DNA of 64,000 bases from Candidatus Aminicenantes bacterium. GTDB taxonomy: Bacteria; Acidobacteriota; Aminicenantia; Aminicenantales; Saccharicenantaceae. The position numbers were made by a program, and so were the translations under genes. The notes under the pieces were generated by a model. The model was given only the letters and a program-made list of their open reading frames with translations. It was not told the origin of the DNA and ran no database searches. Shown here piece by piece: positions 1 to 64,000 of this stretch. The stretch covers positions 140,821-204,820 of the forward strand of contig JACIYJ010000003.1 of NCBI GenBank assembly GCA_014360015.1, in the 5' to 3' direction. Positions within the stretch are counted from its first letter, which is position 1. Every line of letters begins with the position of its first letter.

Positions 1-1
1 A

Positions 2-304
2 GAAGACAGCCACCTGGGTGACTTCATCGAGGATAAAGTCATGCCTTCTCCGCCGGATGCTGTCATTCATCAGAGCCTCAAAGAGCATATCGAAGAAGCC
101 CTGAAAACCCTGACTGACCGTGAAGCCAAAGTCTTAAAGATGAGATTTGGACTGGGAGATGGCAACGAACATACCTTAGAAGAAGTTGGCCAGCAGTTCA
201 AAGTGACCCGGGAAAGAATCAGACAGATAGAAGCTAAGGCTCTTCGTAAATTAAAACATCCGACCAGGAGCAAGAAACTTCGGTCTTTCACCAACACCTT
301 TTAG
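2..304 (+). CDS. rpoD: RNA polymerase primary sigma factor RpoD, C-terminal part (5' end lies outside the window)
   Basis: The frame is open from position 2. The translation [12 protein letters not shown]...[38 protein letters not shown] matches the conserved region 3/4 C-terminus of sigma-70, and the stop is at 302-304. Confidence 0.9.
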
Positions 305-353
305 CCCAGCGTTAATTGACTAAAGCTCGATTATCTGGTATAAAAACAAAAAA

Positions 354-425
354 GGGCCTATAGCTCAGCGGCAGAGCTACCGGCTCATAACCGGCAGGTC
401 CCAGGTTCGAATCCTGGTAGGCCCA
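354..425 (+). tRNA. tRNA with anticodon CAT (elongator Met or lysidine-modified Ile2)
   Basis: The cloverleaf is readable: acceptor GGGCCTA/TAGGCCC plus discriminator A, D-arm GCTC/GAGC, anticodon stem CCGG/CCGG with loop CTCATAA, T-arm CAGGTTCGAATCCTG. CCA is not encoded. There is no C1:A72 mismatch and no triple G-C anticodon stem, so it is not an initiator. Confidence 0.9.
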
Positions 426-458
426 TTTGAAAACTGGATAAGAGAATAGAGAGAGAAA

Positions 459-1214
459 GTGGATGGAGTTGATGTTGAATTTGAAAAGTTAATCCAGCTC
501 CAGGAGCTGGACAATTCTATTAGGCAGCTCTCTGTCGAGCTTTCTGATATTCCTCGTCTCATTGACCAGGTCGAAAAGAAAATCAAAGCCGATTCAGACC
601 TGGTTCTTAAGGCCAAAGAGAAGCTCAGTCAAAACCAGAAAAAACGTCGGGACTTAGAAGCTGAAGTCAAGGATCTAAAAGCCCTGGTATCTAAATTTAA
701 ACGCCAGCTGAACGAAGTCAAAACCAACAAAGAATACACTTCCCTGCTAAAAGAAATTCAGGACACCCAGGCGAAAATTGATTCGCTGGAAGAAGAAATA
801 ATCAAAGAGCTGTTAGTGGCGGATGAAATCGAAGAAGAAATCCGAACCGCCACCATGAAACAAAAAAATGAGGAAGAACATCTAAAACAGGAAATTGCCG
901 CCTTAAATCAGCGGAAAAAAGAACTGGAAGAACAGAAAAGCCAGTTAGCCAAACAAAAAGAGGAGCTTATCCCGACTATTCCCAAAGCCCAACTTCAGCT
1001 TTATCTCAATATCGCCAAAAAACGTGGGGGTATTGCTCTGTCTAAGGTAGTGGATGAATTCTGTTCTATGTGCCAGCTGAGGATCAGACCTCAGATGTTG
1101 AACGAAATAAGAGACCGCTCAAAAATCCATCTCTGCGAAAGTTGCGGCCGGATTCTTTATTTTGAATCTTCCTCTCAAGAATCAGCTGAAGAAGCTGAAG
1201 ATTCTTCACGGTAA
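459..1214 (+). CDS. Coiled-coil protein with C-terminal C4 zinc ribbon (COG1579/DUF164-like)
   Basis: A GTG start at 459 opens a roughly 200-aa heptad-rich K/E/L stretch. This is followed by CSMC...(17 residues)...CESC. Confidence 0.7.
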   Translation: MDGVDVEFEKLIQLQELDNSIRQLSVELSDIPRLIDQVEKKIKADSDLVLKAKEKLSQNQKKRRDLEAEVKDLKALVSKFKRQLNEVKTNKEYTSLLKEIQDTQAKIDSLEEEIIKELLVADEIEEEIRTATMKQKNEEEHLKQEIAALNQRKKELEEQKSQLAKQKEELIPTIPKAQLQLYLNIAKKRGGIALSKVVDEFCSMCQLRIRPQMLNEIRDRSKIHLCESCGRILYFESSSQESAEEAEDSSR

Positions 1215-2980
1215 AGATTCTCGATCAACTCTCGATAGCGATTTTCCACCGCAGCCCGTCTAACTTTAAGAGTGGGAGTTATCTCGCCTTTTTCTATTTC
1301 AAAATCTCTCTCTAAAAGAGCAATTTTTTTAATCTTTTCATAAGAGGCCAAACCGGTTGTCGCCCGGTCAATCTCACTCTGAATAAAATCAACGATTTCC
1401 TGATTATTTATTAAATCTTTCCTATCGGCAAACTGAATACCTTTACTCCTGGCCAGCTCTTCCAGTTTTTCAAAGTTGGGTACGACCAGAGCGGAGATGA
1501 ATTTTCTTTTATCGCCGATGACCACCACCGTGCTGATGTATGGACTGGTTTTAAGCAGATTTTCTATCGGTTGCGGGGCGACATTTTTGCCACCAGAAGT
1601 CACAATCAGGTCTTTTTTTCTATCAGTAATTACCAGAAAGCCATCTTCATCCAGATAACCAATATCTCCGGTATGGAACCAACCGCCCTCAAAAGCTTCT
1701 CTCGTCTCTGCTTCTTTTTTGTAATAGCCCTTCATAACGTTAGGACCACGAGCCAGAATCTCACCATCAGGGGCAATTTTAATTTCGACTTCAGGGATGG
1801 GCTTGCCCACTGTCCCGAATTTTATGGCTCCTGGCCGGTTAACTGCGAGTACAGGCGAAGTTTCAGTCAACCCATATCCTTCATAGATTACCAGACCGAT
1901 AGAATAGAAAAACTCAGCAATATCTTTGGACAGGGGCGCACCACCTGAAATGAAAAACCTGACCCGACCGCCAGTTTTTTCAATGATTTTGCTGAAGACC
2001 AGTTTGTGAGCCAGGCTTCTTTTCAATTTTAAACCGAATGGAATCTTTTCTCCAGCCAGTTCCTTCTGGCTATACTTCCTTCCCACCCTTTGAGCCCAGA
2101 AAAATATTTTTCGTTTCAGGGGAGAACTGCTCAAAATGCTATCCATAACTCTGGCATAAATTTTTTCGAAGACACGCGGAACGCTGACCATGATATGAGG
2201 CCTTACTTCCAGTAGATTTTGAGCAACGGTTTCGACACTTTCGGCAAAACCGACCGTTGCCCCGGCGTAAATGTAAGCAAACATCACCATCCTCTCCAGG
2301 ACGTGAGAAAGAGGCAGGAACGACAGGACAGTATCGCGATAAGATATATCAAACATGGAAACGCAGGTTCTAACGTTACTGACAAAATTGTGATGTGTCA
2401 GAATAACCCCCTTGGGCACCCCGGTAGTACCTGAAGTATAGATTAAAGAAGCTTCATCTTCCGGATTGACTCTGGAAGTCAGCTCTTCAAATAACCCTGG
2501 CCTTTCGGCCTCCACCTGTCGCCCGATTTCTAACAACTCAGCAAAATTCAAATATCCGGGGACAGGCTCCTGTTCCAGGGTGATAAAATGTCGGACCTTT
2601 TTTAGATTCTCCCTAATAGACTGGATTTTTTCTCTCTGCTCCTTGTTCGAGACCACAACTATTGAAGCATCTGAATCCTCTATTATGTACTCAGCTTGAG
2701 GGGCAGTTAACGAAGTATAGATGGGAACGGTCAATCCGCCCTGGCAGATCACGGCAAAATCAGTCATCACCCATTCGGGCCGGTTTTCCGAGAGAATTAT
2801 TAATTTGTCCCCTTTATTAAATCCCAGTTTATTCAAAGCTAAGGCCAGATGAACAACTTTTTTCTCGAATTCAGCTGTGGAAATAGGGACGTATTGGCCC
2901 TCTTTTTTGTAGAGCATTAAATCATCTTTAATATAGCTTCTGACGGTGTTCAAAAAAAGTTGGGCTAAGGTCTCAACCAT
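1175..2980 (-). CDS. Long-chain fatty-acid--CoA ligase (AMP-forming)
   Basis: The AMP-binding signature YTSGTTGVPKGV and a GYGLTET motif are present. The length is about 600 aa. AGGAGG lies upstream of the ATG at 2980. Confidence 0.85.
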   Translation of the reverse strand: MVETLAQLFLNTVRSYIKDDLMLYKKEGQYVPISTAEFEKKVVHLALALNKLGFNKGDKLIILSENRPEWVMTDFAVICQGGLTVPIYTSLTAPQAEYIIEDSDASIVVVSNKEQREKIQSIRENLKKVRHFITLEQEPVPGYLNFAELLEIGRQVEAERPGLFEELTSRVNPEDEASLIYTSGTTGVPKGVILTHHNFVSNVRTCVSMFDISYRDTVLSFLPLSHVLERMVMFAYIYAGATVGFAESVETVAQNLLEVRPHIMVSVPRVFEKIYARVMDSILSSSPLKRKIFFWAQRVGRKYSQKELAGEKIPFGLKLKRSLAHKLVFSKIIEKTGGRVRFFISGGAPLSKDIAEFFYSIGLVIYEGYGLTETSPVLAVNRPGAIKFGTVGKPIPEVEIKIAPDGEILARGPNVMKGYYKKEAETREAFEGGWFHTGDIGYLDEDGFLVITDRKKDLIVTSGGKNVAPQPIENLLKTSPYISTVVVIGDKRKFISALVVPNFEKLEELARSKGIQFADRKDLINNQEIVDFIQSEIDRATTGLASYEKIKKIALLERDFEIEKGEITPTLKVRRAAVENRYRELIENLYREESSASSADS

Positions 2981-3011
2981 GATACTGCCTCCTTGAGGAC
3001 AACTCAGGCAA

Positions 3012-3040
3012 ATTGTAAGAAAGTCTTGAGCTTAAATCAA
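3012..3040 (-). promoter_or_regulatory. Sigma-70 type promoter for the acyl-CoA ligase gene (TTGATT-N17-TACAAT on the minus strand)
   Basis: The reverse complement of 3035-3040 is TTGATT, followed by a 17-nt spacer and TACAAT (reverse complement of 3012-3017). It sits about 30 nt upstream of the RBS and the ATG at 2980. Confidence 0.5.
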
Positions 3041-3063
3041 TAATTTTTTGGGCACAAAGTGGA

Positions 3064-5634
3064 TCAATCTTCTCTGACCTTGGCTATGGAGCAGATCCGG
3101 TCTCCATCTTCCAGATGGATAAGTCTGACGCCCTGAGTGGCCCGGCTCAGAGGTCTTACTTCGGTTGTCTTGATCCTAATGACTTTGCCGCTAATGGTAA
3201 TGATCAGGAGGTCGTCTTCATTGATCCCGACCATGGCCAAGGCATGACCGATTTTATCGGTAATCTTCATGTTGATAACACCCTGTCCACCCCGATTATG
3301 CACTGGATAATCTTCTACCGGAGTTTTCTTACCATACCCCAGCTCGGAGGCAGTAAAGATATATTTATCCTCCGGCCCAACCACAATCATACTGATGACC
3401 TGGTCTTTGGGTTTTAAAGTAATGGCCTTCACTCCGGCTGCCTGACGCCCCATCGGCCTGACCTGGCTTTCCTTGAACCTGATGGCTTTACCCATCCTGG
3501 TACCGATGATGATATCGTTTTTGCCGTTAGTCAGGGCCGCAGTGAACAGGCTGGACTTTGGCCTCAGGCTCATAGCGATTATTCCACCCTTCCTGACATT
3601 CTTAAATTCACTCAGCTTTGTCTTCTTGATAAGCCCATTGTCGGTCAGAATAACCACATATTGGTCATCGCGGAACTCTTTAACCGCCAGAATGGACTGG
3701 ACTTTTTCATCAGGCTGTAATTCCAATAAGTTGGCGATGGCTTTGCCTCTACCTGAGGGCCCGGCATCAGGGACTTCCAGAGCCTTAAGCCAGTACATCC
3801 GGCCTTTGTTAGTAAAGATCAGCAGGTAAGAATGGGTGGAACCGATGAAAAGATTTTCCACCACATCCTCAGCTTTCATTTCAATGCCTTTACGGCCTTT
3901 GCCGCCCCGGCTCTGATACCTATAAGCGCTGAGAGAGGTCCGTTTGATATAGCCTGATTTAGTATAAACAATGGCCACATCTTCTTCCTTGATCAGGTCT
4001 TCAGCTTTAATTTCAGTGATGACCTCATCGCGAATTTCAGTCCGTCTTTCATCATGATATTCTTCTTTAAGCTGTTTTAGTTCATCTTTAATGATCTGCA
4101 TGACCATCTCAGGGCTCTTCAAAATCAGTTTGAGCTTTTTTATCAGCTCAGTCAGTTCTTTATGTTCCTGAACAATCTTCTGCCTTTCCAAACCGGTCAG
4201 CCTCTGCAGTTGCATTTCCAAGATGGCCTGAGCCTGGATGGCGGACAGTTTGAATTTGGTCATTAATCCATTCTTAGCTTCTTCAACTGTTTTAGAAGCC
4301 CGGATCAGGCTGATGACCGCATCAAGATAATCAAGAGCAATAAGCAATCCTTCTAAGATGTGAGCTCGATGCTCGGCTTTTTTTAGGTCGTGCTTGGTGC
4401 GTCTGATAACCACATCTCGGCGATGGGAAATAAAATAGTTCATCATCTCCAACAGGTTCAGGAGCTTGGGCTGTTTGTCCACTATAGCCAGCATGATAAT
4501 GCCGAAAGAGGTCTGGAGAGCTGTATGTTTATAAAGGTTGTTCAAAATCACTTCCGGTAGTTCACCGCGTTTTATTTCAATAACCACTCTGATACCTTCT
4601 CGATCCGACTCATCTCGAATGTCAGCGATTCCTTCTATTTTTTTATTGTTGACTAACTCGGCTATATTTTCCAGAAGCCGGGCTTTATTGACGCCATAAG
4701 GAATTTCAGTAATAACAATCCGGTCTCTCTCTCCCTTATCTGCTCTCTCTATGATGGTCTTGGCCCGGATGTGGATTACACCCTTGCCTTCCAGGTAAGC
4801 CTGACGGATGTTCTGCCGGTTAAAAACGTAGCCGCCTGTCGGAAAATCAGGACCGGGGATGAACTTCATGATTTCGTCAATGGTGGCTTTGGGATGATCA
4901 ATTAGATAAATCAGCCCATCGCAGACTTCAGCCAGATTATGCGGCGGAATGTTGGTAGCCATACCCACGGCAATACCCGAAGCTCCGTTGACCAGCAGGT
5001 TGGGAAACTTAGCCGGAAGCACTTCAGGCATCAGCAGGCTTTCGTCATAGTTCGGGACAAAATTGACTGTGTCTTTCTCAATATCGGCCAGCAGCTCTTC
5101 TGCCAGACGGGTCATCCGAACTTCGGTGTAACGCATGGCTGCTGGCGGGTCACCATCGATAGAACCAAAATTACCCTGACCGTCAACCAGCGGGTAACGC
5201 AGGCTGAAGTCCTGAGCCATCCTGACCAGAGCGTCGTAAACAGCGGCATCCCCGTGCGGATGATACTTACCTATAACATCACCCACGATTCTGGCTGATT
5301 TTTTGTAAGGCTTGTTGTGAGTGGTGCCAGTCTCCCACATGGCATACAGGACGCGGCGGTGAACAGGTTTTAGACCATCTTTGATATCCGGAATAGCCCG
5401 TCCGATGATGACGCTCAGAGCATAGTCAAGGTATGACCGCTTCATCTCTTCTTCCAGGCTGACCACAGACAGACTCTGAGCTATGGGGATAGGATGTTCC
5501 GCGCTTTTGTCAGGGGTTTTGGTTCCCTGGCTGTTGCTCTGAGGACTGGCTTTTTCTTCTGTTTTTTCTGTTTCTCCTGTTTTTGCCGGCTTGGTTTGTT
5601 TTTTCTTATCTTTCTCTTCTTTTTTCCCTGGCAT
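3064..5634 (-). CDS. gyrA: DNA gyrase subunit A with a roughly 45-aa lysine/glutamate-rich N-terminal extension
   Basis: [32 protein letters not shown] and the active-site Tyr region (RYTEVRM) are present, and the C-terminal beta-pinwheel repeats are long. The N-terminus [28 protein letters not shown] precedes the conserved start. An alternative in-frame GTG near 5466 is noted. Confidence 0.9.
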
Positions 5635-5669
5635 CGGTTCAACCTTTCTGAGTAACCGTCCTGACTCCC

Positions 5670-8066
<2,397 letters not shown>

Positions 8067-8353
8067 CTATGAGGAAAAAATAAGGGTTATGATGGAAGGA
8101 AAATCTACATAACCCAAAAGACATTTTTCAGAATAGATTATAGCTTAAGTCACTCTGGAAGTAAAGAAAAAAGGCCCAAAAAATGGCATTTTTCATTAAT
8201 TTATTTTATTTATAATCAAGTATTTATCGGACCTATAATCTATTCCCAGACAAATCTCCCCTATTTTGGGAATTTTGTCTTTTATTTTACCTTCAGAAAA
8301 GAGTTAGAAGAGTTAAATTTATCTTTAAAAAACAGATCAGAGTCAGTTAAAAT

Positions 8354-9370
8354 ATGCATGAAAAGGAGGAAAGGAAAGTGCCGGCCAACCTGCCACCTGA
8401 ATACTTTGAAGTGGAAAAAACTCTGCGTCAGGCCAAAACGCCGGAAGAAAAAATTGCTATCATGGAAAAGCTCCTGTCCATCATACCGCGACATAAGGGG
8501 ACAGAAAAGCTGGTAGCTCTTTATCGTTCGAAAATCGCCAAGTTAAAAGAAGAAATTGAGCACCGACCGGCCGTGGCTAAAAAAGGCCAGTTATTCAGGA
8601 TAGAAAAATCAGGAGCCGGGCAGGTGATAGTCATCGGTCCACCCAACTCCGGGAAATCAGCCTTGATCAGAGCCTTAACCGGAATAGAAGTGGAAGTAGC
8701 CGACTTTCCTTTTACCACCCGAATCGCCGCGCCCTACATGATGCCTTTTGAAAACATCAAGATTCAATTGATCGATACTCCACCCATCACCGCCGATTAT
8801 ATGGAATCCTGGCTGACAGAGATGATTAAGGCTGCCGAGGCAGTGCTGCTGGTGATTGACTCTTCCAGCAATGAAGCTGCTGGGCACCTGGAAATGATCC
8901 TTAACCGGCTCAAAGAAAAAAAGATTGAGCTGGTCTCCGAAAATGTTTCCATCCCCGCGGATAAATTTCCTTTTATGAAAAGAATGCTTCTGGTACTGAA
9001 CAAAAATGATTTACCGAAATCAGAAAGAATCGTTGAAGAAATCAACACTCTTTTCCAGCCGAGATTCGACCAGCTTTTCGTTTCAGCCAGAACCACCGAT
9101 GGTCTGGAAACACTCCGCCAAAGGATATACCAACTCCTTCAGGTTGTCCGCATCTACAGTAAAGTCCCTGGCAAAAAACCCGATTATGAATCTCCTTTCA
9201 TCCTGAAAAAAGGCAGCACCATTATTGACCTGGCCAGACACATCCACAAGGATTTTGCCGAGAAATTAAACTATGCCCGAGTCTGGAATAAGGCTGGAAC
9301 CATTTCCGGCCTGAGAGTCACCCGGGATTATGTATTGAACGATGAAGATACGGTCGAGCTACACATTTAA
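8354..9370 (+). CDS. Obg-superfamily GTPase of DRG-like architecture (G domain plus C-terminal TGS domain)
   Basis: G1 is GPPNSGKS, switch I is FPFTT and G4 is NKND. The C-terminus matches a TGS domain (IYSKVPGKKPDYESPFILKKGSTIIDLARHIH...). The G3 motif reads DTPP rather than DxxG. Confidence 0.7.
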   Translation: MHEKEERKVPANLPPEYFEVEKTLRQAKTPEEKIAIMEKLLSIIPRHKGTEKLVALYRSKIAKLKEEIEHRPAVAKKGQLFRIEKSGAGQVIVIGPPNSGKSALIRALTGIEVEVADFPFTTRIAAPYMMPFENIKIQLIDTPPITADYMESWLTEMIKAAEAVLLVIDSSSNEAAGHLEMILNRLKEKKIELVSENVSIPADKFPFMKRMLLVLNKNDLPKSERIVEEINTLFQPRFDQLFVSARTTDGLETLRQRIYQLLQVVRIYSKVPGKKPDYESPFILKKGSTIIDLARHIHKDFAEKLNYARVWNKAGTISGLRVTRDYVLNDEDTVELHI

Positions 9371-9378
9371 GGCGAACC

Positions 9379-10932
9379 TTATTTCAGGTTTTCTTGAGGA
9401 GCATTGGCCAGGTCAATCACAGCCAGGAAAACCAGTCTGGCCATATCTTCCAGAATTTCCGGATTAATTAGGTCAAGGTTATCACGGGTATTGTGGTAAG
9501 TCGGATACGGCACCTTCAACCCTGAAACTGAAAAAGACAACGAAGGTATGTTTCTGTCCATGAACCTGGCCGCATCGAGCCGTGGTCTGGTCAGATTGGC
9601 CCAGTAATTCGTTCTGAGGTCGCGATGCACGTATGAAGCGTTGGCTTTCTCAAAAGGAGCAAATAACCAGGGGAAGTTTTTCCCCGCCAGGGCAAAGATT
9701 CTGTCTCCAGCCCCCACGCCATCCATGTTGATCAAGCCCACAGTCTTATCGAGTGGGAAGACCGGGTGGTCGAGATAATATTCCGAACCCTTTACTCCCT
9801 GCTCCTCGGCCCCAAAGAAGGCAAAAAGAATCGTTCTCTTAGGCTTAATCTCGCACTTCATCAGAGCCTCAGCCACGCCCAACATCACGGCCACAGCTGA
9901 AGCATTGTCATTGGCTCCAGGCATTAATTCAGGGAAAAGACCCAGATGGTCAAGGTGTCCGCCGATGACGATCACCTGGTCTTTTAGTTTCGGATCCGTT
10001 CCGGTGATTTTAGCCAGCAGGTTATAGCCGATGCCTTCCGGATGATGCTCGGTCTTGTTCTTGATGGTGAAAATCTTTCCGGTAGCAAACGATTGTGGCT
10101 TGAGGGTATTTCTGATTTTTTCCACAGTTTCCTGATAAGTTTTGCCCGTCCCAGCAAAAATGTCGTCCACCACCTCTCTGCCAACATGACTGTAAATAAA
10201 GCCTTCGATGTAATCGTTATTCGGATTGCAGATTGGCCCATAATAATAAAGCATACCCTTAGCTCCATGGGCCGCCGCATTCTGAATTTTGTACTGATGA
10301 AAAGAATAGGGCCGCCATTTTTTGAACAATTCCGGGTCCTTATCAGGGTCAACCGGAACTTCATTCTCCATCAGAACAATTTTTCCCCTAACATCCACCC
10401 CTTTATAATCATCATATCCGAGCTCGGGAGCAGTAATGCCGTAACCAACATAGATCACCTCAGCGGTAATTTCTCCTGAAGCTGAAGTTCCGCCAGGGAA
10501 ATACTCATCTTCGTAGCGATAATATTTTTTAATTTCAGCTGAGCCTTTAGAGCCTGGCTTAGCCATCGGTAGATGCAACGAAACTTCACCTTTATCCAAG
10601 ATGAGGGTATAGGGGTTGGGAAAAGCCTGAAGGAACGTGCCGTTGTCTCCCGCTGGCTCAACTCCCCAGCTTGAAAGCAAAGAAGACACCCAGGCGGCTG
10701 ATTGGTTATAACCGGGGGTTCCGGTCAGACGGCCAGTGTATTTATCCGAAGTCAGCTCTCTGACATAATCAAAAAGTCGGTTACTGGAAATAGAATGAAA
10801 AACCGAAAGCAGCTTTTGAGAATCGATCTCTGATTTAGTTTGAGACAAAAGTAGAACATGACCCAGGTTAAGAAATAGAAATAAAATTACCAGCAGCCAG
10901 CCAACCAGATTTTTTCTTAGAAAAATCTTCAT
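9379..10932 (-). CDS. Secreted M28-family zinc aminopeptidase with PA domain
   Basis: A signal peptide is followed by GGHLDHLG, NDNASAVAVMLGVAEAL and FFGAEEQG, which supply the M28 metal ligands. It is a paralogue of 13168..14643. Confidence 0.8.
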   Translation of the reverse strand: MKIFLRKNLVGWLLVILFLFLNLGHVLLLSQTKSEIDSQKLLSVFHSISSNRLFDYVRELTSDKYTGRLTGTPGYNQSAAWVSSLLSSWGVEPAGDNGTFLQAFPNPYTLILDKGEVSLHLPMAKPGSKGSAEIKKYYRYEDEYFPGGTSASGEITAEVIYVGYGITAPELGYDDYKGVDVRGKIVLMENEVPVDPDKDPELFKKWRPYSFHQYKIQNAAAHGAKGMLYYYGPICNPNNDYIEGFIYSHVGREVVDDIFAGTGKTYQETVEKIRNTLKPQSFATGKIFTIKNKTEHHPEGIGYNLLAKITGTDPKLKDQVIVIGGHLDHLGLFPELMPGANDNASAVAVMLGVAEALMKCEIKPKRTILFAFFGAEEQGVKGSEYYLDHPVFPLDKTVGLINMDGVGAGDRIFALAGKNFPWLFAPFEKANASYVHRDLRTNYWANLTRPRLDAARFMDRNIPSLSFSVSGLKVPYPTYHNTRDNLDLINPEILEDMARLVFLAVIDLANAPQENLK

Positions 10933-11231
10933 TGTGCCTCTCCTTTCCTAATTATCAAAGAATCTATTTTATATCAGGGAAAAAGAATAAAAAATTTTCT
11001 TTGATAAATTGAGACTAAGGATGACTTTATCTACCTAAAAACAAATTCTAAATATGAAAAAATTATCATATATTAGCTCAGCTATTATGTTCTCCCCGGG
11101 CTTAAGCAAAGTATCGTCCCGATTACAATTTTAAGTTTCACTTCCTGTAATGAAAAATTTAACTCCGGCAAAAGACCCCCGGCTCTCCTGATCTATTTCT
11201 CTTTCTCAAAAACGAAATTTGCTGGCTTCCA

Positions 11232-12062
11232 TCAAATCCTTACTGCTAACCCGCCTCGGAAAAGAAAGCCGTTAAAAATGCCAGCATCGAAGGTCAGATT
11301 GAGCATCCTTGATATTCTGGCCCGCAGCCCGAAGTTCAGCTGAATAATGGGCATAAAATTCAGGGGAAAGTTTTTGCCCTCAGCCAGACGCTCATCTTTT
11401 ATCTGACGCAGAGTTTTGGAATCCGAATCCGAATATTGTTCGGTCGAACTGTCAGGCAGGGTCAGCGTGCCATTGTAAGCGTATTCATAACTGGCGTCTA
11501 AAAAGCTTCTGGATGTGGAGATGCCGGCACCAATACTGAAATAGGGAGAAATAACCTTGGATGGCAAAATTTCCCAGCGCATGTTAAGATGAAAAGAGAG
11601 AGGCTTAATCACAAACTGGCCATGAGCCAGCCCCTGAAAGCTGGCTGCCTGCCCGCTATTTACGTCGGTCAGCTGCAGGTTTGCTGATACTTCAGGAAAG
11701 GAAACTTTCATGGTTGTCTGCTCAACAGCCAAGCCGAGGCTAAAAGCACCATTCCTGCCGCCCGGGTAAAATCTGAATTCAAAACCGACGTTGCTTCCAG
11801 GAGCATCGAAGACAACATTCTGACTGTAACCGCTTTCAACAAAAGTCGGATGCTGTTCCTGAATTTTCTGGATAAACCTGTCCTTAAGGTCGCTTTCCAG
11901 AGCATCGCTGACCATATTTTCAACCAAGCCTTTGACTACATTAAGAGTCCAGCGGGAATAGTGAAGGCTGAATTCAAAATGTCCATCAGCCAGAAGTTCC
12001 CCGGAAAGCAAGAAAACGCAGCCAATCATAAAAAACATCACTCTCTTGGCGGATTTATTCAT
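11232..12062 (-). CDS. Hypothetical secreted protein, possibly an outer-membrane beta-barrel protein
   Basis: It has an N-terminal signal peptide and alternating hydrophobic beta-strand-like segments rich in G/S/F/Y. No specific motif was recognised. Confidence 0.45.
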   Translation of the reverse strand: MNKSAKRVMFFMIGCVFLLSGELLADGHFEFSLHYSRWTLNVVKGLVENMVSDALESDLKDRFIQKIQEQHPTFVESGYSQNVVFDAPGSNVGFEFRFYPGGRNGAFSLGLAVEQTTMKVSFPEVSANLQLTDVNSGQAASFQGLAHGQFVIKPLSFHLNMRWEILPSKVISPYFSIGAGISTSRSFLDASYEYAYNGTLTLPDSSTEQYSDSDSKTLRQIKDERLAEGKNFPLNFMPIIQLNFGLRARISRMLNLTFDAGIFNGFLFRGGLAVRI

Positions 12063-12236
12063 CGAGACGCCTCCTTTTGTTTATTTTATCTTTCTTAAGA
12101 GAACCAAAGTCAAGAAATATTTTTCTTGCCGAGGTAATGTAAATTCGATCATTCTGCCTGTAACCAATGTCTTTTTATTTTATTTGATTATTTTTTCCTG
12201 ATTTGATATTTTGATTCTTCATTTGGAGGTAGAAAG

Positions 12237-12809
12237 ATGAATAAAAACCTTTTAATTTTTCTGGCTTTTATTCTGATTTTTTCCACCGGCTCCCTTCTGG
12301 CTGCCAATCCCAAGGTCCTGATGAAAACCAGCAAGGGTGATCTTGTTATCGAACTCTATCCAGACAAAGCTCCTATCACCGTCAAAAATTTTCTGGCCTA
12401 TGTTGATGACAAATTCTATGATGGAACAATTTTCCACCGGGTGATTAAAGGATTTGTTATCCAGGGCGGAGGCCTGACCCCGGAGATGAAAGCCAAATCC
12501 GAGAAAAGGCCGCCGATTAAAAATGAAGCCAACAATGGTCTGAAAAACCTTCGCGGAACTATTGCTATGGCCAGAGCCATGGACATCGATAGTGCTACCT
12601 GTCAGTTCTTCATTAACCTCGTAGATAATCCCCGTCTCGACCACGTAGCCAATGACCCTGAGCGTTTTGGCTATGCTGTTTTCGGCAAAGTTATCCAGGG
12701 TATGGAGGTGGTCGATGCCATTGCCAGCGTTCCGACCACCACCAAAGGGATGTACCGGGATGTTCCAGTTGAACCGGTTATCATTCTTTCGGTAACCAGG
12801 CTTCAATAA
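12237..12809 (+). CDS. ppiA: Periplasmic cyclophilin-type peptidyl-prolyl cis-trans isomerase
   Basis: A signal peptide is followed by the cyclophilin signature [14 protein letters not shown] and ...GTIAMAR...QFFINL. GGAGG lies 7 nt upstream of the ATG. Confidence 0.9.
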
Positions 12810-12870
12810 TAACATTTTATAAATCGTAACATTATTGTAAGCAATTAGCAGTCTGTTTTTATCCGCTTCG

Positions 12871-13089
12871 ATGTTTGAATGGATTTTTGCTTTTTTCCAC
12901 TTTTTTCTTTTCCTGGGACTGGTGACTTATTCCATCTTTGCCCTGGCCAGGGGCAACTGGTTTACAGGTCTTATCCTGCTGGTCTTCCTGACAGCTTACT
13001 ACTTCATCGTCCTTCATCCGGCAGTACTTAAAGAAATTCGTCGGAAAAAGAAAAAAGGCGGACTGAAAAATAAGAAGAGGCCGAGGTAA
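12871..13089 (+). CDS. Small membrane protein (2 TM helices plus a basic C-terminal tail), hypothetical
   Basis: The 72-aa ORF has two hydrophobic helices and an RRKKKKGGLKNKKRPR tail. It sits in its own intergenic slot between ppiA and the M28 peptidase. Confidence 0.4.
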   Translation: MFEWIFAFFHFFLFLGLVTYSIFALARGNWFTGLILLVFLTAYYFIVLHPAVLKEIRRKKKKGGLKNKKRPR

Positions 13090-13167
13090 TAAAAAGGGCC
13101 ATTTTTTGAATGATTATCACTGCCCTGTGTTATAATTAAAAATTGATTTTATCATTTGAGGTGTCCT

Positions 13168-14643
13168 ATGAAGAAAGCTTTAAAACTATTCCTGGTCGCC
13201 TTTATCATCGCTTTTTCTCTCTTGAATTTAGCCGCCGAGGAACTCCATCCTCGCCTGAAAAAAGCCGTGGCCTCTATTGACCCGATTCTTCCCTATCAAC
13301 TCACCAGAACTTTAGCCTCGCCTGAATTTGCTGGAAGGTTAACTGGACACGAGGGCTACACTAAGGCCGCTAAGTGGGCAGCAACCAAATTTAAGGAATG
13401 GGGCCTTAAACCACTGGATAATAAGAATGGATATCTCCAACCATATCCTTCACCCTATACCGTCATCGACCAGGCTTCGATGACTCTTTATCTTCCTACT
13501 AACCCAGGCCAAGATGGAAAGCTTGAATATCAAAGTGTTGGGTTAAAGCCGGAAAAAGATTTTCTCCCACTTCTTTATGCCGCAAGCGGGAATAAGACCT
13601 CAGAACTGGTCTTTGTTGGCTGGGGAATTTCTGCGCCCGAGCTCAATTACGATGATTATGCTGGGGTTGATGTCAGGGATAAATTCGTCCTCTGCTTTCG
13701 CGGCACCCCGGACCCAGCCAGACGGGAATTTCAGTATCATGACGAGCACCGGACCAGAATGAGGGTGGCTAAGGAAAAAGGGGCTTTGGGACTAATCTAC
13801 ATCTACCCCGAGGCCCAGGCTAATCCTAATGGTGACTGGCTGGCAGATTTTATGCCCGGGATGATCACCGAGAAAACCGCAGATTTGATTTTTAAAGAAA
13901 TTAATTCCAGCACTGCTGAGCTGAAAAAAGCTCTGCAAACCTACAAAAGGCCGATCTCTTTTGCTCTGAAGTCAAAGCTGGCTTATTCCGTTACTTCCAG
14001 ACATTTTCCTGATGGTATCGGCTATAACATTGCTGGCTGGGTCGAAGGTTCGGATCCAAAGCTCAAGAAAGAGTTGATCATCATTGGCGCTCATTTTGAC
14101 CACTGCGGCCAGCATCTTGGACTTCTTTTTGCCGGAGCTAACGACAACGCCAGCGGTTCAGCTGTGGTCATGACCTTAGCCAAAGCTTTTGCTTCGCTTT
14201 ATCCACGACCGAAAAGGTCAGTGATGTTCGTGCTCTTTGGCGGTGAAGAGCTCGGCCTTCAAGGTTCTAACTATTTTGCCGAGCATTTACCTTCGGGATT
14301 CGACAAAGTGGTGGCCATGTTTAATTTCGATATGGAAGGAGAAGGCGACGGCGCCTGGTGCGGAGTGAGCGCTGAAGCGCCCACTATTAAAGAAGCCATT
14401 GAACAGGCCAATAAACACATAAATATAATAAGAGGAATAAATGCTATTAGAAACATAGGAGTCAGAAGTTCTGATTTTGCTCCCTTTTTCCTAAAGGGAA
14501 TTCCCTGTGCCAGCTTCGGCTCCAACGGACCGCATTTAGCTTATCATCAAACCGGAGACACCATTTATCGCATAAATCCCGAGATTATGGGCAGCATCGC
14601 CCGGGTCTCTTTTCTCTCGGTTTATTATCTGACTGAAAAATAA
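13168..14643 (+). CDS. Secreted M28-family zinc aminopeptidase with PA domain (paralogue)
   Basis: The ATG at 13168 is preceded by GAGGTG. The protein has a signal peptide and the HFDHCG, NDNASGSAVVMTLAKAF and FGGEELG motifs. Confidence 0.8.
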   Translation: MKKALKLFLVAFIIAFSLLNLAAEELHPRLKKAVASIDPILPYQLTRTLASPEFAGRLTGHEGYTKAAKWAATKFKEWGLKPLDNKNGYLQPYPSPYTVIDQASMTLYLPTNPGQDGKLEYQSVGLKPEKDFLPLLYAASGNKTSELVFVGWGISAPELNYDDYAGVDVRDKFVLCFRGTPDPARREFQYHDEHRTRMRVAKEKGALGLIYIYPEAQANPNGDWLADFMPGMITEKTADLIFKEINSSTAELKKALQTYKRPISFALKSKLAYSVTSRHFPDGIGYNIAGWVEGSDPKLKKELIIIGAHFDHCGQHLGLLFAGANDNASGSAVVMTLAKAFASLYPRPKRSVMFVLFGGEELGLQGSNYFAEHLPSGFDKVVAMFNFDMEGEGDGAWCGVSAEAPTIKEAIEQANKHINIIRGINAIRNIGVRSSDFAPFFLKGIPCASFGSNGPHLAYHQTGDTIYRINPEIMGSIARVSFLSVYYLTEK

Positions 14644-14655
14644 GGTTTAAAATAA

Positions 14656-15309
14656 ATGGAGTTTAAAATGAAAATAGCGAAAGAAGGCCTGGTTTTTATC
14701 CTGCCGTCATTACTGCTGGGCTTGCTTCTCCTTTTACCAGGCTGGTGGGTGGGCAGTATCTTTTTCCTGGTGCTCTCAGCTGCCTTCACCTTTTTCTTCC
14801 GCGACCCCAAAAGAATACCCCCTTCCGGCCAGAATTTTATTGTCTCCCCGGCTGATGGCCAGGTGATCAAAATATATGATTTCTCCGACCATCCAGAAGT
14901 CCAGGGGCCTGGTAAAGTTATCAGCATTTTTCTTTCGCTGCTCGATGTCCATTTCACCCGCTCGCCGATTGCAGCTGAGGTCAAAAAAGTTGATTATCAG
15001 CCCGGGAAATTTTTTCCGGCTTACCGGGAAGAAGCTAGCAGCCAGAACGAATCGAACAGCCTTTTGCTTGGCAGTGCAGCCGGAAATATTTTTTTAAAGC
15101 AGATGGTCGGAGTTGCCGCGCGGCGGATAAAGTGTTATGTTAAACCCGGAGACCGGGTAGAACTCGGACAGAAAATCGGCCTGATGTATTTCGGCTCCAG
15201 AGTTGACCTCTATCTTCCCAATAGCATTGAGATAAAAGTCAGGCTGAATCAAAAAGTTAAAGGTGGTTTAACCATCATAGGAGAGATAAAAAATGAAAGT
15301 AAAAATTAA
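14656..15309 (+). CDS. psd: Phosphatidylserine decarboxylase proenzyme (short, archaeal-type)
   Basis: The 217-aa protein has an N-terminal TM helix and a C-terminal GS(R) pyruvoyl-forming region (MYFGSRVDLYLP). It is immediately followed by, and overlaps, pssA. Confidence 0.7.
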   Translation: MEFKMKIAKEGLVFILPSLLLGLLLLLPGWWVGSIFFLVLSAAFTFFFRDPKRIPPSGQNFIVSPADGQVIKIYDFSDHPEVQGPGKVISIFLSLLDVHFTRSPIAAEVKKVDYQPGKFFPAYREEASSQNESNSLLLGSAAGNIFLKQMVGVAARRIKCYVKPGDRVELGQKIGLMYFGSRVDLYLPNSIEIKVRLNQKVKGGLTIIGEIKNESKN

Positions 15310-16075
15310 CAAAAAAGTCCCCAGGATATATTTTCTGCCCAGTTTGTTCACTCTAACCAATCTGTTTTTCGGTTTTTTGAGCCTGACCGCTACTTTTTAT
15401 GGAAAATATCGCTGGGCCGCTCTCTGGATCATTATCGCCGCTTCCCTCGATGGCCTGGATGGTCTGGTAGCCAGGGCCACCAAAACCACCTCCGATTTTG
15501 GTATTCAGCTTGATTCCTTAGCTGATGCTGTTTCCTTCGCCACAGCCACTTCGTTGCTTGTTTACTTCTGGGGATTAAAAACTGCCGGACATGCCGGGGT
15601 CTTCTTCAGCTTTCTCTTTGCTGTCGGTGGTGTACTCCGGTTAGCCCGTTATAACATCAGAACTAAAACTCAAACTGACCGAAGATATTATCAGGGTTTA
15701 ACCGTGCCTTCAGCGGCTATTTTTATCGCCTCCCTGGTTCTTTTTCATCCTGCCCCAAATTATGAACGAGCCACTGCTTTTTACTTGGCTGGTCTGGTGC
15801 TGGTAATCAGCTTGTTGATGGTCAGTACACTTCGCTACAAAAACTTCATAACTCTTTTCCTCAACCGGCCGATTGACATCAGGAGCGCCCTGCTTCTGGC
15901 AGTGATTATTTCCGGCCTGCTGTTTAAGCCGAAATACTTTTTGCTCATTTTCTTCACCTGCAATGTTCTTTATGGTCCTGTTGATTATCTGGTAGTGCAC
16001 TTCAAGAAAAGATTCCAGAAAAAGCACCATCCAGAAAAAGAAAAACTGATTAAAACCGTTGACCTTAACAATTAA
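15293..16075 (+). CDS. pssA: CDP-diacylglycerol--serine O-phosphatidyltransferase
   Basis: The CDP-alcohol phosphatidyltransferase motif DGLDGLVAR-x8-G-x3-D-x3-D is present in a polytopic membrane protein. Confidence 0.85.
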   Translation: MKVKINKKVPRIYFLPSLFTLTNLFFGFLSLTATFYGKYRWAALWIIIAASLDGLDGLVARATKTTSDFGIQLDSLADAVSFATATSLLVYFWGLKTAGHAGVFFSFLFAVGGVLRLARYNIRTKTQTDRRYYQGLTVPSAAIFIASLVLFHPAPNYERATAFYLAGLVLVISLLMVSTLRYKNFITLFLNRPIDIRSALLLAVIISGLLFKPKYFLLIFFTCNVLYGPVDYLVVHFKKRFQKKHHPEKEKLIKTVDLNN

Positions 16076-16087
16076 TCTTGCCGGCTG

Positions 16088-17350
16088 ATGAAACTGAGGT
16101 CAGTGAAGCGCAAAAAAAAACTTTTATCAATTTTTTTCTTACTTTTTCTTCTGGCCTTAATTTCGATTCTGATTTTTCAGAGTTGGTCAGGGAAAAAAAT
16201 TGGTCCGCAGGTTCCAGCTCCAGCTGCGGTTGAAAAACCAATCGCTGTCCCACCGCTTCAAACAGAAAAGCTGATCATCCCGAAAGGTAAAACAATTACT
16301 GACCTTCTAACTAAGTATGGTTTTACCCAGGCTCAGGTGATAGAGATAAGGGAAAAAACCAGGCTTGTTTATGACCTGGCCCGAATTCCAGCCGGTCAGG
16401 AACTAAGATTGTTAAAGCAGAACGGTAAATACTTTAAACTTCAGCTTGACATAGATGCTGAGCACTATTTAGAGATCGACTTGAAAGATGACCAGCCCGA
16501 AGCCAGTATAAAATCTTATCCCGTAGAAAAGAAACTGGCTCTCATCGAAGGAGTGATTGAAGATTCTCTAATTGCTGCTATCAATAGAGCCGGTGAGCAG
16601 GACCTTCTGGCCCTGATGTTATCTGAAATTTTCGGCTGGGACATTGACTTTTATGTTGACCTCAGAAAAGGAGATGTCTTCAGGCTGCTCGTGGAGAAAA
16701 AGTACATTAATGGTCAGTTCAGTAGCTATGGCCGAATTCTGGCTGCTTATTTTTTGAACAAAGGCCAGCTTTATGAAGCTTTCAGGTTCGAATACCCCGA
16801 ATCAGGTAAAGCCGATTATTTCGATTCCAGGGGCAATTCTCTTCGTCGGGAATTTTTGAAATCGCCGCTGAGATATGCCCGGATCACTTCCAGGTTCAGT
16901 TACAGCCGTCTGCATCCGATCCGAAAAATCTATCGACCTCATTATGGCGTTGACTATGCCGCACCAGTGGGCACACCAGTTCAGGCCACAGCTCCCGGTG
17001 TCGTCACCTATGCTGGCTGGAATGGCGGAGCCGGACGGATGATTAAAATAAGGCACAACAATTCATACGAGACGATGTATCTTCACCTCAGAGCCTTTGC
17101 CCCTGGGATACATGTTGGGGCCAGAGTCCAGGGTGGACAAGTCATTGGCTATGTGGGTTCAACCGGGGAATCGACCGGACCGCATCTTGATTACCGCATC
17201 CTTTATCATGGGAAATACGTCAATCCCTTAAGCTGGAGATTCCAACCAGCCGAGCCTCTGGCCAAGGAGTATCTCCCTGAATTTGAAGGTCAGGTGAAAA
17301 TTCTTAAATTCATGCTTCTTTACCCGTTTAATTTTTATTTTTCGAGATAA
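16088..17350 (+). CDS. M23-family peptidoglycan DD-endopeptidase (MepM/NlpD-like)
   Basis: It has a signal anchor and the M23 core HYGVDYAAPVGTPV...GSTGESTGPHLDYR. Confidence 0.85.
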   Translation: MKLRSVKRKKKLLSIFFLLFLLALISILIFQSWSGKKIGPQVPAPAAVEKPIAVPPLQTEKLIIPKGKTITDLLTKYGFTQAQVIEIREKTRLVYDLARIPAGQELRLLKQNGKYFKLQLDIDAEHYLEIDLKDDQPEASIKSYPVEKKLALIEGVIEDSLIAAINRAGEQDLLALMLSEIFGWDIDFYVDLRKGDVFRLLVEKKYINGQFSSYGRILAAYFLNKGQLYEAFRFEYPESGKADYFDSRGNSLRREFLKSPLRYARITSRFSYSRLHPIRKIYRPHYGVDYAAPVGTPVQATAPGVVTYAGWNGGAGRMIKIRHNNSYETMYLHLRAFAPGIHVGARVQGGQVIGYVGSTGESTGPHLDYRILYHGKYVNPLSWRFQPAEPLAKEYLPEFEGQVKILKFMLLYPFNFYFSR

Positions 17351-17413
17351 AAGAAATAATCAAGATTCATTTTTCCCCAATCTCTTTGATTCTACGAAAT
17401 AAAGTCGCCATTC

Positions 17414-17429
17414 TGTTCTAAAAAGAACA
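17414..17429. promoter_or_regulatory. Perfect 16-bp palindrome TGTTCT-AAAA-AGAACA upstream of the FBP aldolase/phosphatase gene
   Basis: The palindrome is read directly from the sequence. A degenerate second copy TTCTCT-AAAA-GGAACA lies at 17464-17479, 50 bp downstream. Both are roughly 130-190 bp upstream of the ATG at 17605. Confidence 0.45.
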
Positions 17430-17604
17430 TCCTGTCTTTCTGGATCAGATTAAGCTCGTCTTCTTCTCTAAAAGGAACATCTTCCAACCAAATCAGTTAG
17501 AGCAATTGTTTAATCTAAATCGAACTTAAGTCAAAAAATTTTGACTTCAAGCATCAATTTTAAGTAAAATTTTGTCGTCAGAAAAAAAGGGTAAGGAGGC
17601 CTCA

Positions 17605-18705
17605 ATGAAAATAACTATCAGTGTTTTAAAGGCTGATGTTGGAAGCATTGGCGGTCATATCAAACCCAGTCAGGCTTTGCTCAACGAAATCAAAAACTTT
17701 GTAGCCTCGCAGGCCAAGAATCTCTTAATCGACTACTACATAAGCTCGACCGGCGACGATATTGCCATTCTCTGCACCCATACCAGAGGAACTGGAGACG
17801 CCAAAATCCATCAATTAGCCTGGGAAGCCTTTCAGGCCGGCACTGAGGTTGCCAGAAAAACCGGTCTGTACGGCGCTGGTCAGGATCTGCTCAAGGATGC
17901 CTTTTCCGGAAATGTCAAAGGTCTTGGTCCGGCCGTGGCTGAGATGGAAATTGAAGAAAGAGAAAACGAACCCTTCATCTTTTTTGCCGCCGACAAAACC
18001 GATCCTGGAGCCTACAATCTGCCTTTTTATTTAGCCTTTGCTGACCCGATGTACTGCTCAGGTCTAATTCTCAGTCCAAAAATGAGTCAGGGGTTTAAAT
18101 TCCGCATCATCGATGTCGGCTACACTGAAAAAAACAAAATCATAGAGCTTAAGGCTCCAGAAGATCTTTACGATATTGCTGTCCTGCTAAGAGACACGGA
18201 AAGATATGTAATTGAAAGCATCTATTCTCGAAGCACCGGAAATCAGGCGGTGGCCATCTCCACTCAGAGGCTACACAACATTGCGGGTAAATACACCGGT
18301 AAAGACGACCCTGTGGCCATCGTCAGAGTTCAGGGAGAATTCCCGGCAACCGGAGAAGTGCTGGCTCCGTTTAGCATCGGCCATTACGTAGCTGGTTTTA
18401 TGCGAGGCAGCCACATCGGACCGCTGATGCCCTGTAAACTTAACGCTACCATTTCCTATTTTGACGGACCACCGGTGGTTACAGCTGCCGCCTTTTCTAT
18501 GAAAGAGGGTAAATTGTCAGAACCGGCGGACGTTTTCGACCACCCTTACTGGGAGGCTATCCGAATGCAAGTTGCTCAGAAAGCCACCGAAATCCGCCGG
18601 CAGGGCTTCTGCGGTCCATCGATGCTGCCGTTTTCTGAGCTGGAATACGGCGGAGTGGTAGAAAAGCTTAATCAGCTGGAAAAGAGGTTTATTCTCTCTG
18701 ATTGA
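17605..18705 (+). CDS. fbp: Bifunctional fructose-1,6-bisphosphate aldolase/phosphatase (class V FBPase, archaeal type)
   Basis: MKITISVLKADVGSIGGHIKPS...YYISSTGDDIAILCTHTRG matches the characteristic N-terminus of FBP aldolase/phosphatase. AAGGAGG lies 7 nt upstream of the ATG at 17605. The ORF-track start at 17572 is rejected. Confidence 0.85.
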   Translation: MKITISVLKADVGSIGGHIKPSQALLNEIKNFVASQAKNLLIDYYISSTGDDIAILCTHTRGTGDAKIHQLAWEAFQAGTEVARKTGLYGAGQDLLKDAFSGNVKGLGPAVAEMEIEERENEPFIFFAADKTDPGAYNLPFYLAFADPMYCSGLILSPKMSQGFKFRIIDVGYTEKNKIIELKAPEDLYDIAVLLRDTERYVIESIYSRSTGNQAVAISTQRLHNIAGKYTGKDDPVAIVRVQGEFPATGEVLAPFSIGHYVAGFMRGSHIGPLMPCKLNATISYFDGPPVVTAAAFSMKEGKLSEPADVFDHPYWEAIRMQVAQKATEIRRQGFCGPSMLPFSELEYGGVVEKLNQLEKRFILSD

Positions 18706-18750
18706 CTTTTTCTGAACTAAACTGTATCTTACCTAAGAAAAGAAAGCATC

Positions 18751-19470
18751 ATGGCAGAAAGAAAAAGTCCAATTCCGGCCGTCGACCTGATTATAGAATT
18801 AAAACTGCCTGATGGCCGAACTGGCCTCGTCTTAATCGAAAGAAAAAATCCACCTTACGGCTGGGCTTTACCCGGCGGTTTTGTAGAATATGGCGAAACC
18901 TTAGAACAGGCCGCCATCCGCGAAGCTCTGGAAGAAACTTCCTTAAACGTGGAACTTCTTCAGCAATTTCATACTTATTCTGACCCGAACCGCGACCCAA
19001 GATTCCACACCATTTCTACCGTCTTCATTGCCCGGGCCACAGGGGAACCGGCAGCCGCTGATGATGCTAAAAAGGTTGGAGTCTTTACCAGAGAAGAAAT
19101 CAATTTCCCTTTAGCTTTTGATCATCGTCAGATACTCGACGATTACTTCGCCTGGCGGGAAAAACATCCAGTTCAGGAAGAAGGAACAAACAATGTTCAG
19201 GGTGCGTCCAGTCCAGAAGGAGAAAACCAGGAACAGGAGCAACCCTTGACTGAACTCTGCCGGGTCTGGAGCTTAGCCGAGGCTGAAGTCATCAAAAGCT
19301 TTCTTGGCACCAATGGAATAATGTGCCTTCTGAAAGGACAGATTGTTCATTCCATCTACCCATTTACCATGGACGGCCTGGGCGAAACCATCATTCTGGT
19401 GCTGGAAAAGGATCTGGATAAGGCCCGCCAGCTGCTCGAAGAATATTCTACTTCGAAAACTGAAGATTAA
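18751..19470 (+). CDS. NUDIX hydrolase fused to a C-terminal PII-like (DUF2007-type) domain
   Basis: The NUDIX box is [26 protein letters not shown]-terminal stretch of about 90 aa ([28 protein letters not shown]...[16 protein letters not shown]) resembles the small putative signal-transducing DUF2007 fold. Confidence 0.7.
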
Positions 19471-19529
19471 ATTTTAAATCCCCCTTTTTTTGTCCCGATA
19501 AAATATTTTGTTTTTAAGGGATTTTTTTC

Positions 19530-19558
19530 TTGACTTTTGTTTTTTTCTTTCTTATATT
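19530..19558 (+). promoter_or_regulatory. Sigma-70 promoter of the dcw cluster (TTGACT-N17-TATATT)
   Basis: TTGACT lies at 19530-19535, followed by a 17-nt T-rich spacer and TATATT at 19553-19558. Confidence 0.6.
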
Positions 19559-19564
19559 TAAGTC

Positions 19565-19594
19565 AAAACGGGATAAAACGGGACAAAATGGGAA
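19565..19594 (+). promoter_or_regulatory. Putative MraZ operator: three phased 10-bp direct repeats AAAA(C/T)GGGA(N)
   Basis: AAAACGGGAT, AAAACGGGAC and AAAATGGGAA run in tandem immediately downstream of the -10 element. The third repeat contains the mraZ ATG. MraZ proteins are known to bind phased GGG-containing direct repeats in their own promoter. Confidence 0.55.
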
Positions 19595-20070
19595 AAGAAG
19601 CCGCCAACAACCTGCTGATCGGAAGTTACTCAGCCAGACTCGACAATAGCGGTCGTCTGAAAATCCCCGAGAAATTTCGCGAGATTATCGAAGAATTCTA
19701 CGGCAAAGATGTCTTCATTACTTCTCTTACCGATGAAGCTGTCCAGATTTACCCCCTGTCTGTCTGGGAAGAAATGACCAGCGTGGCTAACGAAGGAGCT
19801 CTCCATCTCAGACCTGATGTCAGGCGATTCCTGCTGCGGGTGAATCTCAAGGGAAGCCATCACCAGATAGATGCCAAAGGACGCGTGCTAATCAATCAAA
19901 GCCTGAGAGAAAAAGCCCGTCTTAACACCGAAGTGGAGGTGATAGGTTTAAACAATCATTTAGAAATCTGGAACAAGGAAGTTCTCAACGCCATCATCGA
20001 AGAAAAACCCCTGACCGAGGAGGATTTTGAAAACATTGCCCGTCTTGTCCCCCGAGGAAAGACTGAATGA
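19588..20070 (+). CDS. mraZ: Transcriptional regulator MraZ
   Basis: Two MraZ/SpoVT-AbrB half-domains are present, each with a DxxGR motif (RLDNSGRLKIP and QIDAKGRVLIN). The ATG at 19588 is preferred over the upstream in-frame start at 19537. Confidence 0.85.
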   Translation: MGKEAANNLLIGSYSARLDNSGRLKIPEKFREIIEEFYGKDVFITSLTDEAVQIYPLSVWEEMTSVANEGALHLRPDVRRFLLRVNLKGSHHQIDAKGRVLINQSLREKARLNTEVEVIGLNNHLEIWNKEVLNAIIEEKPLTEEDFENIARLVPRGKTE

Positions 20071-20969
20071 AAGACTACGGGCATACGCCGGTCTTGCTTG
20101 AGGAGGTCTTAGGATTTCTTCAAGCATCGCGGCCAGGGGTATATATAGATTGCACTGTAGGCCTGGGGGGACATGCCCTGGAGATCCTGAGAAGGAATCC
20201 CGGAGCCAGAATTATCGGTTTTGACCTGGATGAGACTTCGCTTCAAGAAGCAGCGAAAAGGCTGGCTGATTACTCTTCCCGAGTGAAGCTCTTTCAGGCG
20301 GATTTCAGGAATTTGCTGGAGTTCAACCGAATAATTCCGTTTGATGAGGTAAAAGGTGTACTCATTGATTTAGGTATTTCTTCTTTCCAGCTGGACAACC
20401 CGGAGCGGGGGTTCAGCTTCAATCTGGAAGGACCGCTGGACATGAGGATGGACAGAAGGCAGAAAACTACAGCTGAAAAGATTTTGATGACTTACCCAGA
20501 AGCCCGTCTGGCTGAAATCTTCAAAAAATACGGCGAGCTTCATCACACCAGGCTGCTGGCCAAAAAAATCGTTAGCCAGCGGAAGCTGGGTTTGTTAAGG
20601 AATACGACTGATTTGAAAAAGCTGGTGGAAGAAACTTACCGTTGGGTACCACAGAAAAACAGAGTCCATCCGGCAGCCAAGGTTTTTCAGGCTCTCAGAA
20701 TAGAAGTTAATCAGGAACTCAAAGGGCTGGATGAATTCCTGGAAAAGCTGGCCATCAGATGCTCACCAGGAACCAGAATCGTGACGATTTCTTTTCATTC
20801 GCTCGAAGACCGTCTAGTCAAAAGAGCTTTTCAGAATCTGGCTTCGAGCGAAAACCGCAAGCCTGTGGTCAGGATACTGACCAAAAAACCGGTTACACCA
20901 ACGCCTGAAGAGATTGCAGCCAATTCCCGCAGTCATTCCGCCAAACTTCGGGCCGCGGAGAGGGTTTAA
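20067..20969 (+). CDS. rsmH: 16S rRNA (cytosine1402-N4)-methyltransferase RsmH (MraW)
   Basis: HTPVLLEEVL, GxGGH, FDLG(I/V)SS..QLD and the SAM-methyltransferase fold are recognisable. It overlaps mraZ by 4 nt. Confidence 0.9.
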   Translation: MKDYGHTPVLLEEVLGFLQASRPGVYIDCTVGLGGHALEILRRNPGARIIGFDLDETSLQEAAKRLADYSSRVKLFQADFRNLLEFNRIIPFDEVKGVLIDLGISSFQLDNPERGFSFNLEGPLDMRMDRRQKTTAEKILMTYPEARLAEIFKKYGELHHTRLLAKKIVSQRKLGLLRNTTDLKKLVEETYRWVPQKNRVHPAAKVFQALRIEVNQELKGLDEFLEKLAIRCSPGTRIVTISFHSLEDRLVKRAFQNLASSENRKPVVRILTKKPVTPTPEEIAANSRSHSAKLRAAERV

Positions 20970-20971
20970 CC

Positions 20972-21268
20972 ATGGTCAGGAAGAAGTACACCTGGAAACA
21001 GCTGGTTGTGGGCGGGGGGCTAATCATTCTTTTCCTCGGCAACCTGACCTTTTATATCTGGTACCAGAGTGAATCCATCCGCCTCGGCTATAAGATTCAT
21101 GAGCTGGAAATGAAAGTGGAGCAACTCAAAGAAGAAATCAAGAGACTGGAAACCAAAAAAGAATCCCTGCTGTCTCTGGAAAGAATCGACCGGATTGCCC
21201 GGGAAGAGCTAAATCTTCAGGACCCGAAACCGGAACAGATAATCTTTGAAAACCAGGTTAGCCAATGA
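20972..21268 (+). CDS. ftsL: Cell division protein FtsL-like (single TM helix plus coiled coil)
   Basis: The 98-aa protein has a TM helix followed by a leucine-zipper-like coiled coil. It sits between rsmH and ftsI. Confidence 0.7.
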   Translation: MVRKKYTWKQLVVGGGLIILFLGNLTFYIWYQSESIRLGYKIHELEMKVEQLKEEIKRLETKKESLLSLERIDRIAREELNLQDPKPEQIIFENQVSQ

Positions 21269-23052
21269 AGCTGATCGTTCATGATAGACCCATGATTTCC
21301 GGTAGCAACCGGAAGAAGATCAAACTCCTGTCTGTCCTTCTATTGTTCTGGTTTTTGGTCATTATCGTTCGCCTTGTTGACCTACAGGTTCTGGAACATA
21401 AAAAATTGAAAGCCGAGGTTATCGAACAGAGTCAGGACCTGATTACCGTCCTGCCCACCAGAGGTACTATTTTTGACCGCAATGGAAAAATTTTAGCCAG
21501 AAGTCTGCCAGCAGCTTCAGTATTCTTTTCGCCGGTTAAAGAAGAGCCTCTGGATAAACAGATTGAGAATGTCTATCTGCTAAAAGGCATTCTTGAGCTC
21601 AACGATTCAGAGATAAAAAGGATCGTTAATTCCATAGAGAAAAGAAAAAGGTTCACCTGGATAAAAAGAAAAATCCCGGTTGAGGTAGCCGAGAGAATCC
21701 GAAGCCTGAAGTTGCCCGGGATTTACCTGCTCGAAGAAAACAGACGGTTTTATCCTCAATGTTCCTTAGCCGCTCATGTCCTGGGCGGAGTGAACGTGGA
21801 TGATTATGGTCTGGCCGGAGTTGAATATGTTTACAACTCAGCTCTCCGTGGTGAAGAAGGTCAGCAGCTGATCATGAAGGATGCTCGTAAGAAAGAGTAC
21901 TTCATCGAAACCATCAAAGAAACAAAACCGGGAAAAGATATCTACTTAACGATCGACTCCACCATCCAATACATAGCCGAAAAAGAGCTGCAACAAGCCG
22001 TGGAGAAATTCAAGGCGGAGTGGGGCACGGTAATTATCTCTATTCCGCGCACCGGAGAAATTCTGGCCATGGCCAGTTACCCAAGCTACGACCCTAACTT
22101 TTTCCCACCCCAGGAAAAAGCCATGGTCAACAGGGCCATCCAGCATACTTACGAGCCTGGGTCAACAGTTAAGATTGTCACCGCGGCCGCAGCCAGAGAG
22201 CTGGCTAACATCAGCCTTCAGACATATTACGACTGCAGCCAGGGTTTTATTGCCTTTGGCGGCACAACCGTTAGAGACCACGTCCGGATGGGTGTTTTGA
22301 GCTTTCCGGAAGTTTTTATCCATTCATCTAACGTCGGCTCGATCAAAATCGCTGAGATGACCGGCGAAGAAAACCTTTACCGGATGTTCAAAGCCTTCGG
22401 GTTCGGAGAAAAAACTGGTATCGACCTTCCGGGTGAAGAATCAGGGGTGGTTCATCCGCTGGAAAAATGGCGCAAATCTTCCCTCCGGGTGGCTATCGGC
22501 TACGAAATCTCAGCCACTCCCCTACAGATCTTGAGGGCGATGAATGTTTATGCCACGGGTGGTTACCTGGTAAAACCAAAGGTGACCATCGACCGGCCAC
22601 AACCGGCCTGGAGTGTGGTTGAAGCCAGTCTCAATTCTTCAGAAGAATTTCCCAGAATCATCTCTCAGAAAACAGTTAGCGAGCTGGTTGAGCTGGTGTT
22701 TAAACAGGTGGTCGAAAAAGGCACTGGGACAGAAGCCCGGATCGATGGTTATGAAATCGCCGGAAAAACGGGCACAGCTCAGAAATTTGACCCGGCGATT
22801 AAAGCCTATTCCTATTCCAAACATGTGGCTTCCTTTGTGGGTTTTGCCCCGGCTGACAACCCGGCCATTTCCATGATCGTGGTCATTGATGAACCTAAGG
22901 GTCCGCTGCAGTACGGCGGCCAGGTGGCGGCTCCGGTATTTAGAGAGATCGCCAGAAAGGTTCTTCTTTATCTTCATCAGGCACCACAAAAATTGCCGGA
23001 AAAAATGATCATTGCCAGGCAAATTCAGAAAAAGGCAGGAGTAACCGACTGA
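21265..23052 (+). CDS. ftsI: Peptidoglycan D,D-transpeptidase FtsI (class B PBP)
   Basis: An N-terminal TM anchor and a PBP dimerisation domain are followed by the transpeptidase motifs STVK, SSN and KTGT. Confidence 0.9.
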   Translation: MKLIVHDRPMISGSNRKKIKLLSVLLLFWFLVIIVRLVDLQVLEHKKLKAEVIEQSQDLITVLPTRGTIFDRNGKILARSLPAASVFFSPVKEEPLDKQIENVYLLKGILELNDSEIKRIVNSIEKRKRFTWIKRKIPVEVAERIRSLKLPGIYLLEENRRFYPQCSLAAHVLGGVNVDDYGLAGVEYVYNSALRGEEGQQLIMKDARKKEYFIETIKETKPGKDIYLTIDSTIQYIAEKELQQAVEKFKAEWGTVIISIPRTGEILAMASYPSYDPNFFPPQEKAMVNRAIQHTYEPGSTVKIVTAAAARELANISLQTYYDCSQGFIAFGGTTVRDHVRMGVLSFPEVFIHSSNVGSIKIAEMTGEENLYRMFKAFGFGEKTGIDLPGEESGVVHPLEKWRKSSLRVAIGYEISATPLQILRAMNVYATGGYLVKPKVTIDRPQPAWSVVEASLNSSEEFPRIISQKTVSELVELVFKQVVEKGTGTEARIDGYEIAGKTGTAQKFDPAIKAYSYSKHVASFVGFAPADNPAISMIVVIDEPKGPLQYGGQVAAPVFREIARKVLLYLHQAPQKLPEKMIIARQIQKKAGVTD

Positions 23053-23053
23053 G

Positions 23054-24520
23054 ATGAAACTCAAAGAGTTATTAAAAAACGTCCAGCTGGTCAATTACTC
23101 AGGTTATGATGACCTTGAAGTTACCGGCATCGCCTACTCTTCCAGACAGGTTGAGCCGGGAAATGTCTTTGTGGCTATTAAAGGACAAAAGGCCGACGGC
23201 CATGATTTTTTGCCTGAGGCCTTAGAAAAAGGGGCCGCAGCCGTGGTTTCTGAACGACCCAGACCAGCTGGAGTCGAAATAAGCTGGGCTCAGGTGGTTG
23301 AGGCCAGAGAAGCCCTGGCTCTGATGGCGGCGGTCTTTTACGATAATCCATCCCTGAAGCTTAAAACTGTCGGAATTACCGGGACTAAAGGTAAAACCAC
23401 TATCACTTACATCCTCGAAGAAATTCTAAAAGCTGCCGGTTATACTCCTGGTGTTGTTGGGACTATCGATTATCGCTGGAAAGATAAAAAAATTTTAGCG
23501 GAACGGACGACTCCTGAAGCACCCGATATTCAGAGGATTTTAAAGCAGATGGTGGAAGATGGGGTCAGCCACTGTCTAATGGAAGTTTCTTCTCATTCTT
23601 TGGAATTTAAAAGAGTGCTGGGAATCGGATTTGATATAGCCATTTTTACCAATCTCAGCGGCGAACACCTTGATTATCACCAGACGATGGAAAATTATTT
23701 TGAAGCCAAAAAAAGACTTTTCTTCCTGAACCATAAAAGACAGGCTTCGATCGTCAACATCGATGACCCCTGGGGTCAGAGGTTGATATCAGAGCTGCCG
23801 ATGCGGACTATAAGCTTCGGTTTCACTCCGGAAGCTCTCATTCGAGCCGAGAGATTTTCTGTAGAAGAAAATGGCATGAAAGCCACTGTCTCTTACCCTG
23901 GTGGCAAATTGAAATTCACCTCGGCTCTAATCGGTAAGCATAATCTTTACAACCTGTTGGCAGCAATTTCAGCTGCCCTGGTCTTTTCCATTCCTCCGCA
24001 GACCATTGTCAAGGGAATAAGCTCTTTGAAGTCGGTGCCAGGAAGGTTTGAACTCGTACCCAATAACCTGGGAATAAAAGTCATCGTCGATTATGCTCAC
24101 ACTGATAATGCCATGGAAAATCTCCTGGAGACGGTCAGAAGTTTAAAGCCAAAGAGAATCATCCTGGTATTTGGCTGTGGTGGCGACCGCGACCGCAGCA
24201 AGCGGCCAAGAATGGGCGAGGTAGCTGCCCGTATGGCTGACTGGACAATAATAACTTCAGATAATCCCAGGTCAGAAGATCCCGAAAAAATTATTGCCGA
24301 GATTGAACAGGGGTTCCATAAAGCCGGAAACCGGAACTATGAAAAAATTGCTGACCGCAAAATAGCTATCGAGAAAGCTCTCATGATGGCCAGAAAGGGC
24401 GATTATGTAGTAATCGCCGGCAAGGGTCATGAAACTTACCAGATTTTTAAAGACCGGACAATACCTTTCAGTGATGTCGAAACTGCCAGAGAAATTCTGA
24501 ACGAAATGGAGAAAAAATAA
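23054..24520 (+). CDS. murE: UDP-N-acetylmuramoyl-L-alanyl-D-glutamate--2,6-diaminopimelate ligase
   Basis: Mur ligase P-loop GITGTKGKTT is present. The DNPR motif (DNPRSEDP) indicates meso-DAP specificity. Confidence 0.9.
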   Translation: MKLKELLKNVQLVNYSGYDDLEVTGIAYSSRQVEPGNVFVAIKGQKADGHDFLPEALEKGAAAVVSERPRPAGVEISWAQVVEAREALALMAAVFYDNPSLKLKTVGITGTKGKTTITYILEEILKAAGYTPGVVGTIDYRWKDKKILAERTTPEAPDIQRILKQMVEDGVSHCLMEVSSHSLEFKRVLGIGFDIAIFTNLSGEHLDYHQTMENYFEAKKRLFFLNHKRQASIVNIDDPWGQRLISELPMRTISFGFTPEALIRAERFSVEENGMKATVSYPGGKLKFTSALIGKHNLYNLLAAISAALVFSIPPQTIVKGISSLKSVPGRFELVPNNLGIKVIVDYAHTDNAMENLLETVRSLKPKRIILVFGCGGDRDRSKRPRMGEVAARMADWTIITSDNPRSEDPEKIIAEIEQGFHKAGNRNYEKIADRKIAIEKALMMARKGDYVVIAGKGHETYQIFKDRTIPFSDVETAREILNEMEKK

Positions 24521-24521
24521 C

Positions 24522-25910
24522 ATGCCCGTTATGTACCTGGCTCGAATCGCTCAACTCGCAGGCGGAAAACTGGTGCAGGGTAACCCTGAAACTTTAATCC
24601 TGTCTTACACTTTCGATTCGAGGACTGTTTCACCCGGAGCTTTGTTCTTTGCTCTGAAGGGTACCAGGGACGGACATGAATTTATTCAGGATGCTTACAA
24701 AAAAGGAGCAATTGCTGCCTGCGTTTCAAAAGAAGTCAAAGGACTGCCTCCGGAATTCGGCCTGATTCTGGTTGATGATACTCTAAAAGCACTACAGAAC
24801 CTGGCAGCTAAGTTTCTGGTCGAAAGCCGGGTTAAAGTTGTGGGTATTACTGGAAGTATAGGTAAGACCTCCACTAAGGAGTTTACGGCCAGGCTTCTTT
24901 CCGCAAGGTTCAAGGTCCTTAAATCGCACGGCAACTTTAATAACCAGATTGGCCTGCCGATTTCTATTCTGTCCATGGATGGTTCTCACCAGATAGCTGT
25001 CCTGGAAATGGCCATGAGCCAGGCCGGTGAAATAAAAAGACTGACAGAAATAGCTCCACCTGATGTGGCTGTACTTACTGGAATTGCTCCGGTTCATCTG
25101 GAGTTTTTTAAGAGCCTTGAAGAGATCGCTCTGGCCAAAAAGGAAATTCTGGATGGAGCCAAACCAGGCGCTGTAGCTATTCTCAACGGTGATGATCCGC
25201 TGGTCAGGAAAATCGCTGATACTTATTCAAAAGGGCAGATTATCTTTTTCGGGACAAAGAAAGAATATCCGGTTAGAGCTGAGGATATCGAACATCAAGG
25301 GTTAGACGGAATCAGGTTCAATTTGGTCTATGGCCAGGAAAAAGCTGAAGTCAGAGTTCCCTTTCTCAATGAAGGGCTGGTCATCAACCTGCTGGCCGCC
25401 TGCGCCGTGGCTTTTTCTTATGACCTCAAGCTGGAAGAAATCCTCCCGGCTCTATCCGACTTACCAACCATAGAACATCGCGGTGAGCTCATCAAGCTCA
25501 GGGATGGGATTAAAATCTACGATGATTCTTATAATTCCAACCCGGTAGCTCTGGCCGGAGTTTTAAAGAGCCTTGGTCAGATTGAAGCCCGACGCAAAAT
25601 CGCTGTGCTCGGAGATATGCTGGAATTGGGACCTCAAGAGCCGGATTTCCATAGAGAGGTCGGAAAAAAGATTCCAGAATATGGCTGGGACCTGCTGGTT
25701 ACTGTGGGTCCAAGGGCAAAATATTTAGCCGAAGGGGCAGTTGAAAACGGTTTTAATCGTGATAAGATTTTCTCTTTTTTAGAGGCTGACGAAGCCAAGA
25801 GCGGGCTTAAAATTTTAATCCAGCCAGGCGATTTTCTCCTGATTAAAGGTTCCCGGGGTCTGGCCTTAGACCGAATCGTCCAGTTCCTGAAAAAAGAAAT
25901 GGAGGACTGA
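24522..25910 (+). CDS. murF: UDP-N-acetylmuramoyl-tripeptide--D-alanyl-D-alanine ligase
   Basis: Mur ligase P-loop GITGSIGKTSTKE is present. The gene sits between murE and mraY. Confidence 0.9.
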   Translation: MPVMYLARIAQLAGGKLVQGNPETLILSYTFDSRTVSPGALFFALKGTRDGHEFIQDAYKKGAIAACVSKEVKGLPPEFGLILVDDTLKALQNLAAKFLVESRVKVVGITGSIGKTSTKEFTARLLSARFKVLKSHGNFNNQIGLPISILSMDGSHQIAVLEMAMSQAGEIKRLTEIAPPDVAVLTGIAPVHLEFFKSLEEIALAKKEILDGAKPGAVAILNGDDPLVRKIADTYSKGQIIFFGTKKEYPVRAEDIEHQGLDGIRFNLVYGQEKAEVRVPFLNEGLVINLLAACAVAFSYDLKLEEILPALSDLPTIEHRGELIKLRDGIKIYDDSYNSNPVALAGVLKSLGQIEARRKIAVLGDMLELGPQEPDFHREVGKKIPEYGWDLLVTVGPRAKYLAEGAVENGFNRDKIFSFLEADEAKSGLKILIQPGDFLLIKGSRGLALDRIVQFLKKEMED

Positions 25911-25911
25911 A

Positions 25912-27000
25912 GTGCTATACTGGTTGCTTGTTCCACTCAGAGAATACTGGTTCTTTTTCAACGTCTTCCGCTACATCACGGTCAGAACTGCTCTGGCCGG
26001 AATCACGGCTCTTCTGATTATGTTCATCATTACCCCGTTGTTCATCCGTCTGCTGAAAAAGCATCAGATCGGTCAGGAAATAAGAGAAGAAGGGCCGTCA
26101 ACTCATCTGGCTAAAAAAGGTACTCCTTCTATGGGTGGAGTGATGATCATCGGAGCCACGGTGGTCTCCACCCTGCTCTGGGGTAATCTGAGTAATATCT
26201 ATGTCTGGCTGGCCACAGCCAGCATGATACTCTTTGGACTGATTGGTTTTGCTGATGATTTTATTAAATACCGGGCACGTCGCTCCTTAGGTTTAACCGC
26301 CAGACAGAAGTTGATATTCCAGTTCCTGGCTTCAGCCGCAATCGCTCTGACCCTGGTCCTCGTCGGACTTAAAGGGAAATTCGACCTGCACCTGACGTTT
26401 CCTTTTATCAAAGAGTGGACACCTTATCTGGGCTGGTTCTATCTGCCCTGGATTCTTTTCATCCTGGTTGGCTCTTCTAACGCCGTGAATTTAGCCGATG
26501 GTCTGGATGGGCTGGCTATCGGCCTGACTCTGATTGCTTCAGTAGCCCTGACCGCCCTGACCTATGTCGCCGGTCATGCTATCTGGTCTCAGTACCTTAA
26601 CATCCTTAGAGTTCCCTTAGCCGCAGAGCTGACTGTCTTTGCTGGGGCTATGTCTGGTGCCTGTCTGGGATTCCTCTGGTTTAACTGCCATCCGGCAGAG
26701 ATTTTTATGGGAGATGTGGGTGCCCTGTCTCTGGGTGGAACTCTTGGTCTCATCGCCATTCTAATCAAACAGGAATTTCTGCTGTTTGCCGTGGCTGGAG
26801 TTTTCATTCTGGAAGCCCTGTCGGTTTTGCTCCAGGTTTCTTACTTCAAGCTTTCTGGCGGCAAAAGAATTTTCAGGATGGCCCCTTTGCATCATCATTT
26901 TGAACTCGTCGGCTGGCCAGAAGAAAAAGTGGTCATCCGTTTCTGGATCATCGGAATAATCTTTGCTCTTTTCAGCTTAACTACCCTGAAGTTGAGGTAA
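25912..27000 (+). CDS. mraY: Phospho-N-acetylmuramoyl-pentapeptide transferase
   Basis: A polytopic membrane protein with the MraY motifs NAVNLADGLDGLA and HHHFE. It uses a GTG start. Confidence 0.9.
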   Translation: MLYWLLVPLREYWFFFNVFRYITVRTALAGITALLIMFIITPLFIRLLKKHQIGQEIREEGPSTHLAKKGTPSMGGVMIIGATVVSTLLWGNLSNIYVWLATASMILFGLIGFADDFIKYRARRSLGLTARQKLIFQFLASAAIALTLVLVGLKGKFDLHLTFPFIKEWTPYLGWFYLPWILFILVGSSNAVNLADGLDGLAIGLTLIASVALTALTYVAGHAIWSQYLNILRVPLAAELTVFAGAMSGACLGFLWFNCHPAEIFMGDVGALSLGGTLGLIAILIKQEFLLFAVAGVFILEALSVLLQVSYFKLSGGKRIFRMAPLHHHFELVGWPEEKVVIRFWIIGIIFALFSLTTLKLR

Positions 27001-27002
27001 AG

Positions 27003-28364
27003 ATGGAACTTAAAAATAAAAAAGTAGTGGTTGTTGGCTTCGGTAAAACTGGCCAGGCTCTTTGTGATTTTCTGCTGGAAAAACAGGCAGTGGTAACCGT
27101 CAGTGACAAAAAACCAGAAAGCCAGTTAGAAAATGTGGATATCTATAAAGAAAAGGGAGTTCACTTTGACACTGGAGCCCACCGTCTGGAACTGTTTCTG
27201 GAAGCTGACCTGGTCGTTCTAAGCCCTGGAGTTCCTCCGCTTCCAGAAATTCTGGCGGCCAGGGACAAAGGAATTAAAGTCATCTCAGAAATAGAACTGG
27301 CTTATCAATTTCTCAGAGGAAAAATCATCGGCATTACTGGCTCCAACGGCAAATCCACCACCACCACCCTCATTTACACTATCCTTAAAAACAGCGGATT
27401 TAAAGTGCACCTGACCGGTAATATTGGTACCCCCCTGATTTCTTTTGTCAGGAAAAGTAAGCCGGACCATCTCATAGTCACAGAAATTTCCAGTTTTCAA
27501 CTGGAATTTACAGAAAAATTCAGAACCGAGATTTCAGTCTTTCTGAACATTTCCCCGAATCATCTTGACTGGCATAAAACTTTTGACAATTATCTCCAGG
27601 CCAAAAAGAAACTGTTTAACCATCAACTCGCGACCGACAGAGTCATCATCAACCGCGACGATCCGAACTTATGGGCCTGGAGAAAAGAAAAACAGATTGA
27701 GCTCTATGCTTTCAGCCGAAAGCATCCGGTACCTCGAGGCTGCTACCTCAAGGACTCAACCCTCATGTTGAAGCTTGAGGAAGAACTTCCGGTTATAAAC
27801 GCCAAAGAAATCAAGCTGAGAGGGATTCACAATCAGGAAAACGTCATGGCTGCTGCCCTGACGGCTTACCTGGCTGGGGCTCGTATTCCCACCATCAGAA
27901 AGACCATAAGAAGTTTCAGAGGACTGGAACACCGGCTGGAAGAAGTTAGAACTATTAATGGCGTGCTCTTTGTCAACGATTCCAAAGCAACCACTGTTGC
28001 CGCCACCATCAAAGCCATCCAGAGTTTTGACCAACCAATCATTCTTATCCTCGGGGGGCGCGACAAAGGGGGAGATTTCTCCCCCTTACGTCGCGCTTTG
28101 AGAAACAAAGTCAGAAAAGTTCTGCTGATCGGCGAAGCTAAGGAAAAAATCAGAAAAGCCATAGAAGGTGTATGCCCGATAGAAGAAGTCAGCTCTTTTC
28201 GGCAGCTGGTGGAGAAAGGCTATGAAGCGGCCAGACCGGGGGAGGTAGTGCTCCTGGCTCCGGCCTGTACTTCATGGGATATGTTCAGGAACTTTGAAGA
28301 AAGAGGTCGATTGTTCAAGAAAGAAGTCAACTTGCTGGCCCGCAGAGTTAGAGGAAAGAAATGA
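27003..28364 (+). CDS. murD: UDP-N-acetylmuramoylalanine--D-glutamate ligase
   Basis: An N-terminal Rossmann-like domain (VVVVGFGKTG) is followed by the Mur ligase P-loop GITGSNGKSTTT. Confidence 0.9.
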   Translation: MELKNKKVVVVGFGKTGQALCDFLLEKQAVVTVSDKKPESQLENVDIYKEKGVHFDTGAHRLELFLEADLVVLSPGVPPLPEILAARDKGIKVISEIELAYQFLRGKIIGITGSNGKSTTTTLIYTILKNSGFKVHLTGNIGTPLISFVRKSKPDHLIVTEISSFQLEFTEKFRTEISVFLNISPNHLDWHKTFDNYLQAKKKLFNHQLATDRVIINRDDPNLWAWRKEKQIELYAFSRKHPVPRGCYLKDSTLMLKLEEELPVINAKEIKLRGIHNQENVMAAALTAYLAGARIPTIRKTIRSFRGLEHRLEEVRTINGVLFVNDSKATTVAATIKAIQSFDQPIILILGGRDKGGDFSPLRRALRNKVRKVLLIGEAKEKIRKAIEGVCPIEEVSSFRQLVEKGYEAARPGEVVLLAPACTSWDMFRNFEERGRLFKKEVNLLARRVRGKK

Positions 28365-29476
28365 TGGAAGTTTTTAAGAAATATTCGTTCGACAAGATTC
28401 TCCTGGTTAACACCCTTTTTCTGTTGATTCTGGGCATCATTATGGTCTTCAGCTCTTCGGCCATCCTGGCAGGAGAAAAGTACCACCAGAGCTTTTACTT
28501 TTTAACCCAGCAGATAATAGCCGCTGTCTTTGGCTCAATCCTGATGGTGGCCATCGCTTCAATCCGCAGTCCCTTTTTCACCCTGACCAAACTGGTTTAC
28601 TTAGCCACAGGTACCACCTTCCTGCTGCTTCTGCTCTGTCTGGTTATGCCACCGGTAGCCAACACTCATCGCTGGGTTCAGTTGTTTGGTGTGCGTTTCC
28701 AGCCTTCTGAGCTGGCTAAGATTGTTCTCATCCTCTTTCTGGCCAATTATTGCTCCAGAAAAGCTGACACCATCAATCACTGGAAAACCCTGCTGATTCC
28801 GGTCGGGGTAGTGATGTCTTTTGTTCTGGCCATTCTGGTAGAGCCCGATTACAGCACCGCGGCTTTCATCTTTCTGATCTCATCCATAATGTTATACTTA
28901 GGCGGAGTTAAGCTTAAACACTTTATCATTCCAGGATTGATTGCTCTGATTATTTTTGGTGTTTTCCTCTTCTCGGCCGACTACCGTCTTAACCGGGTGC
29001 ATGGATTTCTCGCGCCAGAAAAAGATCCCTTAGGCAAAGCTTTTCAGGTGAGGCAATCCAAACTGGCAGTCGGAGCTGGTGGGCTGCTGGGGGTAAGCCT
29101 CGGAGCTTCGACTCAGAAGCTCTATTTTCTTCCCTGCGCTCACACCGATTTCATCTTTGCCATTATCGGAGAAGAGATCGGGCTGGTCGGAACGATGTTT
29201 ACGGTCATCCTGTTTCTGGTCTTTCTGTTCCGGGGTTTGAAAATTGCTGACCGGTCTTCAAACAACAATTACCGATTGATCGCTTACGGACTGACCCTCA
29301 GCATAATCATCCAGGCACTGCTCAACATCAGTGTCGTGCTCGGCTTAGGTCCGGCCACAGGCATTCCTTTGCCCTTTATTTCTTTCGGTCGTTCAGCCCT
29401 GGTCTGCAACCTGATAGCTGTGGGAATCCTTCTTAACATTTCTCAGAGAAAGCTGGAGGTAAAATCAACTCTATGA
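28361..29476 (+). CDS. ftsW: Peptidoglycan glycosyltransferase FtsW (SEDS family)
   Basis: A 10-TM SEDS protein with QPSELAK and the conserved PLPF(I/L)S.GGSA region. Confidence 0.85.
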   Translation: MMEVFKKYSFDKILLVNTLFLLILGIIMVFSSSAILAGEKYHQSFYFLTQQIIAAVFGSILMVAIASIRSPFFTLTKLVYLATGTTFLLLLLCLVMPPVANTHRWVQLFGVRFQPSELAKIVLILFLANYCSRKADTINHWKTLLIPVGVVMSFVLAILVEPDYSTAAFIFLISSIMLYLGGVKLKHFIIPGLIALIIFGVFLFSADYRLNRVHGFLAPEKDPLGKAFQVRQSKLAVGAGGLLGVSLGASTQKLYFLPCAHTDFIFAIIGEEIGLVGTMFTVILFLVFLFRGLKIADRSSNNNYRLIAYGLTLSIIIQALLNISVVLGLGPATGIPLPFISFGRSALVCNLIAVGILLNISQRKLEVKSTL

Positions 29477-30567
29477 AGAGAACAACTGTGATCATTAGCG
29501 GCGGTGGTACAGGCGGACACCTCTACCCTGCTCTGGTTCTGGGACAGACCCTCAAACAACTTCAGCCCGACCTCTGGCTGGTCTATGTCGGAAGTTCCAG
29601 AGCAGTAGAAAAGAAAATAATGACTGAGCAGGCCACCACTTTTCTGACTCTACCCGTCGAAGGTCTTAAAGGCCGCGGCTGGAAAAAGCTCCGAGGACTT
29701 GTGCTTTTACCTTTCGCCTTTTTGGAATCCCTATTTATCCTGATAAAATTCCGGCCATCTCTGGTTATCGGAGTCGGTGGTTTCAGCTCCGGGCCGATCG
29801 TCCTCCTGGCTTCCTGGCTGGGGAAACCAACTATCATCCTCGAGCAAAACGCCCTGCCCGGTTTTACCAACAGAAAGCTCAGCCGTTGGGTAGATAAAGC
29901 TGTGGTTTCTTTTGCCAGTGCCCTCTCTTACTTTGGAGAAAAAGGAGTCTTGCTGGGCAATCCGGTAAGACCTGAATTTTATCGGATTCCAAAGAAAAAG
30001 CGCGAAGAAGCCTTAACCCTGCTGGTCTTCGGCGGCAGTCAGGGTTCAAAATTCCTGAACGACCGGATGATAGAATGTCTGCCATATCTCGGAGAACTCA
30101 AAAACTCCTTAATCATCTATCACCAAACCGGGGAAAAAGATTTTGAGCGAGTGGCTGAAGCCTACCGCCAGGCCGGCTTTGGTCGGGTTACAGTCAGTCC
30201 TTATTTTTCTCCTATGCCTGATTATTTCGCCCGGGCTGACCTTATCCTCTGTCGGGCGGGCGCTACTACCTGTGCTGAGCTCATCGCTGCTCATAAACCA
30301 GCCATTCTCGTCCCCTTTGCTCAGGCCGCAGACAATCACCAGGAATACAACGCTAAGGAACTGGAAAAGGCTGGTGGGGTTGAAGTTATTCTGGAAAAGG
30401 AATTCAGTCCGCAAGGTTTCATCGAAAAAATTAAATTTTACTTGAATCATAAAGAAGCTTTAGACCGGATGGAAGAGAACCTGAAAAAACTCAGTAAAGA
30501 AAACATCGCGGAAAACATCGCCCGGCTATGTCTGGAGATGATTGAATCATCCGGAAGGAGGTCATAG
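29473..30567 (+). CDS. murG: Undecaprenyldiphospho-muramoylpentapeptide beta-N-acetylglucosaminyltransferase
   Basis: GT-B fold with GGTGGH near the N-terminus and the conserved C-terminal (A/G)GA.T..E motif. Confidence 0.9.
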   Translation: MKRTTVIISGGGTGGHLYPALVLGQTLKQLQPDLWLVYVGSSRAVEKKIMTEQATTFLTLPVEGLKGRGWKKLRGLVLLPFAFLESLFILIKFRPSLVIGVGGFSSGPIVLLASWLGKPTIILEQNALPGFTNRKLSRWVDKAVVSFASALSYFGEKGVLLGNPVRPEFYRIPKKKREEALTLLVFGGSQGSKFLNDRMIECLPYLGELKNSLIIYHQTGEKDFERVAEAYRQAGFGRVTVSPYFSPMPDYFARADLILCRAGATTCAELIAAHKPAILVPFAQAADNHQEYNAKELEKAGGVEVILEKEFSPQGFIEKIKFYLNHKEALDRMEENLKKLSKENIAENIARLCLEMIESSGRRS

Positions 30568-31955
30568 TGGTCAGAAGAGGTTATCGCAAGCTCCATCGCA
30601 TTCATATGGTTGGTATAGGTGGCACCGGTATGTGCGGCATTGCTGAAGTCCTGTTGAATCTTGGTTACCAGGTTTCCGGTTCAGACCTTCAGGAGAACGA
30701 AGCTACGGCCAGACTGGCCAGGCTGGGAGCCAGAATCTATCTCGGTCATTCAGCCGATAACGTCAAAGAAGCCGATGTGGTGGTCATTTCTTCAGCCATA
30801 AGAGAAGATAATGTGGAAGTGGTCAAAGCCAAGGCTTTGAAAATACCGGTCATCCCCAGAGCTGAAATGCTGGCCGAACTCATGAGGATGAAATACGGCA
30901 TCGCCGTGGCCGGAGCTCATGGCAAGACCACCACCACTTCTATGACTGCCTTAGTCCTCGAAGCCGGTGGCTATGACCCGACCATCATCGTCGGCGGCCG
31001 TCTGAACACCATCGGTTCTAACGCCAAGCTGGGCGAAGGCGATTTCATAGTGGCTGAAGCTGATGAAAGCGACCGGTCCTTCCTGTATCTTTCACCTTTT
31101 ATCGCCGTTCTGACCAACATCGATGAAGAACATCTCGACCATTATGGAAATCTGGATGAGATAAAAAAGACCTTCATCAATTTTGCCAATAAAGTTCCTT
31201 TTTACTGCCCGGTAATACTCTGTCTTGATGACCCCAATCTGCAAAGTATCATTCCGGCTATTGAAAGAAAAATAATTACTTATGGCTTTTCTCCCCAGGC
31301 TGACATCCAAGCCAGAGATTTTACTTTTGCCGAATTTTCCAGCACTTCAACCCTTTATGCCTATGGTAAGAAACTCGGCCGGCTGAAGTTAAATGTCCCT
31401 GGAAAACACAACATCCTGAACGCCATGGCCGCTACCGCCGTTGGCCTGGACCTGGAGATTTCACCTAAAACCATTCTCAAAGCGCTGGAAGAATACACCG
31501 GGACAGGTCGCAGGTTCGAGCTAAAGAAAGTAGTTAATGACATCATGATTATTGAAGATTATGCCCATCATCCGACAGAAATAAAAGCTACTCTCGAAGC
31601 TGCCAGGACGGGCTGGAACCGGCGCTTAGTAGTGGTTTTTCAGCCACATCGCTACACCAGGCTGGCCAGATTGATGAACGATTTTGCCACCTCTTTCAAC
31701 CAGGCTGACGTCCTGGTCATTACCGAAATCTACCCAGCCGGCGAAGACCCGATTGAAGGAGTGAACGGGAAGGCCCTGTTTGAAGAAATCCAGAAATTTG
31801 GTCATAAAAACGTGAGTTTTGAGCCAATTCTGGCCAATGTCCCGGCCAGACTGGCTTCAATCCTGGCTCCTAAGGATATCCTGCTGGTCCTGGGAGCCGG
31901 GAATGTAAACCGGATAATTCCGGAAACCATAAAATTGCTGGAAGGGGAAAATTAA
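30567..31955 (+). CDS. murC: UDP-N-acetylmuramate--L-alanine ligase
   Basis: IHMVGIGGTGM is followed by the Mur ligase P-loop GAHGKTTTTSM. Confidence 0.9.
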   Translation: MVRRGYRKLHRIHMVGIGGTGMCGIAEVLLNLGYQVSGSDLQENEATARLARLGARIYLGHSADNVKEADVVVISSAIREDNVEVVKAKALKIPVIPRAEMLAELMRMKYGIAVAGAHGKTTTTSMTALVLEAGGYDPTIIVGGRLNTIGSNAKLGEGDFIVAEADESDRSFLYLSPFIAVLTNIDEEHLDHYGNLDEIKKTFINFANKVPFYCPVILCLDDPNLQSIIPAIERKIITYGFSPQADIQARDFTFAEFSSTSTLYAYGKKLGRLKLNVPGKHNILNAMAATAVGLDLEISPKTILKALEEYTGTGRRFELKKVVNDIMIIEDYAHHPTEIKATLEAARTGWNRRLVVVFQPHRYTRLARLMNDFATSFNQADVLVITEIYPAGEDPIEGVNGKALFEEIQKFGHKNVSFEPILANVPARLASILAPKDILLVLGAGNVNRIIPETIKLLEGEN

Positions 31956-31956
31956 A

Positions 31957-32829
31957 ATGGCGGTTGAAAACAGATATCCACTGAACAAGCCATTGATAAC
32001 TTCTCTTCCATTTGATTCACCGGTTTTCCACCGACCAGAAAAAACCTTCCGACTTAAAACTAAATCAGGCAGAAAGTCTCTGCGCCTGAAGCATCTGGTG
32101 GTGCTGTTCCTGGTCATGATAGTTTTCTTTTTCGGTCTGGCTGAACTTTATTATTATGCCATCACCTGTGATCAGTTAAGGATAAAACGGGTTGAAGTTT
32201 TTTCATCTAACCCTGAAGTCCAGCAACTAGTCGAAAGTTTTTTGAGCAGCAAAAACTTGGGCAACATTCTGATCTGCGACCTGAATTATTTAAGGATTAT
32301 CCTCAGCCATCTGCCTGGAGTCAAGGATGTTCGGCTGGAAAAAGTCCTGCCCTCAACCCTCAAAGTGGAAGTCTTTCCCAGAATACCAAAAGCCTATGTT
32401 TATAGAGGAAGTTATTACCTTGTAGACGAAGAAGGCCAGGTTATTGCCAGCTTTGCCAGTCTGCCTGATGATTCTTTTCCAGTGTTTGAAGATGAAGATG
32501 GCTTTAGACAAGCTTATCAACAAAAAATCAGGTCAGCCTGCCATTTACTAAACAGTCTCCAGCCTGAGGTTCGGGCTCTGATCAAGAAAATAACTTTCAG
32601 GGAAGACGGAACAATGGAACTTCAACTGGCAGAGGACCCGGTTAAAATCATCCTGGATGAAACTGACTTTGCCGAAAAATTGAACTATTACTTGAGCAAC
32701 AAGAATTCCTGGACAGAATTATTCGGCGAGCTGGAGTATGTTGATCTCCGGATCGAAGGACGGGCTTACATCAAACCAGCCCCTCAGGCAGAAAATCAAC
32801 CGTCTGCTGGGAAAAAGGAGGTAAGTTAA
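31957..32829 (+). CDS. ftsQ: Cell division protein FtsQ/DivIB (POTRA domain)
   Basis: It has a single TM helix, a POTRA-like segment and a beta domain. Its position directly before ftsA is canonical. Confidence 0.75.
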   Translation: MAVENRYPLNKPLITSLPFDSPVFHRPEKTFRLKTKSGRKSLRLKHLVVLFLVMIVFFFGLAELYYYAITCDQLRIKRVEVFSSNPEVQQLVESFLSSKNLGNILICDLNYLRIILSHLPGVKDVRLEKVLPSTLKVEVFPRIPKAYVYRGSYYLVDEEGQVIASFASLPDDSFPVFEDEDGFRQAYQQKIRSACHLLNSLQPEVRALIKKITFREDGTMELQLAEDPVKIILDETDFAEKLNYYLSNKNSWTELFGELEYVDLRIEGRAYIKPAPQAENQPSAGKKEVS

Positions 32830-34049
32830 TGGCCAGAAATAATTATTTGGTTGGTCTGGACATCGGGACCAAAAAGACAGTCGCCATCATCGGGGAAATT
32901 ACCGAAGAACAGAAAGTGGAAATCATCGGTATCGGGGTGGCAGAATCACGCGGTATTCGTAAGGGCGTAGTGGTTAATCTCGACCAAACCATCTCGGCCA
33001 TAAAAAGAGCTCAAGAAGAAGCCGAGCTGATGGCCGGTGTGGAAATAGATTCGGCTTATGTTGGGATTTCGGGTTCTCATATCAAAAGCTTCAACAGCCG
33101 GGGCGTGGTGGCGGTCTCAGGAAAGAACCGGGAAATATCCAGAGAAGATATCCGTCGGGTTATCGATCAGGCCAGGGCTCTTTCCATTCCGCCTGATCGG
33201 GAAATCATCCATATCATTCCCCAGGAATTCATCGTGGATGAGCAAGATGGAATTAAGGACCCCCTGGGAATGAGCGGGATAAAATTAGAAGTCAACGTCC
33301 ATATCGTGACTTCAGCCATCACTTCGTTGCAGAATCTCAAAAACTGTCTGGAAAGAGCCGGGATTGGCCTTCAGGAAATCGTCCTGAATCAGATTGCCAC
33401 CAGCTATTCTGTTCTGACCCATGATGAGCGGGAACTCGGGGTAGGCTTGATTGATATCGGAGCAGGAACAACCGAAGTTGCCATCTTTGAAAGGGGCTCT
33501 CTCTGGTATACCTCAACCATTCCTCTCGGCGGTGATAATTTCACTAACGACATTGCTGTTGGCTTGAGAACACCGATTCCTGAAGCCGAAAAAATCAAGA
33601 AAAAATACGGCTGTGTGGCTCTGCCGATATCAGAAGAACAGGAAACCATCGAAGTCCCGACCGTAGGTAAAGGCCGAAAATCCCGGGTCCTTTCCCGGCA
33701 AATTCTGGCCGATATCATTCAACCGCGGGCCGAAGAAATTTTCAGGCTGGTCGATGCTGACATCAAACGAATGGGTTATGAAAAATCGCTAAATTCTGGA
33801 ATCGTCTTGACCGGAGGCACCGCTCTGCTGGATGGTCTGGAGGAAGTGGCTGAAGAAATCTTCGACCTGCCAGTAAGACGTGGGGACCCGAATTACGTCG
33901 GGGGGTTAATTGATCGGGTGAGTACCCCGGATTATGCCACTGCGGTTGGGCTCATCCTTTATGGCTACAACCAGATTCAAGAACGTGGTTTTTCTAAGGA
34001 TAAAAAGAAAAGTTTCTGGACCAGAATCAAAGATTGGTTCAATGAGTAA
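32829..34049 (+). CDS. ftsA: Cell division protein FtsA
   Basis: Actin-like ATPase motifs are present (VGLDIGT..., DIGAGTT, GGTA). A C-terminal amphipathic helix is included. Confidence 0.9.
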
Positions 34050-34059
34050 GGAGGGCAAA

Positions 34060-35271
34060 ATGCGCGATGACTTTGGCAGTAAAATTAAGTTTCATTTAGC
34101 GGAAGAAAATCTCGGTGCTAAAATCAAAGTGATCGGAATCGGCGGTGGTGGGGGAAATGCCGTTAACCGGATGATCGAAGCCGGTATAGAAGGGGTGGAA
34201 TTTATCGCCATCAACACCGATAAACAGGCTTTGAGCAACAATCTGGCTCCCTTAAAAATACAAATTGGAAGCAAGCTGACCAAAGGATTGGGTTCAGGCG
34301 GCAACCCGGATATCGGCCGCCAGGCAGCTGAAGAAGATACCGATCGTCTGGCTGAAATCCTGGAGGGTGCTGACATGGTCTTCCTGACTGCCGGACTCGG
34401 TGGCGGAACCGGAACGGGCGCTACTCCGGTTATCGCCAACCTGGCTGCCGGGATGGAGATTCTGGTAATTGCCATAGTTACTATGCCTTTTGCCTTTGAA
34501 GGCCGGATTCGAGCCAGACAGGCAGAAGAAGGTCTACAGGAACTCAAGTCAGTGGTGGATACAGTCATTGCCATTCCCAATGAACGGCTGCTGGAAACAG
34601 TCAACTTGAATACCTCTATCCCCGATGCTTTCCGGATGGCCGATGACATTCTGCGGCAGGCAGCCCAGGGCATCTCGGACTTGATTACCAAACCCGGTCT
34701 GATCAACCTGGATTTTGCTGACGTCAAGTCAATCATGAAAGGTATGGGTATGGCTTTTATGGGTACCGGCATTGCTACGGGCGAAAACCGGGCTGTAGAA
34801 GCCGCTCAAAAAGCCATCAGCAGCCCGCTTTTGATTGACACCTCGATCGAAGGAGCCAAAGGAGTGCTCATCAACATCACCGGAGGAAAAGACATGACCC
34901 TGCACGAAGTTTCCAAAGCCTCGCAGCTGGTGACCAGCCTGGCTGACCCCGAAGCCAACATCATTTTCGGCACAGTTATTGATGAGAATATGCGTGATAC
35001 TATAAAAGTAACAGTCATTGCCACAGGATTTGACCGGAAAAAACCGAAGACAGCCACCCCAGAAGAAATCAGAAGAAACCTGACCAGAACTCAACCCTCT
35101 GTGCCGGTAAACACACCCACTCCTCCCTATGTTTTTGAGCCCAAGGGAGCTCGGGAGCCTATTATTGAGCCCAATCCGCCTCAAATCGACTGGAATGAGC
35201 TCAACACTCCGGCTTTTATCAGAAAAACCAGGCAATTCTCTCTGAGGAAAACGCCCAATGATTTACGCTGA
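34060..35271 (+). CDS. ftsZ: Cell division GTPase FtsZ
   Basis: AAGGAGG lies 6 nt upstream of the ATG at 34060. The tubulin signature GGGTGTG, the T7 loop and the conserved C-terminal peptide NTPAFIRK are present. The longer ORF-track start at 33934 overlaps ftsA and is rejected. Confidence 0.9.
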
Positions 35272-36541
35272 TCTCGTGGTGACTGACATCGTCCAGTTAG
35301 TTACCTGTGCCGGTCAGGCACCCAGAACCGGGGAGCGGATGAAAGATGTCGGTCTTATAGAAAGAGCCTGGGTTGCCGGCCATCAGGGAAAAATAGTCTT
35401 TGTCGGTCAGGAAAAAGAATTCAGAGAAAAAGTTCAGCTGACCGATAAGGCCAAGGTGATCGAGGCTTCAGGCCTGGTTGGCCTGCCCGGTCTGGTTGAC
35501 TCCCATACTCACCTGCCCTTCGCTGGTGATCGGGAAAAAGAATTTTCCTTGAGGATTTCCGGCTACAGCTATCAGCAATTAGCTCAGATGGGTCTGGGAA
35601 TCCAGACGACAGTTAAAGCCACCAGGGCTATTTCTCCGGATGAGCTAAAAAAAATCTGCCTCAAAAGACTGGAAACCATGTTGCTTAATGGGGCCACCAC
35701 CATTGAGGCCAAAAGTGGTTATGGTCTAAATTTTGATGATGAAATCAAACAACTGGAGGTCTTAAAAGAATTAAATTCTGCCCAGCCAGTCAGCATCGTT
35801 CCCACCTTCATGGGAGCTCATGAAATTGCGCCCGAATATAAAAACAACCGTCGGGCTTACCTCGACCTGTTGAAAAAAGAAATAATGCCCGAGGTTAAAA
35901 AAAGAGGCCTGGCTGAATTTTTTGATATCTTCTGTGAACCTACGGTTTTCAACTTAGAAGAAACCAGAGAGCTGGCCACCGAGGCCCTTAACCTCGGCTA
36001 TAAACTTAAAATCCACGCCGACGAATTTGTGCCCATAGGCGGAACCGAGCTGGCTGTGGAGCTGGGTGCAAGATCAGTTGAACATCTGATCAACATCACA
36101 CCAGAAGGCATCGATAAACTCTCTAAAAGCCAGACAGTGGCTACTCTCCTACCCGGCGTTTCTTTCTTCCTGATGATGGAGAAGAAAGCTCCGGCCAGAG
36201 AGTTGCTGGATAAGGGAGTCATCGTGGCTCTGGCTACTGATTTTAACCCGGGAAGCTCACATCTAATGTCAATGCTTTTCGTCCTGCAGCTTGGGATTTT
36301 TACCTTAAGAATGACGGTTGAAGAAGCCATCAATGCCTGCACCATTAATGCCGCCTATGCTATTGACCGACATCAACAGGTCGGTTCTATCGAACCGGGA
36401 AAAGACTTTGATTTGATTCTCTGTGATATGTCTTCATACATATCTCTCGCCTATGAACTCGGCCGGAATCCAATAAAAATGGTGCTAAAACACGGTCAGG
36501 TAGTTGTCGAGGACGGCCGAGTTAAAGAAAAATTCATCTGA
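35258..36541 (+). CDS. Amidohydrolase-superfamily protein, imidazolonepropionase (HutI)-like
   Basis: The metal-binding [13 protein letters not shown] and a later HADE...D region are typical of HutI-like amidohydrolases. It overlaps the ftsZ 3' end by 14 nt. Confidence 0.65.
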
Positions 36542-36595
36542 GGGGCTTGCCTTTTCCTTATTTTTACTTTTCCTACCTTTTTTTAATCTGATTAA

Positions 36596-37963
36596 TCAGA
36601 TTGCTGCCATTTTGCCAAATCTCTTTTCCAGGTTGCGTTTTCTAATGTAAAGAAAGAGTTCAATTAAATCTTTCCGTTTTAGCTCTTCGGTTTCCACAGC
36701 AAAAGCAGTTGAGCGGTACATATCCCAGTCATCTTTCAACTCAACCGGGAGGTTCAAACTCCGATGCAGCTCGCATCCCGGCGTTAGATAAAACACCGAA
36801 GGGCCAACCAGAAGGTCCAGCTCAAGGAGTTTTTCTGTGGTCTCTACGATTTCTTCCTTAGTCTGACCTGGAAGTCCAAGGATTAAATAGACAGTGACAA
36901 AAAAACCAAGCTTTCTGGCTGTTTGGAGTAGTTTCATAAATTCTGTTTCGTCTTTTTTCTGCGGTCGGTGGAATTTTTGCCTGAGAGTTGGATTGCCCGA
37001 AACCCAGGCTAAGTCGAGCTTCCTGACCCCTGCCTGCCTCATCAACCATAAAATGTCCTCATCCAGGTTCTCATAGCTGAGGCCGTTCATAAAAGTCAGC
37101 TCTATTCCTTCGAGGAGCTTGTCCCGGCTTACCGCCTGCAAAAACTCCACAAACCACTCCCGGTCAAAAGCCAGATTATCATCCTCAAAATTGAATATTC
37201 TCACTTGCCGCTGAAGATAATTCCAGCGCATTTCTTGGAGAATTGAAGCTATCGTTCGATATTCAATCTTTCGTCCAAAAACCAGATGAACATTACAAAA
37301 AGAACAGTGATGAGGACAGCCCCGGCTGGCTTGGAGAGAAATATAATTCTTTTTGCCTATCCGGTAATAATCCGGGTTAAGAAGATGGTGAGCCGGCCAG
37401 AGGTCTTTCCAGTCGATATGACTTTCCCCTGCTGTCTTTTCTTCCGAAGAAGATTTTTCTGCATAATTTTCTCTTAGATAAACCGGCAGGCTTATTTCTG
37501 CCTGGCCCCTGATGACTGCTTCAATCTCCGGCGTCCTGACTTTAATTCCCTCCGAGGCACAAGTGGCCTGATTTCCCCCCAATATGATCGGAATACTAAA
37601 CTTTGTCTTTAAGGCTCTGACCAGCTCATCAACGCTCCGGTAATAAGCAGCAAAGGAACAACTGATACCGATTAAATCCGGGGAAAATTCCCTGACCCTG
37701 GTTATTATTTTTTCCAGAGGCCAGCCAAACCGCCAGTACTGTTTGAAAAAATAAGGATTATCAAGATAGGGCTGGAGATAAGAAAATTTTTCAGGAAGAG
37801 GAATTCTGGTCTTTTTTAGCGGAGTCAGGCAATCGAGAATCTTCACCTCGAAGCCCAGAAGTTCAAACACTCTGGCCACATAAACCAATCCCAGGGGATA
37901 TAGACGAATGGGGGTGGTATAAAAATCTTCGATAGGCGGTTGTATGAGCAGAACTCTTCTCAT
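36596..37963 (-). CDS. B12-binding-domain radical SAM protein
   Basis: An N-terminal Rossmann-like B12-binding region is followed by the CPHHCSFCN (CxxxCxxC) radical-SAM cluster motif. Confidence 0.75.
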   Translation of the reverse strand: MRRVLLIQPPIEDFYTTPIRLYPLGLVYVARVFELLGFEVKILDCLTPLKKTRIPLPEKFSYLQPYLDNPYFFKQYWRFGWPLEKIITRVREFSPDLIGISCSFAAYYRSVDELVRALKTKFSIPIILGGNQATCASEGIKVRTPEIEAVIRGQAEISLPVYLRENYAEKSSSEEKTAGESHIDWKDLWPAHHLLNPDYYRIGKKNYISLQASRGCPHHCSFCNVHLVFGRKIEYRTIASILQEMRWNYLQRQVRIFNFEDDNLAFDREWFVEFLQAVSRDKLLEGIELTFMNGLSYENLDEDILWLMRQAGVRKLDLAWVSGNPTLRQKFHRPQKKDETEFMKLLQTARKLGFFVTVYLILGLPGQTKEEIVETTEKLLELDLLVGPSVFYLTPGCELHRSLNLPVELKDDWDMYRSTAFAVETEELKRKDLIELFLYIRKRNLEKRFGKMAAI

Positions 37964-37988
37964 CTACAGGCTTTAACTGAAGAGATTC

Positions 37989-39356
37989 TCAGACCTTCTG
38001 TTTCCTTTTCCAGTAAAAATAAGCTGGGATTCCCAGGAGAATGATGGCCAGCCCGGCCAGAGAATTCCAGAATTCTTTGAGCAGAGAGTTCAGCGAAATC
38101 AGAAAAGCAGCCAGGACAAAAATAGCTGGCGTGACCGGGTAACCCCAGGTTTTGTATGGTCTCGGCAGGTCAGGCCTCTTTTTCCTTAAGACAAAGACCG
38201 CAGCTACGGTCAGGCCAAAAAACAGCCACTCGCCGAAAACTACATAGGTAAAAAGTTGCTCGAAAGTTCCTGAAAGACTTAGGACAATACTCCAGAGGCT
38301 GATGGCAATGATAGAAACATGCGGAGTCAGAAAGCGGGGATGGATTCTGGCAATTCCCTGGAAAAATAGCCGATCACGGGACATAGCAAAATAGACTCTG
38401 GGTGAACAGAGCAGGTTCTGGTTGGCCGCACCCAAGATGGAAAACAATATGACAAAAGAAATGATGGAAGCACCGGCCGGTCCGACTGCAGCCAGCATAG
38501 CATCGGCAGCCACTCGTTTGGAGCTGGCAATGGCCGAAGTCGGCAGCACATATAGATAAGCCAAATTGGCTAAAATATAAATAACAATGACGCCGGCCAA
38601 CCCGATTAATATGCCGAGTGGCAAGTTTCTCTCTGGATGTTTAACCTCTCCAGCACTGTAACTGGCTGATTCCCAGCCTTTGTAAGCCCAGAAGGTGGCC
38701 ACCATGGCTACACCGAAACTGCTCAGTAGACTCAAAGAAAACTTACCAGGAGCAGGCGAAAAAAAATTTTCCGGGTTGCCTCGGCCGAAGAAGAAAATCG
38801 TGGCGCAGATTCCCACTATGGCTCCGGTTTTGATCAAAGTCAGCAAATTCTGCAAATTGGCCCCCCAGCGCACGCCGATGTAATTCACCGCAGCCAGGAA
38901 AACGATAAAAACTACTGCCACTATTTTGGACATGAGCGAAGTCATCTTGAAGAAATAAGAAAGATAATTGGCAGAGAAAGCCACAGCCAGTGTAGCAATG
39001 GCTCCGGAATCAATCACCAAGAAGAGCGTCCAGCCAAAAAGAAAAGACAAAAGCGGACCATAAGCTTCCCTCAGATAAATATACATGCCACCAGCTTCAG
39101 GCATAGCTGCTCCCAGTTCGGCAAAAGCTAAGGCTCCCAAGAAGCTGAGGAAACCGCCAACCACCCAGACCGCCAGCATCAACAGCGGAGAATTGACTTC
39201 GGAAGCAATTTTTGACGGCACTAAGAAGATTCCCGAGCCAATGACCCCACCGATGACAATAGAAACCAAATCCAGACGGTTTAAAACTCTGGGTAACCGG
39301 TCGGGATGTTTCCGTTCTTCCAACAGATTATTTTCCATGGGCAACCATCCTTCCAC
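37989..39356 (-). CDS. APC-family amino acid permease
   Basis: A 12-TM protein whose N-terminal motif LVSIVIGGVIGSGIFLVPS is typical of amino acid/polyamine/organocation transporters. Confidence 0.8.
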   Translation of the reverse strand: MEGWLPMENNLLEERKHPDRLPRVLNRLDLVSIVIGGVIGSGIFLVPSKIASEVNSPLLMLAVWVVGGFLSFLGALAFAELGAAMPEAGGMYIYLREAYGPLLSFLFGWTLFLVIDSGAIATLAVAFSANYLSYFFKMTSLMSKIVAVVFIVFLAAVNYIGVRWGANLQNLLTLIKTGAIVGICATIFFFGRGNPENFFSPAPGKFSLSLLSSFGVAMVATFWAYKGWESASYSAGEVKHPERNLPLGILIGLAGVIVIYILANLAYLYVLPTSAIASSKRVAADAMLAAVGPAGASIISFVILFSILGAANQNLLCSPRVYFAMSRDRLFFQGIARIHPRFLTPHVSIIAISLWSIVLSLSGTFEQLFTYVVFGEWLFFGLTVAAVFVLRKKRPDLPRPYKTWGYPVTPAIFVLAAFLISLNSLLKEFWNSLAGLAIILLGIPAYFYWKRKQKV

Positions 39357-39447
39357 AACTTTTTCCTAATTTTATCAGGCAATCGAGACAAGAGCAAAAA
39401 ATACCTTGATTGGTTATAAGGCCTTTTAATTCTGAGAGGGTTCTAAT

Positions 39448-40962
39448 TCAGAATCTGTCCATTATTCGGTACTGAATGGCTTCAGCTACAGCGGCAGCTG
39501 ATATTTTTTCTTCTCCGGCTAAATCAGCAATGGTTCTGGCTACTTTCAAAATTCGGTCATAAGCTCTGGCACTGAACCGGAATCGCTTCATGGCTGTTTC
39601 CATCAATCTGTCGCCATCGGAGTCGAGCAAACAGAAGTGACGAATGTCCCGAGAATTCATCTGAGAATTAGCAAAGATCTTTCTTCCCTTAAACCTTTCC
39701 CACTGAATTCTTCTGGCTGCTGAAACTCTTTTTCTGATTTCGGCCGATGGTTCCCCTGGTGGCTTTCCGATTATGTCCTGGTATTTGACTGAGGGCACTT
39801 CGACCTGAATGTCTATCCGGTCCAGAAGCGGTCGGGAAAGTCGGGAATAATATTTTCTTCTTTCTATCTCAGTGCAATTGACTTCTCCACCAGAACCGAG
39901 AAAAACATCGGCACAAGGGTTCATGGCGGCCACCAGCATGAAAGAGCAGGGATAGGTTATACTCGATGAGACGCGAGAAATGGTCACCTGACCATCTTCT
40001 AAGGGTTGTCGCAGACTCTCCAGGGCCTGACGGCTGAATTCCGGGAATTCATCCAGGAAAAGAACTCCCCGATGAGCCAGGCTGACTTCTCCAGGACGAG
40101 GATAATTGCCTCCTCCGACGAGGCCGGTATCGGTAATGGTATGGTGGGGAGACCTGAATGGCCTCTGGCTAATGGCTGATCTATCGCCCAGGAGACCAGC
40201 CGCACTGTAAATTTGAGTGACTTCGATGATTTCTTCGAAGGCCATTTCTGGTAGAATTGTCGGCAACCGCCTGGCCAACATGGTCTTTCCTGAACCTGGG
40301 GGGCCGATCATCAGGAGGTTGTGACCTCCGGCCGCAGCCACCTCTAAGGCTCTCTTGGCCTGGTGCTGCCCCCTGACTTCGGAAAAATCCAGCTCAGACG
40401 GGCTTTCTCCGATAAGTTCGGGCAGGGAATACTTGGCCGGCTTTATCTCGTCTGAACCACCCAGCAGTTTAACCACTTCCAACAAATGGCGGAGGCCATA
40501 GACCGGAAAGTTCTGAACAAGGCAGGCCTCTTTTTCGTTTCTTTTTGGCAGGACCAGTCCGGCAAATTTTTTCTTACTGGCCAGAAGAGAGAAAGGTAGG
40601 GCTCCCCGCACCGCTTTCAAACTGCCTTCCAGAGTCAATTCACCAACAAAGAGATACTGAGTCAGTTTCTCAGCGGATATGGTCCCGAGAAAAGCCAAAA
40701 GTCCAAGAGCAATCGGCAGGTCGAAAGAGGAGCCTTCCTTCTTTCGGCTGGCCGGAGCTAAGTTGATGATGATTTTCTTCGCCGGAAAATCAAAGCCGCA
40801 ATTCCGCAGAGCTGTCCTGACTCTTTCTTTACTCTCACGCACAGCCGCATCCGGCAGGCCGACGATGATAAAAGCTGGTAAACCCTGAGAGATGTCTACC
40901 TCCACATCTACCAAATAAGCCTCAATTCCGTGAAGAGAAGCACTCGGGATTCTTATAAGCAT
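39448..40962 (-). CDS. comM: YifB/ComM family Mg-chelatase-like AAA+ ATPase
   Basis: A Lon-like N-terminal domain is followed by Walker A GPPGSGKT, Walker B LFLDEFPEF and the ChlI-type C-terminus. Confidence 0.85.
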   Translation of the reverse strand: MLIRIPSASLHGIEAYLVDVEVDISQGLPAFIIVGLPDAAVRESKERVRTALRNCGFDFPAKKIIINLAPASRKKEGSSFDLPIALGLLAFLGTISAEKLTQYLFVGELTLEGSLKAVRGALPFSLLASKKKFAGLVLPKRNEKEACLVQNFPVYGLRHLLEVVKLLGGSDEIKPAKYSLPELIGESPSELDFSEVRGQHQAKRALEVAAAGGHNLLMIGPPGSGKTMLARRLPTILPEMAFEEIIEVTQIYSAAGLLGDRSAISQRPFRSPHHTITDTGLVGGGNYPRPGEVSLAHRGVLFLDEFPEFSRQALESLRQPLEDGQVTISRVSSSITYPCSFMLVAAMNPCADVFLGSGGEVNCTEIERRKYYSRLSRPLLDRIDIQVEVPSVKYQDIIGKPPGEPSAEIRKRVSAARRIQWERFKGRKIFANSQMNSRDIRHFCLLDSDGDRLMETAMKRFRFSARAYDRILKVARTIADLAGEEKISAAAVAEAIQYRIMDRF

Positions 40963-41009
40963 GATTGCAGAAAGAAAGACGAAGAAAAGGCGAATGGATT
41001 CTCAGGGAG

Positions 41010-41867
41010 TTACTTTTTCTTGGTCAGACCGAATTCCTTAGACAGGCGTTCGATTTCCCGTTCAATGTCTTCAATCGACTGGACTTTGATTTTGGTCGTG
41101 GGAAAGGGGACTTCATCACCGGGTTTGACAAATTCTATCTTAAGTTCTTCTGGTTTCTTCTCTGCCTTTTTTCGGGCTGGAGTTTCCCCGGCTGTTTTAA
41201 TATCAGCTCCTGAGGCAACCATTTCTGCCGGCCGAGGACCTTCTGGTTCTGCTTTTTCCGGAGTTGGTATTTTTTCCCCAAAAATTCTGGCTCTGACCAC
41301 CGGGACTGTCAGCCGGGCTATTTCTTTGAGAGTCTCGAGCACCCCACGCCCGTTGATGGCTTCGGCTTCAATGTAAGGAGCATTGCGGTGGTTTAACAGC
41401 CGGTTGAAAGTTTCCACCGGAATCAGATTCGGCAGGTCACGTTTGTTGTATTGAAAAACCAGGGGAATCTGGTTGAGATCTATGTTTTGTTCTAAGCAGT
41501 TCCTTCGCAGACCGTCAAAGCTTTCCAGGTTAGCCTCGAGAAGAGGCAACTGAGAGTCAGCCACAAAAACTATGCCATCAGCCCCTTTGAGAACACTTTT
41601 TCTCGAAGCTTCATAAAATACCTGACCGGGGACGGTCAGCAGTTGAAAATGAACCTTAAAATCTTTAATCAATCCAGCCTTTATAGGCAAAAGATCAAAA
41701 AAGAAAGTTCTTTCGGTTTCGGTTTCCAGGCAGACCAGCTCACCGCGATAAGCTGGCTCAAGCTTGAAATAAATATACCTGAGGTTGGTGGTCTTCCCGC
41801 TCAGGCCAGGTCCATAGTAGACAATCTTGATAGCGATATTCTTAGTTACATAGTTGACATAAGCCAT
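41010..41867 (-). CDS. MglA-like Ras-superfamily small GTPase with a roughly 90-aa K/E/P-rich C-terminal extension
   Basis: AYVNYVTKNIAIKIVYYGPGLSGKTTNL...LLTVPGQVFYEASR...QYNKRDLPN aligns along the whole length of MglA (mutual gliding-motility protein A). GGGGAG lies 9 nt upstream of the ATG at 41867. The tail (from GEKIPTPEKAEPEG to GLTKKK) has no MglA counterpart. Confidence 0.8.
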   Translation of the reverse strand: MAYVNYVTKNIAIKIVYYGPGLSGKTTNLRYIYFKLEPAYRGELVCLETETERTFFFDLLPIKAGLIKDFKVHFQLLTVPGQVFYEASRKSVLKGADGIVFVADSQLPLLEANLESFDGLRRNCLEQNIDLNQIPLVFQYNKRDLPNLIPVETFNRLLNHRNAPYIEAEAINGRGVLETLKEIARLTVPVVRARIFGEKIPTPEKAEPEGPRPAEMVASGADIKTAGETPARKKAEKKPEELKIEFVKPGDEVPFPTTKIKVQSIEDIEREIERLSKEFGLTKKK

Positions 41868-41886
41868 CTGCATTATCTCCCCGCTC

Positions 41887-41901
41887 TGATAATTGTTATC
41901 A
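41887..41901. promoter_or_regulatory. Fur-family-type 7-1-7 inverted repeat TGATAAT-T-GTTATCA just upstream of the mglA-like gene
   Basis: It matches the Bacillus-type Fur/PerR/Zur 7-1-7 consensus TGATAAT-N-ATTATCA at 13 of 14 positions. It lies 5 nt upstream of the RBS of 41010..41867 and in the divergent region shared with 42028..42498. Confidence 0.4.
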
Positions 41902-42027
41902 TAGCCATATAGATTTAGTCAACAAATATTGAATTTAATTGAGAATTTTGTTTAATTTGAAAAGAGCTGAGGTCTGTGGTATTTTTTAAACTAAAAAAGA
42001 CACATTTTAGGGGAGCGGAGAAAACCA

Positions 42028-42498
42028 GTGGAATTAATAGATATAAGGAACAGGCCAAGAATCGCTGTCATCGGCGGAAACAATCCGGATGAAAAATCCA
42101 GGAAGACAGCTTATGAAGTCGGAAAGCTGCTGGCTGAAAAAGGAGCCATCTTGGTTTGCGGCGGTCTGGGTGGGGTAATGGAAGAAGCAGCGCGGGGAGC
42201 CAAAGAAGCCGGTGGTTTGACCATCGGTATTCTTCCGGGAACCAGACCAGATGAAGCCAATCGCTTTATAGACCTGGCCATTGCCACTGGTATAGGTTAC
42301 AACCGGAATTCAATGGTAGTCCTCAACGCCAGCGCAGTGATTGCTATTGATGGAGAATACGGCACGCTAAGCGAAATTGCCTATGCTCGAATTTTCGGCA
42401 AAAAAATCATCGGTCTTAATACCTGGAATATTAAGGGCCTCATCCCGGCCTGGACACCTGAAGAAGCTGTGGAACTGGCCTTATCAGATATTAAGTGA
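42028..42498 (+). CDS. TIGR00725/LOG-like Rossmann-fold nucleotide-binding protein
   Basis: RIAVIGGNNP...VCGGLGGVMEEAARGA...IGILPG...AVIAIDGEYGTLSE has the pattern of the LOG / SLOG (DprA-like) family. It uses a GTG start. Confidence 0.65.
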   Translation: MELIDIRNRPRIAVIGGNNPDEKSRKTAYEVGKLLAEKGAILVCGGLGGVMEEAARGAKEAGGLTIGILPGTRPDEANRFIDLAIATGIGYNRNSMVVLNASAVIAIDGEYGTLSEIAYARIFGKKIIGLNTWNIKGLIPAWTPEEAVELALSDIK

Positions 42499-43325
42499 TG
42501 AACTCGATGGAAGAAACCGGTCTGGAAATAAAGGACCAAACCTCAGAAATAATCGAAGCAGAGGAAATTTATCCTCCAAGTCTTGACCTCCCTAAATTAG
42601 AGAATATCAAACTCCTCATCTCCTATGACGGCACAGATTATCATGGGTGGCAGAGACAGCCGGGCCAGAGAACTATCCAGGGAACGATCGAAGAAGCTCT
42701 GATGAAGATCTTGGGCGAAAAAATCAACCTGCAGGCTGCAGGCCGGACCGATGCCGGAGTTCATGCTCTCGGGCAGGTGGCTAATTTCAGGGCCAGTTGC
42801 CGGCTGACTGACTCTGAGCTTCTTCGAGCTCTCAACGCCATGCTGCCTTCTGATATCCGCATTCTGTCAGTAGAAAGAGTGCCTATGGGCTTTCACGCTC
42901 GAAAGTCAGCTCGCTCTAAAATCTACCGTTACCGGATAAAGATTTCACCGATTATCAGCCCTTTTGATTATCGCTATGTCCTCCATTATCCCTATCCGCT
43001 CGACCTTGAAGCCATGCTTCAAGCTGCTTCACTTTTTGAAAGAGAAGACGATTTTTCAGCCTTCTCCTCTAACAGGTACAGAAACCCGGTGAGAAAAGTC
43101 CTGCGGTCAACTCTGGAAAATACTGGCGATGAGCTCGTCTACACCATAGAAGCCAGCGGATTTCTCCGCTACATGGTCAGGACCATCGTCGGCACGTTGA
43201 TCATGGTCGGGAGGGGCAGGCTAAAGCCCGAAGATATCGATACTTTATTCCAGGGAAAGAAGAGAACGCTTCTAAGCCCCACGGCTCCAGCCAAAGGTCT
43301 CTGTCTGGTTAAAGTTAATTACTGA
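42495..43325 (+). CDS. truA: tRNA pseudouridine(38-40) synthase
   Basis: ISYDGTDYHGWQRQ is followed by the catalytic-Asp region GRTDAGVHALGQV. Confidence 0.9.
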   Translation: MMNSMEETGLEIKDQTSEIIEAEEIYPPSLDLPKLENIKLLISYDGTDYHGWQRQPGQRTIQGTIEEALMKILGEKINLQAAGRTDAGVHALGQVANFRASCRLTDSELLRALNAMLPSDIRILSVERVPMGFHARKSARSKIYRYRIKISPIISPFDYRYVLHYPYPLDLEAMLQAASLFEREDDFSAFSSNRYRNPVRKVLRSTLENTGDELVYTIEASGFLRYMVRTIVGTLIMVGRGRLKPEDIDTLFQGKKRTLLSPTAPAKGLCLVKVNY

Positions 43326-43331
43326 ACCGGC

Positions 43332-43763
43332 TCAATCCAGCATCAAGCCCATCACATAGGCATCTTCTATCGGATTGGTATAGTATTCTTTTCTAACTCC
43401 CAGAATAGAAAAACCGAGTTTGCGGTAAAGGGTTAAGGCTGGCAAATTAGAGACCCTGACTTCAAGTGAGACAAAATGAACTCCATTCTCTCGCAGCCTC
43501 TCGAGCACATAGCGCATCGCCTGCTCTCCAAACCCCTGGCCCTGATAATCAGGATGGATGGCTACGTTGTTAATTTGAGCTTCATCGCCTATCTGCCAGA
43601 AAATCACATAACCGATGATTTTTTTATCTTCCGGGTGGATCACCACTAAAGGGAAAGAAATAGCTTTGTTCTGAATCTCGCCGCGGAAGGTGTCTTCACT
43701 CCAGGGATTGGAAAAACAGAGTCGCTCTATGGTGAGGACCTCGGGCAGATCCTCTTCCCTCAT
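43332..43763 (-). CDS. rimI: Ribosomal-protein-alanine N-acetyltransferase (GNAT)
   Basis: The GNAT motifs A/B are present (QGQGFGEQAMRYVLERL). The protein is 143 aa and lies immediately downstream of tsaB, as in many genomes. Confidence 0.8.
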   Translation of the reverse strand: MREEDLPEVLTIERLCFSNPWSEDTFRGEIQNKAISFPLVVIHPEDKKIIGYVIFWQIGDEAQINNVAIHPDYQGQGFGEQAMRYVLERLRENGVHFVSLEVRVSNLPALTLYRKLGFSILGVRKEYYTNPIEDAYVMGLMLD

Positions 43764-43788
43764 CCTTCTAATGAAAATCGGACTTTTA

Positions 43789-44481
43789 TTATTTTTTTTC
43801 AGGTTTCTTCTCCTCAGCCTGAGATTTCCGGTAATAGATTGGCTCGAGCTGAGCCGGGCTTAAGCCCTGCCCTTTTTCCAGAAGCTTTTCGCCCAGCTTC
43901 CCGACTTCTGCGGCTATATAATAGCTTCTTTCAATAACCTTAGCTCTCTGGCCCAATTTCTCCTTAATCAGCGGCCAGTAAAGGTCGACTCCGGTTCCGA
44001 TCAGATGAACCGAAGAATTAGCGGGCAGAAGCTCAAGATAAGTTTCAGGATTATAAGCAGCCGGAAGAATAATCTCTTTTAGCTCGGACTCCATCACTTT
44101 ATAAGCACAGGCAAAGATTTCTCCCTTGCGGGCATCGACCATCGGAGAGATTAACTCCACTCCAGGCAGGATGAGTTTTTGAGCCAGGGCCTGAAGCGAG
44201 GAGACTGGAGCTACCGGTTTTTTAGAGGCCAGAGCCAGAGCCTTCACCAGGCTAAGGCCGATTCTTATTCCAGTAAAAGAACCTGGACCGGCAACCACGG
44301 CCAGACCATCAAGATCATTGAATTTTTTCCCGGAAATCTTAAGGACTTCATCCACAGCCAGGAAGACCTGGCGTGAATGGGAAGATGGCGAAGCGTAATT
44401 AACCTCAGCTATGAGTTCTCCTTCAGAGACCATAGCTACAGAGCCGAAGCGGGTTGTGGTGTCAATGGCCAGAATCAACAT
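43789..44481 (-). CDS. tsaB: tRNA threonylcarbamoyladenosine biosynthesis protein TsaB
   Basis: MLILAIDTTTRFGSVAM is the YeaZ/TsaB N-terminus and the protein has an ASKH fold. The C-terminal tail KSQAEEKKPEKK is lysine-rich. Confidence 0.85.
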   Translation of the reverse strand: MLILAIDTTTRFGSVAMVSEGELIAEVNYASPSSHSRQVFLAVDEVLKISGKKFNDLDGLAVVAGPGSFTGIRIGLSLVKALALASKKPVAPVSSLQALAQKLILPGVELISPMVDARKGEIFACAYKVMESELKEIILPAAYNPETYLELLPANSSVHLIGTGVDLYWPLIKEKLGQRAKVIERSYYIAAEVGKLGEKLLEKGQGLSPAQLEPIYYRKSQAEEKKPEKK

Positions 44482-44521
44482 CTTTTTAATGTTCTAAATT
44501 TTCTCTCAGACTTCTTGCTGT

Positions 44522-45637
44522 TTAAAGTTTTGAAGCCACAGCTTCAGCAACTTCCAGAGTCTTGGCTGAGCCGCCCATGTCATAAGTCCTAACCTTTCCT
44601 TCCTTGATGACTTCAGCTATCGCCTGCTCCAGAGTGTTGGCTTTATCAGTTTCGCCCAGCCAGTCGAGCATCATCTTTGCTGCCAGCAGAGTGGCGATCG
44701 GATTGACTTTATACATGCCGGCGTATTTTGGTGCAGAACCGTGAGTTGGCTCAAAGACTGCGTACTTATCACCGATGTTGCCGGCGCAGGCAAAGCCCAG
44801 GCCACCAACCAGCTGAGCGGCCAGGTCAGAAATGATATCACCAAAGAGATTCTCAGCTACCAGAACATCATAATCCTGGGGATTCTTGACCAGCCACATA
44901 CACATGGCATCGACATTAGCTTCGATGAACTTAATATCCGGATATTCAGCCGCCACCTTCCGGGCTACATTGAGCATCAAACCTCCAGTCTCACGCAGAA
45001 CGTTTGGCTTTTCCACCAGAGTTACCGACTTCCTTTTGTACTTTCGAGCATACTCGAAGGCAGCCCTAACGATTCGTTCACAACCTTTTTTAGTCATTAT
45101 TCTGGTGGAGACTGCTATTTCATTGGCAGGCACATCTTTGAAATCTTTCATCTTGGGGTGAAGCATTAGAGCTTCCCTGACCTGGTCTGGTAAAGGATAG
45201 AACTCAACTCCGGCATAACTGCCTTCAGTGTTTTCTCTAAAAATAACCAGGTCGATGTTATCGCGGTAGTTAAGGGGATTCCCAGGATAAGCTTTGCAGG
45301 GTCTGAGATTGATGTAAAGGTCGAATAACTGTCTGAGTTTAACGATAGGGCTGACATAGGAAAGTCCTTTATCCTGCAGCTCTGGGGCTAATTCCTTAGC
45401 TGCATCTTCTTTGGGCTTGGAAGTAATGGCTCCAAAAAGACAGGCATCGGTCTCTTTAAGAAGCTTGATCGTTCTTTCAGGCAAGGCATTACCTTCTTTG
45501 CACCAGAATTCCCAACCGATATCGCCGTAAAAATAGTCGGCGTCCAGGTTAAGCCGCTTAAGGACAATCATCGCCGCTTCGATGACTTCCTGGCCGATGC
45601 CATCACCGGGCAAAATAGCAATACGATACTTAGCCAT
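44522..45637 (-). CDS. Isocitrate/isopropylmalate dehydrogenase-family NAD(P)-dependent beta-decarboxylating dehydrogenase
   Basis: RIAILPGDGIGQEV, NLFGDI(I/L)SD and HGSAP are present. AAGGAGTG lies 6 nt upstream of the ATG at 45637. Confidence 0.8.
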   Translation of the reverse strand: MAKYRIAILPGDGIGQEVIEAAMIVLKRLNLDADYFYGDIGWEFWCKEGNALPERTIKLLKETDACLFGAITSKPKEDAAKELAPELQDKGLSYVSPIVKLRQLFDLYINLRPCKAYPGNPLNYRDNIDLVIFRENTEGSYAGVEFYPLPDQVREALMLHPKMKDFKDVPANEIAVSTRIMTKKGCERIVRAAFEYARKYKRKSVTLVEKPNVLRETGGLMLNVARKVAAEYPDIKFIEANVDAMCMWLVKNPQDYDVLVAENLFGDIISDLAAQLVGGLGFACAGNIGDKYAVFEPTHGSAPKYAGMYKVNPIATLLAAKMMLDWLGETDKANTLEQAIAEVIKEGKVRTYDMGGSAKTLEVAEAVASKL

Positions 45638-45793
45638 AGTTAACACTCCTTGGGTTTAATGATTTTTTGAGGTTTTATTATGCTTGAAAATTCGTCCTTA
45701 AGTCAATGATTTTGCGGCCTCTGAGTTTTTGCTTGAAAAGCTATGACCCACAACTGATATTATTTCTAAGCTTTATCGCTCAATTCTCCCAAT

Positions 45794-45819
45794 AAAAAAG
45801 GGCCTGAAATCTCAGGCCC
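45794..45819 (-). terminator. Rho-independent terminator of the ECF-sigma operon (bidirectional hairpin)
   Basis: The hairpin GGGCCTGA-AATC-TCAGGCCC at 45800-45819 is preceded on the plus strand by AAAAAA (45794-45799), which is the U-run for the minus-strand transcript ending at 45853. Confidence 0.6.
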
Positions 45820-45852
45820 CATATTTTCCCTGACAGTTGAAGATTAACATTT

Positions 45853-46239
45853 TCATTCCAGCCAGACTTTGACTGTTTCATCCTCTTCGTTAATCTCTAC
45901 GATGGCCAGAGGCCCCACTTTCTTAAGTTCTGCCAGCAATTCTTCTATATTCAGGGTGCAGCCCATGTTCTTCACTCGAACCTCTTTGTTATCAGCACAG
46001 CGAGCAAAAATCTCAACCAGAGTGATAGGCATGGTAATTTTAACTTTTTCTTTTCCGGTTTTGTTGTCTACCACGAGAACCTTGAACCATTTCACTTCCT
46101 TAGCTGGCTCGATCTTCGGGTTTTCCTGCACGGCCCTTTTGATTACCTGATAATCATCCCGGTCAATGGGATAAGAAAACTCGGCTGTCAGGAAAAGAGC
46201 CATCAGCACCAGAACTGCTATCCAGATGACTTTTTTCAT
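45853..46239 (-). CDS. Secreted small protein with a C-terminal WLE-tail domain (paralogue 1)
   Basis: A signal peptide is followed by an approximately 80-aa C-terminal domain (...KVKITMPITLVEI...LAIVEINEEDETVKVWLE) shared with 46269..47123 and 48541..48954. Confidence 0.6.
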   Translation of the reverse strand: MKKVIWIAVLVLMALFLTAEFSYPIDRDDYQVIKRAVQENPKIEPAKEVKWFKVLVVDNKTGKEKVKITMPITLVEIFARCADNKEVRVKNMGCTLNIEELLAELKKVGPLAIVEINEEDETVKVWLE

Positions 46240-46268
46240 GATATTCCTCCTCCTTTATTTTCAAATTT

Positions 46269-47123
46269 TTATTCAATCCAGATCTCAATGATGTTTCCAT
46301 CTTCTTCTATCCTCACCAACTTTTCCTTAGACTTAGCCAGGTCGCTCAGAATCCGGTTAAGGTCATAGCCTTTCTGCTTAAGGCTGGCCTTTTCTTCTTC
46401 AGGAATAGCCTGAATGGCTAAATCAGCTAAGGATAAAGGAAGGTTTATGGAAACAGTAGGAGTCTTCTTGCCTTTTTCATACATCCTGATTTTAACCAGA
46501 CGGAATGACCCGGATTTTTGCTCTTCTTGAATATCCTTAAGAGCAGCAGGGGAAATCCTCAAAAGGGCGATCTTGGCTCGATCCACCAGTTCCTGGTCTT
46601 TCTCTGTCTCGATGAGCTTCTTCAGGACTGGAACGGCTTTAGAAGCCAGGTTTTTATCTTGAAGGTAGCTCATCTTGAAGGCCGCATAATATCGGATGAC
46701 TCTTGATGGGTGAGAAAGTCTGGTTTCGAGTACCTGACCGAAACTCTTTTCTCCGCTATTAAAAAGAGTAAAGGCTAAATCAATGCTGGTAATTTCTGCT
46801 TCTTCCACCAGAGTCTGCGGCCGGTCGGGTCTCCGCAGAAATTCTTCAAACACTTTCCAGGCTTCTTTTTCTCTGCCCTTTTGCTCCGCCAAACATTTGC
46901 CCTGGTAAAAAAGAGCCTGAGAATAATAACTGCTTTTGGGGTACTGGCTCAGCAATTCATCCAGCTTTTTTTCAGCTTCCACCCATTTCTTATCAAAAAT
47001 CAGGACCTTGGCTTCCTGCAGGAGTTTCTCATCTTCCTTAGCTCCTGACTGAGCCAGAAGCTCGGAATTAGCTCCCAGGAATATGGTTAACAAAAGAATG
47101 AAAAATATGGTCCGGTTTTTCAC
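46269..47123 (-). CDS. Secreted TPR-like protein with a C-terminal WLE-tail domain (paralogue 2)
   Basis: A signal peptide is followed by helical TPR-like repeats (YYSQALFYQGKCLAEQ...), then the shared domain ...PTVSINLPLSLADL...LVRIEEDGNIIEIWIE. Confidence 0.6.
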   Translation of the reverse strand: MKNRTIFFILLLTIFLGANSELLAQSGAKEDEKLLQEAKVLIFDKKWVEAEKKLDELLSQYPKSSYYSQALFYQGKCLAEQKGREKEAWKVFEEFLRRPDRPQTLVEEAEITSIDLAFTLFNSGEKSFGQVLETRLSHPSRVIRYYAAFKMSYLQDKNLASKAVPVLKKLIETEKDQELVDRAKIALLRISPAALKDIQEEQKSGSFRLVKIRMYEKGKKTPTVSINLPLSLADLAIQAIPEEEKASLKQKGYDLNRILSDLAKSKEKLVRIEEDGNIIEIWIE

Positions 47124-47124
47124 T

Positions 47125-47919
47125 TTAAACCTCGCTTTGCTGCAATTCTTTTTTGACCAGATTTATTTTGAGCAGAAGCTGACGTTCTTCAATCATTTCC
47201 CTGACCCTCTCTAATTCTGCTTCTGAAAGGCCTGAGCTCAACTGGGTCAGTTCTAAGAACAGAAGTTCAATCTGGTCGCAGATGGCTTTGGCTTTGAGTA
47301 ATTTGACATCATCGAGCTGGGCATTCAGGTATTTTTTCTCGGTCAGTAATTGCTGAATCTTATCTCTGGTCAGGAAAATTGAGACCTCATCCTGTTTTCT
47401 GGTTTGCAGCAATTCCAGAATCAAATACTGACTGCGGTCAAGATAATCTATGGTTTCCCTTCTGGCCAGAGCTAAGTCCACTTTTTCGATAAAATCTGCA
47501 GGCACACTCACCTTTGACTCCTGACGGGCTGTCAGAAAACTGGGCTTTTGAGGCTTAATGACAAAATAGGTAAAAAAGGCGCCAAGCAGCAAACCAAAGA
47601 TAAGACCTGCGGCCAAGGGTTGCCATCTCCAGCGATAAAACCAGGAATCAACAAGTTTTTTCTGTCTTTCTTCCTCCCTCTTCCAGACTCTATCAGTGAG
47701 AATTGATGGGAGTTTATCCCAGTCTACCGTGCTCATGACTTCCTGGAGCTCAGTCTTAAAATCCTTAGACATTGAGAAAAGTCTTTTTATTTCCTCAACT
47801 TCTTTCTGGCAAGCAGAACAGTGCTTCAAATGCTCAGCCACCTCCTGCGCCCTCGATGGCGCCAGCTCGTTGCTGAGATAAGCCACCAAATCTCTTTTAT
47901 ATTTATGACATCTATTCAC
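47125..47919 (-). CDS. Anti-sigma factor with N-terminal zf-HC2 zinc finger, one TM helix and an extracytoplasmic coiled-coil domain
   Basis: The zf-HC2 motif reads HLKHCSACQKEVEE (H-x3-C-x2-C). The TM helix is LAAGLIFGLLLGAFFTYFVI. The gene overlaps the sigma gene by 4 nt. Confidence 0.75.
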   Translation of the reverse strand: MNRCHKYKRDLVAYLSNELAPSRAQEVAEHLKHCSACQKEVEEIKRLFSMSKDFKTELQEVMSTVDWDKLPSILTDRVWKREEERQKKLVDSWFYRWRWQPLAAGLIFGLLLGAFFTYFVIKPQKPSFLTARQESKVSVPADFIEKVDLALARRETIDYLDRSQYLILELLQTRKQDEVSIFLTRDKIQQLLTEKKYLNAQLDDVKLLKAKAICDQIELLFLELTQLSSGLSEAELERVREMIEERQLLLKINLVKKELQQSEV

Positions 47920-48494
47920 AGACCACCTCCAAGCTGAGGAGCCAGAATTTTCCTCAATTTTTGAATAGCTTTAAAATGCAATGACTTAACTGTTCCCACC
48001 GAAATCTGCAGCCTCTCAGCAATTTCTTCATATTTAAGCTCATCGTAATGATGAAGAATAAAAACCAGCTTCTGTTTTTCCGGAAGTCTGGCCACGGCTT
48101 TGTGGATCATTTCCTTCGGGTTAAACTTAGCCGGGTCATCACTCGGCGATGGCAGGTCAACTCGCCCCAGTTCCAGAACATCGAGGTTGTCTTTTTTTCT
48201 GGACTTCTGTCTTCTCAGAAAATCTATGCTGAGATTTCTGGCAATCTGCATCAACCAGGCGGTGAAATTTTCCTTAGGACGATAAGTTTGGATTTTTTCG
48301 TAAAGTCTCATAAAAGTCTCTTGAACCAGGTCCAGAGCATCTTCCCTGTTCCTGACCATAGAATAGGCCAGGATGAAAACTTTCTGCTGATAACCTTCGA
48401 CAATCTTCATGAAAGCTTCTTTATCTCCCTGTTTGATTCTCTCAACCAGGAATTCCACCTCAATTTCACTGATGCAGCCATTTCTCTGTTCCAT
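47916..48494 (-). CDS. RNA polymerase sigma-70 factor, ECF subfamily
   Basis: Region 2 (DALDLVQETFMRLY) and a region 4 HTH (ELKYEEIAERLQISVGTVKSLHFKAIQKLR) are present in a 192-aa protein. Confidence 0.85.
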   Translation of the reverse strand: MEQRNGCISEIEVEFLVERIKQGDKEAFMKIVEGYQQKVFILAYSMVRNREDALDLVQETFMRLYEKIQTYRPKENFTAWLMQIARNLSIDFLRRQKSRKKDNLDVLELGRVDLPSPSDDPAKFNPKEMIHKAVARLPEKQKLVFILHHYDELKYEEIAERLQISVGTVKSLHFKAIQKLRKILAPQLGGGL

Positions 48495-48540
48495 TCCGAA
48501 ACTCTGTCCTCGGTCTCAGTCCTTTGTTCTTAGTATACAT

Positions 48541-48954
48541 TCATTCCAACCACAAGAGTATTTTTTCTTCTTCACTCCAGACTTCAGCCAGAAGTCCTCT
48601 GGGTAATCTGGAAATAGCCTGGAAAAAGGCTCGGGTATCGAAATCGTAATCCAGTTTCTTAGCCCGGGGATATTCGGAGTCTTCGATGGCTTCCCTCAGG
48701 CCTTTTTTAGCCAGCCAAAGAGGCAGGGATATTCTGACCAGTTGTTCTTTGTCCGGCTCATAGACAAGCATAACCAGGCGATGCGGTCTTCTGAGATGAG
48801 AAGAGCGGTTGGACAGCCTGGCGATTCTTTCTTTAGCCTGCTGGAAATGAATTTCGGCCTTGTGGGAATCGGTTTCTACAGCCACCACTAAGCAGGAAGA
48901 GAGAGTTATCAGAATAAGTCCAATAACTGCCGCCAGCTTTATCTGGTAAACCAT
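48541..48954 (-). CDS. Putative lipoprotein with a C-terminal WLE-tail domain (paralogue 3)
   Basis: GAGGAG lies 6 nt upstream of the ATG at 48954. The signal peptide carries an L-S-S-C lipobox. The shared domain reads ...LVRISLPLWLAKK...LLAEVWSEEEKILLWLE. The longer TTG-initiated ORF-track version (to 48981) is rejected. Confidence 0.6.
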   Translation of the reverse strand: MVYQIKLAAVIGLILITLSSCLVVAVETDSHKAEIHFQQAKERIARLSNRSSHLRRPHRLVMLVYEPDKEQLVRISLPLWLAKKGLREAIEDSEYPRAKKLDYDFDTRAFFQAISRLPRGLLAEVWSEEEKILLWLE

Positions 48955-49110
48955 TTTCTTCTCCTCACATTTTATCTCCAATAGAGATAACGGAAGAAAA
49001 GAAAATAAGGTTTACCTGTGAAAAAATAACTTTCCTGACTTTAGCCTTACAGACCAGGGCTGCAGCAATTAATTGGAATTTTGAAAAGAAGGCAGCTCAG
49101 TCAGAATCAA

Positions 49111-49410
49111 TCAATATCTGCGGAAATTTCTTCTCTGCTGAGGGCCAGCTCCGGGACGGCGTTCGCCGCTTTTCTTCTCACTTTTCGGTCTGGCATCGTT
49201 GACGATGATCTTGCGGCCGTCAAATTCGGTCCCGTTGAGTCTGGTTTTAGCTTCCTGAGCCATTTCTTCGGTGGACATTTCCACGAAACCAAAGCCCCGA
49301 CCCTGCAGGATGTTAACTGAGGTAACTTCTCCATACTGAGAAAAGAGATCCTTCAGTTTCTCCTCGGTGGTCTTGTAGTTCAAGTTACCTACATAAAGTT
49401 TTAGAGACAT
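49111..49410 (-). CDS. RRM-type RNA-binding protein (glycine/arginine-rich tail)
   Basis: RNP2 is LYVGNL and RNP1 is RGFGFVEM. The C-terminus is R/G-rich. AGGAGG lies upstream of the ATG at 49410. The ORF-track N-terminal extension to 49518 is hydrophobic nonsense and is rejected. Confidence 0.85.
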   Translation of the reverse strand: MSLKLYVGNLNYKTTEEKLKDLFSQYGEVTSVNILQGRGFGFVEMSTEEMAQEAKTRLNGTEFDGRKIIVNDARPKSEKKSGERRPGAGPQQRRNFRRY

Positions 49411-49535
49411 ACAAAAAACCTCCTTGACCTCTCCAAATCGGCTTTCCCCCTCTTCAGGAAGGAGCAACTCGACTGAAAAGGCAGAAATTATGATGCCATA
49501 GAAAAAAAACAAAATCAAGAAAATTTTAAACTGTT

Positions 49536-51341
49536 TCAGGTGGGTGGATGCAGGCGTTTTTTGAACCAGACCCGGAGTTTTTCCATCTTCTCACGCTGAG
49601 CCAGAGGGGCCCGACGCCGGCAGGTGCAAATTTCTTCTGATCCTTCTGGTGCTCCCCAGCGGACCTCCACACAGTCGTTGGGATTGTAAGCCATTTCAAA
49701 AGCCTCTTTTCGCTTGAGAATTTCTTTGAGGCTCAGGGTCCAGGGCCGACCGTCAGACCTGGTGTAGGTTATTGAAAGCTCTTCAGCCAGCCTGGAAGAA
49801 AGGCTTTCCAGTCTGGCTTTTATTTTTTCCGGCGACTCAGATTTCTTAATTCTGAACCGTTCAGGATGCTTCAAAACTTTTTCCGGAAACTCCTCAATGG
49901 TATCCATGGCGATTAGCAGCCTCAGGTCACGGTTGGGCGTTGAATAGTCCTCCCAGGGACCGGTTGTCAGAAAGACAGTTGAACCAGAGGGCATGGGAAT
50001 AACATAACCCGGATGCTCCTGCATAAATTTTTCGCCAATTTCAACCGACTCCACCCTGACCAGCAACTGTTCATGGAGTGCCCGATAAAGTTCCCGGAGA
50101 GCAGTTTCCGGGTCAAGGGGTTCTGGGTTTATCAGCCGTTCCATTCGCTCGTAGAATTCTTCTGGCTGCAGTTTCAACTGTTCGAGCGAAAAATTACCAT
50201 AGTCCTGGCTGTCCTGAATTTCCTGGTTGGTCATCAACCTGAGCTTACCCCCACTGTTCGTTATTGGTCTGAAAGCTTTAAAACCTGGCTGGCCGACAAC
50301 ATTCTCTGTAGCAAAAAGAAAATTACCCTTCCAGAATCTTTTTATTCCGACAGTACCATCTGGCTGAGCGTCAACTGCCAGAAGTTCACCGGCTTTGTTC
50401 TCTGTCTGGGGCACCCAGCGAACTATGATTAGGGTGTGTCCATAAGGGTCAGCATAGACTACACCCGGGCGGAGGTGATTCCTCGAAAGAGGCAAAGGAT
50501 AATAATCAGAGACTTCTGCCGCTAACCTGGTTCTGGCTGTTCCCGAATGGACGGTATCCATCAGAAGGCGCATCAACCTGGCAAATTTTTTGACCTCATC
50601 ACCCGGTCTGGTCGGCAGCTCATTGGTCAGCCAGCGACCGCAGGTTGGGGCCTGAGTCAACGAGCCGCGACTGCATTCATGGAAACCAAAAGGCAGTCTG
50701 TTTTTCCAGGCAAAATAGGCTCTAAGGAAAAAAGGATTATCCGCACAATCTGGCTCGAGACTAAGGGCCCCATTGTCTTCAGATAAGCCCAGATGATTAT
50801 GAAGGAAATTTCTCCCGGGATCACGGAGGATGGAATGTAAATTTGGCCAGGAATCGTTCTCATCAGCACCATGAAAAAGTGCCTCTATCCAGGCTGAATA
50901 AAGGTTTTCCTCAGCTCTGGTCCAGCTTTTTTCTGCTTTCCAGAAAACACCGGATTCCGGGAGCCCTGGATGAAATGGAGAAACTTCAATGGTCCGAGAG
51001 AAAACAACTTTACTGCCAAGACAAATCTCCAGCCTGTATTGACCAGAAGTTACCACCCTTCCTTGCCACCATTGCCAGAAAGGCGGCCCGCCTCCTTTCT
51101 TTACCAGGGTTAATTTCTCCGCTTTTAGTTGGAGTCCTTTGAGATTGATTTCCAGATTTTTTTCGGGAATCTCTTTTTCGGAAGAAATAATCAATCTGAA
51201 GGTCATTCCAGGTGACAAACGGGCAGGAGAAACCAGAACAGATATTTCCTCCCGGGCAGACCAACCTGGCGTAAAGTTAACAGCAAGAAGAAGCCCGAAC
51301 AGCAGCAGTCTGGTTTTAATTTTAATCACTCGGTCTCTCAC
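49536..51341 (-). CDS. Large secreted hypothetical protein (601 aa)
   Basis: A signal peptide is present. No confident domain assignment was possible. A possible Cys...His...Asp arrangement (HECSRG ... YGHTLII ... DAQPDG) is only weakly reminiscent of transglutaminase-like folds. Confidence 0.5.
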   Translation of the reverse strand: MRDRVIKIKTRLLLFGLLLAVNFTPGWSAREEISVLVSPARLSPGMTFRLIISSEKEIPEKNLEINLKGLQLKAEKLTLVKKGGGPPFWQWWQGRVVTSGQYRLEICLGSKVVFSRTIEVSPFHPGLPESGVFWKAEKSWTRAEENLYSAWIEALFHGADENDSWPNLHSILRDPGRNFLHNHLGLSEDNGALSLEPDCADNPFFLRAYFAWKNRLPFGFHECSRGSLTQAPTCGRWLTNELPTRPGDEVKKFARLMRLLMDTVHSGTARTRLAAEVSDYYPLPLSRNHLRPGVVYADPYGHTLIIVRWVPQTENKAGELLAVDAQPDGTVGIKRFWKGNFLFATENVVGQPGFKAFRPITNSGGKLRLMTNQEIQDSQDYGNFSLEQLKLQPEEFYERMERLINPEPLDPETALRELYRALHEQLLVRVESVEIGEKFMQEHPGYVIPMPSGSTVFLTTGPWEDYSTPNRDLRLLIAMDTIEEFPEKVLKHPERFRIKKSESPEKIKARLESLSSRLAEELSITYTRSDGRPWTLSLKEILKRKEAFEMAYNPNDCVEVRWGAPEGSEEICTCRRRAPLAQREKMEKLRVWFKKRLHPPT

Positions 51342-51489
51342 TTTTTCATCTTTATACTTTGACTAATTGTTATTTAAGACAGAAAGTTTGTCAAACCCCA
51401 CTCTCTGTTCAAAATCCACCGACTCAGATCAGCTGAGAAAATAAATTCAAAAAGGGTAAACCCGATTAAATCTGGCTGCGACCGCTTTA

Positions 51490-51505
51490 CCCCCCCCCCC
51501 CCCCC
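51490..51505. repeat. Homopolymeric C16 tract (G16 on the minus strand) in the divergent promoter region
   Basis: Sixteen consecutive C residues are read directly. They are flanked by TTTACC (51486-51491) and TATTAT (51506-51511), about 65 bp upstream of the sppA ATG. Confidence 0.9.
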
Positions 51506-51575
51506 TATTATCGGACAAAATCCATCTGTTTATTTTTGATGGTTCATTAAGTAAAATAAGTTAACAGGAGGACCG

Positions 51576-53288
51576 ATGAACAAGAAATTTATCTGGCTGA
51601 TAATTATTTTCTTCTTTCTCATCCTTATCGGTTTGCTCGTTTTTTCCTTACTAATCTTTAACATTGCTCCTAAGGAAGTACAGGTCGAAAGCAATTCTTA
51701 TCTGGAAATAAAACTCGAGGGCCGGCTGGAAGAGTATTCTCCGGTGGTGCCGTATATGGAATTTCTCCAGGGGAAGACAATTTCTCTTTATGACACCTGG
51801 ATGAACCTGAGGAAGGCCAGTCTTGACCCAAGAATCAAAGCTGTAGTTTTGAAGTTCGGTCTCCTCGATTCAGACTGGGCCAAAATTGAAGAGCTTCGCC
51901 AGGCTGTTTATGATTTCAGGAAATCAGGAAAGCCGGTAATCGCCTATTTTGAAGAATCGCCTGATGCTGATAAAGAATATTATCTGGCCACAGCCTGCGA
52001 CAAAATTATTCTCCACCCACTCGGCTGGCTCGGAGTAAACGGACTGGCCAGCTATGTGCCGTTTTTTAAGGGAACGCTCGATAAACTCGGGATCAAGGCG
52101 GAATTCGAGCACATTGAAGAATACAAAACCGCCTACAACCAGTTTACCGAAAAAGGTTTCACCACAGCTCACCGAGAGATGATGGAATCAATCTATAACG
52201 ACATTTTCAACTATTATTTTAAGCAGATAACCGCTGCCCGTCATAAGACCCCTGAAGAAATGAAAAAGTTGATAGACCGTGGCTATTTCCAGGGAAAAGA
52301 AGCTGTGGATTGCGGTCTGGTTGATGGGTTGGCCTATGAAGATCAGCTACTTGAAGTGATGAATCTCAAGAATATAAAACAACTCAATAAAATTTCGAAC
52401 GAGAAATACGCCAAGGTCAACCCCGCTTCCTTTGGATTAAATCGGGGCAAAAAAGTGGCTCTAATTTTCGCCACAGGGACAATTCTGAGTGGTGAAGAAC
52501 AGGTAGTAGCCCTGGGCAGTGAAACTTTTACTAGGTGGCTCCGAGCAGCGGTTAAAGATAAATCCATTGCTGCTATTGTCGTCAGGATTGACAGTCCCGG
52601 TGGTTCGGCTGTTGGTTCGGATATCATCTGGCACGAGCTGGTCAAAGCCAGGGGTGAAAAACCCGTAGTCATTTCCATGTCCGGGCTGGCCGGTTCGGGT
52701 GGCTACTGGATGGCTCTCGGTGGCCATAAAATTATCGCCCAGCCCCAGACCTTAACGGGGTCTATCGGAGTAATAGCTGGAAAATTCAGCTTCGAGGGCC
52801 TGATGAAAAAGCTCGGGATCAACACTGAAAAAATAGTTCTGGGCAAGGAAGCAGATGCTTTTTCTGTTTACCGGAAATTTACTCCAGAAGAAAGGAACAT
52901 TCTGAAAAACCAGATTCAGTCTATTTATCAACAGTTTCTGGAACGGGTAGCTTCATCCAGAAATCTCTCCATCGAAGAAGTTCACCGAATTGGTCGGGGG
53001 CGTGTCTGGACAGGAAATCAGGCTAAGGAACTGAACCTGGTTGATGACCTGGGTGGTTTGAACCTGGCTATTGAGTCGGCCAAGAAAATGGCTGGCATAC
53101 CAGCTGAAGAGGAAGTTAAGTTGGTCATCTGGCCTAAAAAACGCACCTTTTTTGATTTTTTGATGGGCAAGGAGACAGAACTTAGTTATTTCCGGGCTCA
53201 GGCTGAAATCATCACCGGCTATGCCAGGTTAATAAAATATTCCTCACCACCCAGAGTCTGGACTTTAATGCCCTTCTGGCTCTATTAA
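51576..53288 (+). CDS. sppA: Signal peptide peptidase SppA, 67K type (protease IV)
   Basis: An N-terminal TM anchor is followed by two ClpP/crotonase-like halves. The catalytic region is SMSGLAGSGGYWMALGGHKIIAQPQTLTGSIGV. GGAGG precedes the ATG. Confidence 0.85.
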   Translation: MNKKFIWLIIIFFFLILIGLLVFSLLIFNIAPKEVQVESNSYLEIKLEGRLEEYSPVVPYMEFLQGKTISLYDTWMNLRKASLDPRIKAVVLKFGLLDSDWAKIEELRQAVYDFRKSGKPVIAYFEESPDADKEYYLATACDKIILHPLGWLGVNGLASYVPFFKGTLDKLGIKAEFEHIEEYKTAYNQFTEKGFTTAHREMMESIYNDIFNYYFKQITAARHKTPEEMKKLIDRGYFQGKEAVDCGLVDGLAYEDQLLEVMNLKNIKQLNKISNEKYAKVNPASFGLNRGKKVALIFATGTILSGEEQVVALGSETFTRWLRAAVKDKSIAAIVVRIDSPGGSAVGSDIIWHELVKARGEKPVVISMSGLAGSGGYWMALGGHKIIAQPQTLTGSIGVIAGKFSFEGLMKKLGINTEKIVLGKEADAFSVYRKFTPEERNILKNQIQSIYQQFLERVASSRNLSIEEVHRIGRGRVWTGNQAKELNLVDDLGGLNLAIESAKKMAGIPAEEEVKLVIWPKKRTFFDFLMGKETELSYFRAQAEIITGYARLIKYSSPPRVWTLMPFWLY

Positions 53289-53310
53289 TAAAAATTCGAA
53301 ATCCGGATGA

Positions 53311-53625
53311 TTATTTTTTCTTCCGGATAATCACCTTTTCTTCTGGTTTGATTAACCAGAGCTTTTCTCTGGCTTCTTTCTCTAAGGCCCTGGGGTTGGT
53401 TTCCAGTACTTTTATTTCTGCTTCCAGGTTTTCTTTTTGCCTGGTCAACTCCTGGATCTGAGCCTGGAGCTCAAAATATCTTTTTTTTGACCTCTGTATA
53501 TCCAGAAATCCTTTTTTCCCAAAAAATGTAGTAACCAGAGTGGCCAGTAACAATATTCCGACGAGCAGATAAAAGAACTTTTTTTTGGTCGGGGTCTTCT
53601 TCTTTACCCTTACAGGCTCTACCAT
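53311..53625 (-). CDS. ftsB: Septum formation initiator FtsB/DivIC-like protein
   Basis: The 104-aa protein has a basic N-terminus and one TM helix. Its coiled coil (YFELQAQIQELTRQKENLEAEIKVLE) has the length and architecture of FtsB/DivIC. Confidence 0.65.
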   Translation of the reverse strand: MVEPVRVKKKTPTKKKFFYLLVGILLLATLVTTFFGKKGFLDIQRSKKRYFELQAQIQELTRQKENLEAEIKVLETNPRALEKEAREKLWLIKPEEKVIIRKKK

Positions 53626-55019
53626 AGAAGTTCCATCCCGGCTTTGAGTAAAGCTCTGGCTTCTTTTTCAGTTTCAGCTTCGCTATAACAGCGAATCAAA
53701 GGCTCTGTTCCTGAAAATCTCAGGATAAGCCAGCTATCTCCGGCCAGGTCCAATTTCAGGCCATCCATGGTCTCGACCGACTGGACCTTTCTTTTACCAA
53801 GGAAATCTGGCGGATTCTTAATAAGCTCATTGAGCTTTCTGGCTTTTTCAGGAGAGAGCGGTATGTTTTCCTGAACTCCAACCATTTTTCCGTATTTTTT
53901 GAACAGCTGTTCCAGAAGCTGAGAAAAGCTGAGGCCACAGACAGAAATCATCTCAGCCACCAGAAGTCCGGCAAAAATCCCATCTTTTTCTGGAAGATGG
54001 TCTTTGACTGCCAGGCAGGCACTCTCTTCTCCACCGAAAATTATCTTGCCCTTAAGAAACAGGTCAGCCATGTATTTGAAGCCCACAGGGGTCCGGTACA
54101 GGGGAAGATCATAATGACGGGCAATCCGGTCAATAAGATGAGTTGTGGTCACTGACCTGGCCACTCCACCCCGCCAACCTTTAACCGTCAGCAGGTATTC
54201 AAGTAGAAGAGCCAGAACGTAGTTTGGGATCACCAGCCGGCCCTGTTCATCAAGTAAACCAAAGCGGTCTCCATCGGCATCGGTGGCCAGGCCCAGAGCG
54301 CAGCCGGTTTCTTTAACCAGGCGCTTCAGTTCTACCAGATTCTTTTCAGTGCAGGAGGGAGAAATTCCGCCAAAATATGGGTCAACGTAACCGTGAATTA
54401 CTTCGATCGGAATTCCGTTTTCTTCCAGGATTTCGTCCAAATATTCACGACTTGTACCAAAAAGTAAATCTATTCCTATTTTAATCCCCGATTTTCTTAT
54501 GGCCTCAAAATCAACCTTCTGCTGAAGGAAATCCAGATAATCGCGCTGCAAATCAATTTTATGAATATAATCAGGATCAGGATAGTAATTGGGCAGAACT
54601 GAGTCAGGGGAGATTTTCTCAACTTCCTGCTCAATCCGGTCAGTAACCTCGGGAAGAGCAGGGGCTCCGCTGGCCACATTGAACTTCAAACCGTTAAACT
54701 CTGGTGGGTTAAAAGAAGCGGTAAAGTTAATGCCACCTGAATGCTGACCCTTGATGATCTGATAAGCCAGAGCCTGTGAAGGACAATCACGGCCAGTAAG
54801 AAAAACCTGAATTCTGTTACGGGAGAGAAGGGCAGCCGCTACTTCCGCGAACTTTTCAGACAGGAACCGGGTATCATAGCCGATTACCAGAGAAATGTCT
54901 TTTCCCGGATTCTCTGCTTTCAAGTAATTGGCAATGGCCTGAACTACCCGACGGACATTGGAGAAAGTGAACTCTTCTCCCATTATTGCCCGCCAGCCTG
55001 ATGTTCCAAATCTAATCAT
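53619..55019 (-). CDS. Phosphoglucomutase/phosphomannomutase-family alpha-D-phosphohexomutase
   Basis: The motifs RFGTSGWR, the active-site Ser region (TASFNPPE), the metal loop DADGDR and the sugar-binding GEESA are all present. Confidence 0.85.
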   Translation of the reverse strand: MIRFGTSGWRAIMGEEFTFSNVRRVVQAIANYLKAENPGKDISLVIGYDTRFLSEKFAEVAAALLSRNRIQVFLTGRDCPSQALAYQIIKGQHSGGINFTASFNPPEFNGLKFNVASGAPALPEVTDRIEQEVEKISPDSVLPNYYPDPDYIHKIDLQRDYLDFLQQKVDFEAIRKSGIKIGIDLLFGTSREYLDEILEENGIPIEVIHGYVDPYFGGISPSCTEKNLVELKRLVKETGCALGLATDADGDRFGLLDEQGRLVIPNYVLALLLEYLLTVKGWRGGVARSVTTTHLIDRIARHYDLPLYRTPVGFKYMADLFLKGKIIFGGEESACLAVKDHLPEKDGIFAGLLVAEMISVCGLSFSQLLEQLFKKYGKMVGVQENIPLSPEKARKLNELIKNPPDFLGKRKVQSVETMDGLKLDLAGDSWLILRFSGTEPLIRCYSEAETEKEARALLKAGMELLW

Positions 55020-55134
55020 TTCTGCTTCTTATCTTTTTCTTAAAATGAAATTATCATAAGAAAAAATTTAAAGCAACCCAGCTATAGATTAGATTGACTT
55101 AACCTTAGTATTATCTTAATGTTAACTTAAAGCT

Positions 55135-57570
55135 ATGCCTGAAAAAAGCAAAATCCTGGCTGGAGTCTCCCTTATTTCAGCTGAGATTCTGGCTCTGGAA
55201 CTCGTCCTGACGAGGTTTTTTTCAATTTCTCAGGGCTATCATTATGCCTTCCTGGTTGTCAGTATTGCCTTTCTTGGCTTTGGTGCTGGTTCTCTTCTTC
55301 TTTTTATCGAACGCCTGAAGAATATCCGTAACCGGGAGGACTTCATTTCCAGGCTGGCTATGTTAATAAGTCTTTCCATCCTGGTCAGTTTTTTCCTGGT
55401 AAACAGGTTTCTCTTTAATCCAGTTGAGCTTCTCTGGAATCAAAACAGGATCTGCCTTATGCCTGTTCATTTCTTAATCCTAAGCTTGCCTTTTTTTCTT
55501 GGCGGGCTGGTCATTTCTTCAACTCTAACCTTTTTTCCCACGATAGTTCATAAGATTTATTTTGCAGACCTGATTGGAGCCAGCTTAGGAATAATCCTGT
55601 CCGGCCTGAGCTTCCGGCTGGCTGGCGACCGCGGAGCCATCGGGCTGCTGGTCTTGCTGGCCATTCTATCTTCATGGTTTTTTCTGGAATGGAAAAAAGC
55701 AAACCGAGAATATAAAGTCTATCAAATTGGTGCCACTCTGGCCATTCTCCTGATTTTTATGCTTTTTCCCCACCACTTCTCCTTTAAAATTTCAGATTAT
55801 AAACCGCTCTCCTTCTATTTAAAACAGAAAGACGCAGCCATCGAAAAAACCCTCTGGGATGAGAAGACCAGGCTGGACCTTTTTCATTCTCCGGCCATTC
55901 GTTATGCTCCCGGGCTAAGCCTTAAATTCTCTGGAATAATTCCAGACCAGATGGGGCTGTCGCTGGATGCTGAAAAGATTTCAGCTCTGATAAAAACTCC
56001 AGAAGATTTAGACCGATTAGCCTTTCTCGATTATTTACCAGTTTCCAGAGCCTTCAAGCTGGCTGAAGCTGGTAGAGTATTATTGATTCAGCCTGAAAGC
56101 GACCTTGAACTCTTTCTGAGCCTTAGAAATGGAGCCAGTCTGGTCACCGTATTTGAAGAAAGTTCTTTAATCAGGCAAGTTCATCAGAATGAAATCTCCA
56201 GGCTGTCGAAGGTAATGCATAAAAATTGCCAGATTTTCCTTAAAACCGTCGAAGCCCGGGCCGGTTTACTCCAGGAGAAGAATGAATATGATTTAATCGT
56301 CTTCCCCTTTCCCGACCTTCCGGGGAGCTTCAGCACTGGCTTTTACGGTCCTGGAGAAGATTATCTCCTGACCAGAGAGGCCGCCGAAAGAATGTTCAAC
56401 CTTCTCAGCCAGAAGGGAATGATAACGGCTCTATTCTATTATCTCCCACCGTCCCGCCAGGAATTGCGCTTTATGGCTCTCTGGATTGAAACTTTGGAAA
56501 AGCTCGGACTTAATCCTGAAAACCATATCCTCATCCTCAGGTCAGTTGAAACCATCTCTTTTTTCATCAAAAAAGAGCCGTACTCAGAAGAAGAACTTCA
56601 AAACTGGCAGGATTTTGCTGCTGACCACTACTTTGACCTGATCCTTCCCCGGCCAGCTGTTGGACAAAACAGAACATCATTCATTCAGTCTGATTTGACC
56701 TTTTCCGAAGAGCTGTTATCCGGTCTTTTTGACCGCGAAAAACGCCTGGAAATCTACCGCCGGTATATTTTTGAAATAAAACCGCCAGTTGATGACCGAC
56801 CATTCTTCAGGGACTTCTTCAAATGGTCAAGATGGCAAGATACTTTGAGGTTTTTTAATAGAAAAATATACCCGTTATTCCTGGGAAAATATCTCCTGGT
56901 TTTTCTGTTTGCTCAATCGCTGCTAATCGGGATGATAATAATCATCCTGCCGTTGCTAAAAGCTACATCCACCAGGTTGAAAAATGTGCCGCAGAAAAAC
57001 CGGATTTTCTTCTACTTTGCCAGCCTGGGCTTTGGTTATATGTTGGTCGAAATCACTCTTTTCCAGAAATTCATCCTGCTGCTTGGACATCCAACTTATT
57101 CTCTGAGCGCAGTCCTGTTTTTCCTGCTTAGTTCTTCTGGAGCCGGTAGCCTGAGCCTACCGAAACTGAATCATAAGATAAAAGAATCCGGTTTGAAATT
57201 CTGGCCTCTGGTCTGCATGCTGGCCATTTTCACAGAAATAATCGCCCTTAATTTAGCCAGACCGCTTTTTCTGATCAGCAGCTTACCGGTAAGGTTTGGA
57301 TTGAGTTTCCTGTTTATCTTCCCTCTGGGCTTCTGCTTAGGTGTTCCCTTCCCGGCAGGTTTGAAATTTTTCTCTTCTCAATCGCAATTAATCATTCCAT
57401 TGGCCTTTGCCGCCAATTCTTTCTTCGGTCTTCTGGCTTCGGTCTGGGGACTACTTCAGGCCCACGCCTGTGGCTACAAATCCGTTCTTGTTCTGGCCGC
57501 TCTCAGCTATCTTTTATCTTTTCTGTTTTTCTATCTCGCCGGTCATCGGGACAAACCGGACATCGAGTAA
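55135..57570 (+). CDS. Polytopic membrane protein with duplicated TM module flanking a spermidine-synthase-like (class I MTase fold) domain
   Basis: The N-terminal (about 1-210) and C-terminal (about 590-811) hydrophobic modules share EI(L/T)L..RFF...GY..AFL....[11 protein letters not shown] / E(I)TLFQKF(I)..GH..YSL....[12 protein letters not shown]. The central region ([12 protein letters not shown]...[10 protein letters not shown]...[20 protein letters not shown]) aligns with spermidine synthase but lacks GGGDGG. Confidence 0.55.
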
Positions 57571-58260
57571 TTGCTTTATCTCTGGCTGGCCTTTTATCTT
57601 CTTGACCAGAGTTAGAGTTTGAAAAAAGACTGTACTACCAACCGGTATGACCAGTCTCCCGCCTTCTTTCAACTGCTGAAAAAGTGGCGGCGGAATATGG
57701 TTGGCAGCACAGGTGACGATGATAGCATCGAAAGGAGCTTCTTCTGGCCAGCCGAAATAGCCGTCTGCCCATCGGACCTTAACCTGATGGTAGCTCAGGG
57801 AGATGAGCAAATCAGCTGCCCGTCTGGCCAGATTCTCCCGGATTTCTATTGAAAAAACCTTATCAGTGAGATGGCTCAAAACTGCTGCCTGATAGCCCGA
57901 GCCGGTGCCGATTTCCAGAACTTTTTCACCTGGTTTTATCCCGGCCACCTCAGTCATCAGAGCGACTATGTAAGGTTGAGAAATGGTCTGCCCCTCTCCA
58001 ATGGGCAGAGGGTAATCCTCATAGGCTTCTTTCTGATACTCAGGTGGGACAAAAAGATGCCTCGGAACCGCTAACATAGCTTTAAGGACTCTTTCATCTT
58101 TAATCCCCCTGCTTTTAATCTGAGCCTTGACCATCTGCTCTCTTTTTTTCACAAACCAAGTGTCCTCTTTTGTTATTTCTTTTATTTCCTGAACTGAAGG
58201 CATCAGAGATCCTGACCAGATCAGGAAAATAAGCCCCAGAATAAGTCTTTTGGCACTCAT
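57514..58260 (-). CDS. pcm: Protein-L-isoaspartate O-methyltransferase with N-terminal signal peptide
   Basis: The PCMT motifs [14 protein letters not shown] and [16 protein letters not shown] are present. A cleavable-looking N-terminus ([19 protein letters not shown]) precedes them. The 3' end overlaps 55135..57570 by 57 nt in convergent orientation. Confidence 0.8.
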
Positions 58261-58367
58261 CTTTTTTACATATTGTATCACAAAAAACCCCGATATAATC
58301 TGCCCTCACCCCTGGCGATGAAAAACCAGGCTTTAAAAATCACCTCTTGATTAGCCAGAGGCGGTGA

Positions 58368-58395
58368 TTGACTCGCCAGCTAATCGATTTATATT
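58368..58395 (+). promoter_or_regulatory. Candidate sigma-70 promoter (TTGACT-N16-TATATT) flanked by the inverted repeat AATCACC...GGTGATT
   Basis: TTGACT lies at 58368-58373 and TATATT at 58390-58395. The arms AATCACCTCT (58340-58349) and AGAGGCGGTGATT (58358-58370) form an imperfect inverted repeat overlapping -35. A second arm pair is GATTAGC / GCTAATC. Confidence 0.35.
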
Positions 58396-58504
58396 AACAA
58401 GGTAATGAAAGAGGGAAAGAACTAACTGTGTGAAAAAAAAGGTTTGACAAGGAGAAACTTTTTTGATAATTGATAATCAAGAATGCCAGGAACTGAAACC
58501 CTTA

Positions 58505-58996
58505 ATGGAAAGAAAGGCAATTTATCCCGGGTCATTCGACCCTATTACCAATGGGCATGTAGACATTATTCAACGAGGGAAGAAGATTTTCGACAAAATT
58601 ATTGTGGGCGTGCTGGATAACCCGAAAAAGACCCCTCTTTTTTCTACGCAGGAACGAGTTGAACTGATCAGGAAAACTTTTGAAGGGGATCCGTCTGTTG
58701 ATGTTATGAGCTTCGACGGTCTTCTGGTTGATTTCGCCCGCAGAAATAAGGTAAATGTGGTCATAAGGGGACTAAGGGCTATCTCCGATTTCGAGTACGA
58801 GTTTCAGATGGCTTTGATGAACAGAAAATTAGCCAGTGACATCGAGACTCTGTTCATGATGCCCAGTCTGAAATATTCTTTTTTGAGTTCCAATTTGGTA
58901 AAAGAGGTTTTTCAGCTCGGTGGATGTATTAAGGACCTGGTTCCACCCTTAGTTGAAGAAGCCCTTAAAAAAAAATTCATGAATTCTAAAAAATAA
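58505..58996 (+). CDS. coaD: Phosphopantetheine adenylyltransferase
   Basis: KAIYPGSFDPITNGHVDII contains the nucleotidyltransferase (T/H)xGH motif. The ATG at 58505 is preferred over the TTG at 58463. Confidence 0.85.
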   Translation: MERKAIYPGSFDPITNGHVDIIQRGKKIFDKIIVGVLDNPKKTPLFSTQERVELIRKTFEGDPSVDVMSFDGLLVDFARRNKVNVVIRGLRAISDFEYEFQMALMNRKLASDIETLFMMPSLKYSFLSSNLVKEVFQLGGCIKDLVPPLVEEALKKKFMNSKK

Positions 58997-59007
58997 AGGC
59001 GGTAAAA

Positions 59008-60084
59008 ATGTTCGGGTTAGCCAAAGAAAAGAGTGTGGTCGGACTCGATATCGGGTCCTACTCTGTCAAGGCAGTCGAATTAAAGATTAAAAAGAAGGGA
59101 GAAAATACTCAATACGAGGTCCAGAAAATTGGCTACGAACCCCTTCCCCATGATGCCATCGTTGAAGGAACCATCATTGACTCAACTGCTGTCAGCGAAA
59201 CCGTTAAGCTGCTGTTCGAAAATGCCAAAATTTCTAACAAAGATGTAGCCATCTCCATCTCCGGAAACTCAGTGATCATTAAGAAAATTTCCTTACCGAA
59301 CATGGATCCCCAGGAGCTGGCTGAATCCATCATCTGGGAAGCCAAACATAACATCCCCTACCCTTACGAAGAAACCAACGTTGACTACGCCGTGATGAAA
59401 TCTTCAAGAACAGCTGAGGGAAACGTGGATATACTTCTGGTAGGAGCCAAAAAGGATAAGATCGCCAATTACAGTAACGCCATTTCCATGGCCAGAAAAA
59501 ACCTAATAGCCATTGAAGTAGACATTTTTTCTCTGATCAACGCTTTTGAAATCAACTACCCCGAACTGTTCAAAGAAAAGACAGTGGCCCTTATTAATAT
59601 GGGAGCTAATATTACTAATGTGGGTATAGTGGAAAGGGGTGTTCCCCAGCTGTTCAGGGACTTATCGCTCGGTGGCTATTTCTTTACTGAGAATATCCGG
59701 AAAGAACTAAACGTCAGTTTTGAAGAAGCTGAGGCTGCTTTGAAAGGTATTCCGGGAAAGAATCTCAATCCTGATCAATTTGCGGCTGTTCTGACCATGA
59801 ACATCAGGGATCTTCTTGATGAGATGGAAAAAACCTTCTCTTTCTATGAAGCTGGCGAAAAAAGAGAGCGCCGGATCGAACAGATTTTTTTGAGCGGTGG
59901 ACTGTCCCTCATTCCTAACATGGTCAGCGCCTTTGAATTGAAATTCAGGATCAAGACCGAGCTGTTTAATCCCTTTAGGTCGATCAAATATGACGAAAAG
60001 AAATTCGACCCGATTTACTTTAACGAAATGGCCCCGGTTTTTGGGGTGGCTGTTGGACTTTCAACGAGAAAGGTCGAGAAATAA
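59008..60084 (+). CDS. pilM: Type IV pilus assembly protein PilM
   Basis: VGLDIGSYSVKAVELK is the N-terminus of an actin-like ATPase fold. The protein is followed by pilN, pilO, pilP and pilQ. Confidence 0.85.
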   Translation: MFGLAKEKSVVGLDIGSYSVKAVELKIKKKGENTQYEVQKIGYEPLPHDAIVEGTIIDSTAVSETVKLLFENAKISNKDVAISISGNSVIIKKISLPNMDPQELAESIIWEAKHNIPYPYEETNVDYAVMKSSRTAEGNVDILLVGAKKDKIANYSNAISMARKNLIAIEVDIFSLINAFEINYPELFKEKTVALINMGANITNVGIVERGVPQLFRDLSLGGYFFTENIRKELNVSFEEAEAALKGIPGKNLNPDQFAAVLTMNIRDLLDEMEKTFSFYEAGEKRERRIEQIFLSGGLSLIPNMVSAFELKFRIKTELFNPFRSIKYDEKKFDPIYFNEMAPVFGVAVGLSTRKVEK

Positions 60085-60087
60085 GCC

Positions 60088-60720
60088 ATGATCAGGATTA
60101 ATTTATTAAAGCCAGAAGCTAAGGAAATCAGGGAACCTATACCGACAGGTTTACCTAAGATATCAAAAGAAAGAAAAAAAGCCAGCCTTGGGACGATCAT
60201 CTTTCTGCTGTTGCTCGTCAGCTTAGCCGGTTACTATTTCTACCAGAACTGGGAAATTCAGAAGGAAAAACAGCTCATAGCTCAAGCCCAGCAAGAAAAA
60301 AACCAGCTGCAGTATGTGGTAGCAAAACTGGACGAAGTCAAGATCCAGAAAGCCAAGCTGGAAATGAAGATCAACCTGATTAAGCAGTTAAAAAGCCATC
60401 AGGATATCGCCGTAAAAATAATGGATGAGATCAACCGAAGAATTCCTGATTTTGTCTGGCTGAAAGAAGCCAGCTATGACGGTCAGATTCTAAAGATCAA
60501 AGGCGAAGCTATTTCCAACAATCTGATTGCTGATTTTATCACCAACCTGGAACGCAGCGAGACCTTCGGTCAGGTCAATCTGATTGATTCTACTCAGAAA
60601 ACAGAAGGAGGCGCCGTTTATCTTGAGTTCAATCTGACCGTGCCTGTGATTAAACCTCAGTTAGCCCCGCCAGAACCCCCAAAAAGCCCGGCGACTCCCC
60701 AGACTACAAGAAGGAGATAA
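60088..60720 (+). CDS. pilN: Type IV pilus assembly protein PilN
   Basis: MIRINLLK is the N-terminus. The protein has a single TM helix and a coiled coil, and sits between pilM and pilO. Confidence 0.8.
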   Translation: MIRINLLKPEAKEIREPIPTGLPKISKERKKASLGTIIFLLLLVSLAGYYFYQNWEIQKEKQLIAQAQQEKNQLQYVVAKLDEVKIQKAKLEMKINLIKQLKSHQDIAVKIMDEINRRIPDFVWLKEASYDGQILKIKGEAISNNLIADFITNLERSETFGQVNLIDSTQKTEGGAVYLEFNLTVPVIKPQLAPPEPPKSPATPQTTRRR

Positions 60721-60722
60721 CC

Positions 60723-61307
60723 ATGAGAAACTGGCCGTGGTATGGACATTTAATCCTGGCAGTGGTAATCTTCGGGGTGGCTTTCTTTTTCTATTTCAAG
60801 CCGCGCAATGTTGAACTCCAGAGCCTGCGGGAATCAAGAGAGAAGCTGGAAAAAGAAGTCCAGGTTTTAAAGGAAAAGAAAAAAGAACTGGATAAGATCG
60901 AAGCCGAATTAGTTGTTCTGAATGCTACTCTAAAAGATCTGGAACAGATTATTCCCCAGAAAAAAGAAATTGCTGACATCCTCAGAAGAATCCAGCAACT
61001 GGCTTATGATTCTCGACTGAACGTTCTTAAGTTTCATCCTCAGGGCGAAATCAAGAAGGATTTTTACGCGGAGTGGCCGATTAATATCGAAATTTCTGGG
61101 ACCTATCACAATTTGGGAATATTCTTCGATAAACTCAGCAAATTCTCCAGGCTATTCAACATCAATAATTTTTCCATCAATGCCCTGAACAATCAAACCG
61201 ACTCTCTGACCATCGGTTCTAAATTTGTGGCCACCACTTATTACTTCCTCGAAGAACAGCCACAACCGGCCAAAACTGCCGCAACCTCTCAACAAAAGAG
61301 GAATTAA
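60723..61307 (+). CDS. pilO: Type IV pilus assembly protein PilO
   Basis: A TM helix and coiled coil are followed by a PilO-like core domain. Its position is canonical. Confidence 0.75.
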   Translation: MRNWPWYGHLILAVVIFGVAFFFYFKPRNVELQSLRESREKLEKEVQVLKEKKKELDKIEAELVVLNATLKDLEQIIPQKKEIADILRRIQQLAYDSRLNVLKFHPQGEIKKDFYAEWPINIEISGTYHNLGIFFDKLSKFSRLFNINNFSINALNNQTDSLTIGSKFVATTYYFLEEQPQPAKTAATSQQKRN

Positions 61308-61308
61308 C

Positions 61309-61788
61309 ATGAGAAAAACATTACCTTTGATTCTGGTGTTTTTAATGATGGGTGGTGTCGGGTTCTTTGCCCAAGTCCGGGGTCAGGAAGTCCAGAAAAC
61401 CGAACAGCAGGAAACTGTGATCTCCCCGCAGCAGGCCCTAAGCACTCTTCCCCCGCGGGCCTCATATGATCCCGGTGGCCGGAGAGACCCGTTCAAAGAT
61501 CTGATCGGTGGTGGACGAGTCAGCGGGAAAGCCTCGACCACTGAAGGACAATTAACCATAGATAATGCCACACTTGTAGGCATTGTTAAAACCCCAAAGG
61601 GCTTTGTAGCCATTGTTTCTGGCCCTCAGCAGTTCCCGTATTTTCTGAAAATAGGTGACAAACTGGCTGATGGCTATGTTTTCTCAATTAACGATTCTCA
61701 GGTTATTTTTCGCAAGACTCATGAACGTGGCTTCCCTTTGATAAGGCCCAGAAACGTTGTAAAAGAAATCAATCCGGAGGAGCGTTAA
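61309..61788 (+). CDS. pilP: Type IV pilus assembly protein PilP
   Basis: The ATG at 61309 follows the pilO stop. The protein has a signal peptide, an RDPF motif and a C-terminal beta domain. The ORF-track start at 61225 would overlap pilO and is rejected. Confidence 0.7.
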   Translation: MRKTLPLILVFLMMGGVGFFAQVRGQEVQKTEQQETVISPQQALSTLPPRASYDPGGRRDPFKDLIGGGRVSGKASTTEGQLTIDNATLVGIVKTPKGFVAIVSGPQQFPYFLKIGDKLADGYVFSINDSQVIFRKTHERGFPLIRPRNVVKEINPEER

Positions 61789-61789
61789 C

Positions 61790-64000
61790 ATGAAAAGGAA
61801 AATTTGTTGGCTTAAGCTGGCCGTAATAAATTTAATACTGGTTTTGAGCCTGATGGTTCAGGCTGCTACGCCAGCAATAAACCTGACTAAAATCGAGGTT
61901 AAACCTGGAATTCTTTCGACCAGAGTTATCTTTCTGTCTACCGGTCCCATGAGGGTCCAGAAAGCTGCTTATGTGTCGCCGGCTCCCCCGGTCCTGTTGC
62001 TCGAACTTATCAATGTCAAGCCGGTTGAGCTCCCAGCTTTAATGCAGATCGATAGCCGGCTGGTAAAAACTATTCAGCTCGAACCGGAAGAAGAAAATCT
62101 TAAAGTTCTTTTTCAACTGAAGGAAAAGGTTCCTTATCGGCTTGCTGTAGAAGATGGAAAGACTGTTCTTGAACTTAATGAATTCCTCAGAGCTTCTGAT
62201 TACCTGATTGACCCGGCTATCAAGGCCCTGATCAAACCGGAAAATCAAATTTATTTCAGCAACCTGAACATTAAGAATAACCCCGGACAGGTCAGTTTCA
62301 AGATTGCTTTAACCGGCGAAGCCTTAGTCCAGACTTTTGCCCTTGATAACCCCAATCGTCTGGTGGTTGACCTGCTGAATACTCAATACCAGAAACCCAG
62401 TCAGGCCTACCAGATAGGTAAAGCCAATGTGGAAAAGGTCAGAATTGGCCAGTTCAAACTCTCCGATCCCTGCCCAATCACCAGACTGGTCTTTGACCTG
62501 AAAGATGCCGCCTGGTATGCTCTCGACGCCTCTAAAAACGGATTGACCATCACTTTCTTCGCCTCGAACGAAGTGATTATGGCTGAAAATAAAGTGGGAA
62601 AAGCACCGACAGTCGGCCAAGAACCGATTCCAACTACCATGGCTAATGCCCTTCCTGTCCCTGAAGAAACAACCAGAACCGTAAAACAACCAGAAAACCA
62701 GCCTGAGGCTAAACCGGTGAAGATAAAACCCGAATCCCTCAACAATAAAACTGAAGCTGAGCCAGAATCAAAAGCATCGAAAAGCGTCCTGCCCCAACCT
62801 CAACAGCAAGAAAAATTTAAACCGAGGGTAATCCAGGCTGCTGAAGATAAATATTCAGGAGAACTGATCAGCTTAAAATTCAAAGATGCAGACCTCAGAG
62901 ACGTGATTTTATTCCTGGCTGATTTTGCTGGTCTAAACGTCATTTTTGACCCGGAGGTCAGGGGCTCTGTCACCTGCAACCTTCAGGACGTGCCCTGGGA
63001 CCAGGCCCTGGAAATCGTTCTCAGACAGAATAAGATGGGCAAGGTCATTGAAGGTAATGTTCTCAGGATAGCCCCTATAGATACTTTATCCAGGGAAGAT
63101 GAAGAAATAAGAAGATTGAAAGAGAGCAAAGAGCTGGCCGGTCCAATTCAGGTTAAAACCATAACCCTCTCCTATTCCAAAGCCAGAGATGTTCAGAATC
63201 TGCTCCGGAGCAAACTTTCCAAGAGCGGTGAGATCGTCATCGACGAAAGAACCAACACTCTGATCATCTCTGAAGTTAAAGACCGGATGGAACTTTTGGA
63301 AAAATTGATTGCTGTCCTCGACACCCCGACCCCACAGGTATCAATCGAAGCCAGAATCGTTGAAGCCACTTCTACTTTTATCAGAAACCTGGGCATTCAG
63401 TGGGGATATAAGGGCATTATTGACCCGTTCTACGGAAACCAAACTTCCATCCAGTTCCCAAATAAAATCCTGGCTGACGGCTCGATGATTCCTCAGGGTA
63501 TCGTGACTAAAGGAATCGGTGGCCCGTTGGGTGGCTACGCCATTAACCTGCCGGCGCCAGCTTTCAATACAGCTGTTGGCTTCTCTTTCGCCAACGTTCT
63601 GGACACCTTCAGGCTGGATGTGGCTCTATCAGGGCTCGAAACTTCTGGTCAGGGCCGGATAATCTCTTCGCCAAAAGTAACCACCCAGAACAATCAGCCT
63701 GCAGAAATCATCCAGGGCCGTCAGATTCCGGTGCAAACCGTGGCCAATTTCACCGTGACCACCAGATATGTCAATGCCGCCCTGGAACTTAGAGCCACTC
63801 CACAGATCACTGCCGAAGGCACAATCATCATGAACATAGAAATCCAGAACAATGCCGCTGATTTTGCCAACCTGGTCAATGGTATTCCACCCATCACCAC
63901 CCAGAGCGCCAAAACCACAGTCATGGTGCCTGATGGGGGGACAACGGTCATCGGTGGAATTTATAGAACAGAAGATTCCATCACCAGAGACCGCGTGCCC
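61790..64000 (+). CDS. pilQ: Type IV pilus secretin PilQ (3' end lies outside the window)
   Basis: The frame is open from the ATG at 61790 to the window end (737 codons) and is not listed in the ORF track. It encodes a signal peptide, two AMIN-like domains, a P/E/K linker, N0/N1 domains and a secretin core (VTTQNNQPAEIIQGRQIPV...GGTTVIGGIYR). Confidence 0.85.
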   Translation, partial: MKRKICWLKLAVINLILVLSLMVQAATPAINLTKIEVKPGILSTRVIFLSTGPMRVQKAAYVSPAPPVLLLELINVKPVELPALMQIDSRLVKTIQLEPEEENLKVLFQLKEKVPYRLAVEDGKTVLELNEFLRASDYLIDPAIKALIKPENQIYFSNLNIKNNPGQVSFKIALTGEALVQTFALDNPNRLVVDLLNTQYQKPSQAYQIGKANVEKVRIGQFKLSDPCPITRLVFDLKDAAWYALDASKNGLTITFFASNEVIMAENKVGKAPTVGQEPIPTTMANALPVPEETTRTVKQPENQPEAKPVKIKPESLNNKTEAEPESKASKSVLPQPQQQEKFKPRVIQAAEDKYSGELISLKFKDADLRDVILFLADFAGLNVIFDPEVRGSVTCNLQDVPWDQALEIVLRQNKMGKVIEGNVLRIAPIDTLSREDEEIRRLKESKELAGPIQVKTITLSYSKARDVQNLLRSKLSKSGEIVIDERTNTLIISEVKDRMELLEKLIAVLDTPTPQVSIEARIVEATSTFIRNLGIQWGYKGIIDPFYGNQTSIQFPNKILADGSMIPQGIVTKGIGGPLGGYAINLPAPAFNTAVGFSFANVLDTFRLDVALSGLETSGQGRIISSPKVTTQNNQPAEIIQGRQIPVQTVANFTVTTRYVNAALELRATPQITAEGTIIMNIEIQNNAADFANLVNGIPPITTQSAKTTVMVPDGGTTVIGGIYRTEDSITRDRVP

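Follow-up and report, generated by a model that had tools for sequence, protein, structure and literature searches.

A conserved C-terminal peptide carried on a variable linker by an MglA-family GTPase that is encoded next to comM in an uncultured Aminicenantes bacterium

MglA is the model for a Ras-like switch that sets polarity in bacteria, and separate regulators, MglB and RomR/RomX, are central to the system there. Two papers give as a hallmark of the MglA family a Thr that replaces the conserved Asp of the G3 motif (TxxGQ) (PMC3000849; PMC4316618), and the role of an intrinsic arginine finger, R53, has been described in MglA (PMC4316618). In a survey of 449 MglA-family members, 390 were coupled to mglB, meaning that mglB was located within four genes, and 59 were uncoupled (PMC4316618). 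Bdellovibrio is without any MglB (PMC4316618), and the acidobacterium Koribacter is listed among the species without a predicted MglB (PMC3983030). In Myxococcus xanthus, MglB has a flexible extension that ends in a D/E-rich helix. This helix binds MglA in a pocket formed by K181 and K185 in alpha5 together with L64 and I67, and the helix of RomR can substitute for the MglB helix there (PMC6785124). Where MglB is without the helix, MglA does not conserve the basic residues of the pocket, and helices of the MglB type have been defined as D/E-rich and as ending an extension of >15 aa (PMC6785124).

We analyzed a gene for a longer MglA in the genome of an uncultured Aminicenantes bacterium; the window is the whole stretch of DNA that was analyzed, 64 kb in length. 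The ORF list gives a minus-strand ORF at 41010..41873 (287 aa), and this ORF is a genuine gene. The upstream ATG at 41873 is an alternative start that would give the full 287 aa. Translation probably begins at M3 (41867), because homologues start with MAY or MAF and because the M3 ATG is preceded at 9 nt by GGGGAG; GGGGAGA is kept at this ribosome-binding site region in most relatives. The original prediction spanned 41010-41901. Its ORF stands, and its end at 41901 takes in the 5' leader and a palindrome. The features of the locus, with residues in M3 numbering, are:

59008 to window end: pilM, pilN, pilO, a weak pilP, and the secretin gene pilQ
42028..42498, plus strand: divergent SLOG-cluster4/TIGR00725 ('LOG-like') gene (Pfam, NCBIfam)
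41917..41922, minus strand: -35 element TTGACT of the mglA promoter, conserved in relatives
41893..41901, minus strand: extended -10 element TGATAACAA (TGnTAWMWA), 18 nt after the -35 element
41887..41901, no strand assigned: Fur-consensus-like palindrome TGATAATTGTTATCA, overlapping the extended -10 element
41877..41882, minus strand: ribosome-binding site GGGGAG, 9 nt 5' of the M3 ATG (from the sequence)
41010..41867, minus strand: long MglA coding sequence, 285 aa from M3 plus the stop codon (ORF list)
41295..41867, minus strand: MglA GTPase domain, residues 1-191 (PDB phmmer, Foldseek, motifs)
41142..41294, minus strand: end of helix alpha5 and disordered E/A/K/P-rich linker, residues 192-242 (AlphaFold, 86 homologues)
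41028..41141, minus strand: conserved C-terminal module KIEFVKPGDEVPFPTTKIKVQSIEDIEREIERLSKEFG, residues 243-280 (conservation, selection)
41028..41075, minus strand: predicted amphipathic acidic helix IEDIEREIERLSKEFG, residues 265-280 (AlphaFold)
41013..41027, minus strand: short basic end LTKKK (sequence), variable in homologues and usually K-rich
39448..40962, minus strand: comM/yifB, encoding an Mg-chelatase-like AAA+ ATPase, 47 nt downstream of mglA (TIGR00368, E 3e-189)

The N-terminal domain belongs to the MglA family. In a phmmer search of the PDB, residues 3-191 matched M. xanthus MglA (6hjh/5ymx) with E 4e-69, and the same domain matched Thermus thermophilus MglA (3t12) with E 1e-60. 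Identity with the M. xanthus protein is 58% across 188 residues, gap-free, and the best Foldseek matches of the domain are MglA (TM 0.81). The family assignment rests on these PDB sequence and fold matches because Pfam and NCBIfam, searched with the full protein, gave only sub-threshold Ras/small_GTP matches and no family above its own cut-off. The motifs named in the original prediction, the P-loop GPGLSGKT, TVPGQ (with T78 and Q82) and NKRD, are present, and the domain also has the arginine finger R53. The P-loop, G21, R53, T78, Q82 and NKxD are invariant in 86 of 86 homologues. At the two basic positions of alpha5 that correspond to M. xanthus K181 and K185, a K or R is found in 82 and 86 of the 86 long MglAs, respectively; the pocket residue I67 is retained in long MglAs, and L64 is replaced by alanine. 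Judged by its residues, the domain is a Group 1 MglA with all catalytic residues intact, and the intact motifs suggest that it binds and hydrolyzes GTP.

Beyond the GTPase domain there is a C-terminal tail of ~95 aa, which contains a linker and a module. The linker (E 18%, A 16%, K 14%, P 14%) has a mean pairwise identity of 0.21 among the 86 homologues and varies in length from 21 to 55 aa. Residues 202-265 have pLDDT <50 in the full-length AlphaFold model. The module, with a mean identity of 0.53 and a length of 34-38 aa, is almost indel-free in the same homologues, and its family consensus is IEFVxPxxxxPFxxTKIKxKSxxDIExELEKLSKEF. Differences per codon in the module were 0.437 for synonymous and 0.152 for non-synonymous changes, a pattern which indicates that the module is under purifying selection at the level of the protein. 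Synonymous differences in the GTPase domain were comparable (0.481 per codon), and on this ground we rejected a DNA-level cause of the conservation, such as a comM promoter or an RNA element in the 3' end of the gene. Compared across relatives, the terminal ~40 aa are conserved, the opposite of a poorly conserved tail.

The full-length AlphaFold model, made with the 86-sequence alignment, had a mean pLDDT of 60 and did not place the tail confidently. It has a helix at residues 265-278 (pLDDT 51-59) after an extended stretch. The isolated 50-aa tail was predicted to form one helix, at positions 30-45, with pLDDT ~88 and no hairpin. The hydrophobic residues of the helix IEDIEREIERLSKEFG (I/I/I/L/F) have a 3-4-3-4 heptad-like spacing, and the other residues are E/R/K. 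The linker and the module each have a net charge of ~+1. The long charged tail of the original prediction is thus a real translated extension that is not strongly charged overall, and the ~40-aa end that had looked globular is predicted to be the single helix after the extended stretch.

We searched three variants of the tail against Pfam with E up to 10 and found no significant match, with none to Robl_LC7 and none to DNA-binding families; three sub-cut-off matches (E 0.0093-0.18) were to unrelated families. The PDB matches of the tail were limited to noise and to de novo designed proteins of the strand-strand-helix type (E 0.004). Half of a ribbon-helix-helix fold and a ferredoxin-like half-domain were considered for the tail and dropped, as neither had profile support. 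A fused roadblock domain as a substitute for MglB was ruled out by the size of the module (38 aa, compared to ~100 aa for the fold) and by the lack of a Robl_LC7 profile match.

The linker and module were present in all 120 homologues among the matches listed, and the architecture was also found in 25 Saccharicenans/Aminicenantes genomes and 20 metagenome contigs. On this distribution, the arrangement of GTPase, linker and module defines a clade. The module had only 38 matches in 1.84 billion representative proteins, nearly all of them fragments of long MglAs, and the tail profile picked up 20 metagenome loci, all of them long MglAs (20/20). The module is portable between MglA and a receiver protein. 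The sole non-MglA type of protein that has it is a CheY-like receiver followed by a K/E linker and the module (P0145, P0159), seen on three contigs and in two 90%-identity clusters only. The gene for this protein overlaps a pilT/pilU-family gene and is located 5' of cheR and a PilZ gene. Relatives of the receiver that do not have the module (L054) were observed in a two-component and gas-vesicle cluster context, with no pilus link.

Both neighbors in the original prediction, comM 47 nt downstream on the same strand and a divergent LOG-like gene upstream, were confirmed. The upstream gene has a conserved promoter of its own (TTGAAA at 41957-41962 and TGnTATTTT ending at 41985). As for the predicted pilMNOPQ set, pilM, pilN, pilO and pilQ were found in the window, and the match to pilP was weak. 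Among related loci, comM is downstream of mglA on the same strand in 51 of 51, and the upstream context varies. No terminator-like site was found on the minus strand between mglA and comM, and comM is probably co-transcribed with mglA. The adjacency could be inherited gene order, because the housekeeping genes around it likewise keep much of their order in the lineage and because ackA intervenes between mglA and comM in two related loci.

We searched for MglB using M. xanthus MglB, with the sequence checked against 6h5b_B. Using phmmer --max, there was no match among the six-frame ORFs of at least 50 aa in the 64-kb window and none in the ORFs of 30 related loci; using default phmmer (E <= 1e-3), there was none in 51 related loci, which covered up to 10 kb either side of the gene. 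A single-sequence search of this kind may miss very divergent roadblock proteins. The Pfam family Robl_LC7 was not found in the small ORFs of the window or among the neighbors. The lack of an adjacent MglB, noted previously for this locus, therefore holds in 51 of 51 loci. The view of orphan status as unusual was overstated, given the 59 uncoupled family members in the survey (PMC4316618).

The mglA promoter is conserved. TTGAC[TA] is found 48-63 nt 5' of the start codon in 30 of the 30 related loci examined, and the extended -10 element is at the same position in 23 of 25 close relatives. The palindrome TGATAATTGTTATCA has one mismatch to the 7-1-7 Fur consensus TGATAATnATTATCA and is the only match this close in the 64 kb, where ~0.3 Fur-consensus sites with up to 2 mismatches would be expected by chance. 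If it were a Fur operator, mglA and comM would be under iron control, and its overlap with the -10 region is a common place for a repressor to bind. However, the best match to the consensus in each of the 30 related loci had 4-7 mismatches, the second half-site of the palindrome was missing in 30 of 30 relatives, and the conserved half is simply the extended -10 element, 18 nt after the conserved TTGACT. A Fur homologue was not found within the 64-kb window, which says nothing of the rest of the genome. We consider iron control very doubtful. The Fur-type box of the original prediction is present as a palindrome, but it is not conserved in the relatives and overlaps a promoter element, and the resemblance to a Fur site is probably a coincidence.

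We give about an even chance to the reading that a functional Group 1 MglA switch gained a tethered protein-docking tag in this clade of Aminicenantes and other Acidobacteriota. The GTPase would cycle as in M. xanthus, with the GTP-bound form 'on' and with hydrolysis by means of the intrinsic arginine finger and Gln82, and the switch would probably act on type IV pilus or cell-pole functions. The disordered spacer would be free to vary, and the conserved 38-residue peptide at its end, in which an acidic amphipathic helix follows an extended segment, would most likely anchor the switch to another protein, either a component of the pilus machinery or cell pole or the product of comM, much as the C-terminal peptide of FtsZ acts from its variable linker. 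The hydrophobic and charged pattern of the helix is typical of packing of a helix against a protein, which supports a docking tag, and we also counted the pilMNOPQ genes in the same window for this reading, together with the intact catalytic set, the contrast between linker and module, the purifying selection on the module, its specificity and portability, and comM downstream in all 51 loci. Because the receiver fusion is rare, the link to the pilus draws on one operon and on the roles of MglA in Myxococcus and Bdellovibrio. The low AlphaFold confidence of the tail in the full-length model argues against a docking tag, as does a partner that is only putative.

Alternatively, the tail helix could be a built-in regulator that binds the alpha5 and beta2-beta3 pocket of MglA itself, in cis or between molecules. 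It would stabilize the flipped beta2 and promote nucleotide exchange like the C-terminus of MglB (possibly RomR), and MglA would be partly MglB-independent; the receiver protein that has the tail would compete for this pocket in the manner of RomR. The precedent is the M. xanthus pocket, which accepts a D/E-rich helix on a flexible extension from MglB or RomR (PMC6785124). Long MglAs have the basic alpha5 positions and I67 of this pocket, and such basic residues are not conserved where MglB is without the helix (PMC6785124). In addition, the D/E-rich helix IEDIEREIERLSKEFG follows a disordered linker of ~50 aa, well over the extension length that defines the MglB type, mglB was absent from every locus examined, and the receiver, linker and acidic helix have the layout of RomR. 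However, the tail and the MglB C-terminus appear unrelated (BLASTP E 0.74; hhalign probability 0.5%), the module has a conserved extended part of 20 aa (IEFVxP...PFxxTKIK) with no counterpart in the MglB helix, long MglA has alanine at the L64 position of the pocket, and the full-length model, with its low pLDDT for the helix, did not place the tail on the GTPase confidently. The basic alpha5 is equally compatible with an ordinary MglB or RomR encoded elsewhere. Taken together, we consider a built-in regulatory helix attractive but rather unlikely.

It is less probable still that the heptad-patterned helix, with or without the strand-like segment, pairs between molecules to give dimeric or clustered MglA. 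The 3-4-3-4 hydrophobic spacing flanked by charges, the strictly conserved length and register of the module, and its resemblance to the idealized strand-strand-helix units of designed proteins are consistent with self-association, but a single helix of 16 residues is short for a stable coiled coil. The module is also found on the receiver protein, which points to a shared receptor rather than self-pairing, though mixed pairing could occur. Non-specific electrostatic action of the K/E/P-rich extension, as a tail that binds membrane or nucleic acid or as an entropic spacer, fits the biased composition of the linker, the basic last residues KKK and the alternating basic strand-like motif TKIKxK. 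Neither linker nor module has more than the small net charge given above, and there were no Pfam matches to DNA-binding families. Further, known membrane-targeting helices, such as those of the MinD/FtsA type, differ from this acidic helix with its one narrow hydrophobic stripe, and the binding of DNA or membrane that was originally proposed for the tail is disfavored. The position-specific conservation and purifying selection argue for a specific binding surface, and we regard an electrostatic role as highly improbable. A bolder combination, which we offer as a long shot, is that Aminicenantes and other Acidobacteriota have in the module a portable tag of their own, for address or regulation, that plugs both MglA and the PilT-linked receiver into the allosteric pocket of MglA. 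MglA with an exchange-promoting helix of its own would run without MglB, the receiver would be a phosphorylation-controlled competitor, and the universal linkage to comM would place the switch in a circuit for pilus-dependent DNA uptake (competence), not motility reversal.

Our literature search found nothing relevant on MglA in Aminicenantes or Acidobacteriota, on pili or motility in Saccharicenans, or on ComM with MglA, and a clade of MglAs with a conserved tethered peptide, linked to comM and with no adjacent mglB, is undescribed in the literature searched. The long-MglA clade would mean that one switch can be wired in another way. A peptide that fills the allosteric pocket would represent the MglB-helix mechanism in a natural, single-chain form; a peptide that binds proteins of the pilus or of competence would tie MglA to DNA uptake. 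Since the organisms are uncultured, the practical value is limited.

Long MglA is like the MglAs of M. xanthus and T. thermophilus in its fold, P-loop, R53, Thr78 in place of Asp, Gln82, NKxD and basic alpha5. Those proteins have 195-196 aa and a co-operonic mglB (PMC4316618), whereas long MglA has ~95 extra residues and comM downstream. The MglA of Bdellovibrio bacteriovorus has Ser21 and is predicted to be GTP-locked; in contrast, Gly21 is kept in all 86 long MglAs, so they should still cycle. Acid345_0708 of Koribacter versatilis differs in being tail-less (194 aa). These two, and also SofG of M. xanthus, which is likewise an extended MglA paralogue, are like long MglA without an mglB within four genes. 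The tail resembles two allosteric regulators of MglA, the C-terminal helix of MglB and the Glu-rich C-terminus of RomR, in that an acidic helix ends a flexible extension and that MglA has conserved basic pocket residues. They differ in that the helix is on the regulator and not on the GTPase; there is no sequence homology, and the tail adds a conserved extended segment. Two further comparisons are by analogy only. Rag/Gtr GTPases have a fused C-terminal roadblock domain and so combine a small GTPase with a C-terminal partner-like element, but the module of long MglA is far too short for a roadblock fold. FtsZ consists of a globular GTPase, a variable disordered linker and a conserved C-terminal peptide, often with a basic end, that has FtsA and ZipA as partners. 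The GTPase fold and the peptide of FtsZ are unrelated to those of long MglA, and its partner is established, but the two proteins share the three-part layout, with a linker free in length and sequence that leads to a short conserved terminal peptide.

Long mglA and the gene downstream of it lie on the same strand:

41010..41873, minus strand: long mglA, 287 aa in the ORF listing
39448-40962, minus strand: comM/yifB, downstream of mglA (41010-41867, minus strand)

The true start is most likely M3 at 41867, for a product of 285 aa, because MAY or MAF is the N-terminus in all homologues and a ribosome binding site (GGGGAG) lies 9 nt 5' of the second in-frame ATG. We numbered residues from M3, which coincides with the numbering of M. 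xanthus MglA. Searches of Pfam and NCBIfam gave sub-threshold matches only (Ras/small_GTP). The solved MglA structures from M. xanthus (E 4e-69) and T. thermophilus (E 1e-60) were matched over residues 1-189, with 58% identity to M. xanthus MglA over 188 residues and zero gaps. The top structural matches to the AlphaFold model were also MglA (target-normalised TM 0.81), the alignments ending at ~190 columns. G19, G21, K25, T26, R53 (the arginine finger), T78, Q82 and N141/K142/D144 were identical in all 86 family members. These matches confirm the original prediction of an MglA homologue and, as judged from sequence, identify a catalytically complete Group-1 MglA.

The nearest homologues (80-99% identity) belong to Candidatus Saccharicenans and Aminicenantes metagenome-assembled genomes, which NCBI places in the phylum Aminicenantota. 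More distant homologues (63-70% identity; 260-291 aa) form a second tier, labeled Aminicenantales, Acidobacteriota or Terriglobales. The C-terminal extension was present in all 120 homologues listed; query coverage was 84-99%, and only two homologues, apparently truncated at contig ends, fell below 97%. Region statistics over 86 sequences defined three regimes:

GTPase domain: mean pairwise identity 0.84, length constant
Linker, residues about 198-242: mean pairwise identity 0.21, 21-55 aa
Terminal module, residues 243-280: mean pairwise identity 0.53, 34-38 aa

The linker is rich in E, A, K and P and had pLDDT <50 in the full-length AlphaFold model, and the module has the consensus IEFVxPxxxxPFxxTKIKxKSxxDIExELEKLSKEF. 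Across 26 genes of the Saccharicenans group, the module had 0.437 synonymous differences per codon and the GTPase domain 0.481; the non-synonymous values were 0.152 and 0.061, respectively. Because synonymous change was similar to that of the GTPase domain and non-synonymous change was low, these codon comparisons indicate that the module is conserved at the protein level. The similar synonymous rate ruled out the alternative that this conservation stems from an element in the DNA or RNA near comM.

When the tail was modeled alone, AlphaFold gave a single helix, IEDIEREIERLSKEFG (pLDDT ~88), preceded by an extended stretch (pLDDT 66-79). The helix appeared again in the full-length model at residues 265-278 (pLDDT 51-59), in which the tail had no confident placement. 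Its I/I/I/L/F residues are spaced 3-4-3-4, and the other positions are E/R/K. The tail had been described as long and charged, with a globular-looking end. The charged character holds for composition and not for net charge (~+1 for the linker and ~+1 for the module), and the predicted single helix, of low confidence in the full-length model, gives no support for a globular end. Together, the alignments and models indicate that the tail is a spacer followed by a selected peptide.

When a profile built from 41 tails was run against 1.84 billion representative proteins (E ≤ 0.001), only 38 matched, nearly all of them C-terminal pieces of long MglAs. The same profile, used in a degenerate-pattern scan of metagenome contigs, recovered 20 loci, and 20 of 20 were long MglAs. 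We found no Pfam family for the module, and in the PDB it resembled only idealised designed strand-strand-helix proteins. Outside MglA, the module was found in two proteins, P0145 (186 aa) and P0159 (189 aa), each consisting of a CheY-like receiver, a K/E linker and the module. P0145 occurred on two contigs, each from a separate sample, and P0159 on one further contig:

L029:682-1242, plus strand: P0145-type receiver + module gene, also on contig L030

On the longest contig, this gene comes after a pilT/pilU-family ATPase gene, whose stop overlaps its start, and is followed by cheR and a PilZ-domain gene. The presence of the same module on long MglA and on CheY-like receivers therefore indicates, from the proteins recovered, that it behaves like a portable tag, added at the C-terminus of two different signalling proteins. 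The closest relatives of the two receivers are from Aminicenantales, and their tail is absent or is a different acidic C-terminal helix; one relative without the module sits in a two-component and gas-vesicle cluster. We also observed receiver proteins (P0171-P0180; L054:6658-7173) that share ~80% identity with the P0145 receiver domain and have a different acidic end helix, EEDINKEIRDIYTIMG, which points to an exchange of C-terminal helices among these single-domain regulators.

Within four genes of mglA are a SLOG-cluster4 gene, truA, a GNAT (rimI-like) gene and tsaB upstream, and comM, an amino-acid permease gene, a radical-SAM/B12 gene and an amidohydrolase gene downstream. With M. xanthus MglB as the query (identical in sequence to PDB 6h5b_B), no MglB-like ORF was found among ORFs of at least 50 aa in the 64-kb window, or in DNA up to 10 kb on either side at any of 51 related loci (25 reference genomes, 20 metagenome contigs and 6 individual look-ups). 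The expected lack of an adjacent mglB was borne out, and the loci surveyed indicate that mglB is never local to long mglA.

comM was downstream on the same strand at 51 of 51 loci and directly adjacent at 49; at the other 2 of 51 (L033 and L046), ackA lies between in the opposite orientation. The mglA-comM gap in the window is 47 nt, no terminator-like site was found in it on the mglA strand, and the two genes are likely co-transcribed. No mention of this conserved gene pair was found in the literature searched. The pairing is suggestive, and not proof, of a functional link, because the wider housekeeping gene order around mglA is also largely conserved. The upstream side is variable: Saccharicenans-group genomes have the SLOG gene next to mglA, and the context in comparison locus L001 is wholly different. 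In more distant members, mglA has four GT1 glycosyltransferase genes immediately upstream on its own strand, with two small unannotated ORFs ahead of them; at 3 of 4 loci this block is between the SLOG gene and mglA:

L001:621-5138, L002:5435-9948, L031:3386-7893 and L032:3374-7888: GT1 glycosyltransferase block

The divergent neighbor in the window (42028-42498, plus strand) encodes a SLOG-cluster4/TIGR00725 protein, whose match to the DprA family is weak and sub-threshold. A DprA-like fold beside comM is curious; the shared SLOG superfamily fold alone may account for the match. Other features observed in the window were:

49536-51341, minus strand: large ORF, 601 aa, no Pfam match even at E ≤ 10
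55135-57570, plus strand: large ORF, 811 aa, no Pfam match even at E ≤ 10
47916-48494, minus strand: ECF sigma factor gene
48541-48981, minus strand: adjacent 146-aa ORF without a family match
49111-49518, minus strand: bacterial RRM-domain protein
21265-35271, plus strand: apparent division/cell-wall (dcw) cluster, by size, order and comparison with loci L002 and L033
19537-20070 and 33934-35271: mraZ and ftsZ, the ends of the dcw-like cluster and its only Pfam-checked genes

A Fur-type box had been proposed at the mglA promoter. The string TGATAATTGTTATCA (41887-41901) is one position off the 7-1-7 Fur consensus, and the window contains no other such site. In an alignment of the 170 nt upstream of the mglA start codon from 30 related loci, a -35 element (TTGAC[TA]) was conserved in 30 of 30, and an extended -10 element (TGnTAWMWA), 18 nt after it, in 23 of 25 close relatives. 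The promoter-proximal half of the palindrome is this extended -10 element; its second half, which reads AATTATCA on the coding strand, was unique to this genome among the loci compared. No Fur-like match with fewer than 4 mismatches was found in the upstream regions of the 30 relatives. The sequence match to a Fur box is genuine, but its resemblance to an operator is most probably due to chance. The intergenic region (41902-42027) has two back-to-back sigma-70-like promoters with extended -10 elements, conserved across Saccharicenans genomes:

mglA-facing promoter: TTGACT, 18 nt, TGnTAACAA
SLOG-gene-facing promoter: TTGAAA, 17 nt, TGnTATTTT

Our preferred reading, held with moderate confidence, is that the terminal peptide would be a docking tag that tethers the GTPase switch to a protein partner, much as the C-terminal peptide of FtsZ serves as a tether to its partner. 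The switch may act on type IV pili or pole identity, by analogy with the established functions of M. xanthus and Bdellovibrio MglA (PMC7519303, PMC3983030); pilM, pilN, pilO, a weak pilP and an AMIN-secretin pilQ are 17 kb from mglA in the window. A different and unlikely role for the tail helix would be to act on the allosteric pocket of MglA as the MglB C-terminal helix does. In M. xanthus MglB, a D/E-rich C-terminal helix ends a disordered extension, binds a pocket at K181/K185 (alpha5) and the beta2-beta3 loop, and stimulates nucleotide exchange; the Glu-rich RomR terminus can take its place (PMC6785124). Long MglAs have a basic residue (K or R) at the two alpha5 positions (82/86 and 86/86), their own C-terminal part has a disordered linker leading to a D/E-rich helix, and the receiver + module protein has the RomR layout; however, the tail has no detectable sequence relationship to the MglB C-terminus, its placement by AlphaFold is not confident, and pocket residue L64 is alanine.

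Long MglA is expected to remain able to cycle, and it probably still requires a GAP, because Gly21, Arg53 and Gln82 are kept, whereas the MglB-less Bdellovibrio MglA has Ser21 (PMC3983030). This GAP could be an MglB encoded elsewhere in the genome. The orphan status is not novel, because 59 of 449 family members are already documented as uncoupled from MglB, including Bdellovibrio MglA, SofG and an acidobacterial Koribacter protein (PMC4316618, PMC3983030). Group-1 MglAs in the 2014 survey were mostly 186-196 aa, with few longer (e.g., 313 aa in Fibrobacter; PMC4316618), and we found no mention of MglA in Aminicenantes or Acidobacteriota, or of a long-MglA tail, in the literature searched. The new aspect is a clade-defining C-terminal module on an MglA with comM as a fixed partner gene.

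Follow-up and report, generated by a model that had tools for sequence, protein, structure and literature searches.

The locus comprises five open reading frames, all encoded on the minus strand between positions 48954 and 45853 of the window (the whole 64,000-nucleotide stretch of Candidatus Aminicenantes DNA analysed here). In order of transcription these are G1, an ECF sigma factor, an anti-sigma factor, G4 and G5, with intergenic gaps of 46, -4, 1 and 29 nt (Table 1). G1, G4 and G5 are exported proteins with a common, unnamed domain of about 80 residues. A putative ECF-type promoter precedes G1, and a GC-rich terminator-like hairpin followed by a T run lies downstream of G5. The initial annotation had described a single operon under an ECF sigma/anti-sigma pair, closed by a terminator at about 45800, and this description was borne out by the gene spacing, the one promoter and the one terminator.

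Table 1. Features of the five-gene operon, with positions counted from the first nucleotide of the window.
Feature	Position	Strand	Description
ECF-type promoter, putative	48989..49012	-	AACCTT-N14-CGTT; -35 AAC and -10 CGT spaced by about 16 nt; ahead of G1
G1, predicted lipoprotein, 137 aa	48541..48954	-	Lipobox LSSC; C-terminal domain, residues 55-137 (nt 48544-48792)
ECF (group IV) sigma factor, SigW-like	47916..48494	-	Assigned with Pfam and TIGR02937
Anti-sigma factor	47125..47919	-	N-terminal zf-HC2; one TM; 4-nt overlap with the sigma gene at its start
G4, exported, 284 aa	46269..47123	-	TPR and HEAT-like repeats, then domain, residues 204-284 (nt 46272-46514)
G5, exported, 128 aa	45853..46239	-	Short N-terminal motif, then domain, residues 46-128 (nt 45856-46104)
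Intrinsic terminator-like hairpin	45799..45820	-	9 pairs, 6 of them GC, then TTTTTATT (T run)

At the motif level, an autoregulatory promoter of the ECF type is present upstream of the operon. This putative promoter would drive (G1)-sigma-anti-sigma-G4-G5 as one unit, the operon probably being autoregulated through it. The motif was found once in the 64-kb window. A relaxed form of the pattern was identified at the corresponding place in all 66 related loci, and the strict pattern gave 56 matches across 1.05 Mb of flanking DNA, about 16 kb from each genome (0.7 matches expected), all 56 of them at the operon promoter position and none elsewhere in that sequence or in the window.

The sigma factor belongs to the ECF group (group IV), containing only the sigma-2 and sigma-4 domains, both above cut-off (Sigma70_r2, 74.1 bits, E=7.8e-21; r4_2, 65.6 bits, E=3e-18), and scoring 130.2 bits against TIGR02937 (cut-off 42.9). 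Its nearest solved relative was SigW of B. subtilis (5wuq, E=4.3e-25); however, it is not a SigW equivalog, with scores below the cut-offs of the equivalog models NF007223 / TIGR02948 (127.7 against 209 and 115.3 against 243 bits). The anti-sigma factor contains a zf-HC2 domain (PF13490, 30.7 bits, cut-off 22.2) at residues 4-38, and the motif H30-x3-C34-x2-C37, read as HLKHCSAC and encoded directly after the sigma gene, points to the class I (ZAS-like) type. A single transmembrane segment (residues 101-121) is followed by a helical extracytoplasmic part of about 140 aa with no family match. This pair resembles sigW-rsiW in the zf-HC2 single-pass anti-sigma factor and in the promoter type, which for SigW is AAC-N16-CGT and is also seen in the putative promoter of the cassette. 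It differs from sigW-rsiW in that the latter has no co-transcribed exported partners.

Each of the three exported proteins contains one N-terminal hydrophobic stretch. G1 starts at an ATG with a GAGGAG Shine-Dalgarno sequence, and its orthologues begin at the same Met. Its lipobox (residues 18-21) follows the pattern [LVI][ASTVI][GAS]C after the signal peptide, with a Cys invariant across 24 orthologues, and G1 is accordingly predicted to be a lipoprotein. G4 is a TPR protein (TPR_6, 27.6 bits, cut-off 26.3) with weaker matches to TPR_14, to the YbgF and BamD models and to HEAT_2. G5 carries a short, invariant N-terminal motif outside the domain, D-x-Q-x-I-K-K-A-V, of the kind that a docking peptide would be expected to show. 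No enzymatic domain was identified by Pfam in G1, G4 or G5, the repeats of G4 being protein-interaction modules only, and neither Pfam nor PDB comparison gave a match to RseB/LolA-like sequences or folds.

The C-terminal ends of the three proteins are VKVWLE, IEIWIE and ILLWLE. The WLE tail had been described as strictly C-terminal, and this is correct for G1, G4 and G5 but does not extend to the wider family, where the first copy in two-domain relatives is internal and ends W-K/R-D/E. Pairwise BLASTP similarity was weak, with E=9e-5 for G1-G5 and E=0.006 for G1-G4, and G4-G5 was not significant. Profile-profile comparison of the orthologue families with hhalign gave 95.8% (E=7.7e-9) for G5-G1 and 93.3% (E=2.8e-7) for G5-G4, both alignments reaching the last residue; the homology of all three tails is transitive, because G1-G4 reached only E=0.0068. 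The family HMM matched exactly the G1, G4 and G5 ORFs (E 1e-17 to 1e-35) and no further ORF in the window. AlphaFold (AF2) modelled the domain as a compact bb-a-bb-a-bb fold with pLDDT 94.5 and pTM 0.77. The G4-G5 BLASTP result and the G1-G4 profile value would fit tails that are not a domain but charged, beta-rich C-termini of similar composition, resembling each other by chance. Against this stand the two hhalign alignments, the selectivity of the HMM, the confidently modelled fold and the 1,284 representatives matched in an unfiltered search; such a chance resemblance is extremely improbable and is effectively refuted.

The shared tail is, as initially claimed, a real domain. The profile search that had been proposed for it returned no characterised family: no threshold match was obtained in Pfam or NCBIfam with the five proteins, ten distant relatives, 50 diverse domains and seven consensuses, and PDB sequence-profile searches with the family alignments A2 and A6 gave noise only. 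No PDB neighbour of the modelled fold was found, and no description of the cassette or the domain was found in the literature.

Of the Aminicenantia loci, 66 extend far enough upstream to be compared, and in all 66 the same promoter motif stands ahead of the sigma factor, the anti-sigma factor, G4 and G5 in this order, G5 being the final gene of the cassette. The order is constant over G5 identities of 41 to 86% while the flanking genes vary, and relatives of G5 were found in 130 species genomes. The operon is a class-wide signature of Aminicenantia, present in every examined member, and the proposed linkage of homologues to a sigma/anti-sigma pair holds for G4 and G5 throughout these loci. 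The exception is G1, identified in 43 loci and missing or decayed to relics in the other 23; it is an accessory, dispensable member of the operon, and the triplication originally noted is not a fixed feature. At least two copies of the domain are present in the cassette at all 66 loci.

Beyond the operon, the domain family comprises at least 1,284 representative clusters (50% identity, unfiltered search), all annotated as hypothetical, and merits a family definition. Two-domain proteins account for 75 of the best 152 among the 1,284 representatives. Most of the other family members are secreted two-domain proteins, encoded as neighbouring pairs that have no sigma factor gene beside them; two adjacent two-domain paralogues were identified in 38 of 50 metagenomic loci. 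The two-domain loci were collected with a degenerate DNA pattern for GDAEFVTVE, no stretch being conserved enough for protein alignments. Neighbour clustering gave no recurrent neighbour of the two-domain pairs in this high-GC DNA, where spurious ORFs are many, and cluster look-ups yielded no taxonomic assignment for the two-domain family.

A second regulator context is formed by one small cluster of proteins in which a SHOCT-like element (PF22746) stands between two copies of the domain, encoded directly downstream of a DUF2089 Zn-ribbon/HTH gene. These proteins have no signal peptide and are therefore presumably cytoplasmic. They have in common with the present cassette the domain itself and its association with a regulator, and differ in this location and in the class of the regulator; DUF2089 and SHOCT-like systems have been placed in membrane-stress signalling (PMC11237479). 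The tail was also considered as a SHOCT-like or DUF2089-C domain, and this was rejected, PF22746 being a separate 32-residue helical element between the two domain copies (P0261). The idea that the domain is dedicated to ECF systems had to be given up on account of both the secreted two-domain pairs, which are the larger part of the family, and this cytoplasmic form. Since the bulk of the family has no sigma/anti-sigma pair nearby, the basic activity of the domain is not anti-sigma binding as such. Every locus examined contained at least two copies, either two in one protein or in adjacent paralogues, and a pair is therefore the probable working form of the domain.

The one named family that offers a lead is DUF4252 (PF14060), through a weak, sub-threshold resemblance. 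The domain may be a diverged and shortened DUF4252, and the cassette the Aminicenantia counterpart of the ECF sigma-anti-sigma-DUF4252 operons of Bacteroidota; we regard this as possible, with doubt prevailing. Among Pfam families, DUF4252 was the only one matched by more than one of the 50 diverse domain sequences. Two independent consensuses matched it (E=0.017 and E=0.0094), both collinearly, with helix 2 and the last hairpin of the domain falling on profile positions 52-90 of 125. However, at 15.7-16.5 bits the two matches fall short of the gathering score of 23.9, they involve about 35 of the 125 profile positions, and none of G1, G4 and G5 matched at E<=1. With 2 of 50 family members matching, at E of 0.017 or higher, the domain does not qualify as a DUF4252 member. 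The term unnamed used in the initial annotation stands at threshold level and is qualified by this collinear resemblance.

Genomic context also bears on the DUF4252 question. DUF4252 genes sit in ECF sigma operons (PMC10101095, PMC10434189), and in P. gingivalis (PG0214-PG0218 and PG0985-PG0987) an ECF sigma factor and a small membrane protein are followed by one or more exported proteins, an order similar to the one described here; these genes are regulated together, as one block (PMC10101095). The sigma type is similar as well, with 110.8 bits against NF058625 (the sigma_PG0214 / GFO_1088 ECF family), below its curated cut-off of 130, and 125.0 bits against the NCBIfam model Sig70_bacteroi1 (cut-off 126.4), although scores against SigW and many further ECF models were similar. 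Differences are the length of the domain, of about 80 residues and ending the protein, against the 125 profile positions of DUF4252; the addition of G4 as a TPR/HEAT fusion; and the constant presence of at least two domain proteins. The sigma neighbourhoods on Bacteroidota 'plasmid' records contained sigma/small TM/helical protein triads, FecR-type systems and orphan sigma factors. No DUF4252 sequences were found near sigma factors on these records, and the two-domain consensus gave no tblastn match against plasmids. To our knowledge DUF4252 has no established function. This ancestry would be compatible with either of the functional models considered below, and the cassette would then be of a known, uncharacterised kind. 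If confirmed, the link would connect ECF operons across Bacteroidota and Acidobacteriota and provide a structural model for both.

ECF sigma/anti-sigma pairs are a major bacterial route of envelope sensing, and we know of no identified input for most ECF groups. The cassette does not represent a new type of system, and its functional role is one that we infer: the exported proteins most likely act in the periplasm as partners of the anti-sigma factor, and they may in addition be the output of the operon. The initial annotation had suggested, as an example, that they are ligands or modulators of the anti-sigma periplasmic domain. A precedent is the autoregulated rpoE-rseA-rseB-rseC operon of E. 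coli, where RseB binds the periplasmic domain of RseA and gates RseA proteolysis. CpxP/Spy-type proteins, which are small, periplasmic and non-enzymatic, are both products of a stress regulon and negative modulators of their own sensor.

By analogy, G4 and G5 may be periplasmic co-sensors or modulators acting on the anti-sigma factor and reset by their own induction, with G1 optional, a model that we hold tentatively and at a little under even confidence. Judging by copy number alone, the functional unit of the domain would be a pair. G4 (the domain on a TPR/HEAT scaffold) and G5 (the domain after a short conserved helix) would pair in the periplasm via their domains, and the pair would bind the helical region that the anti-sigma factor has there, acting as co-sensors or modulating its stability, as RseB does for RseA or CpxP for CpxA. 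Disturbance of this complex by an envelope signal would open the anti-sigma factor to regulated proteolysis; the sigma factor, once freed, would raise transcription of the entire operon, and the system would be reset by the G4 and G5 newly synthesised. G1, the lipoprotein, would be an optional third partner.

The co-sensor model is favoured because the genes are tightly coupled (4-nt overlap and 1-nt gap) between one promoter and one terminator, and because their order is invariant in all 66 loci against varying flanks. Further support comes from the three homologous tails with a confident domain model and never fewer than two copies, from the lack of enzymatic domains and the interaction repeats of G4, from the invariant linear motif of G5 outside the domain, and from the tie of the domain to a transcription regulator in the independent DUF2089 context. 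Counting against it are the lack of a nearby sigma or anti-sigma factor for the bulk of the domain family, the dispensability of G1 and the restriction of the promoter motif, within the sequence scanned, to this operon, which fits its own products being the main output and not the regulators only.

These last observations would suit a rather unlikely alternative, in which G1, G4 and G5 are the output and not the sensor: non-enzymatic envelope effectors with a structural, chaperone-like or ligand-sequestering role, switched on under stress without effect on the anti-sigma factor and co-transcribed with the regulators as oatA is with sigV-rsiV. Also in its favour, most relatives of the domain are secreted proteins that stand alone with no adjacent regulator, and G1 has been lost repeatedly while the regulators are kept. 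However, at about 16 kb scanned per genome further regulon members are possible; full linkage, together with translational coupling to the anti-sigma factor, is more in keeping with subunits of a signalling complex; and the interaction modules and the DUF2089-linked form also stand against this alternative. The two roles are not mutually exclusive, CpxP having both.

The likeness to the systems taken as precedents is one of function. As in rpoE-rseA-rseB-rseC, the gene of a periplasmic protein directly follows that of a single-pass anti-sigma factor; there is no relation in sequence or fold, RseB being LolA-like. Unlike RseA, the anti-sigma factor of this cassette belongs to the zf-HC2 type, its periplasmic domain is all-helical, and it has two or three candidate partners with one common domain. 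G4 and G5 might likewise be compared with CpxP/Spy as small periplasmic non-enzymatic proteins, whereas the CpxP/Spy fold is unrelated and all-helical and their system is two-component instead of sigma/anti-sigma.

A broader reading, which we consider unlikely, would make the tail a new domain superfamily with a fold absent from the PDB and working as an obligate pair, recruited in Aminicenantia into a periplasmic co-sensor of two or three subunits that controls a zinc-finger anti-sigma factor, and elsewhere serving other envelope-linked regulators (DUF2089/SHOCT) or acting alone. If true, uncultured phyla would share a widespread signalling module that has so far gone unrecognised. Cleanly delimited and invariant across a class of uncultured bacteria, with a predictable promoter and one confidently modelled domain, the cassette is tractable for heterologous reconstitution.

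The operon is a tightly coupled unit with one promoter and one terminator, encoding a sigma factor, a zf-HC2 anti-sigma factor and two to three exported non-enzymatic proteins with a common domain. In the window it comprises five ORFs on the minus strand, all in the same direction and separated by 46, -4, 1 and 29 nt from G1 to G5. This layout, with its spacing, terminator and protein types, is the one described in the initial annotation, and the Pfam and NCBIfam matches agree with it. The sigma factor is SigW-like (closest solved relative 5wuq, E=4.3e-25) and no TM segment was identified in it from the hydrophobicity of the window proteins. The anti-sigma factor matches zf-HC2 at 30.7 bits against a Pfam cut-off of 22.2 (motif HLKHCSAC), its TM segment spans residues 101-121, and its helical periplasmic part of about 140 residues gave no family match in searches that included Pfam. 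In G4, TPR_6 was confirmed, with weaker Pfam and NCBIfam matches to YbgF, BamD and HEAT_2. The proposed export signals were recovered as a single N-terminal hydrophobic stretch in each of G1, G4 and G5, and G1 also has the lipobox LSSC, with a Cys that all 24 orthologues share.

Features of the window cassette, its surroundings and the compared loci
Feature	Position	Strand	Remarks
G1 (lipoprotein)	48541-48954	minus	137 aa; GAGGAG precedes ATG; same start Met in orthologues
ECF sigma factor	47916-48494	minus	Sigma70_r2 + r4_2 (Pfam), TIGR02937 (NCBIfam)
Anti-sigma factor	47125-47919	minus	zf-HC2, single TM
G4	46269-47123	minus	284 aa; TPR_6
G5	45853-46239	minus	128 aa
Conserved G5 motif	46125-46170	minus	residues 24-38
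Terminator-like hairpin + T run	45820-45799	coding strand	9 bp, GC-rich
Promoter motif	48989-49012		window copy
RRM-type RNA-binding gene	49111-49413	minus	just upstream of cassette
601-aa protein	49536-51341	minus	N-terminal hydrophobic segment
S49 (SppA-like) peptidase gene	51576-53288	plus
G1 remnant, locus L006	~3340-3540		49-aa ORF
Two-domain examples, metagenomic loci	L088-L141 (e.g. L094 987-2077, L108 6291-7387), L003 5926-7072, L004 5917-7150
Genes of 240-aa domain-SHOCT-like-domain protein	L144 2066-3239; L145 3-1026
Sigma factors most similar to the window's in the genera named, and downstream genes	L148 3944-5455; L149 3944-5415		Parabacteroides, Bacteroides

The C-terminal tails of G1, G4 and G5 had been said to align well. 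Pairwise BLASTP between them is weak (G1-G5, 9e-5; G1-G4, 0.006), with no significant match for G4-G5, and therefore orthologue alignments were made separately for each protein and compared profile to profile. The claim holds for G5 with G1 (95.8% probability, E=7.7e-9) and with G4 (93.3%, E=2.8e-7), both aligned through the final residue, but the G1-G4 match is weaker (E=0.0068), so that the three-way homology is transitive. Within the window, the combined-tail HMM matches the ORFs of G1, G4 and G5, with E-values between 1e-17 and 1e-35, and no others. AlphaFold2, given the isolated domain and 50 diverse family members, predicted a hairpin-helix-hairpin-helix-hairpin topology (pLDDT 94.5, pTM 0.77), and the same elements appear with lower confidence in the full-length G5 model. 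Profiles and models alike indicate that the tail is a real domain. As supposed initially, it has no named family: no Pfam or NCBIfam entry covers it in the window proteins, ten distant relatives or 50 diverse domain sequences at E<=10, profile searches of PDB sequences with domain alignments returned only noise, and the source name of the tail proteins is 'hypothetical protein' in every case.

The window is from Candidatus Saccharicenans / Aminicenantes, and a protein identical to G5 (P0001) was recovered. Relatives of G5 were identified in 130 genomes, scanned at one genome per species. The 80 loci kept are nearly all titled Aminicenantes, Saccharicenans or Acidobacteriota, most of the others being probably mislabelled MAGs; ORFs called in the 80 loci were searched with the domain HMM and with each of the five window proteins. 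Gene order was counted at loci offering 2.9 kb or more of upstream sequence, 66 in all, and every one has sigma, anti-sigma, G4 and G5 in the same order on one strand, with G5 identities between 41% and 86%. Contigs from metagenomes for which Pfam calls were precomputed share this arrangement and differ in their flanks. Across Aminicenantia the cassette is a signature of the class, and the linkage of G4 and G5 homologues to the sigma/anti-sigma pair is upheld at every locus counted. A complete cassette, with G5 identity of 43-73%, is also carried by many MAGs whose titles read 'uncultured Eubacteriales bacterium' and by one titled 'Terriglobales' (loci L013, L019, L029, L032 and others); these labels are probably wrong.

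Triplication of the tail is not a fixed feature, G1 immediately preceding sigma in no more than 43 of the 66 loci. In the remaining 23 the G1 space is empty or holds relics: in L006 a lipobox is joined directly to ...KEKMLLWLE, and short ORFs (14-30 aa) ending in ...EENKILIWLE occur in L051, L072, L077 and L083. Locus L042 also has a short G1-end ORF between promoter and sigma gene. These ORFs represent either remnants of decay or mini-peptides of the last hairpin that have been kept.

Outside the domain, G5 orthologues share the motif D-x-Q-x-I-K-K-A-V, where D29, A36 and V37 do not vary and conservation is at least 90% for Q31, I33 and K35. Its region is modelled at low confidence, and the motif looks like a docking peptide. 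Conservation of at least 90% extends to Cys81, where helix 1 ends; another Cys, around residue 95, is frequent but unconserved, hence there is no obligate disulfide.

Upstream of the cassette the motif [GA]AACCTT-N(13-14)-[CT]CGTA was identified in 66/66 loci with a relaxed pattern. Motifs of this form are characteristic of ECF promoters and resemble the SigW type. Where G1 is present the motif immediately precedes it, at 416-564 nt from sigma on the upstream side, which places G1 within the predicted autoregulated transcript; where G1 is undetected the distance is 37-394 nt (at most 230 nt in 19 of 23 loci, 382-394 nt in four). When both strands of 1.05 Mb were searched, the strict pattern gave 56 matches, every one at the cassette position, against 0.7 in shuffles, and the window copy is the sole match in 64 kb. 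No second target promoter was seen in the roughly 16 kb scanned per genome. The RRM-type gene is shared by the window, L001, L142 and about a dozen G1-less loci, and the S49 peptidase gene is found nearby in the window, L001, L002 and L142. The 601-aa protein, with no Pfam match at E<=0.001, is encoded in the interval that separates the RRM gene from the divergent S49 gene.

To recover the wider family, 1.84 billion cluster representatives were searched with the HMM without filtering, which gave 1,284 matches at E<=0.001, 202 of them at E<=1e-10. The best 152 of the 1,284 comprise 77 single-domain proteins of G5, G1 or G4 type and 75 with two tandem copies, 62 of the latter being 170-200 aa long; the sequences inspected start with signal peptides. 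The first copy is internal and ends in W-K/R-D/E, so the strictly C-terminal position noted initially is true of G1, G4 and G5 without holding for the family as a whole. Searching with a degenerate DNA pattern, derived from a peptide conserved in this subfamily (about 185 aa), retrieved 56 metagenomic loci, 50 of them encoding the domain and 38 of these 50 with two adjacent two-domain paralogues (about 190 and 173 aa), the arrangement in which these proteins almost always occur; the DNA is high in GC and comes from many environmental metagenomes. Neither a conserved neighbour nor an adjacent sigma factor of the pairs was found at these loci, an ECF sigma gene occurring in 3/50 and never nearer than 1.7 kb; four more contexts with Pfam calls are consistent. 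Most members thus lack an adjacent regulator, which contradicts a domain dedicated to sigma/anti-sigma pairs. The third architecture, domain-SHOCT-like PF22746-domain, has no signal peptide and is encoded directly downstream of a DUF2089 Zn-ribbon/HTH gene, whose end it overlaps; DUF2089 and SHOCT-like systems have been assigned to membrane-stress signalling (PMC11237479). Two regularities emerge: the domain always occurs as at least two copies per locus, and it has become joined to transcription regulators at least twice, although most members stand alone.

The free-standing relatives, and the absence of other promoter copies from the sequence scanned, favour the main rival reading, rather unlikely overall, that G1, G4 and G5 are simply regulon output. 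The best-supported reading, tentative and a little short of probable, is that they act as co-sensors, by analogy with RseB, which acts on RseA, and CpxP, a modulator of CpxA. The domain would operate as a pair; G4 and G5 would probably pair in the periplasm, G4 supplying TPR/HEAT surfaces, and with G1 where present would be partners of the anti-sigma factor, tuning how sensitive it is to regulated proteolysis. As products of the autoregulated transcript, they would provide feedback as well. The co-sensor and output readings are not exclusive. The initial observation is confirmed and its interpretation only partly supported. ECF sigma/anti-sigma operons with exported accessory proteins are a known system type, and the accessory domain is unnamed and widespread, with no solved structural relative and a putative function. 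The value, of moderate interest, lies mainly in defining the domain family and a compact, reconstitutable system.

DUF4252 (PF14060) is the sole family matched, weakly, by more than one of the 50 diverse domain sequences. A consensus built from all family members matches it at 15.7 bits (E=0.017), and one built from the two-domain subfamily at 16.5 bits (E=0.0094). In both alignments helix 2 and the last hairpin fall on profile positions 52-90 (of 125), with a register that is collinear over the domain as a whole; neither score reaches the gathering score of 23.9, and only part of the profile is covered. In P. gingivalis the ECF sigma operons PG0214-0218 and PG0985-0987 contain DUF4252 genes (PMC10101095, PMC10434189). 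The domain resemblance is weak, partial and sub-threshold; the link may serve as a lead, and true homology is possible though doubtful. The window sigma factor scores 110.8 bits against sigma_PG0214 of NCBIfam (cut-off 130) and 125.0 bits against Sig70_bacteroi1 (cut-off 126.4). Within Parabacteroides and Bacteroides (L148, L149), the ECF sigma factors most similar to it have two genes downstream, for a small protein with one TM segment and for an exported helical protein (about 155 aa); neither product resembles the domain. Both records are labelled plasmid and look like chromosome fragments, carrying groEL, hisS and valS.

Follow-up and report, generated by a model that had tools for sequence, protein, structure and literature searches.

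We analysed a stretch of 64,000 nt from a Candidatus Aminicenantes bacterium (hereafter the window; GC content 45.9%), in which a long run of C residues lies between two divergently oriented genes. As the initial annotation stated, the gene on the plus strand is sppA, and the divergent one encodes a secreted protein of 601 aa, or of 597 aa from the downstream start. The local sequence is GACCGCTTTA-C16-TATTATCGG, with the Cs at 51490-51505. The hexamers pointed out in the annotation are also present, TTTACC at 51486-51491 and TATTAT at 51506-51511, and they are separated by 14 Cs. The features of the region are listed in Table 1.

Table 1. Features of the intergenic region containing the C-tract and of the flanking genes
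Feature	Position	Strand	Basis or remark
Gene for a secreted-looking protein of 597 aa, divergent, no known family	49536..51329	-	601 aa (to 51341) from upstream GTG
Inferred promoter of the 597-aa gene, TTGACA (51394..51389)-N17-AACAAT (51371..51366)	51366..51394	-	conservation and consensus scan
Fast-evolving, non-conserved spacer between the back-to-back promoters	51397..51528	.	about 130 nt; holds the tract and A-runs (about 51439-51472)
Candidate promoter TTTACC-C14-TATTAT	51486..51511	+	9/12 to consensus; spacer 14 nt; unconserved
C16 homopolymer, hypervariable tract	51490..51505	+	sequence; alleles elsewhere CTCCC, C6, C8, C9, C16
Inferred -35 box of sppA, TTTATT	51529..51534	+	footprint in 24/24 loci, alignment
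Inferred -10 box of sppA, TAAAAT	51552..51557	+	footprint; ends 18 nt before ATG; predicted start about 51564
Ribosome-binding site of sppA, AGGAGG	51566..51571	+	GGAGG invariant in alignment of closest relatives
sppA, signal peptide peptidase, 570 aa	51576..53288	+	TIGR00705 357.2 bits vs cut-off 311.45; Peptidase_S49 twice

Genes and sequence context of the tract

SppA is a housekeeping membrane protease. The product encoded here belongs to the 67K type, with a score above the NCBIfam TIGR00705 cut-off and tandem S49 stretches. Its relatives in species-representative genomes (51-74% identity) all come from MAGs of Candidatus Aminicenantes or Ca. Saccharicenans (Acidobacteriota), and the identity reaches 81% on metagenome contigs. 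The 597-aa protein is single-copy and strongly conserved (65-80% identity in relatives), and its gene stays paired with sppA, in divergent orientation, in at least 18 related loci.

The C16 run is uninterrupted and is past the length of about 7-9 nt for slippage. The initial annotation remarked that long G/C homopolymers are rare in a genome of 45% GC, and the survey bore this out: the tract stands alone in the window, where no other run of C or G is longer than 6 nt, and the longest G/C run across 258 kb of related loci is 8 nt. By chance, G/C runs of 16 nt or more are expected only 6e-6 times in 64 kb under an iid model and 8e-5 times under a first-order Markov model. Runs of 7 nt or more are depleted, since none was observed in the window apart from the tract, against 3-9 expected from composition. 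Runs of A/T in the window extend up to 9 nt, whereas G/C runs are avoided.

A search of a plasmid collection with the intergenic region gave no match, and JGI metagenome contigs, searched for exact copies of the left flank of the tract (ATCTGGCTGCGACCGCTTTAC), gave 0 matches. No terminator-like sites were found in the intergenic region. In an Rfam scan of 51250-51650, the best match, algC, scored 17 bits where the gathering score is 34; as only this sub-threshold match was obtained, the scanned stretch holds no known RNA element. The sole open reading frame over the tract, a 23-aa poly-Gly frame with a TTG start on the minus strand (51447-51518), was rejected as a small gene because the C9, C8 and C6 alleles described below differ by 7, 8 and 10 nt, which shifts the frame, and because the region is unconserved. 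Upstream of the tract, a perfect short inverted repeat, CTCAG-ATCAG-CTGAG (including CAGCTG), occupies 51424-51438; it is not kept in relatives.

Putative conserved promoters on both sides of the tract

The region upstream of sppA was compared among 24 loci, namely the window and 23 related loci (12 from genomes and 11 from metagenomes). A TTTATT-like hexamer followed by 16-18 nt and TA[AG]AAT was found upstream of sppA in all 24, a phylogenetic footprint. The end of the -10 box is exactly 18 nt from the sppA ATG in 22 of the 24 loci. A ribosome-binding site, GGAGG, comes next. From this conservation, we infer that TTTATT-N17-TAAAAT (51529-51557) is the working sppA promoter of the window. Its -35 box matches the E. 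coli consensus at 3 of 6 positions, and the two boxes together match at 8 of 12. The distance of 18 nt between the -10 box and the ATG in these Aminicenantes loci also predicts a 5' UTR of only about 12 nt, little more than the AGGAGG itself.

On the minus strand, the sequence TTGTCAAA (51388-51395), which supplies the TTGACA box, is invariant among the closest relatives. Judging from this conservation, TTGACA-N17-AACAAT is likely to be the promoter of the 597-aa gene. The spacer between the two promoters (51397-51528) is unalignable among the closest relatives and nearly absent in distant ones, and no C-run was found in the spacer of 32 related loci. The tract ends (51505) 23 nt before the inferred -35 box (51529), which places it at about -59 to -74 from the predicted start.

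The initial annotation took the tract for the stretch that separates the -35 and -10 boxes of the sppA promoter. The comparison of relatives would instead place the working promoter elsewhere: the conserved pair lies downstream, at 51529-51557, in the 24-locus comparison, and the tract appears to fall outside the interval between its elements. In the alignment of the closest relatives, neither TTTACC nor TATTAT is kept. The assignment of the tract as the spacer of the present sppA promoter is thus not supported by the aligned sequences.

Length variation of the tract among strains

Logan assemblies of the same species were recovered from ten sequencing runs by exact-protein look-ups of SppA and four neighbour proteins. 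The tract site was covered in eight of the ten runs; in the case of SRR11866717 and SRR29054603, the contigs end before the site. In all covering assemblies, the flanks at the site are identical, with GCTTTA before the tract and TATTATCGGACAAAATCC after it. The ancestral-type allele CTCCC was found in SRR12999147 (97.6-98.4% identity to the window) and SRR26201534 (98.3%), C6 in ERR14373517 (99.1%), C8 in SRR29054607 (6-9 SNPs relative to the window), C9 in SRR29054604, SRR29054605 and SRR29054606 (0-6 SNPs), and C16 in SRR11866724 (locus L052, with 0 mismatches over 6315 nt). Locus L049 likewise has 0 mismatches to the window over 6315 nt. The contigs that are 100% identical to the window come from SRR11866714 and SRR11866724, and SRR11866724 and SRR11866717 are listed among the Shengli metagenomes (PMC9635834).

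The site therefore carries five alleles in strains that are 97.6-100% identical to the window, and this is the variation in length that the annotation had predicted from slipped-strand mispairing. Locus L020 (SRR29054606) has 0 mismatches to the window over 7794 nt, yet carries C9, seven Cs fewer. As these two sequences differ in the tract and are otherwise free of mismatches, the tract mutates faster than substitutions accumulate, and repeat-length change outpaces point substitution at this site. The remaining indels among the strains are all single-base changes, +/-1 in G5 (19480), in T7 (17582) and in A7 (1613); one extra A inserted at 51464 in the 98.4% strain is also a single-base change.

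The order of the alleles indicates that the tract was born from the interrupted CTCCC and was then lengthened stepwise toward the window strain. Such monotonic lengthening could reflect drift or directional selection. As G/C runs are otherwise avoided, the tolerance of C16 could also mean selection rather than neglect. The exact tract length in any single sample could be off by a base or so.

Reality of the tract

The annotation had offered an assembly artefact as an alternative, and a poly-G/poly-C read error or a collapsed or expanded homopolymer has to be considered, since every platform is error-prone on long G/C homopolymers. An error in the consensus could explain why sister samples differ as C8 and C9. 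Moreover, the Logan contigs of SRR11866714, which match the window without a difference over 37.5 kb, break at 51479 and restart at 51746, so that the tract is unassembled there. However, the tract lies inside contigs, where the sequence on either side is unique and identical. Seven other runs, representing four or more accession series, carry it at the same site, with lengths that follow strain divergence. An independent k-mer assembly (L052) gave exactly C16. A typical homopolymer miscall is far smaller than a difference of 7 nt. Because C16 recurs in L052 and shorter alleles occur in six other runs, we rejected an artefact as far as the existence of the tract is concerned, and we regard it as hardly credible as the source of C16.

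The gap in SRR11866714 (loci L023 and L056) amounts to about 266 nt and includes the tract and the start of sppA; the contig breaks 10 nt before the tract and restarts 240 nt after it. The break at 51479 was considered as a sign of within-sample heterogeneity and set aside. It is not specific to the tract, because the opposite break (51746) is 240 nt away. The break is compatible with trouble at the tract, though not specific to it.

Origin and possible role of the tract

The reading that we favour, with a probability of roughly 0.6, is that the tract is a genuine, recent and slippage-prone homopolymer in an unconstrained spacer, and that it either is neutral or modulates expression mildly at best. 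The setting would be an uncultured Aminicenantes lineage from oil-field samples. The tract would have originated when the interrupted CTCCC became an uninterrupted C-run, and replication slippage would have expanded the run to C6, then to C8/C9 and then to C16 within one species-level lineage. All of this would have taken place in the unconstrained spacer that separates the conserved promoters of sppA and the 597-aa gene, outside the -35/-10 interval. Since both the core promoter and the region where UP elements normally sit are downstream of it, the tract would have no effect, or a small one, on the expression of sppA or its neighbour. As the tract is upstream of about -59, a change in its length leaves the arrangement of the -35 and -10 boxes intact, and likewise the zone from -40 to -60 (51505-51525: TATTATCGGACAAAATCCATC). 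Given its position upstream of the conserved promoter rather than inside it, the tract is probably a young repeat that lengthens and shortens by slippage and plays little or no part in switching, and we infer that it is functionally neutral. The genes concerned are unlike the variable surface genes that are usual for contingency loci: sppA is a housekeeping gene, and its 597-aa neighbour, though secreted-looking, is highly conserved and departs from the usual pattern.

The main alternatives give the tract a regulatory role. TTTACC and TATTAT might form an sppA promoter, perhaps an additional one, that is OFF now and would be turned ON when slippage reaches about C18-C20. This pair matches the sigma-70 consensus at 9 of 12 positions, above the 8/12 of the conserved pair, and the tract, which is expanding in the lineage, is 2 nt short of the workable range: lengths of C17-C21 would set the hexamers 15-19 nt apart. 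The observed alleles nevertheless offer no usable spacer (0/5), as the distance between the hexamers is 3 nt in CTCCC, 4 nt in C6, 6 nt in C8, 7 nt in C9 and 14 nt in C16, and never 15-19 nt. The hexamers are also older than the tract. In the ancestral-type allele, TTTAC-TCCC-TATTAT, they are only 3 nt apart, and since they are nearly adjacent in the CTCCC strains, the pair could not have worked as a promoter before the tract expanded. Relatives keep neither hexamer, a conserved promoter is already present 23 nt downstream of the tract, and a consensus promoter scan lists nothing at TTTACC/TATTAT. When tract lengths of 5-22 were modelled and scanned at relaxed thresholds (at least 8/12, spacer 15-19), the pair turned up only at C17-C21 (spacer 15-19), and no promoter-like pair was found across the tract at C14-C16. 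We consider such a switch very unlikely; that two or more further insertions could make the tract the spacer of a new promoter is speculative. Weak 8/12 pairs at C5-C13 in the modelled scan were judged to be chance matches. The same judgement was made for TTTACC-N16-19-CAAAAT at C8-C11 and for alternative -35 hexamers for TATTAT (CTGCGA and GCGACC), both of which reached a maximum of 8/12 at relaxed thresholds.

The strongest of the alternatives is that the tract acts as a rheostat, its length setting the phase or distance of upstream A-rich UP-like elements, or of an activator site, relative to RNA polymerase, and so tuning sppA or the divergent gene. In favour of this, the tract is upstream of the inferred -35 box (-59 to -74), with A-runs directly upstream of the tract (51439-51472). 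Steps of 6, 8, 9 and 16 alter the helical phase, and a gain or loss of 1-10 bp would shift the A-runs and turn them to another face of the helix. There are also precedents. In Helicobacter pylori, experiments showed that changing the length of the sabA T-tract alters how UP-like elements are axially aligned, and with it the output of the promoter (PMC4081817), and in Bordetella, single-base changes in the fimX C-stretch correlate with an approximately 4-fold change in mRNA, as between the C7 and C8 alleles (PMC1891110). At the present locus, however, the tract does not adjoin the -35 box, and the intervening 23 nt, which are AT-rich and form the normal UP zone, stay in place when the tract changes. 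The upstream A-runs (51439-51472) lack conservation in the closest relatives, and the genes are housekeeping or strongly conserved rather than variable surface components. In addition, G/C tracts are stiff and lack the bend of A/T tracts, which counts against such tuning. On balance, a rheostat seems possible but unlikely. We think it quite unlikely that the locus is a contingency-type promoter element at its birth in a free-living, uncultured subsurface bacterium, one that already tunes the divergent pair or is two slippage steps from a switchable TTTACC-N16-18-TATTAT (C18-C20). If this were true, SSR-based stochastic gene control would extend beyond host-adapted pathogens, and the locus would show how switches originate.

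Comparison with known systems

In Neisseria, slippage in poly-G or poly-C tracts alters the output of porA, opc and fetA; there, the tract forms the -35/-10 spacer, and the genes encode outer-membrane proteins of a host-adapted pathogen. Both the spacer position and this setting are absent at the present locus.

The mechanism of the Bordetella fim promoters was proposed for the tract in the initial annotation. The Bordetella homopolymeric-tract (HPT) loci include the 'C-stretch' of fim2, fim3 and fimX (PMC1891110, citing Willems et al. 1990). As in these loci, the poly-C tract is intergenic, lies upstream of a gene and is polymorphic in length between close genomes (PMC1891110). Interrupted versions also occur in relatives, C6TC3 and C9TC8 in Bordetella parapertussis (PMC1891110) and CTCCC here, and slipped-strand mispairing is presumably the mutational mechanism in both cases. 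Unlike in Bordetella fim, the conserved -35/-10 pair is found downstream of the tract, none of the alleles seen here gives a workable spacer, and the downstream gene encodes a housekeeping protease and not a fimbrial subunit. Since the tract is outside the putative promoter elements, the analogy is limited to the mutational mechanism; the promoter-spacer architecture does not carry over.

The arrangement also resembles that of H. pylori sabA, in which a mononucleotide repeat lies upstream of the -35 box, with A-boxes farther up, and is polymorphic in length among strains (PMC4081817). One example in the same paper, hp_0350/pyrG, has its repeat within a divergent promoter region, as here (PMC4081817). 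In contrast, the sabA tract abuts the -35 box, consists of A/T and affects curvature (PMC4081817), whereas the present tract is G/C, stiff and 23 nt away. Transcriptional effects of tract length were measured for sabA (PMC4081817), whereas here they would be hypothetical.

None of the papers searched connects Aminicenantes to phase variation. Based on the features described above, the locus would be filed as a further example of a hypermutable intergenic homopolymer, outside the fim/porA and sabA families of promoter switches.

A long homopolymer together with hexamer look-alikes is thus insufficient to call a phase-variable promoter. The alleles CTCCC, C6, C8/C9 and C16 form a clean natural series in metagenome strains that are otherwise identical or nearly so, and this series records how a hypermutable G/C tract was born and rapidly expanded in a lineage that is environmental, not pathogenic, and otherwise avoids such runs. 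Should transcription depend on the tract, the locus would be a contingency locus at an early stage, away from the pathogens in which such loci are usually described. Were it without effect, it would still be a useful marker for strain typing and a reason for caution in assembly at this site.

Other observations

The 597-aa protein gave no match in searches against Pfam, NCBIfam and PDB sequences, and the exact-protein look-up of its 601-aa start variant gave none either. Its family is very large, with more than 5400 homologues at E <=1e-5, all of them named 'hypothetical'. The AF2 model of the protein (pLDDT 87.9) has an N-terminal filamin-type Ig domain; for the modelled core of about 470 residues, a fold comparison with the PDB gave no convincing match. 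In the family alignment, Cys195, His298, Asp320 and Asp324 are invariant, within the motifs EPDCADNP, ADPYGHT and VDAQPDG. As a guess from this pattern, these residues might form a Cys-His-Asp hydrolase or transglutaminase-like site.

Elsewhere in the window, the exact-protein look-up of the open reading frame at 41010-41873 gave no match. Two further strain-level events affect coding regions. In SRR29054605 and SRR29054606, a change from A7 to A6 at 1613 splits the open reading frame of a 601-aa AMP-binding enzyme (1175-2980, minus strand) into 457 and 142 aa; the strains may truly carry a frameshift here, or the homopolymer was misread in sequencing. In SRR29054605 and SRR29054607, an A-to-T change at 56125 turns codon 331 of an 811-aa hypothetical protein (55135-57570, plus strand) into a premature stop, and the open reading frame then appears as two genes of 330 and 451 aa.
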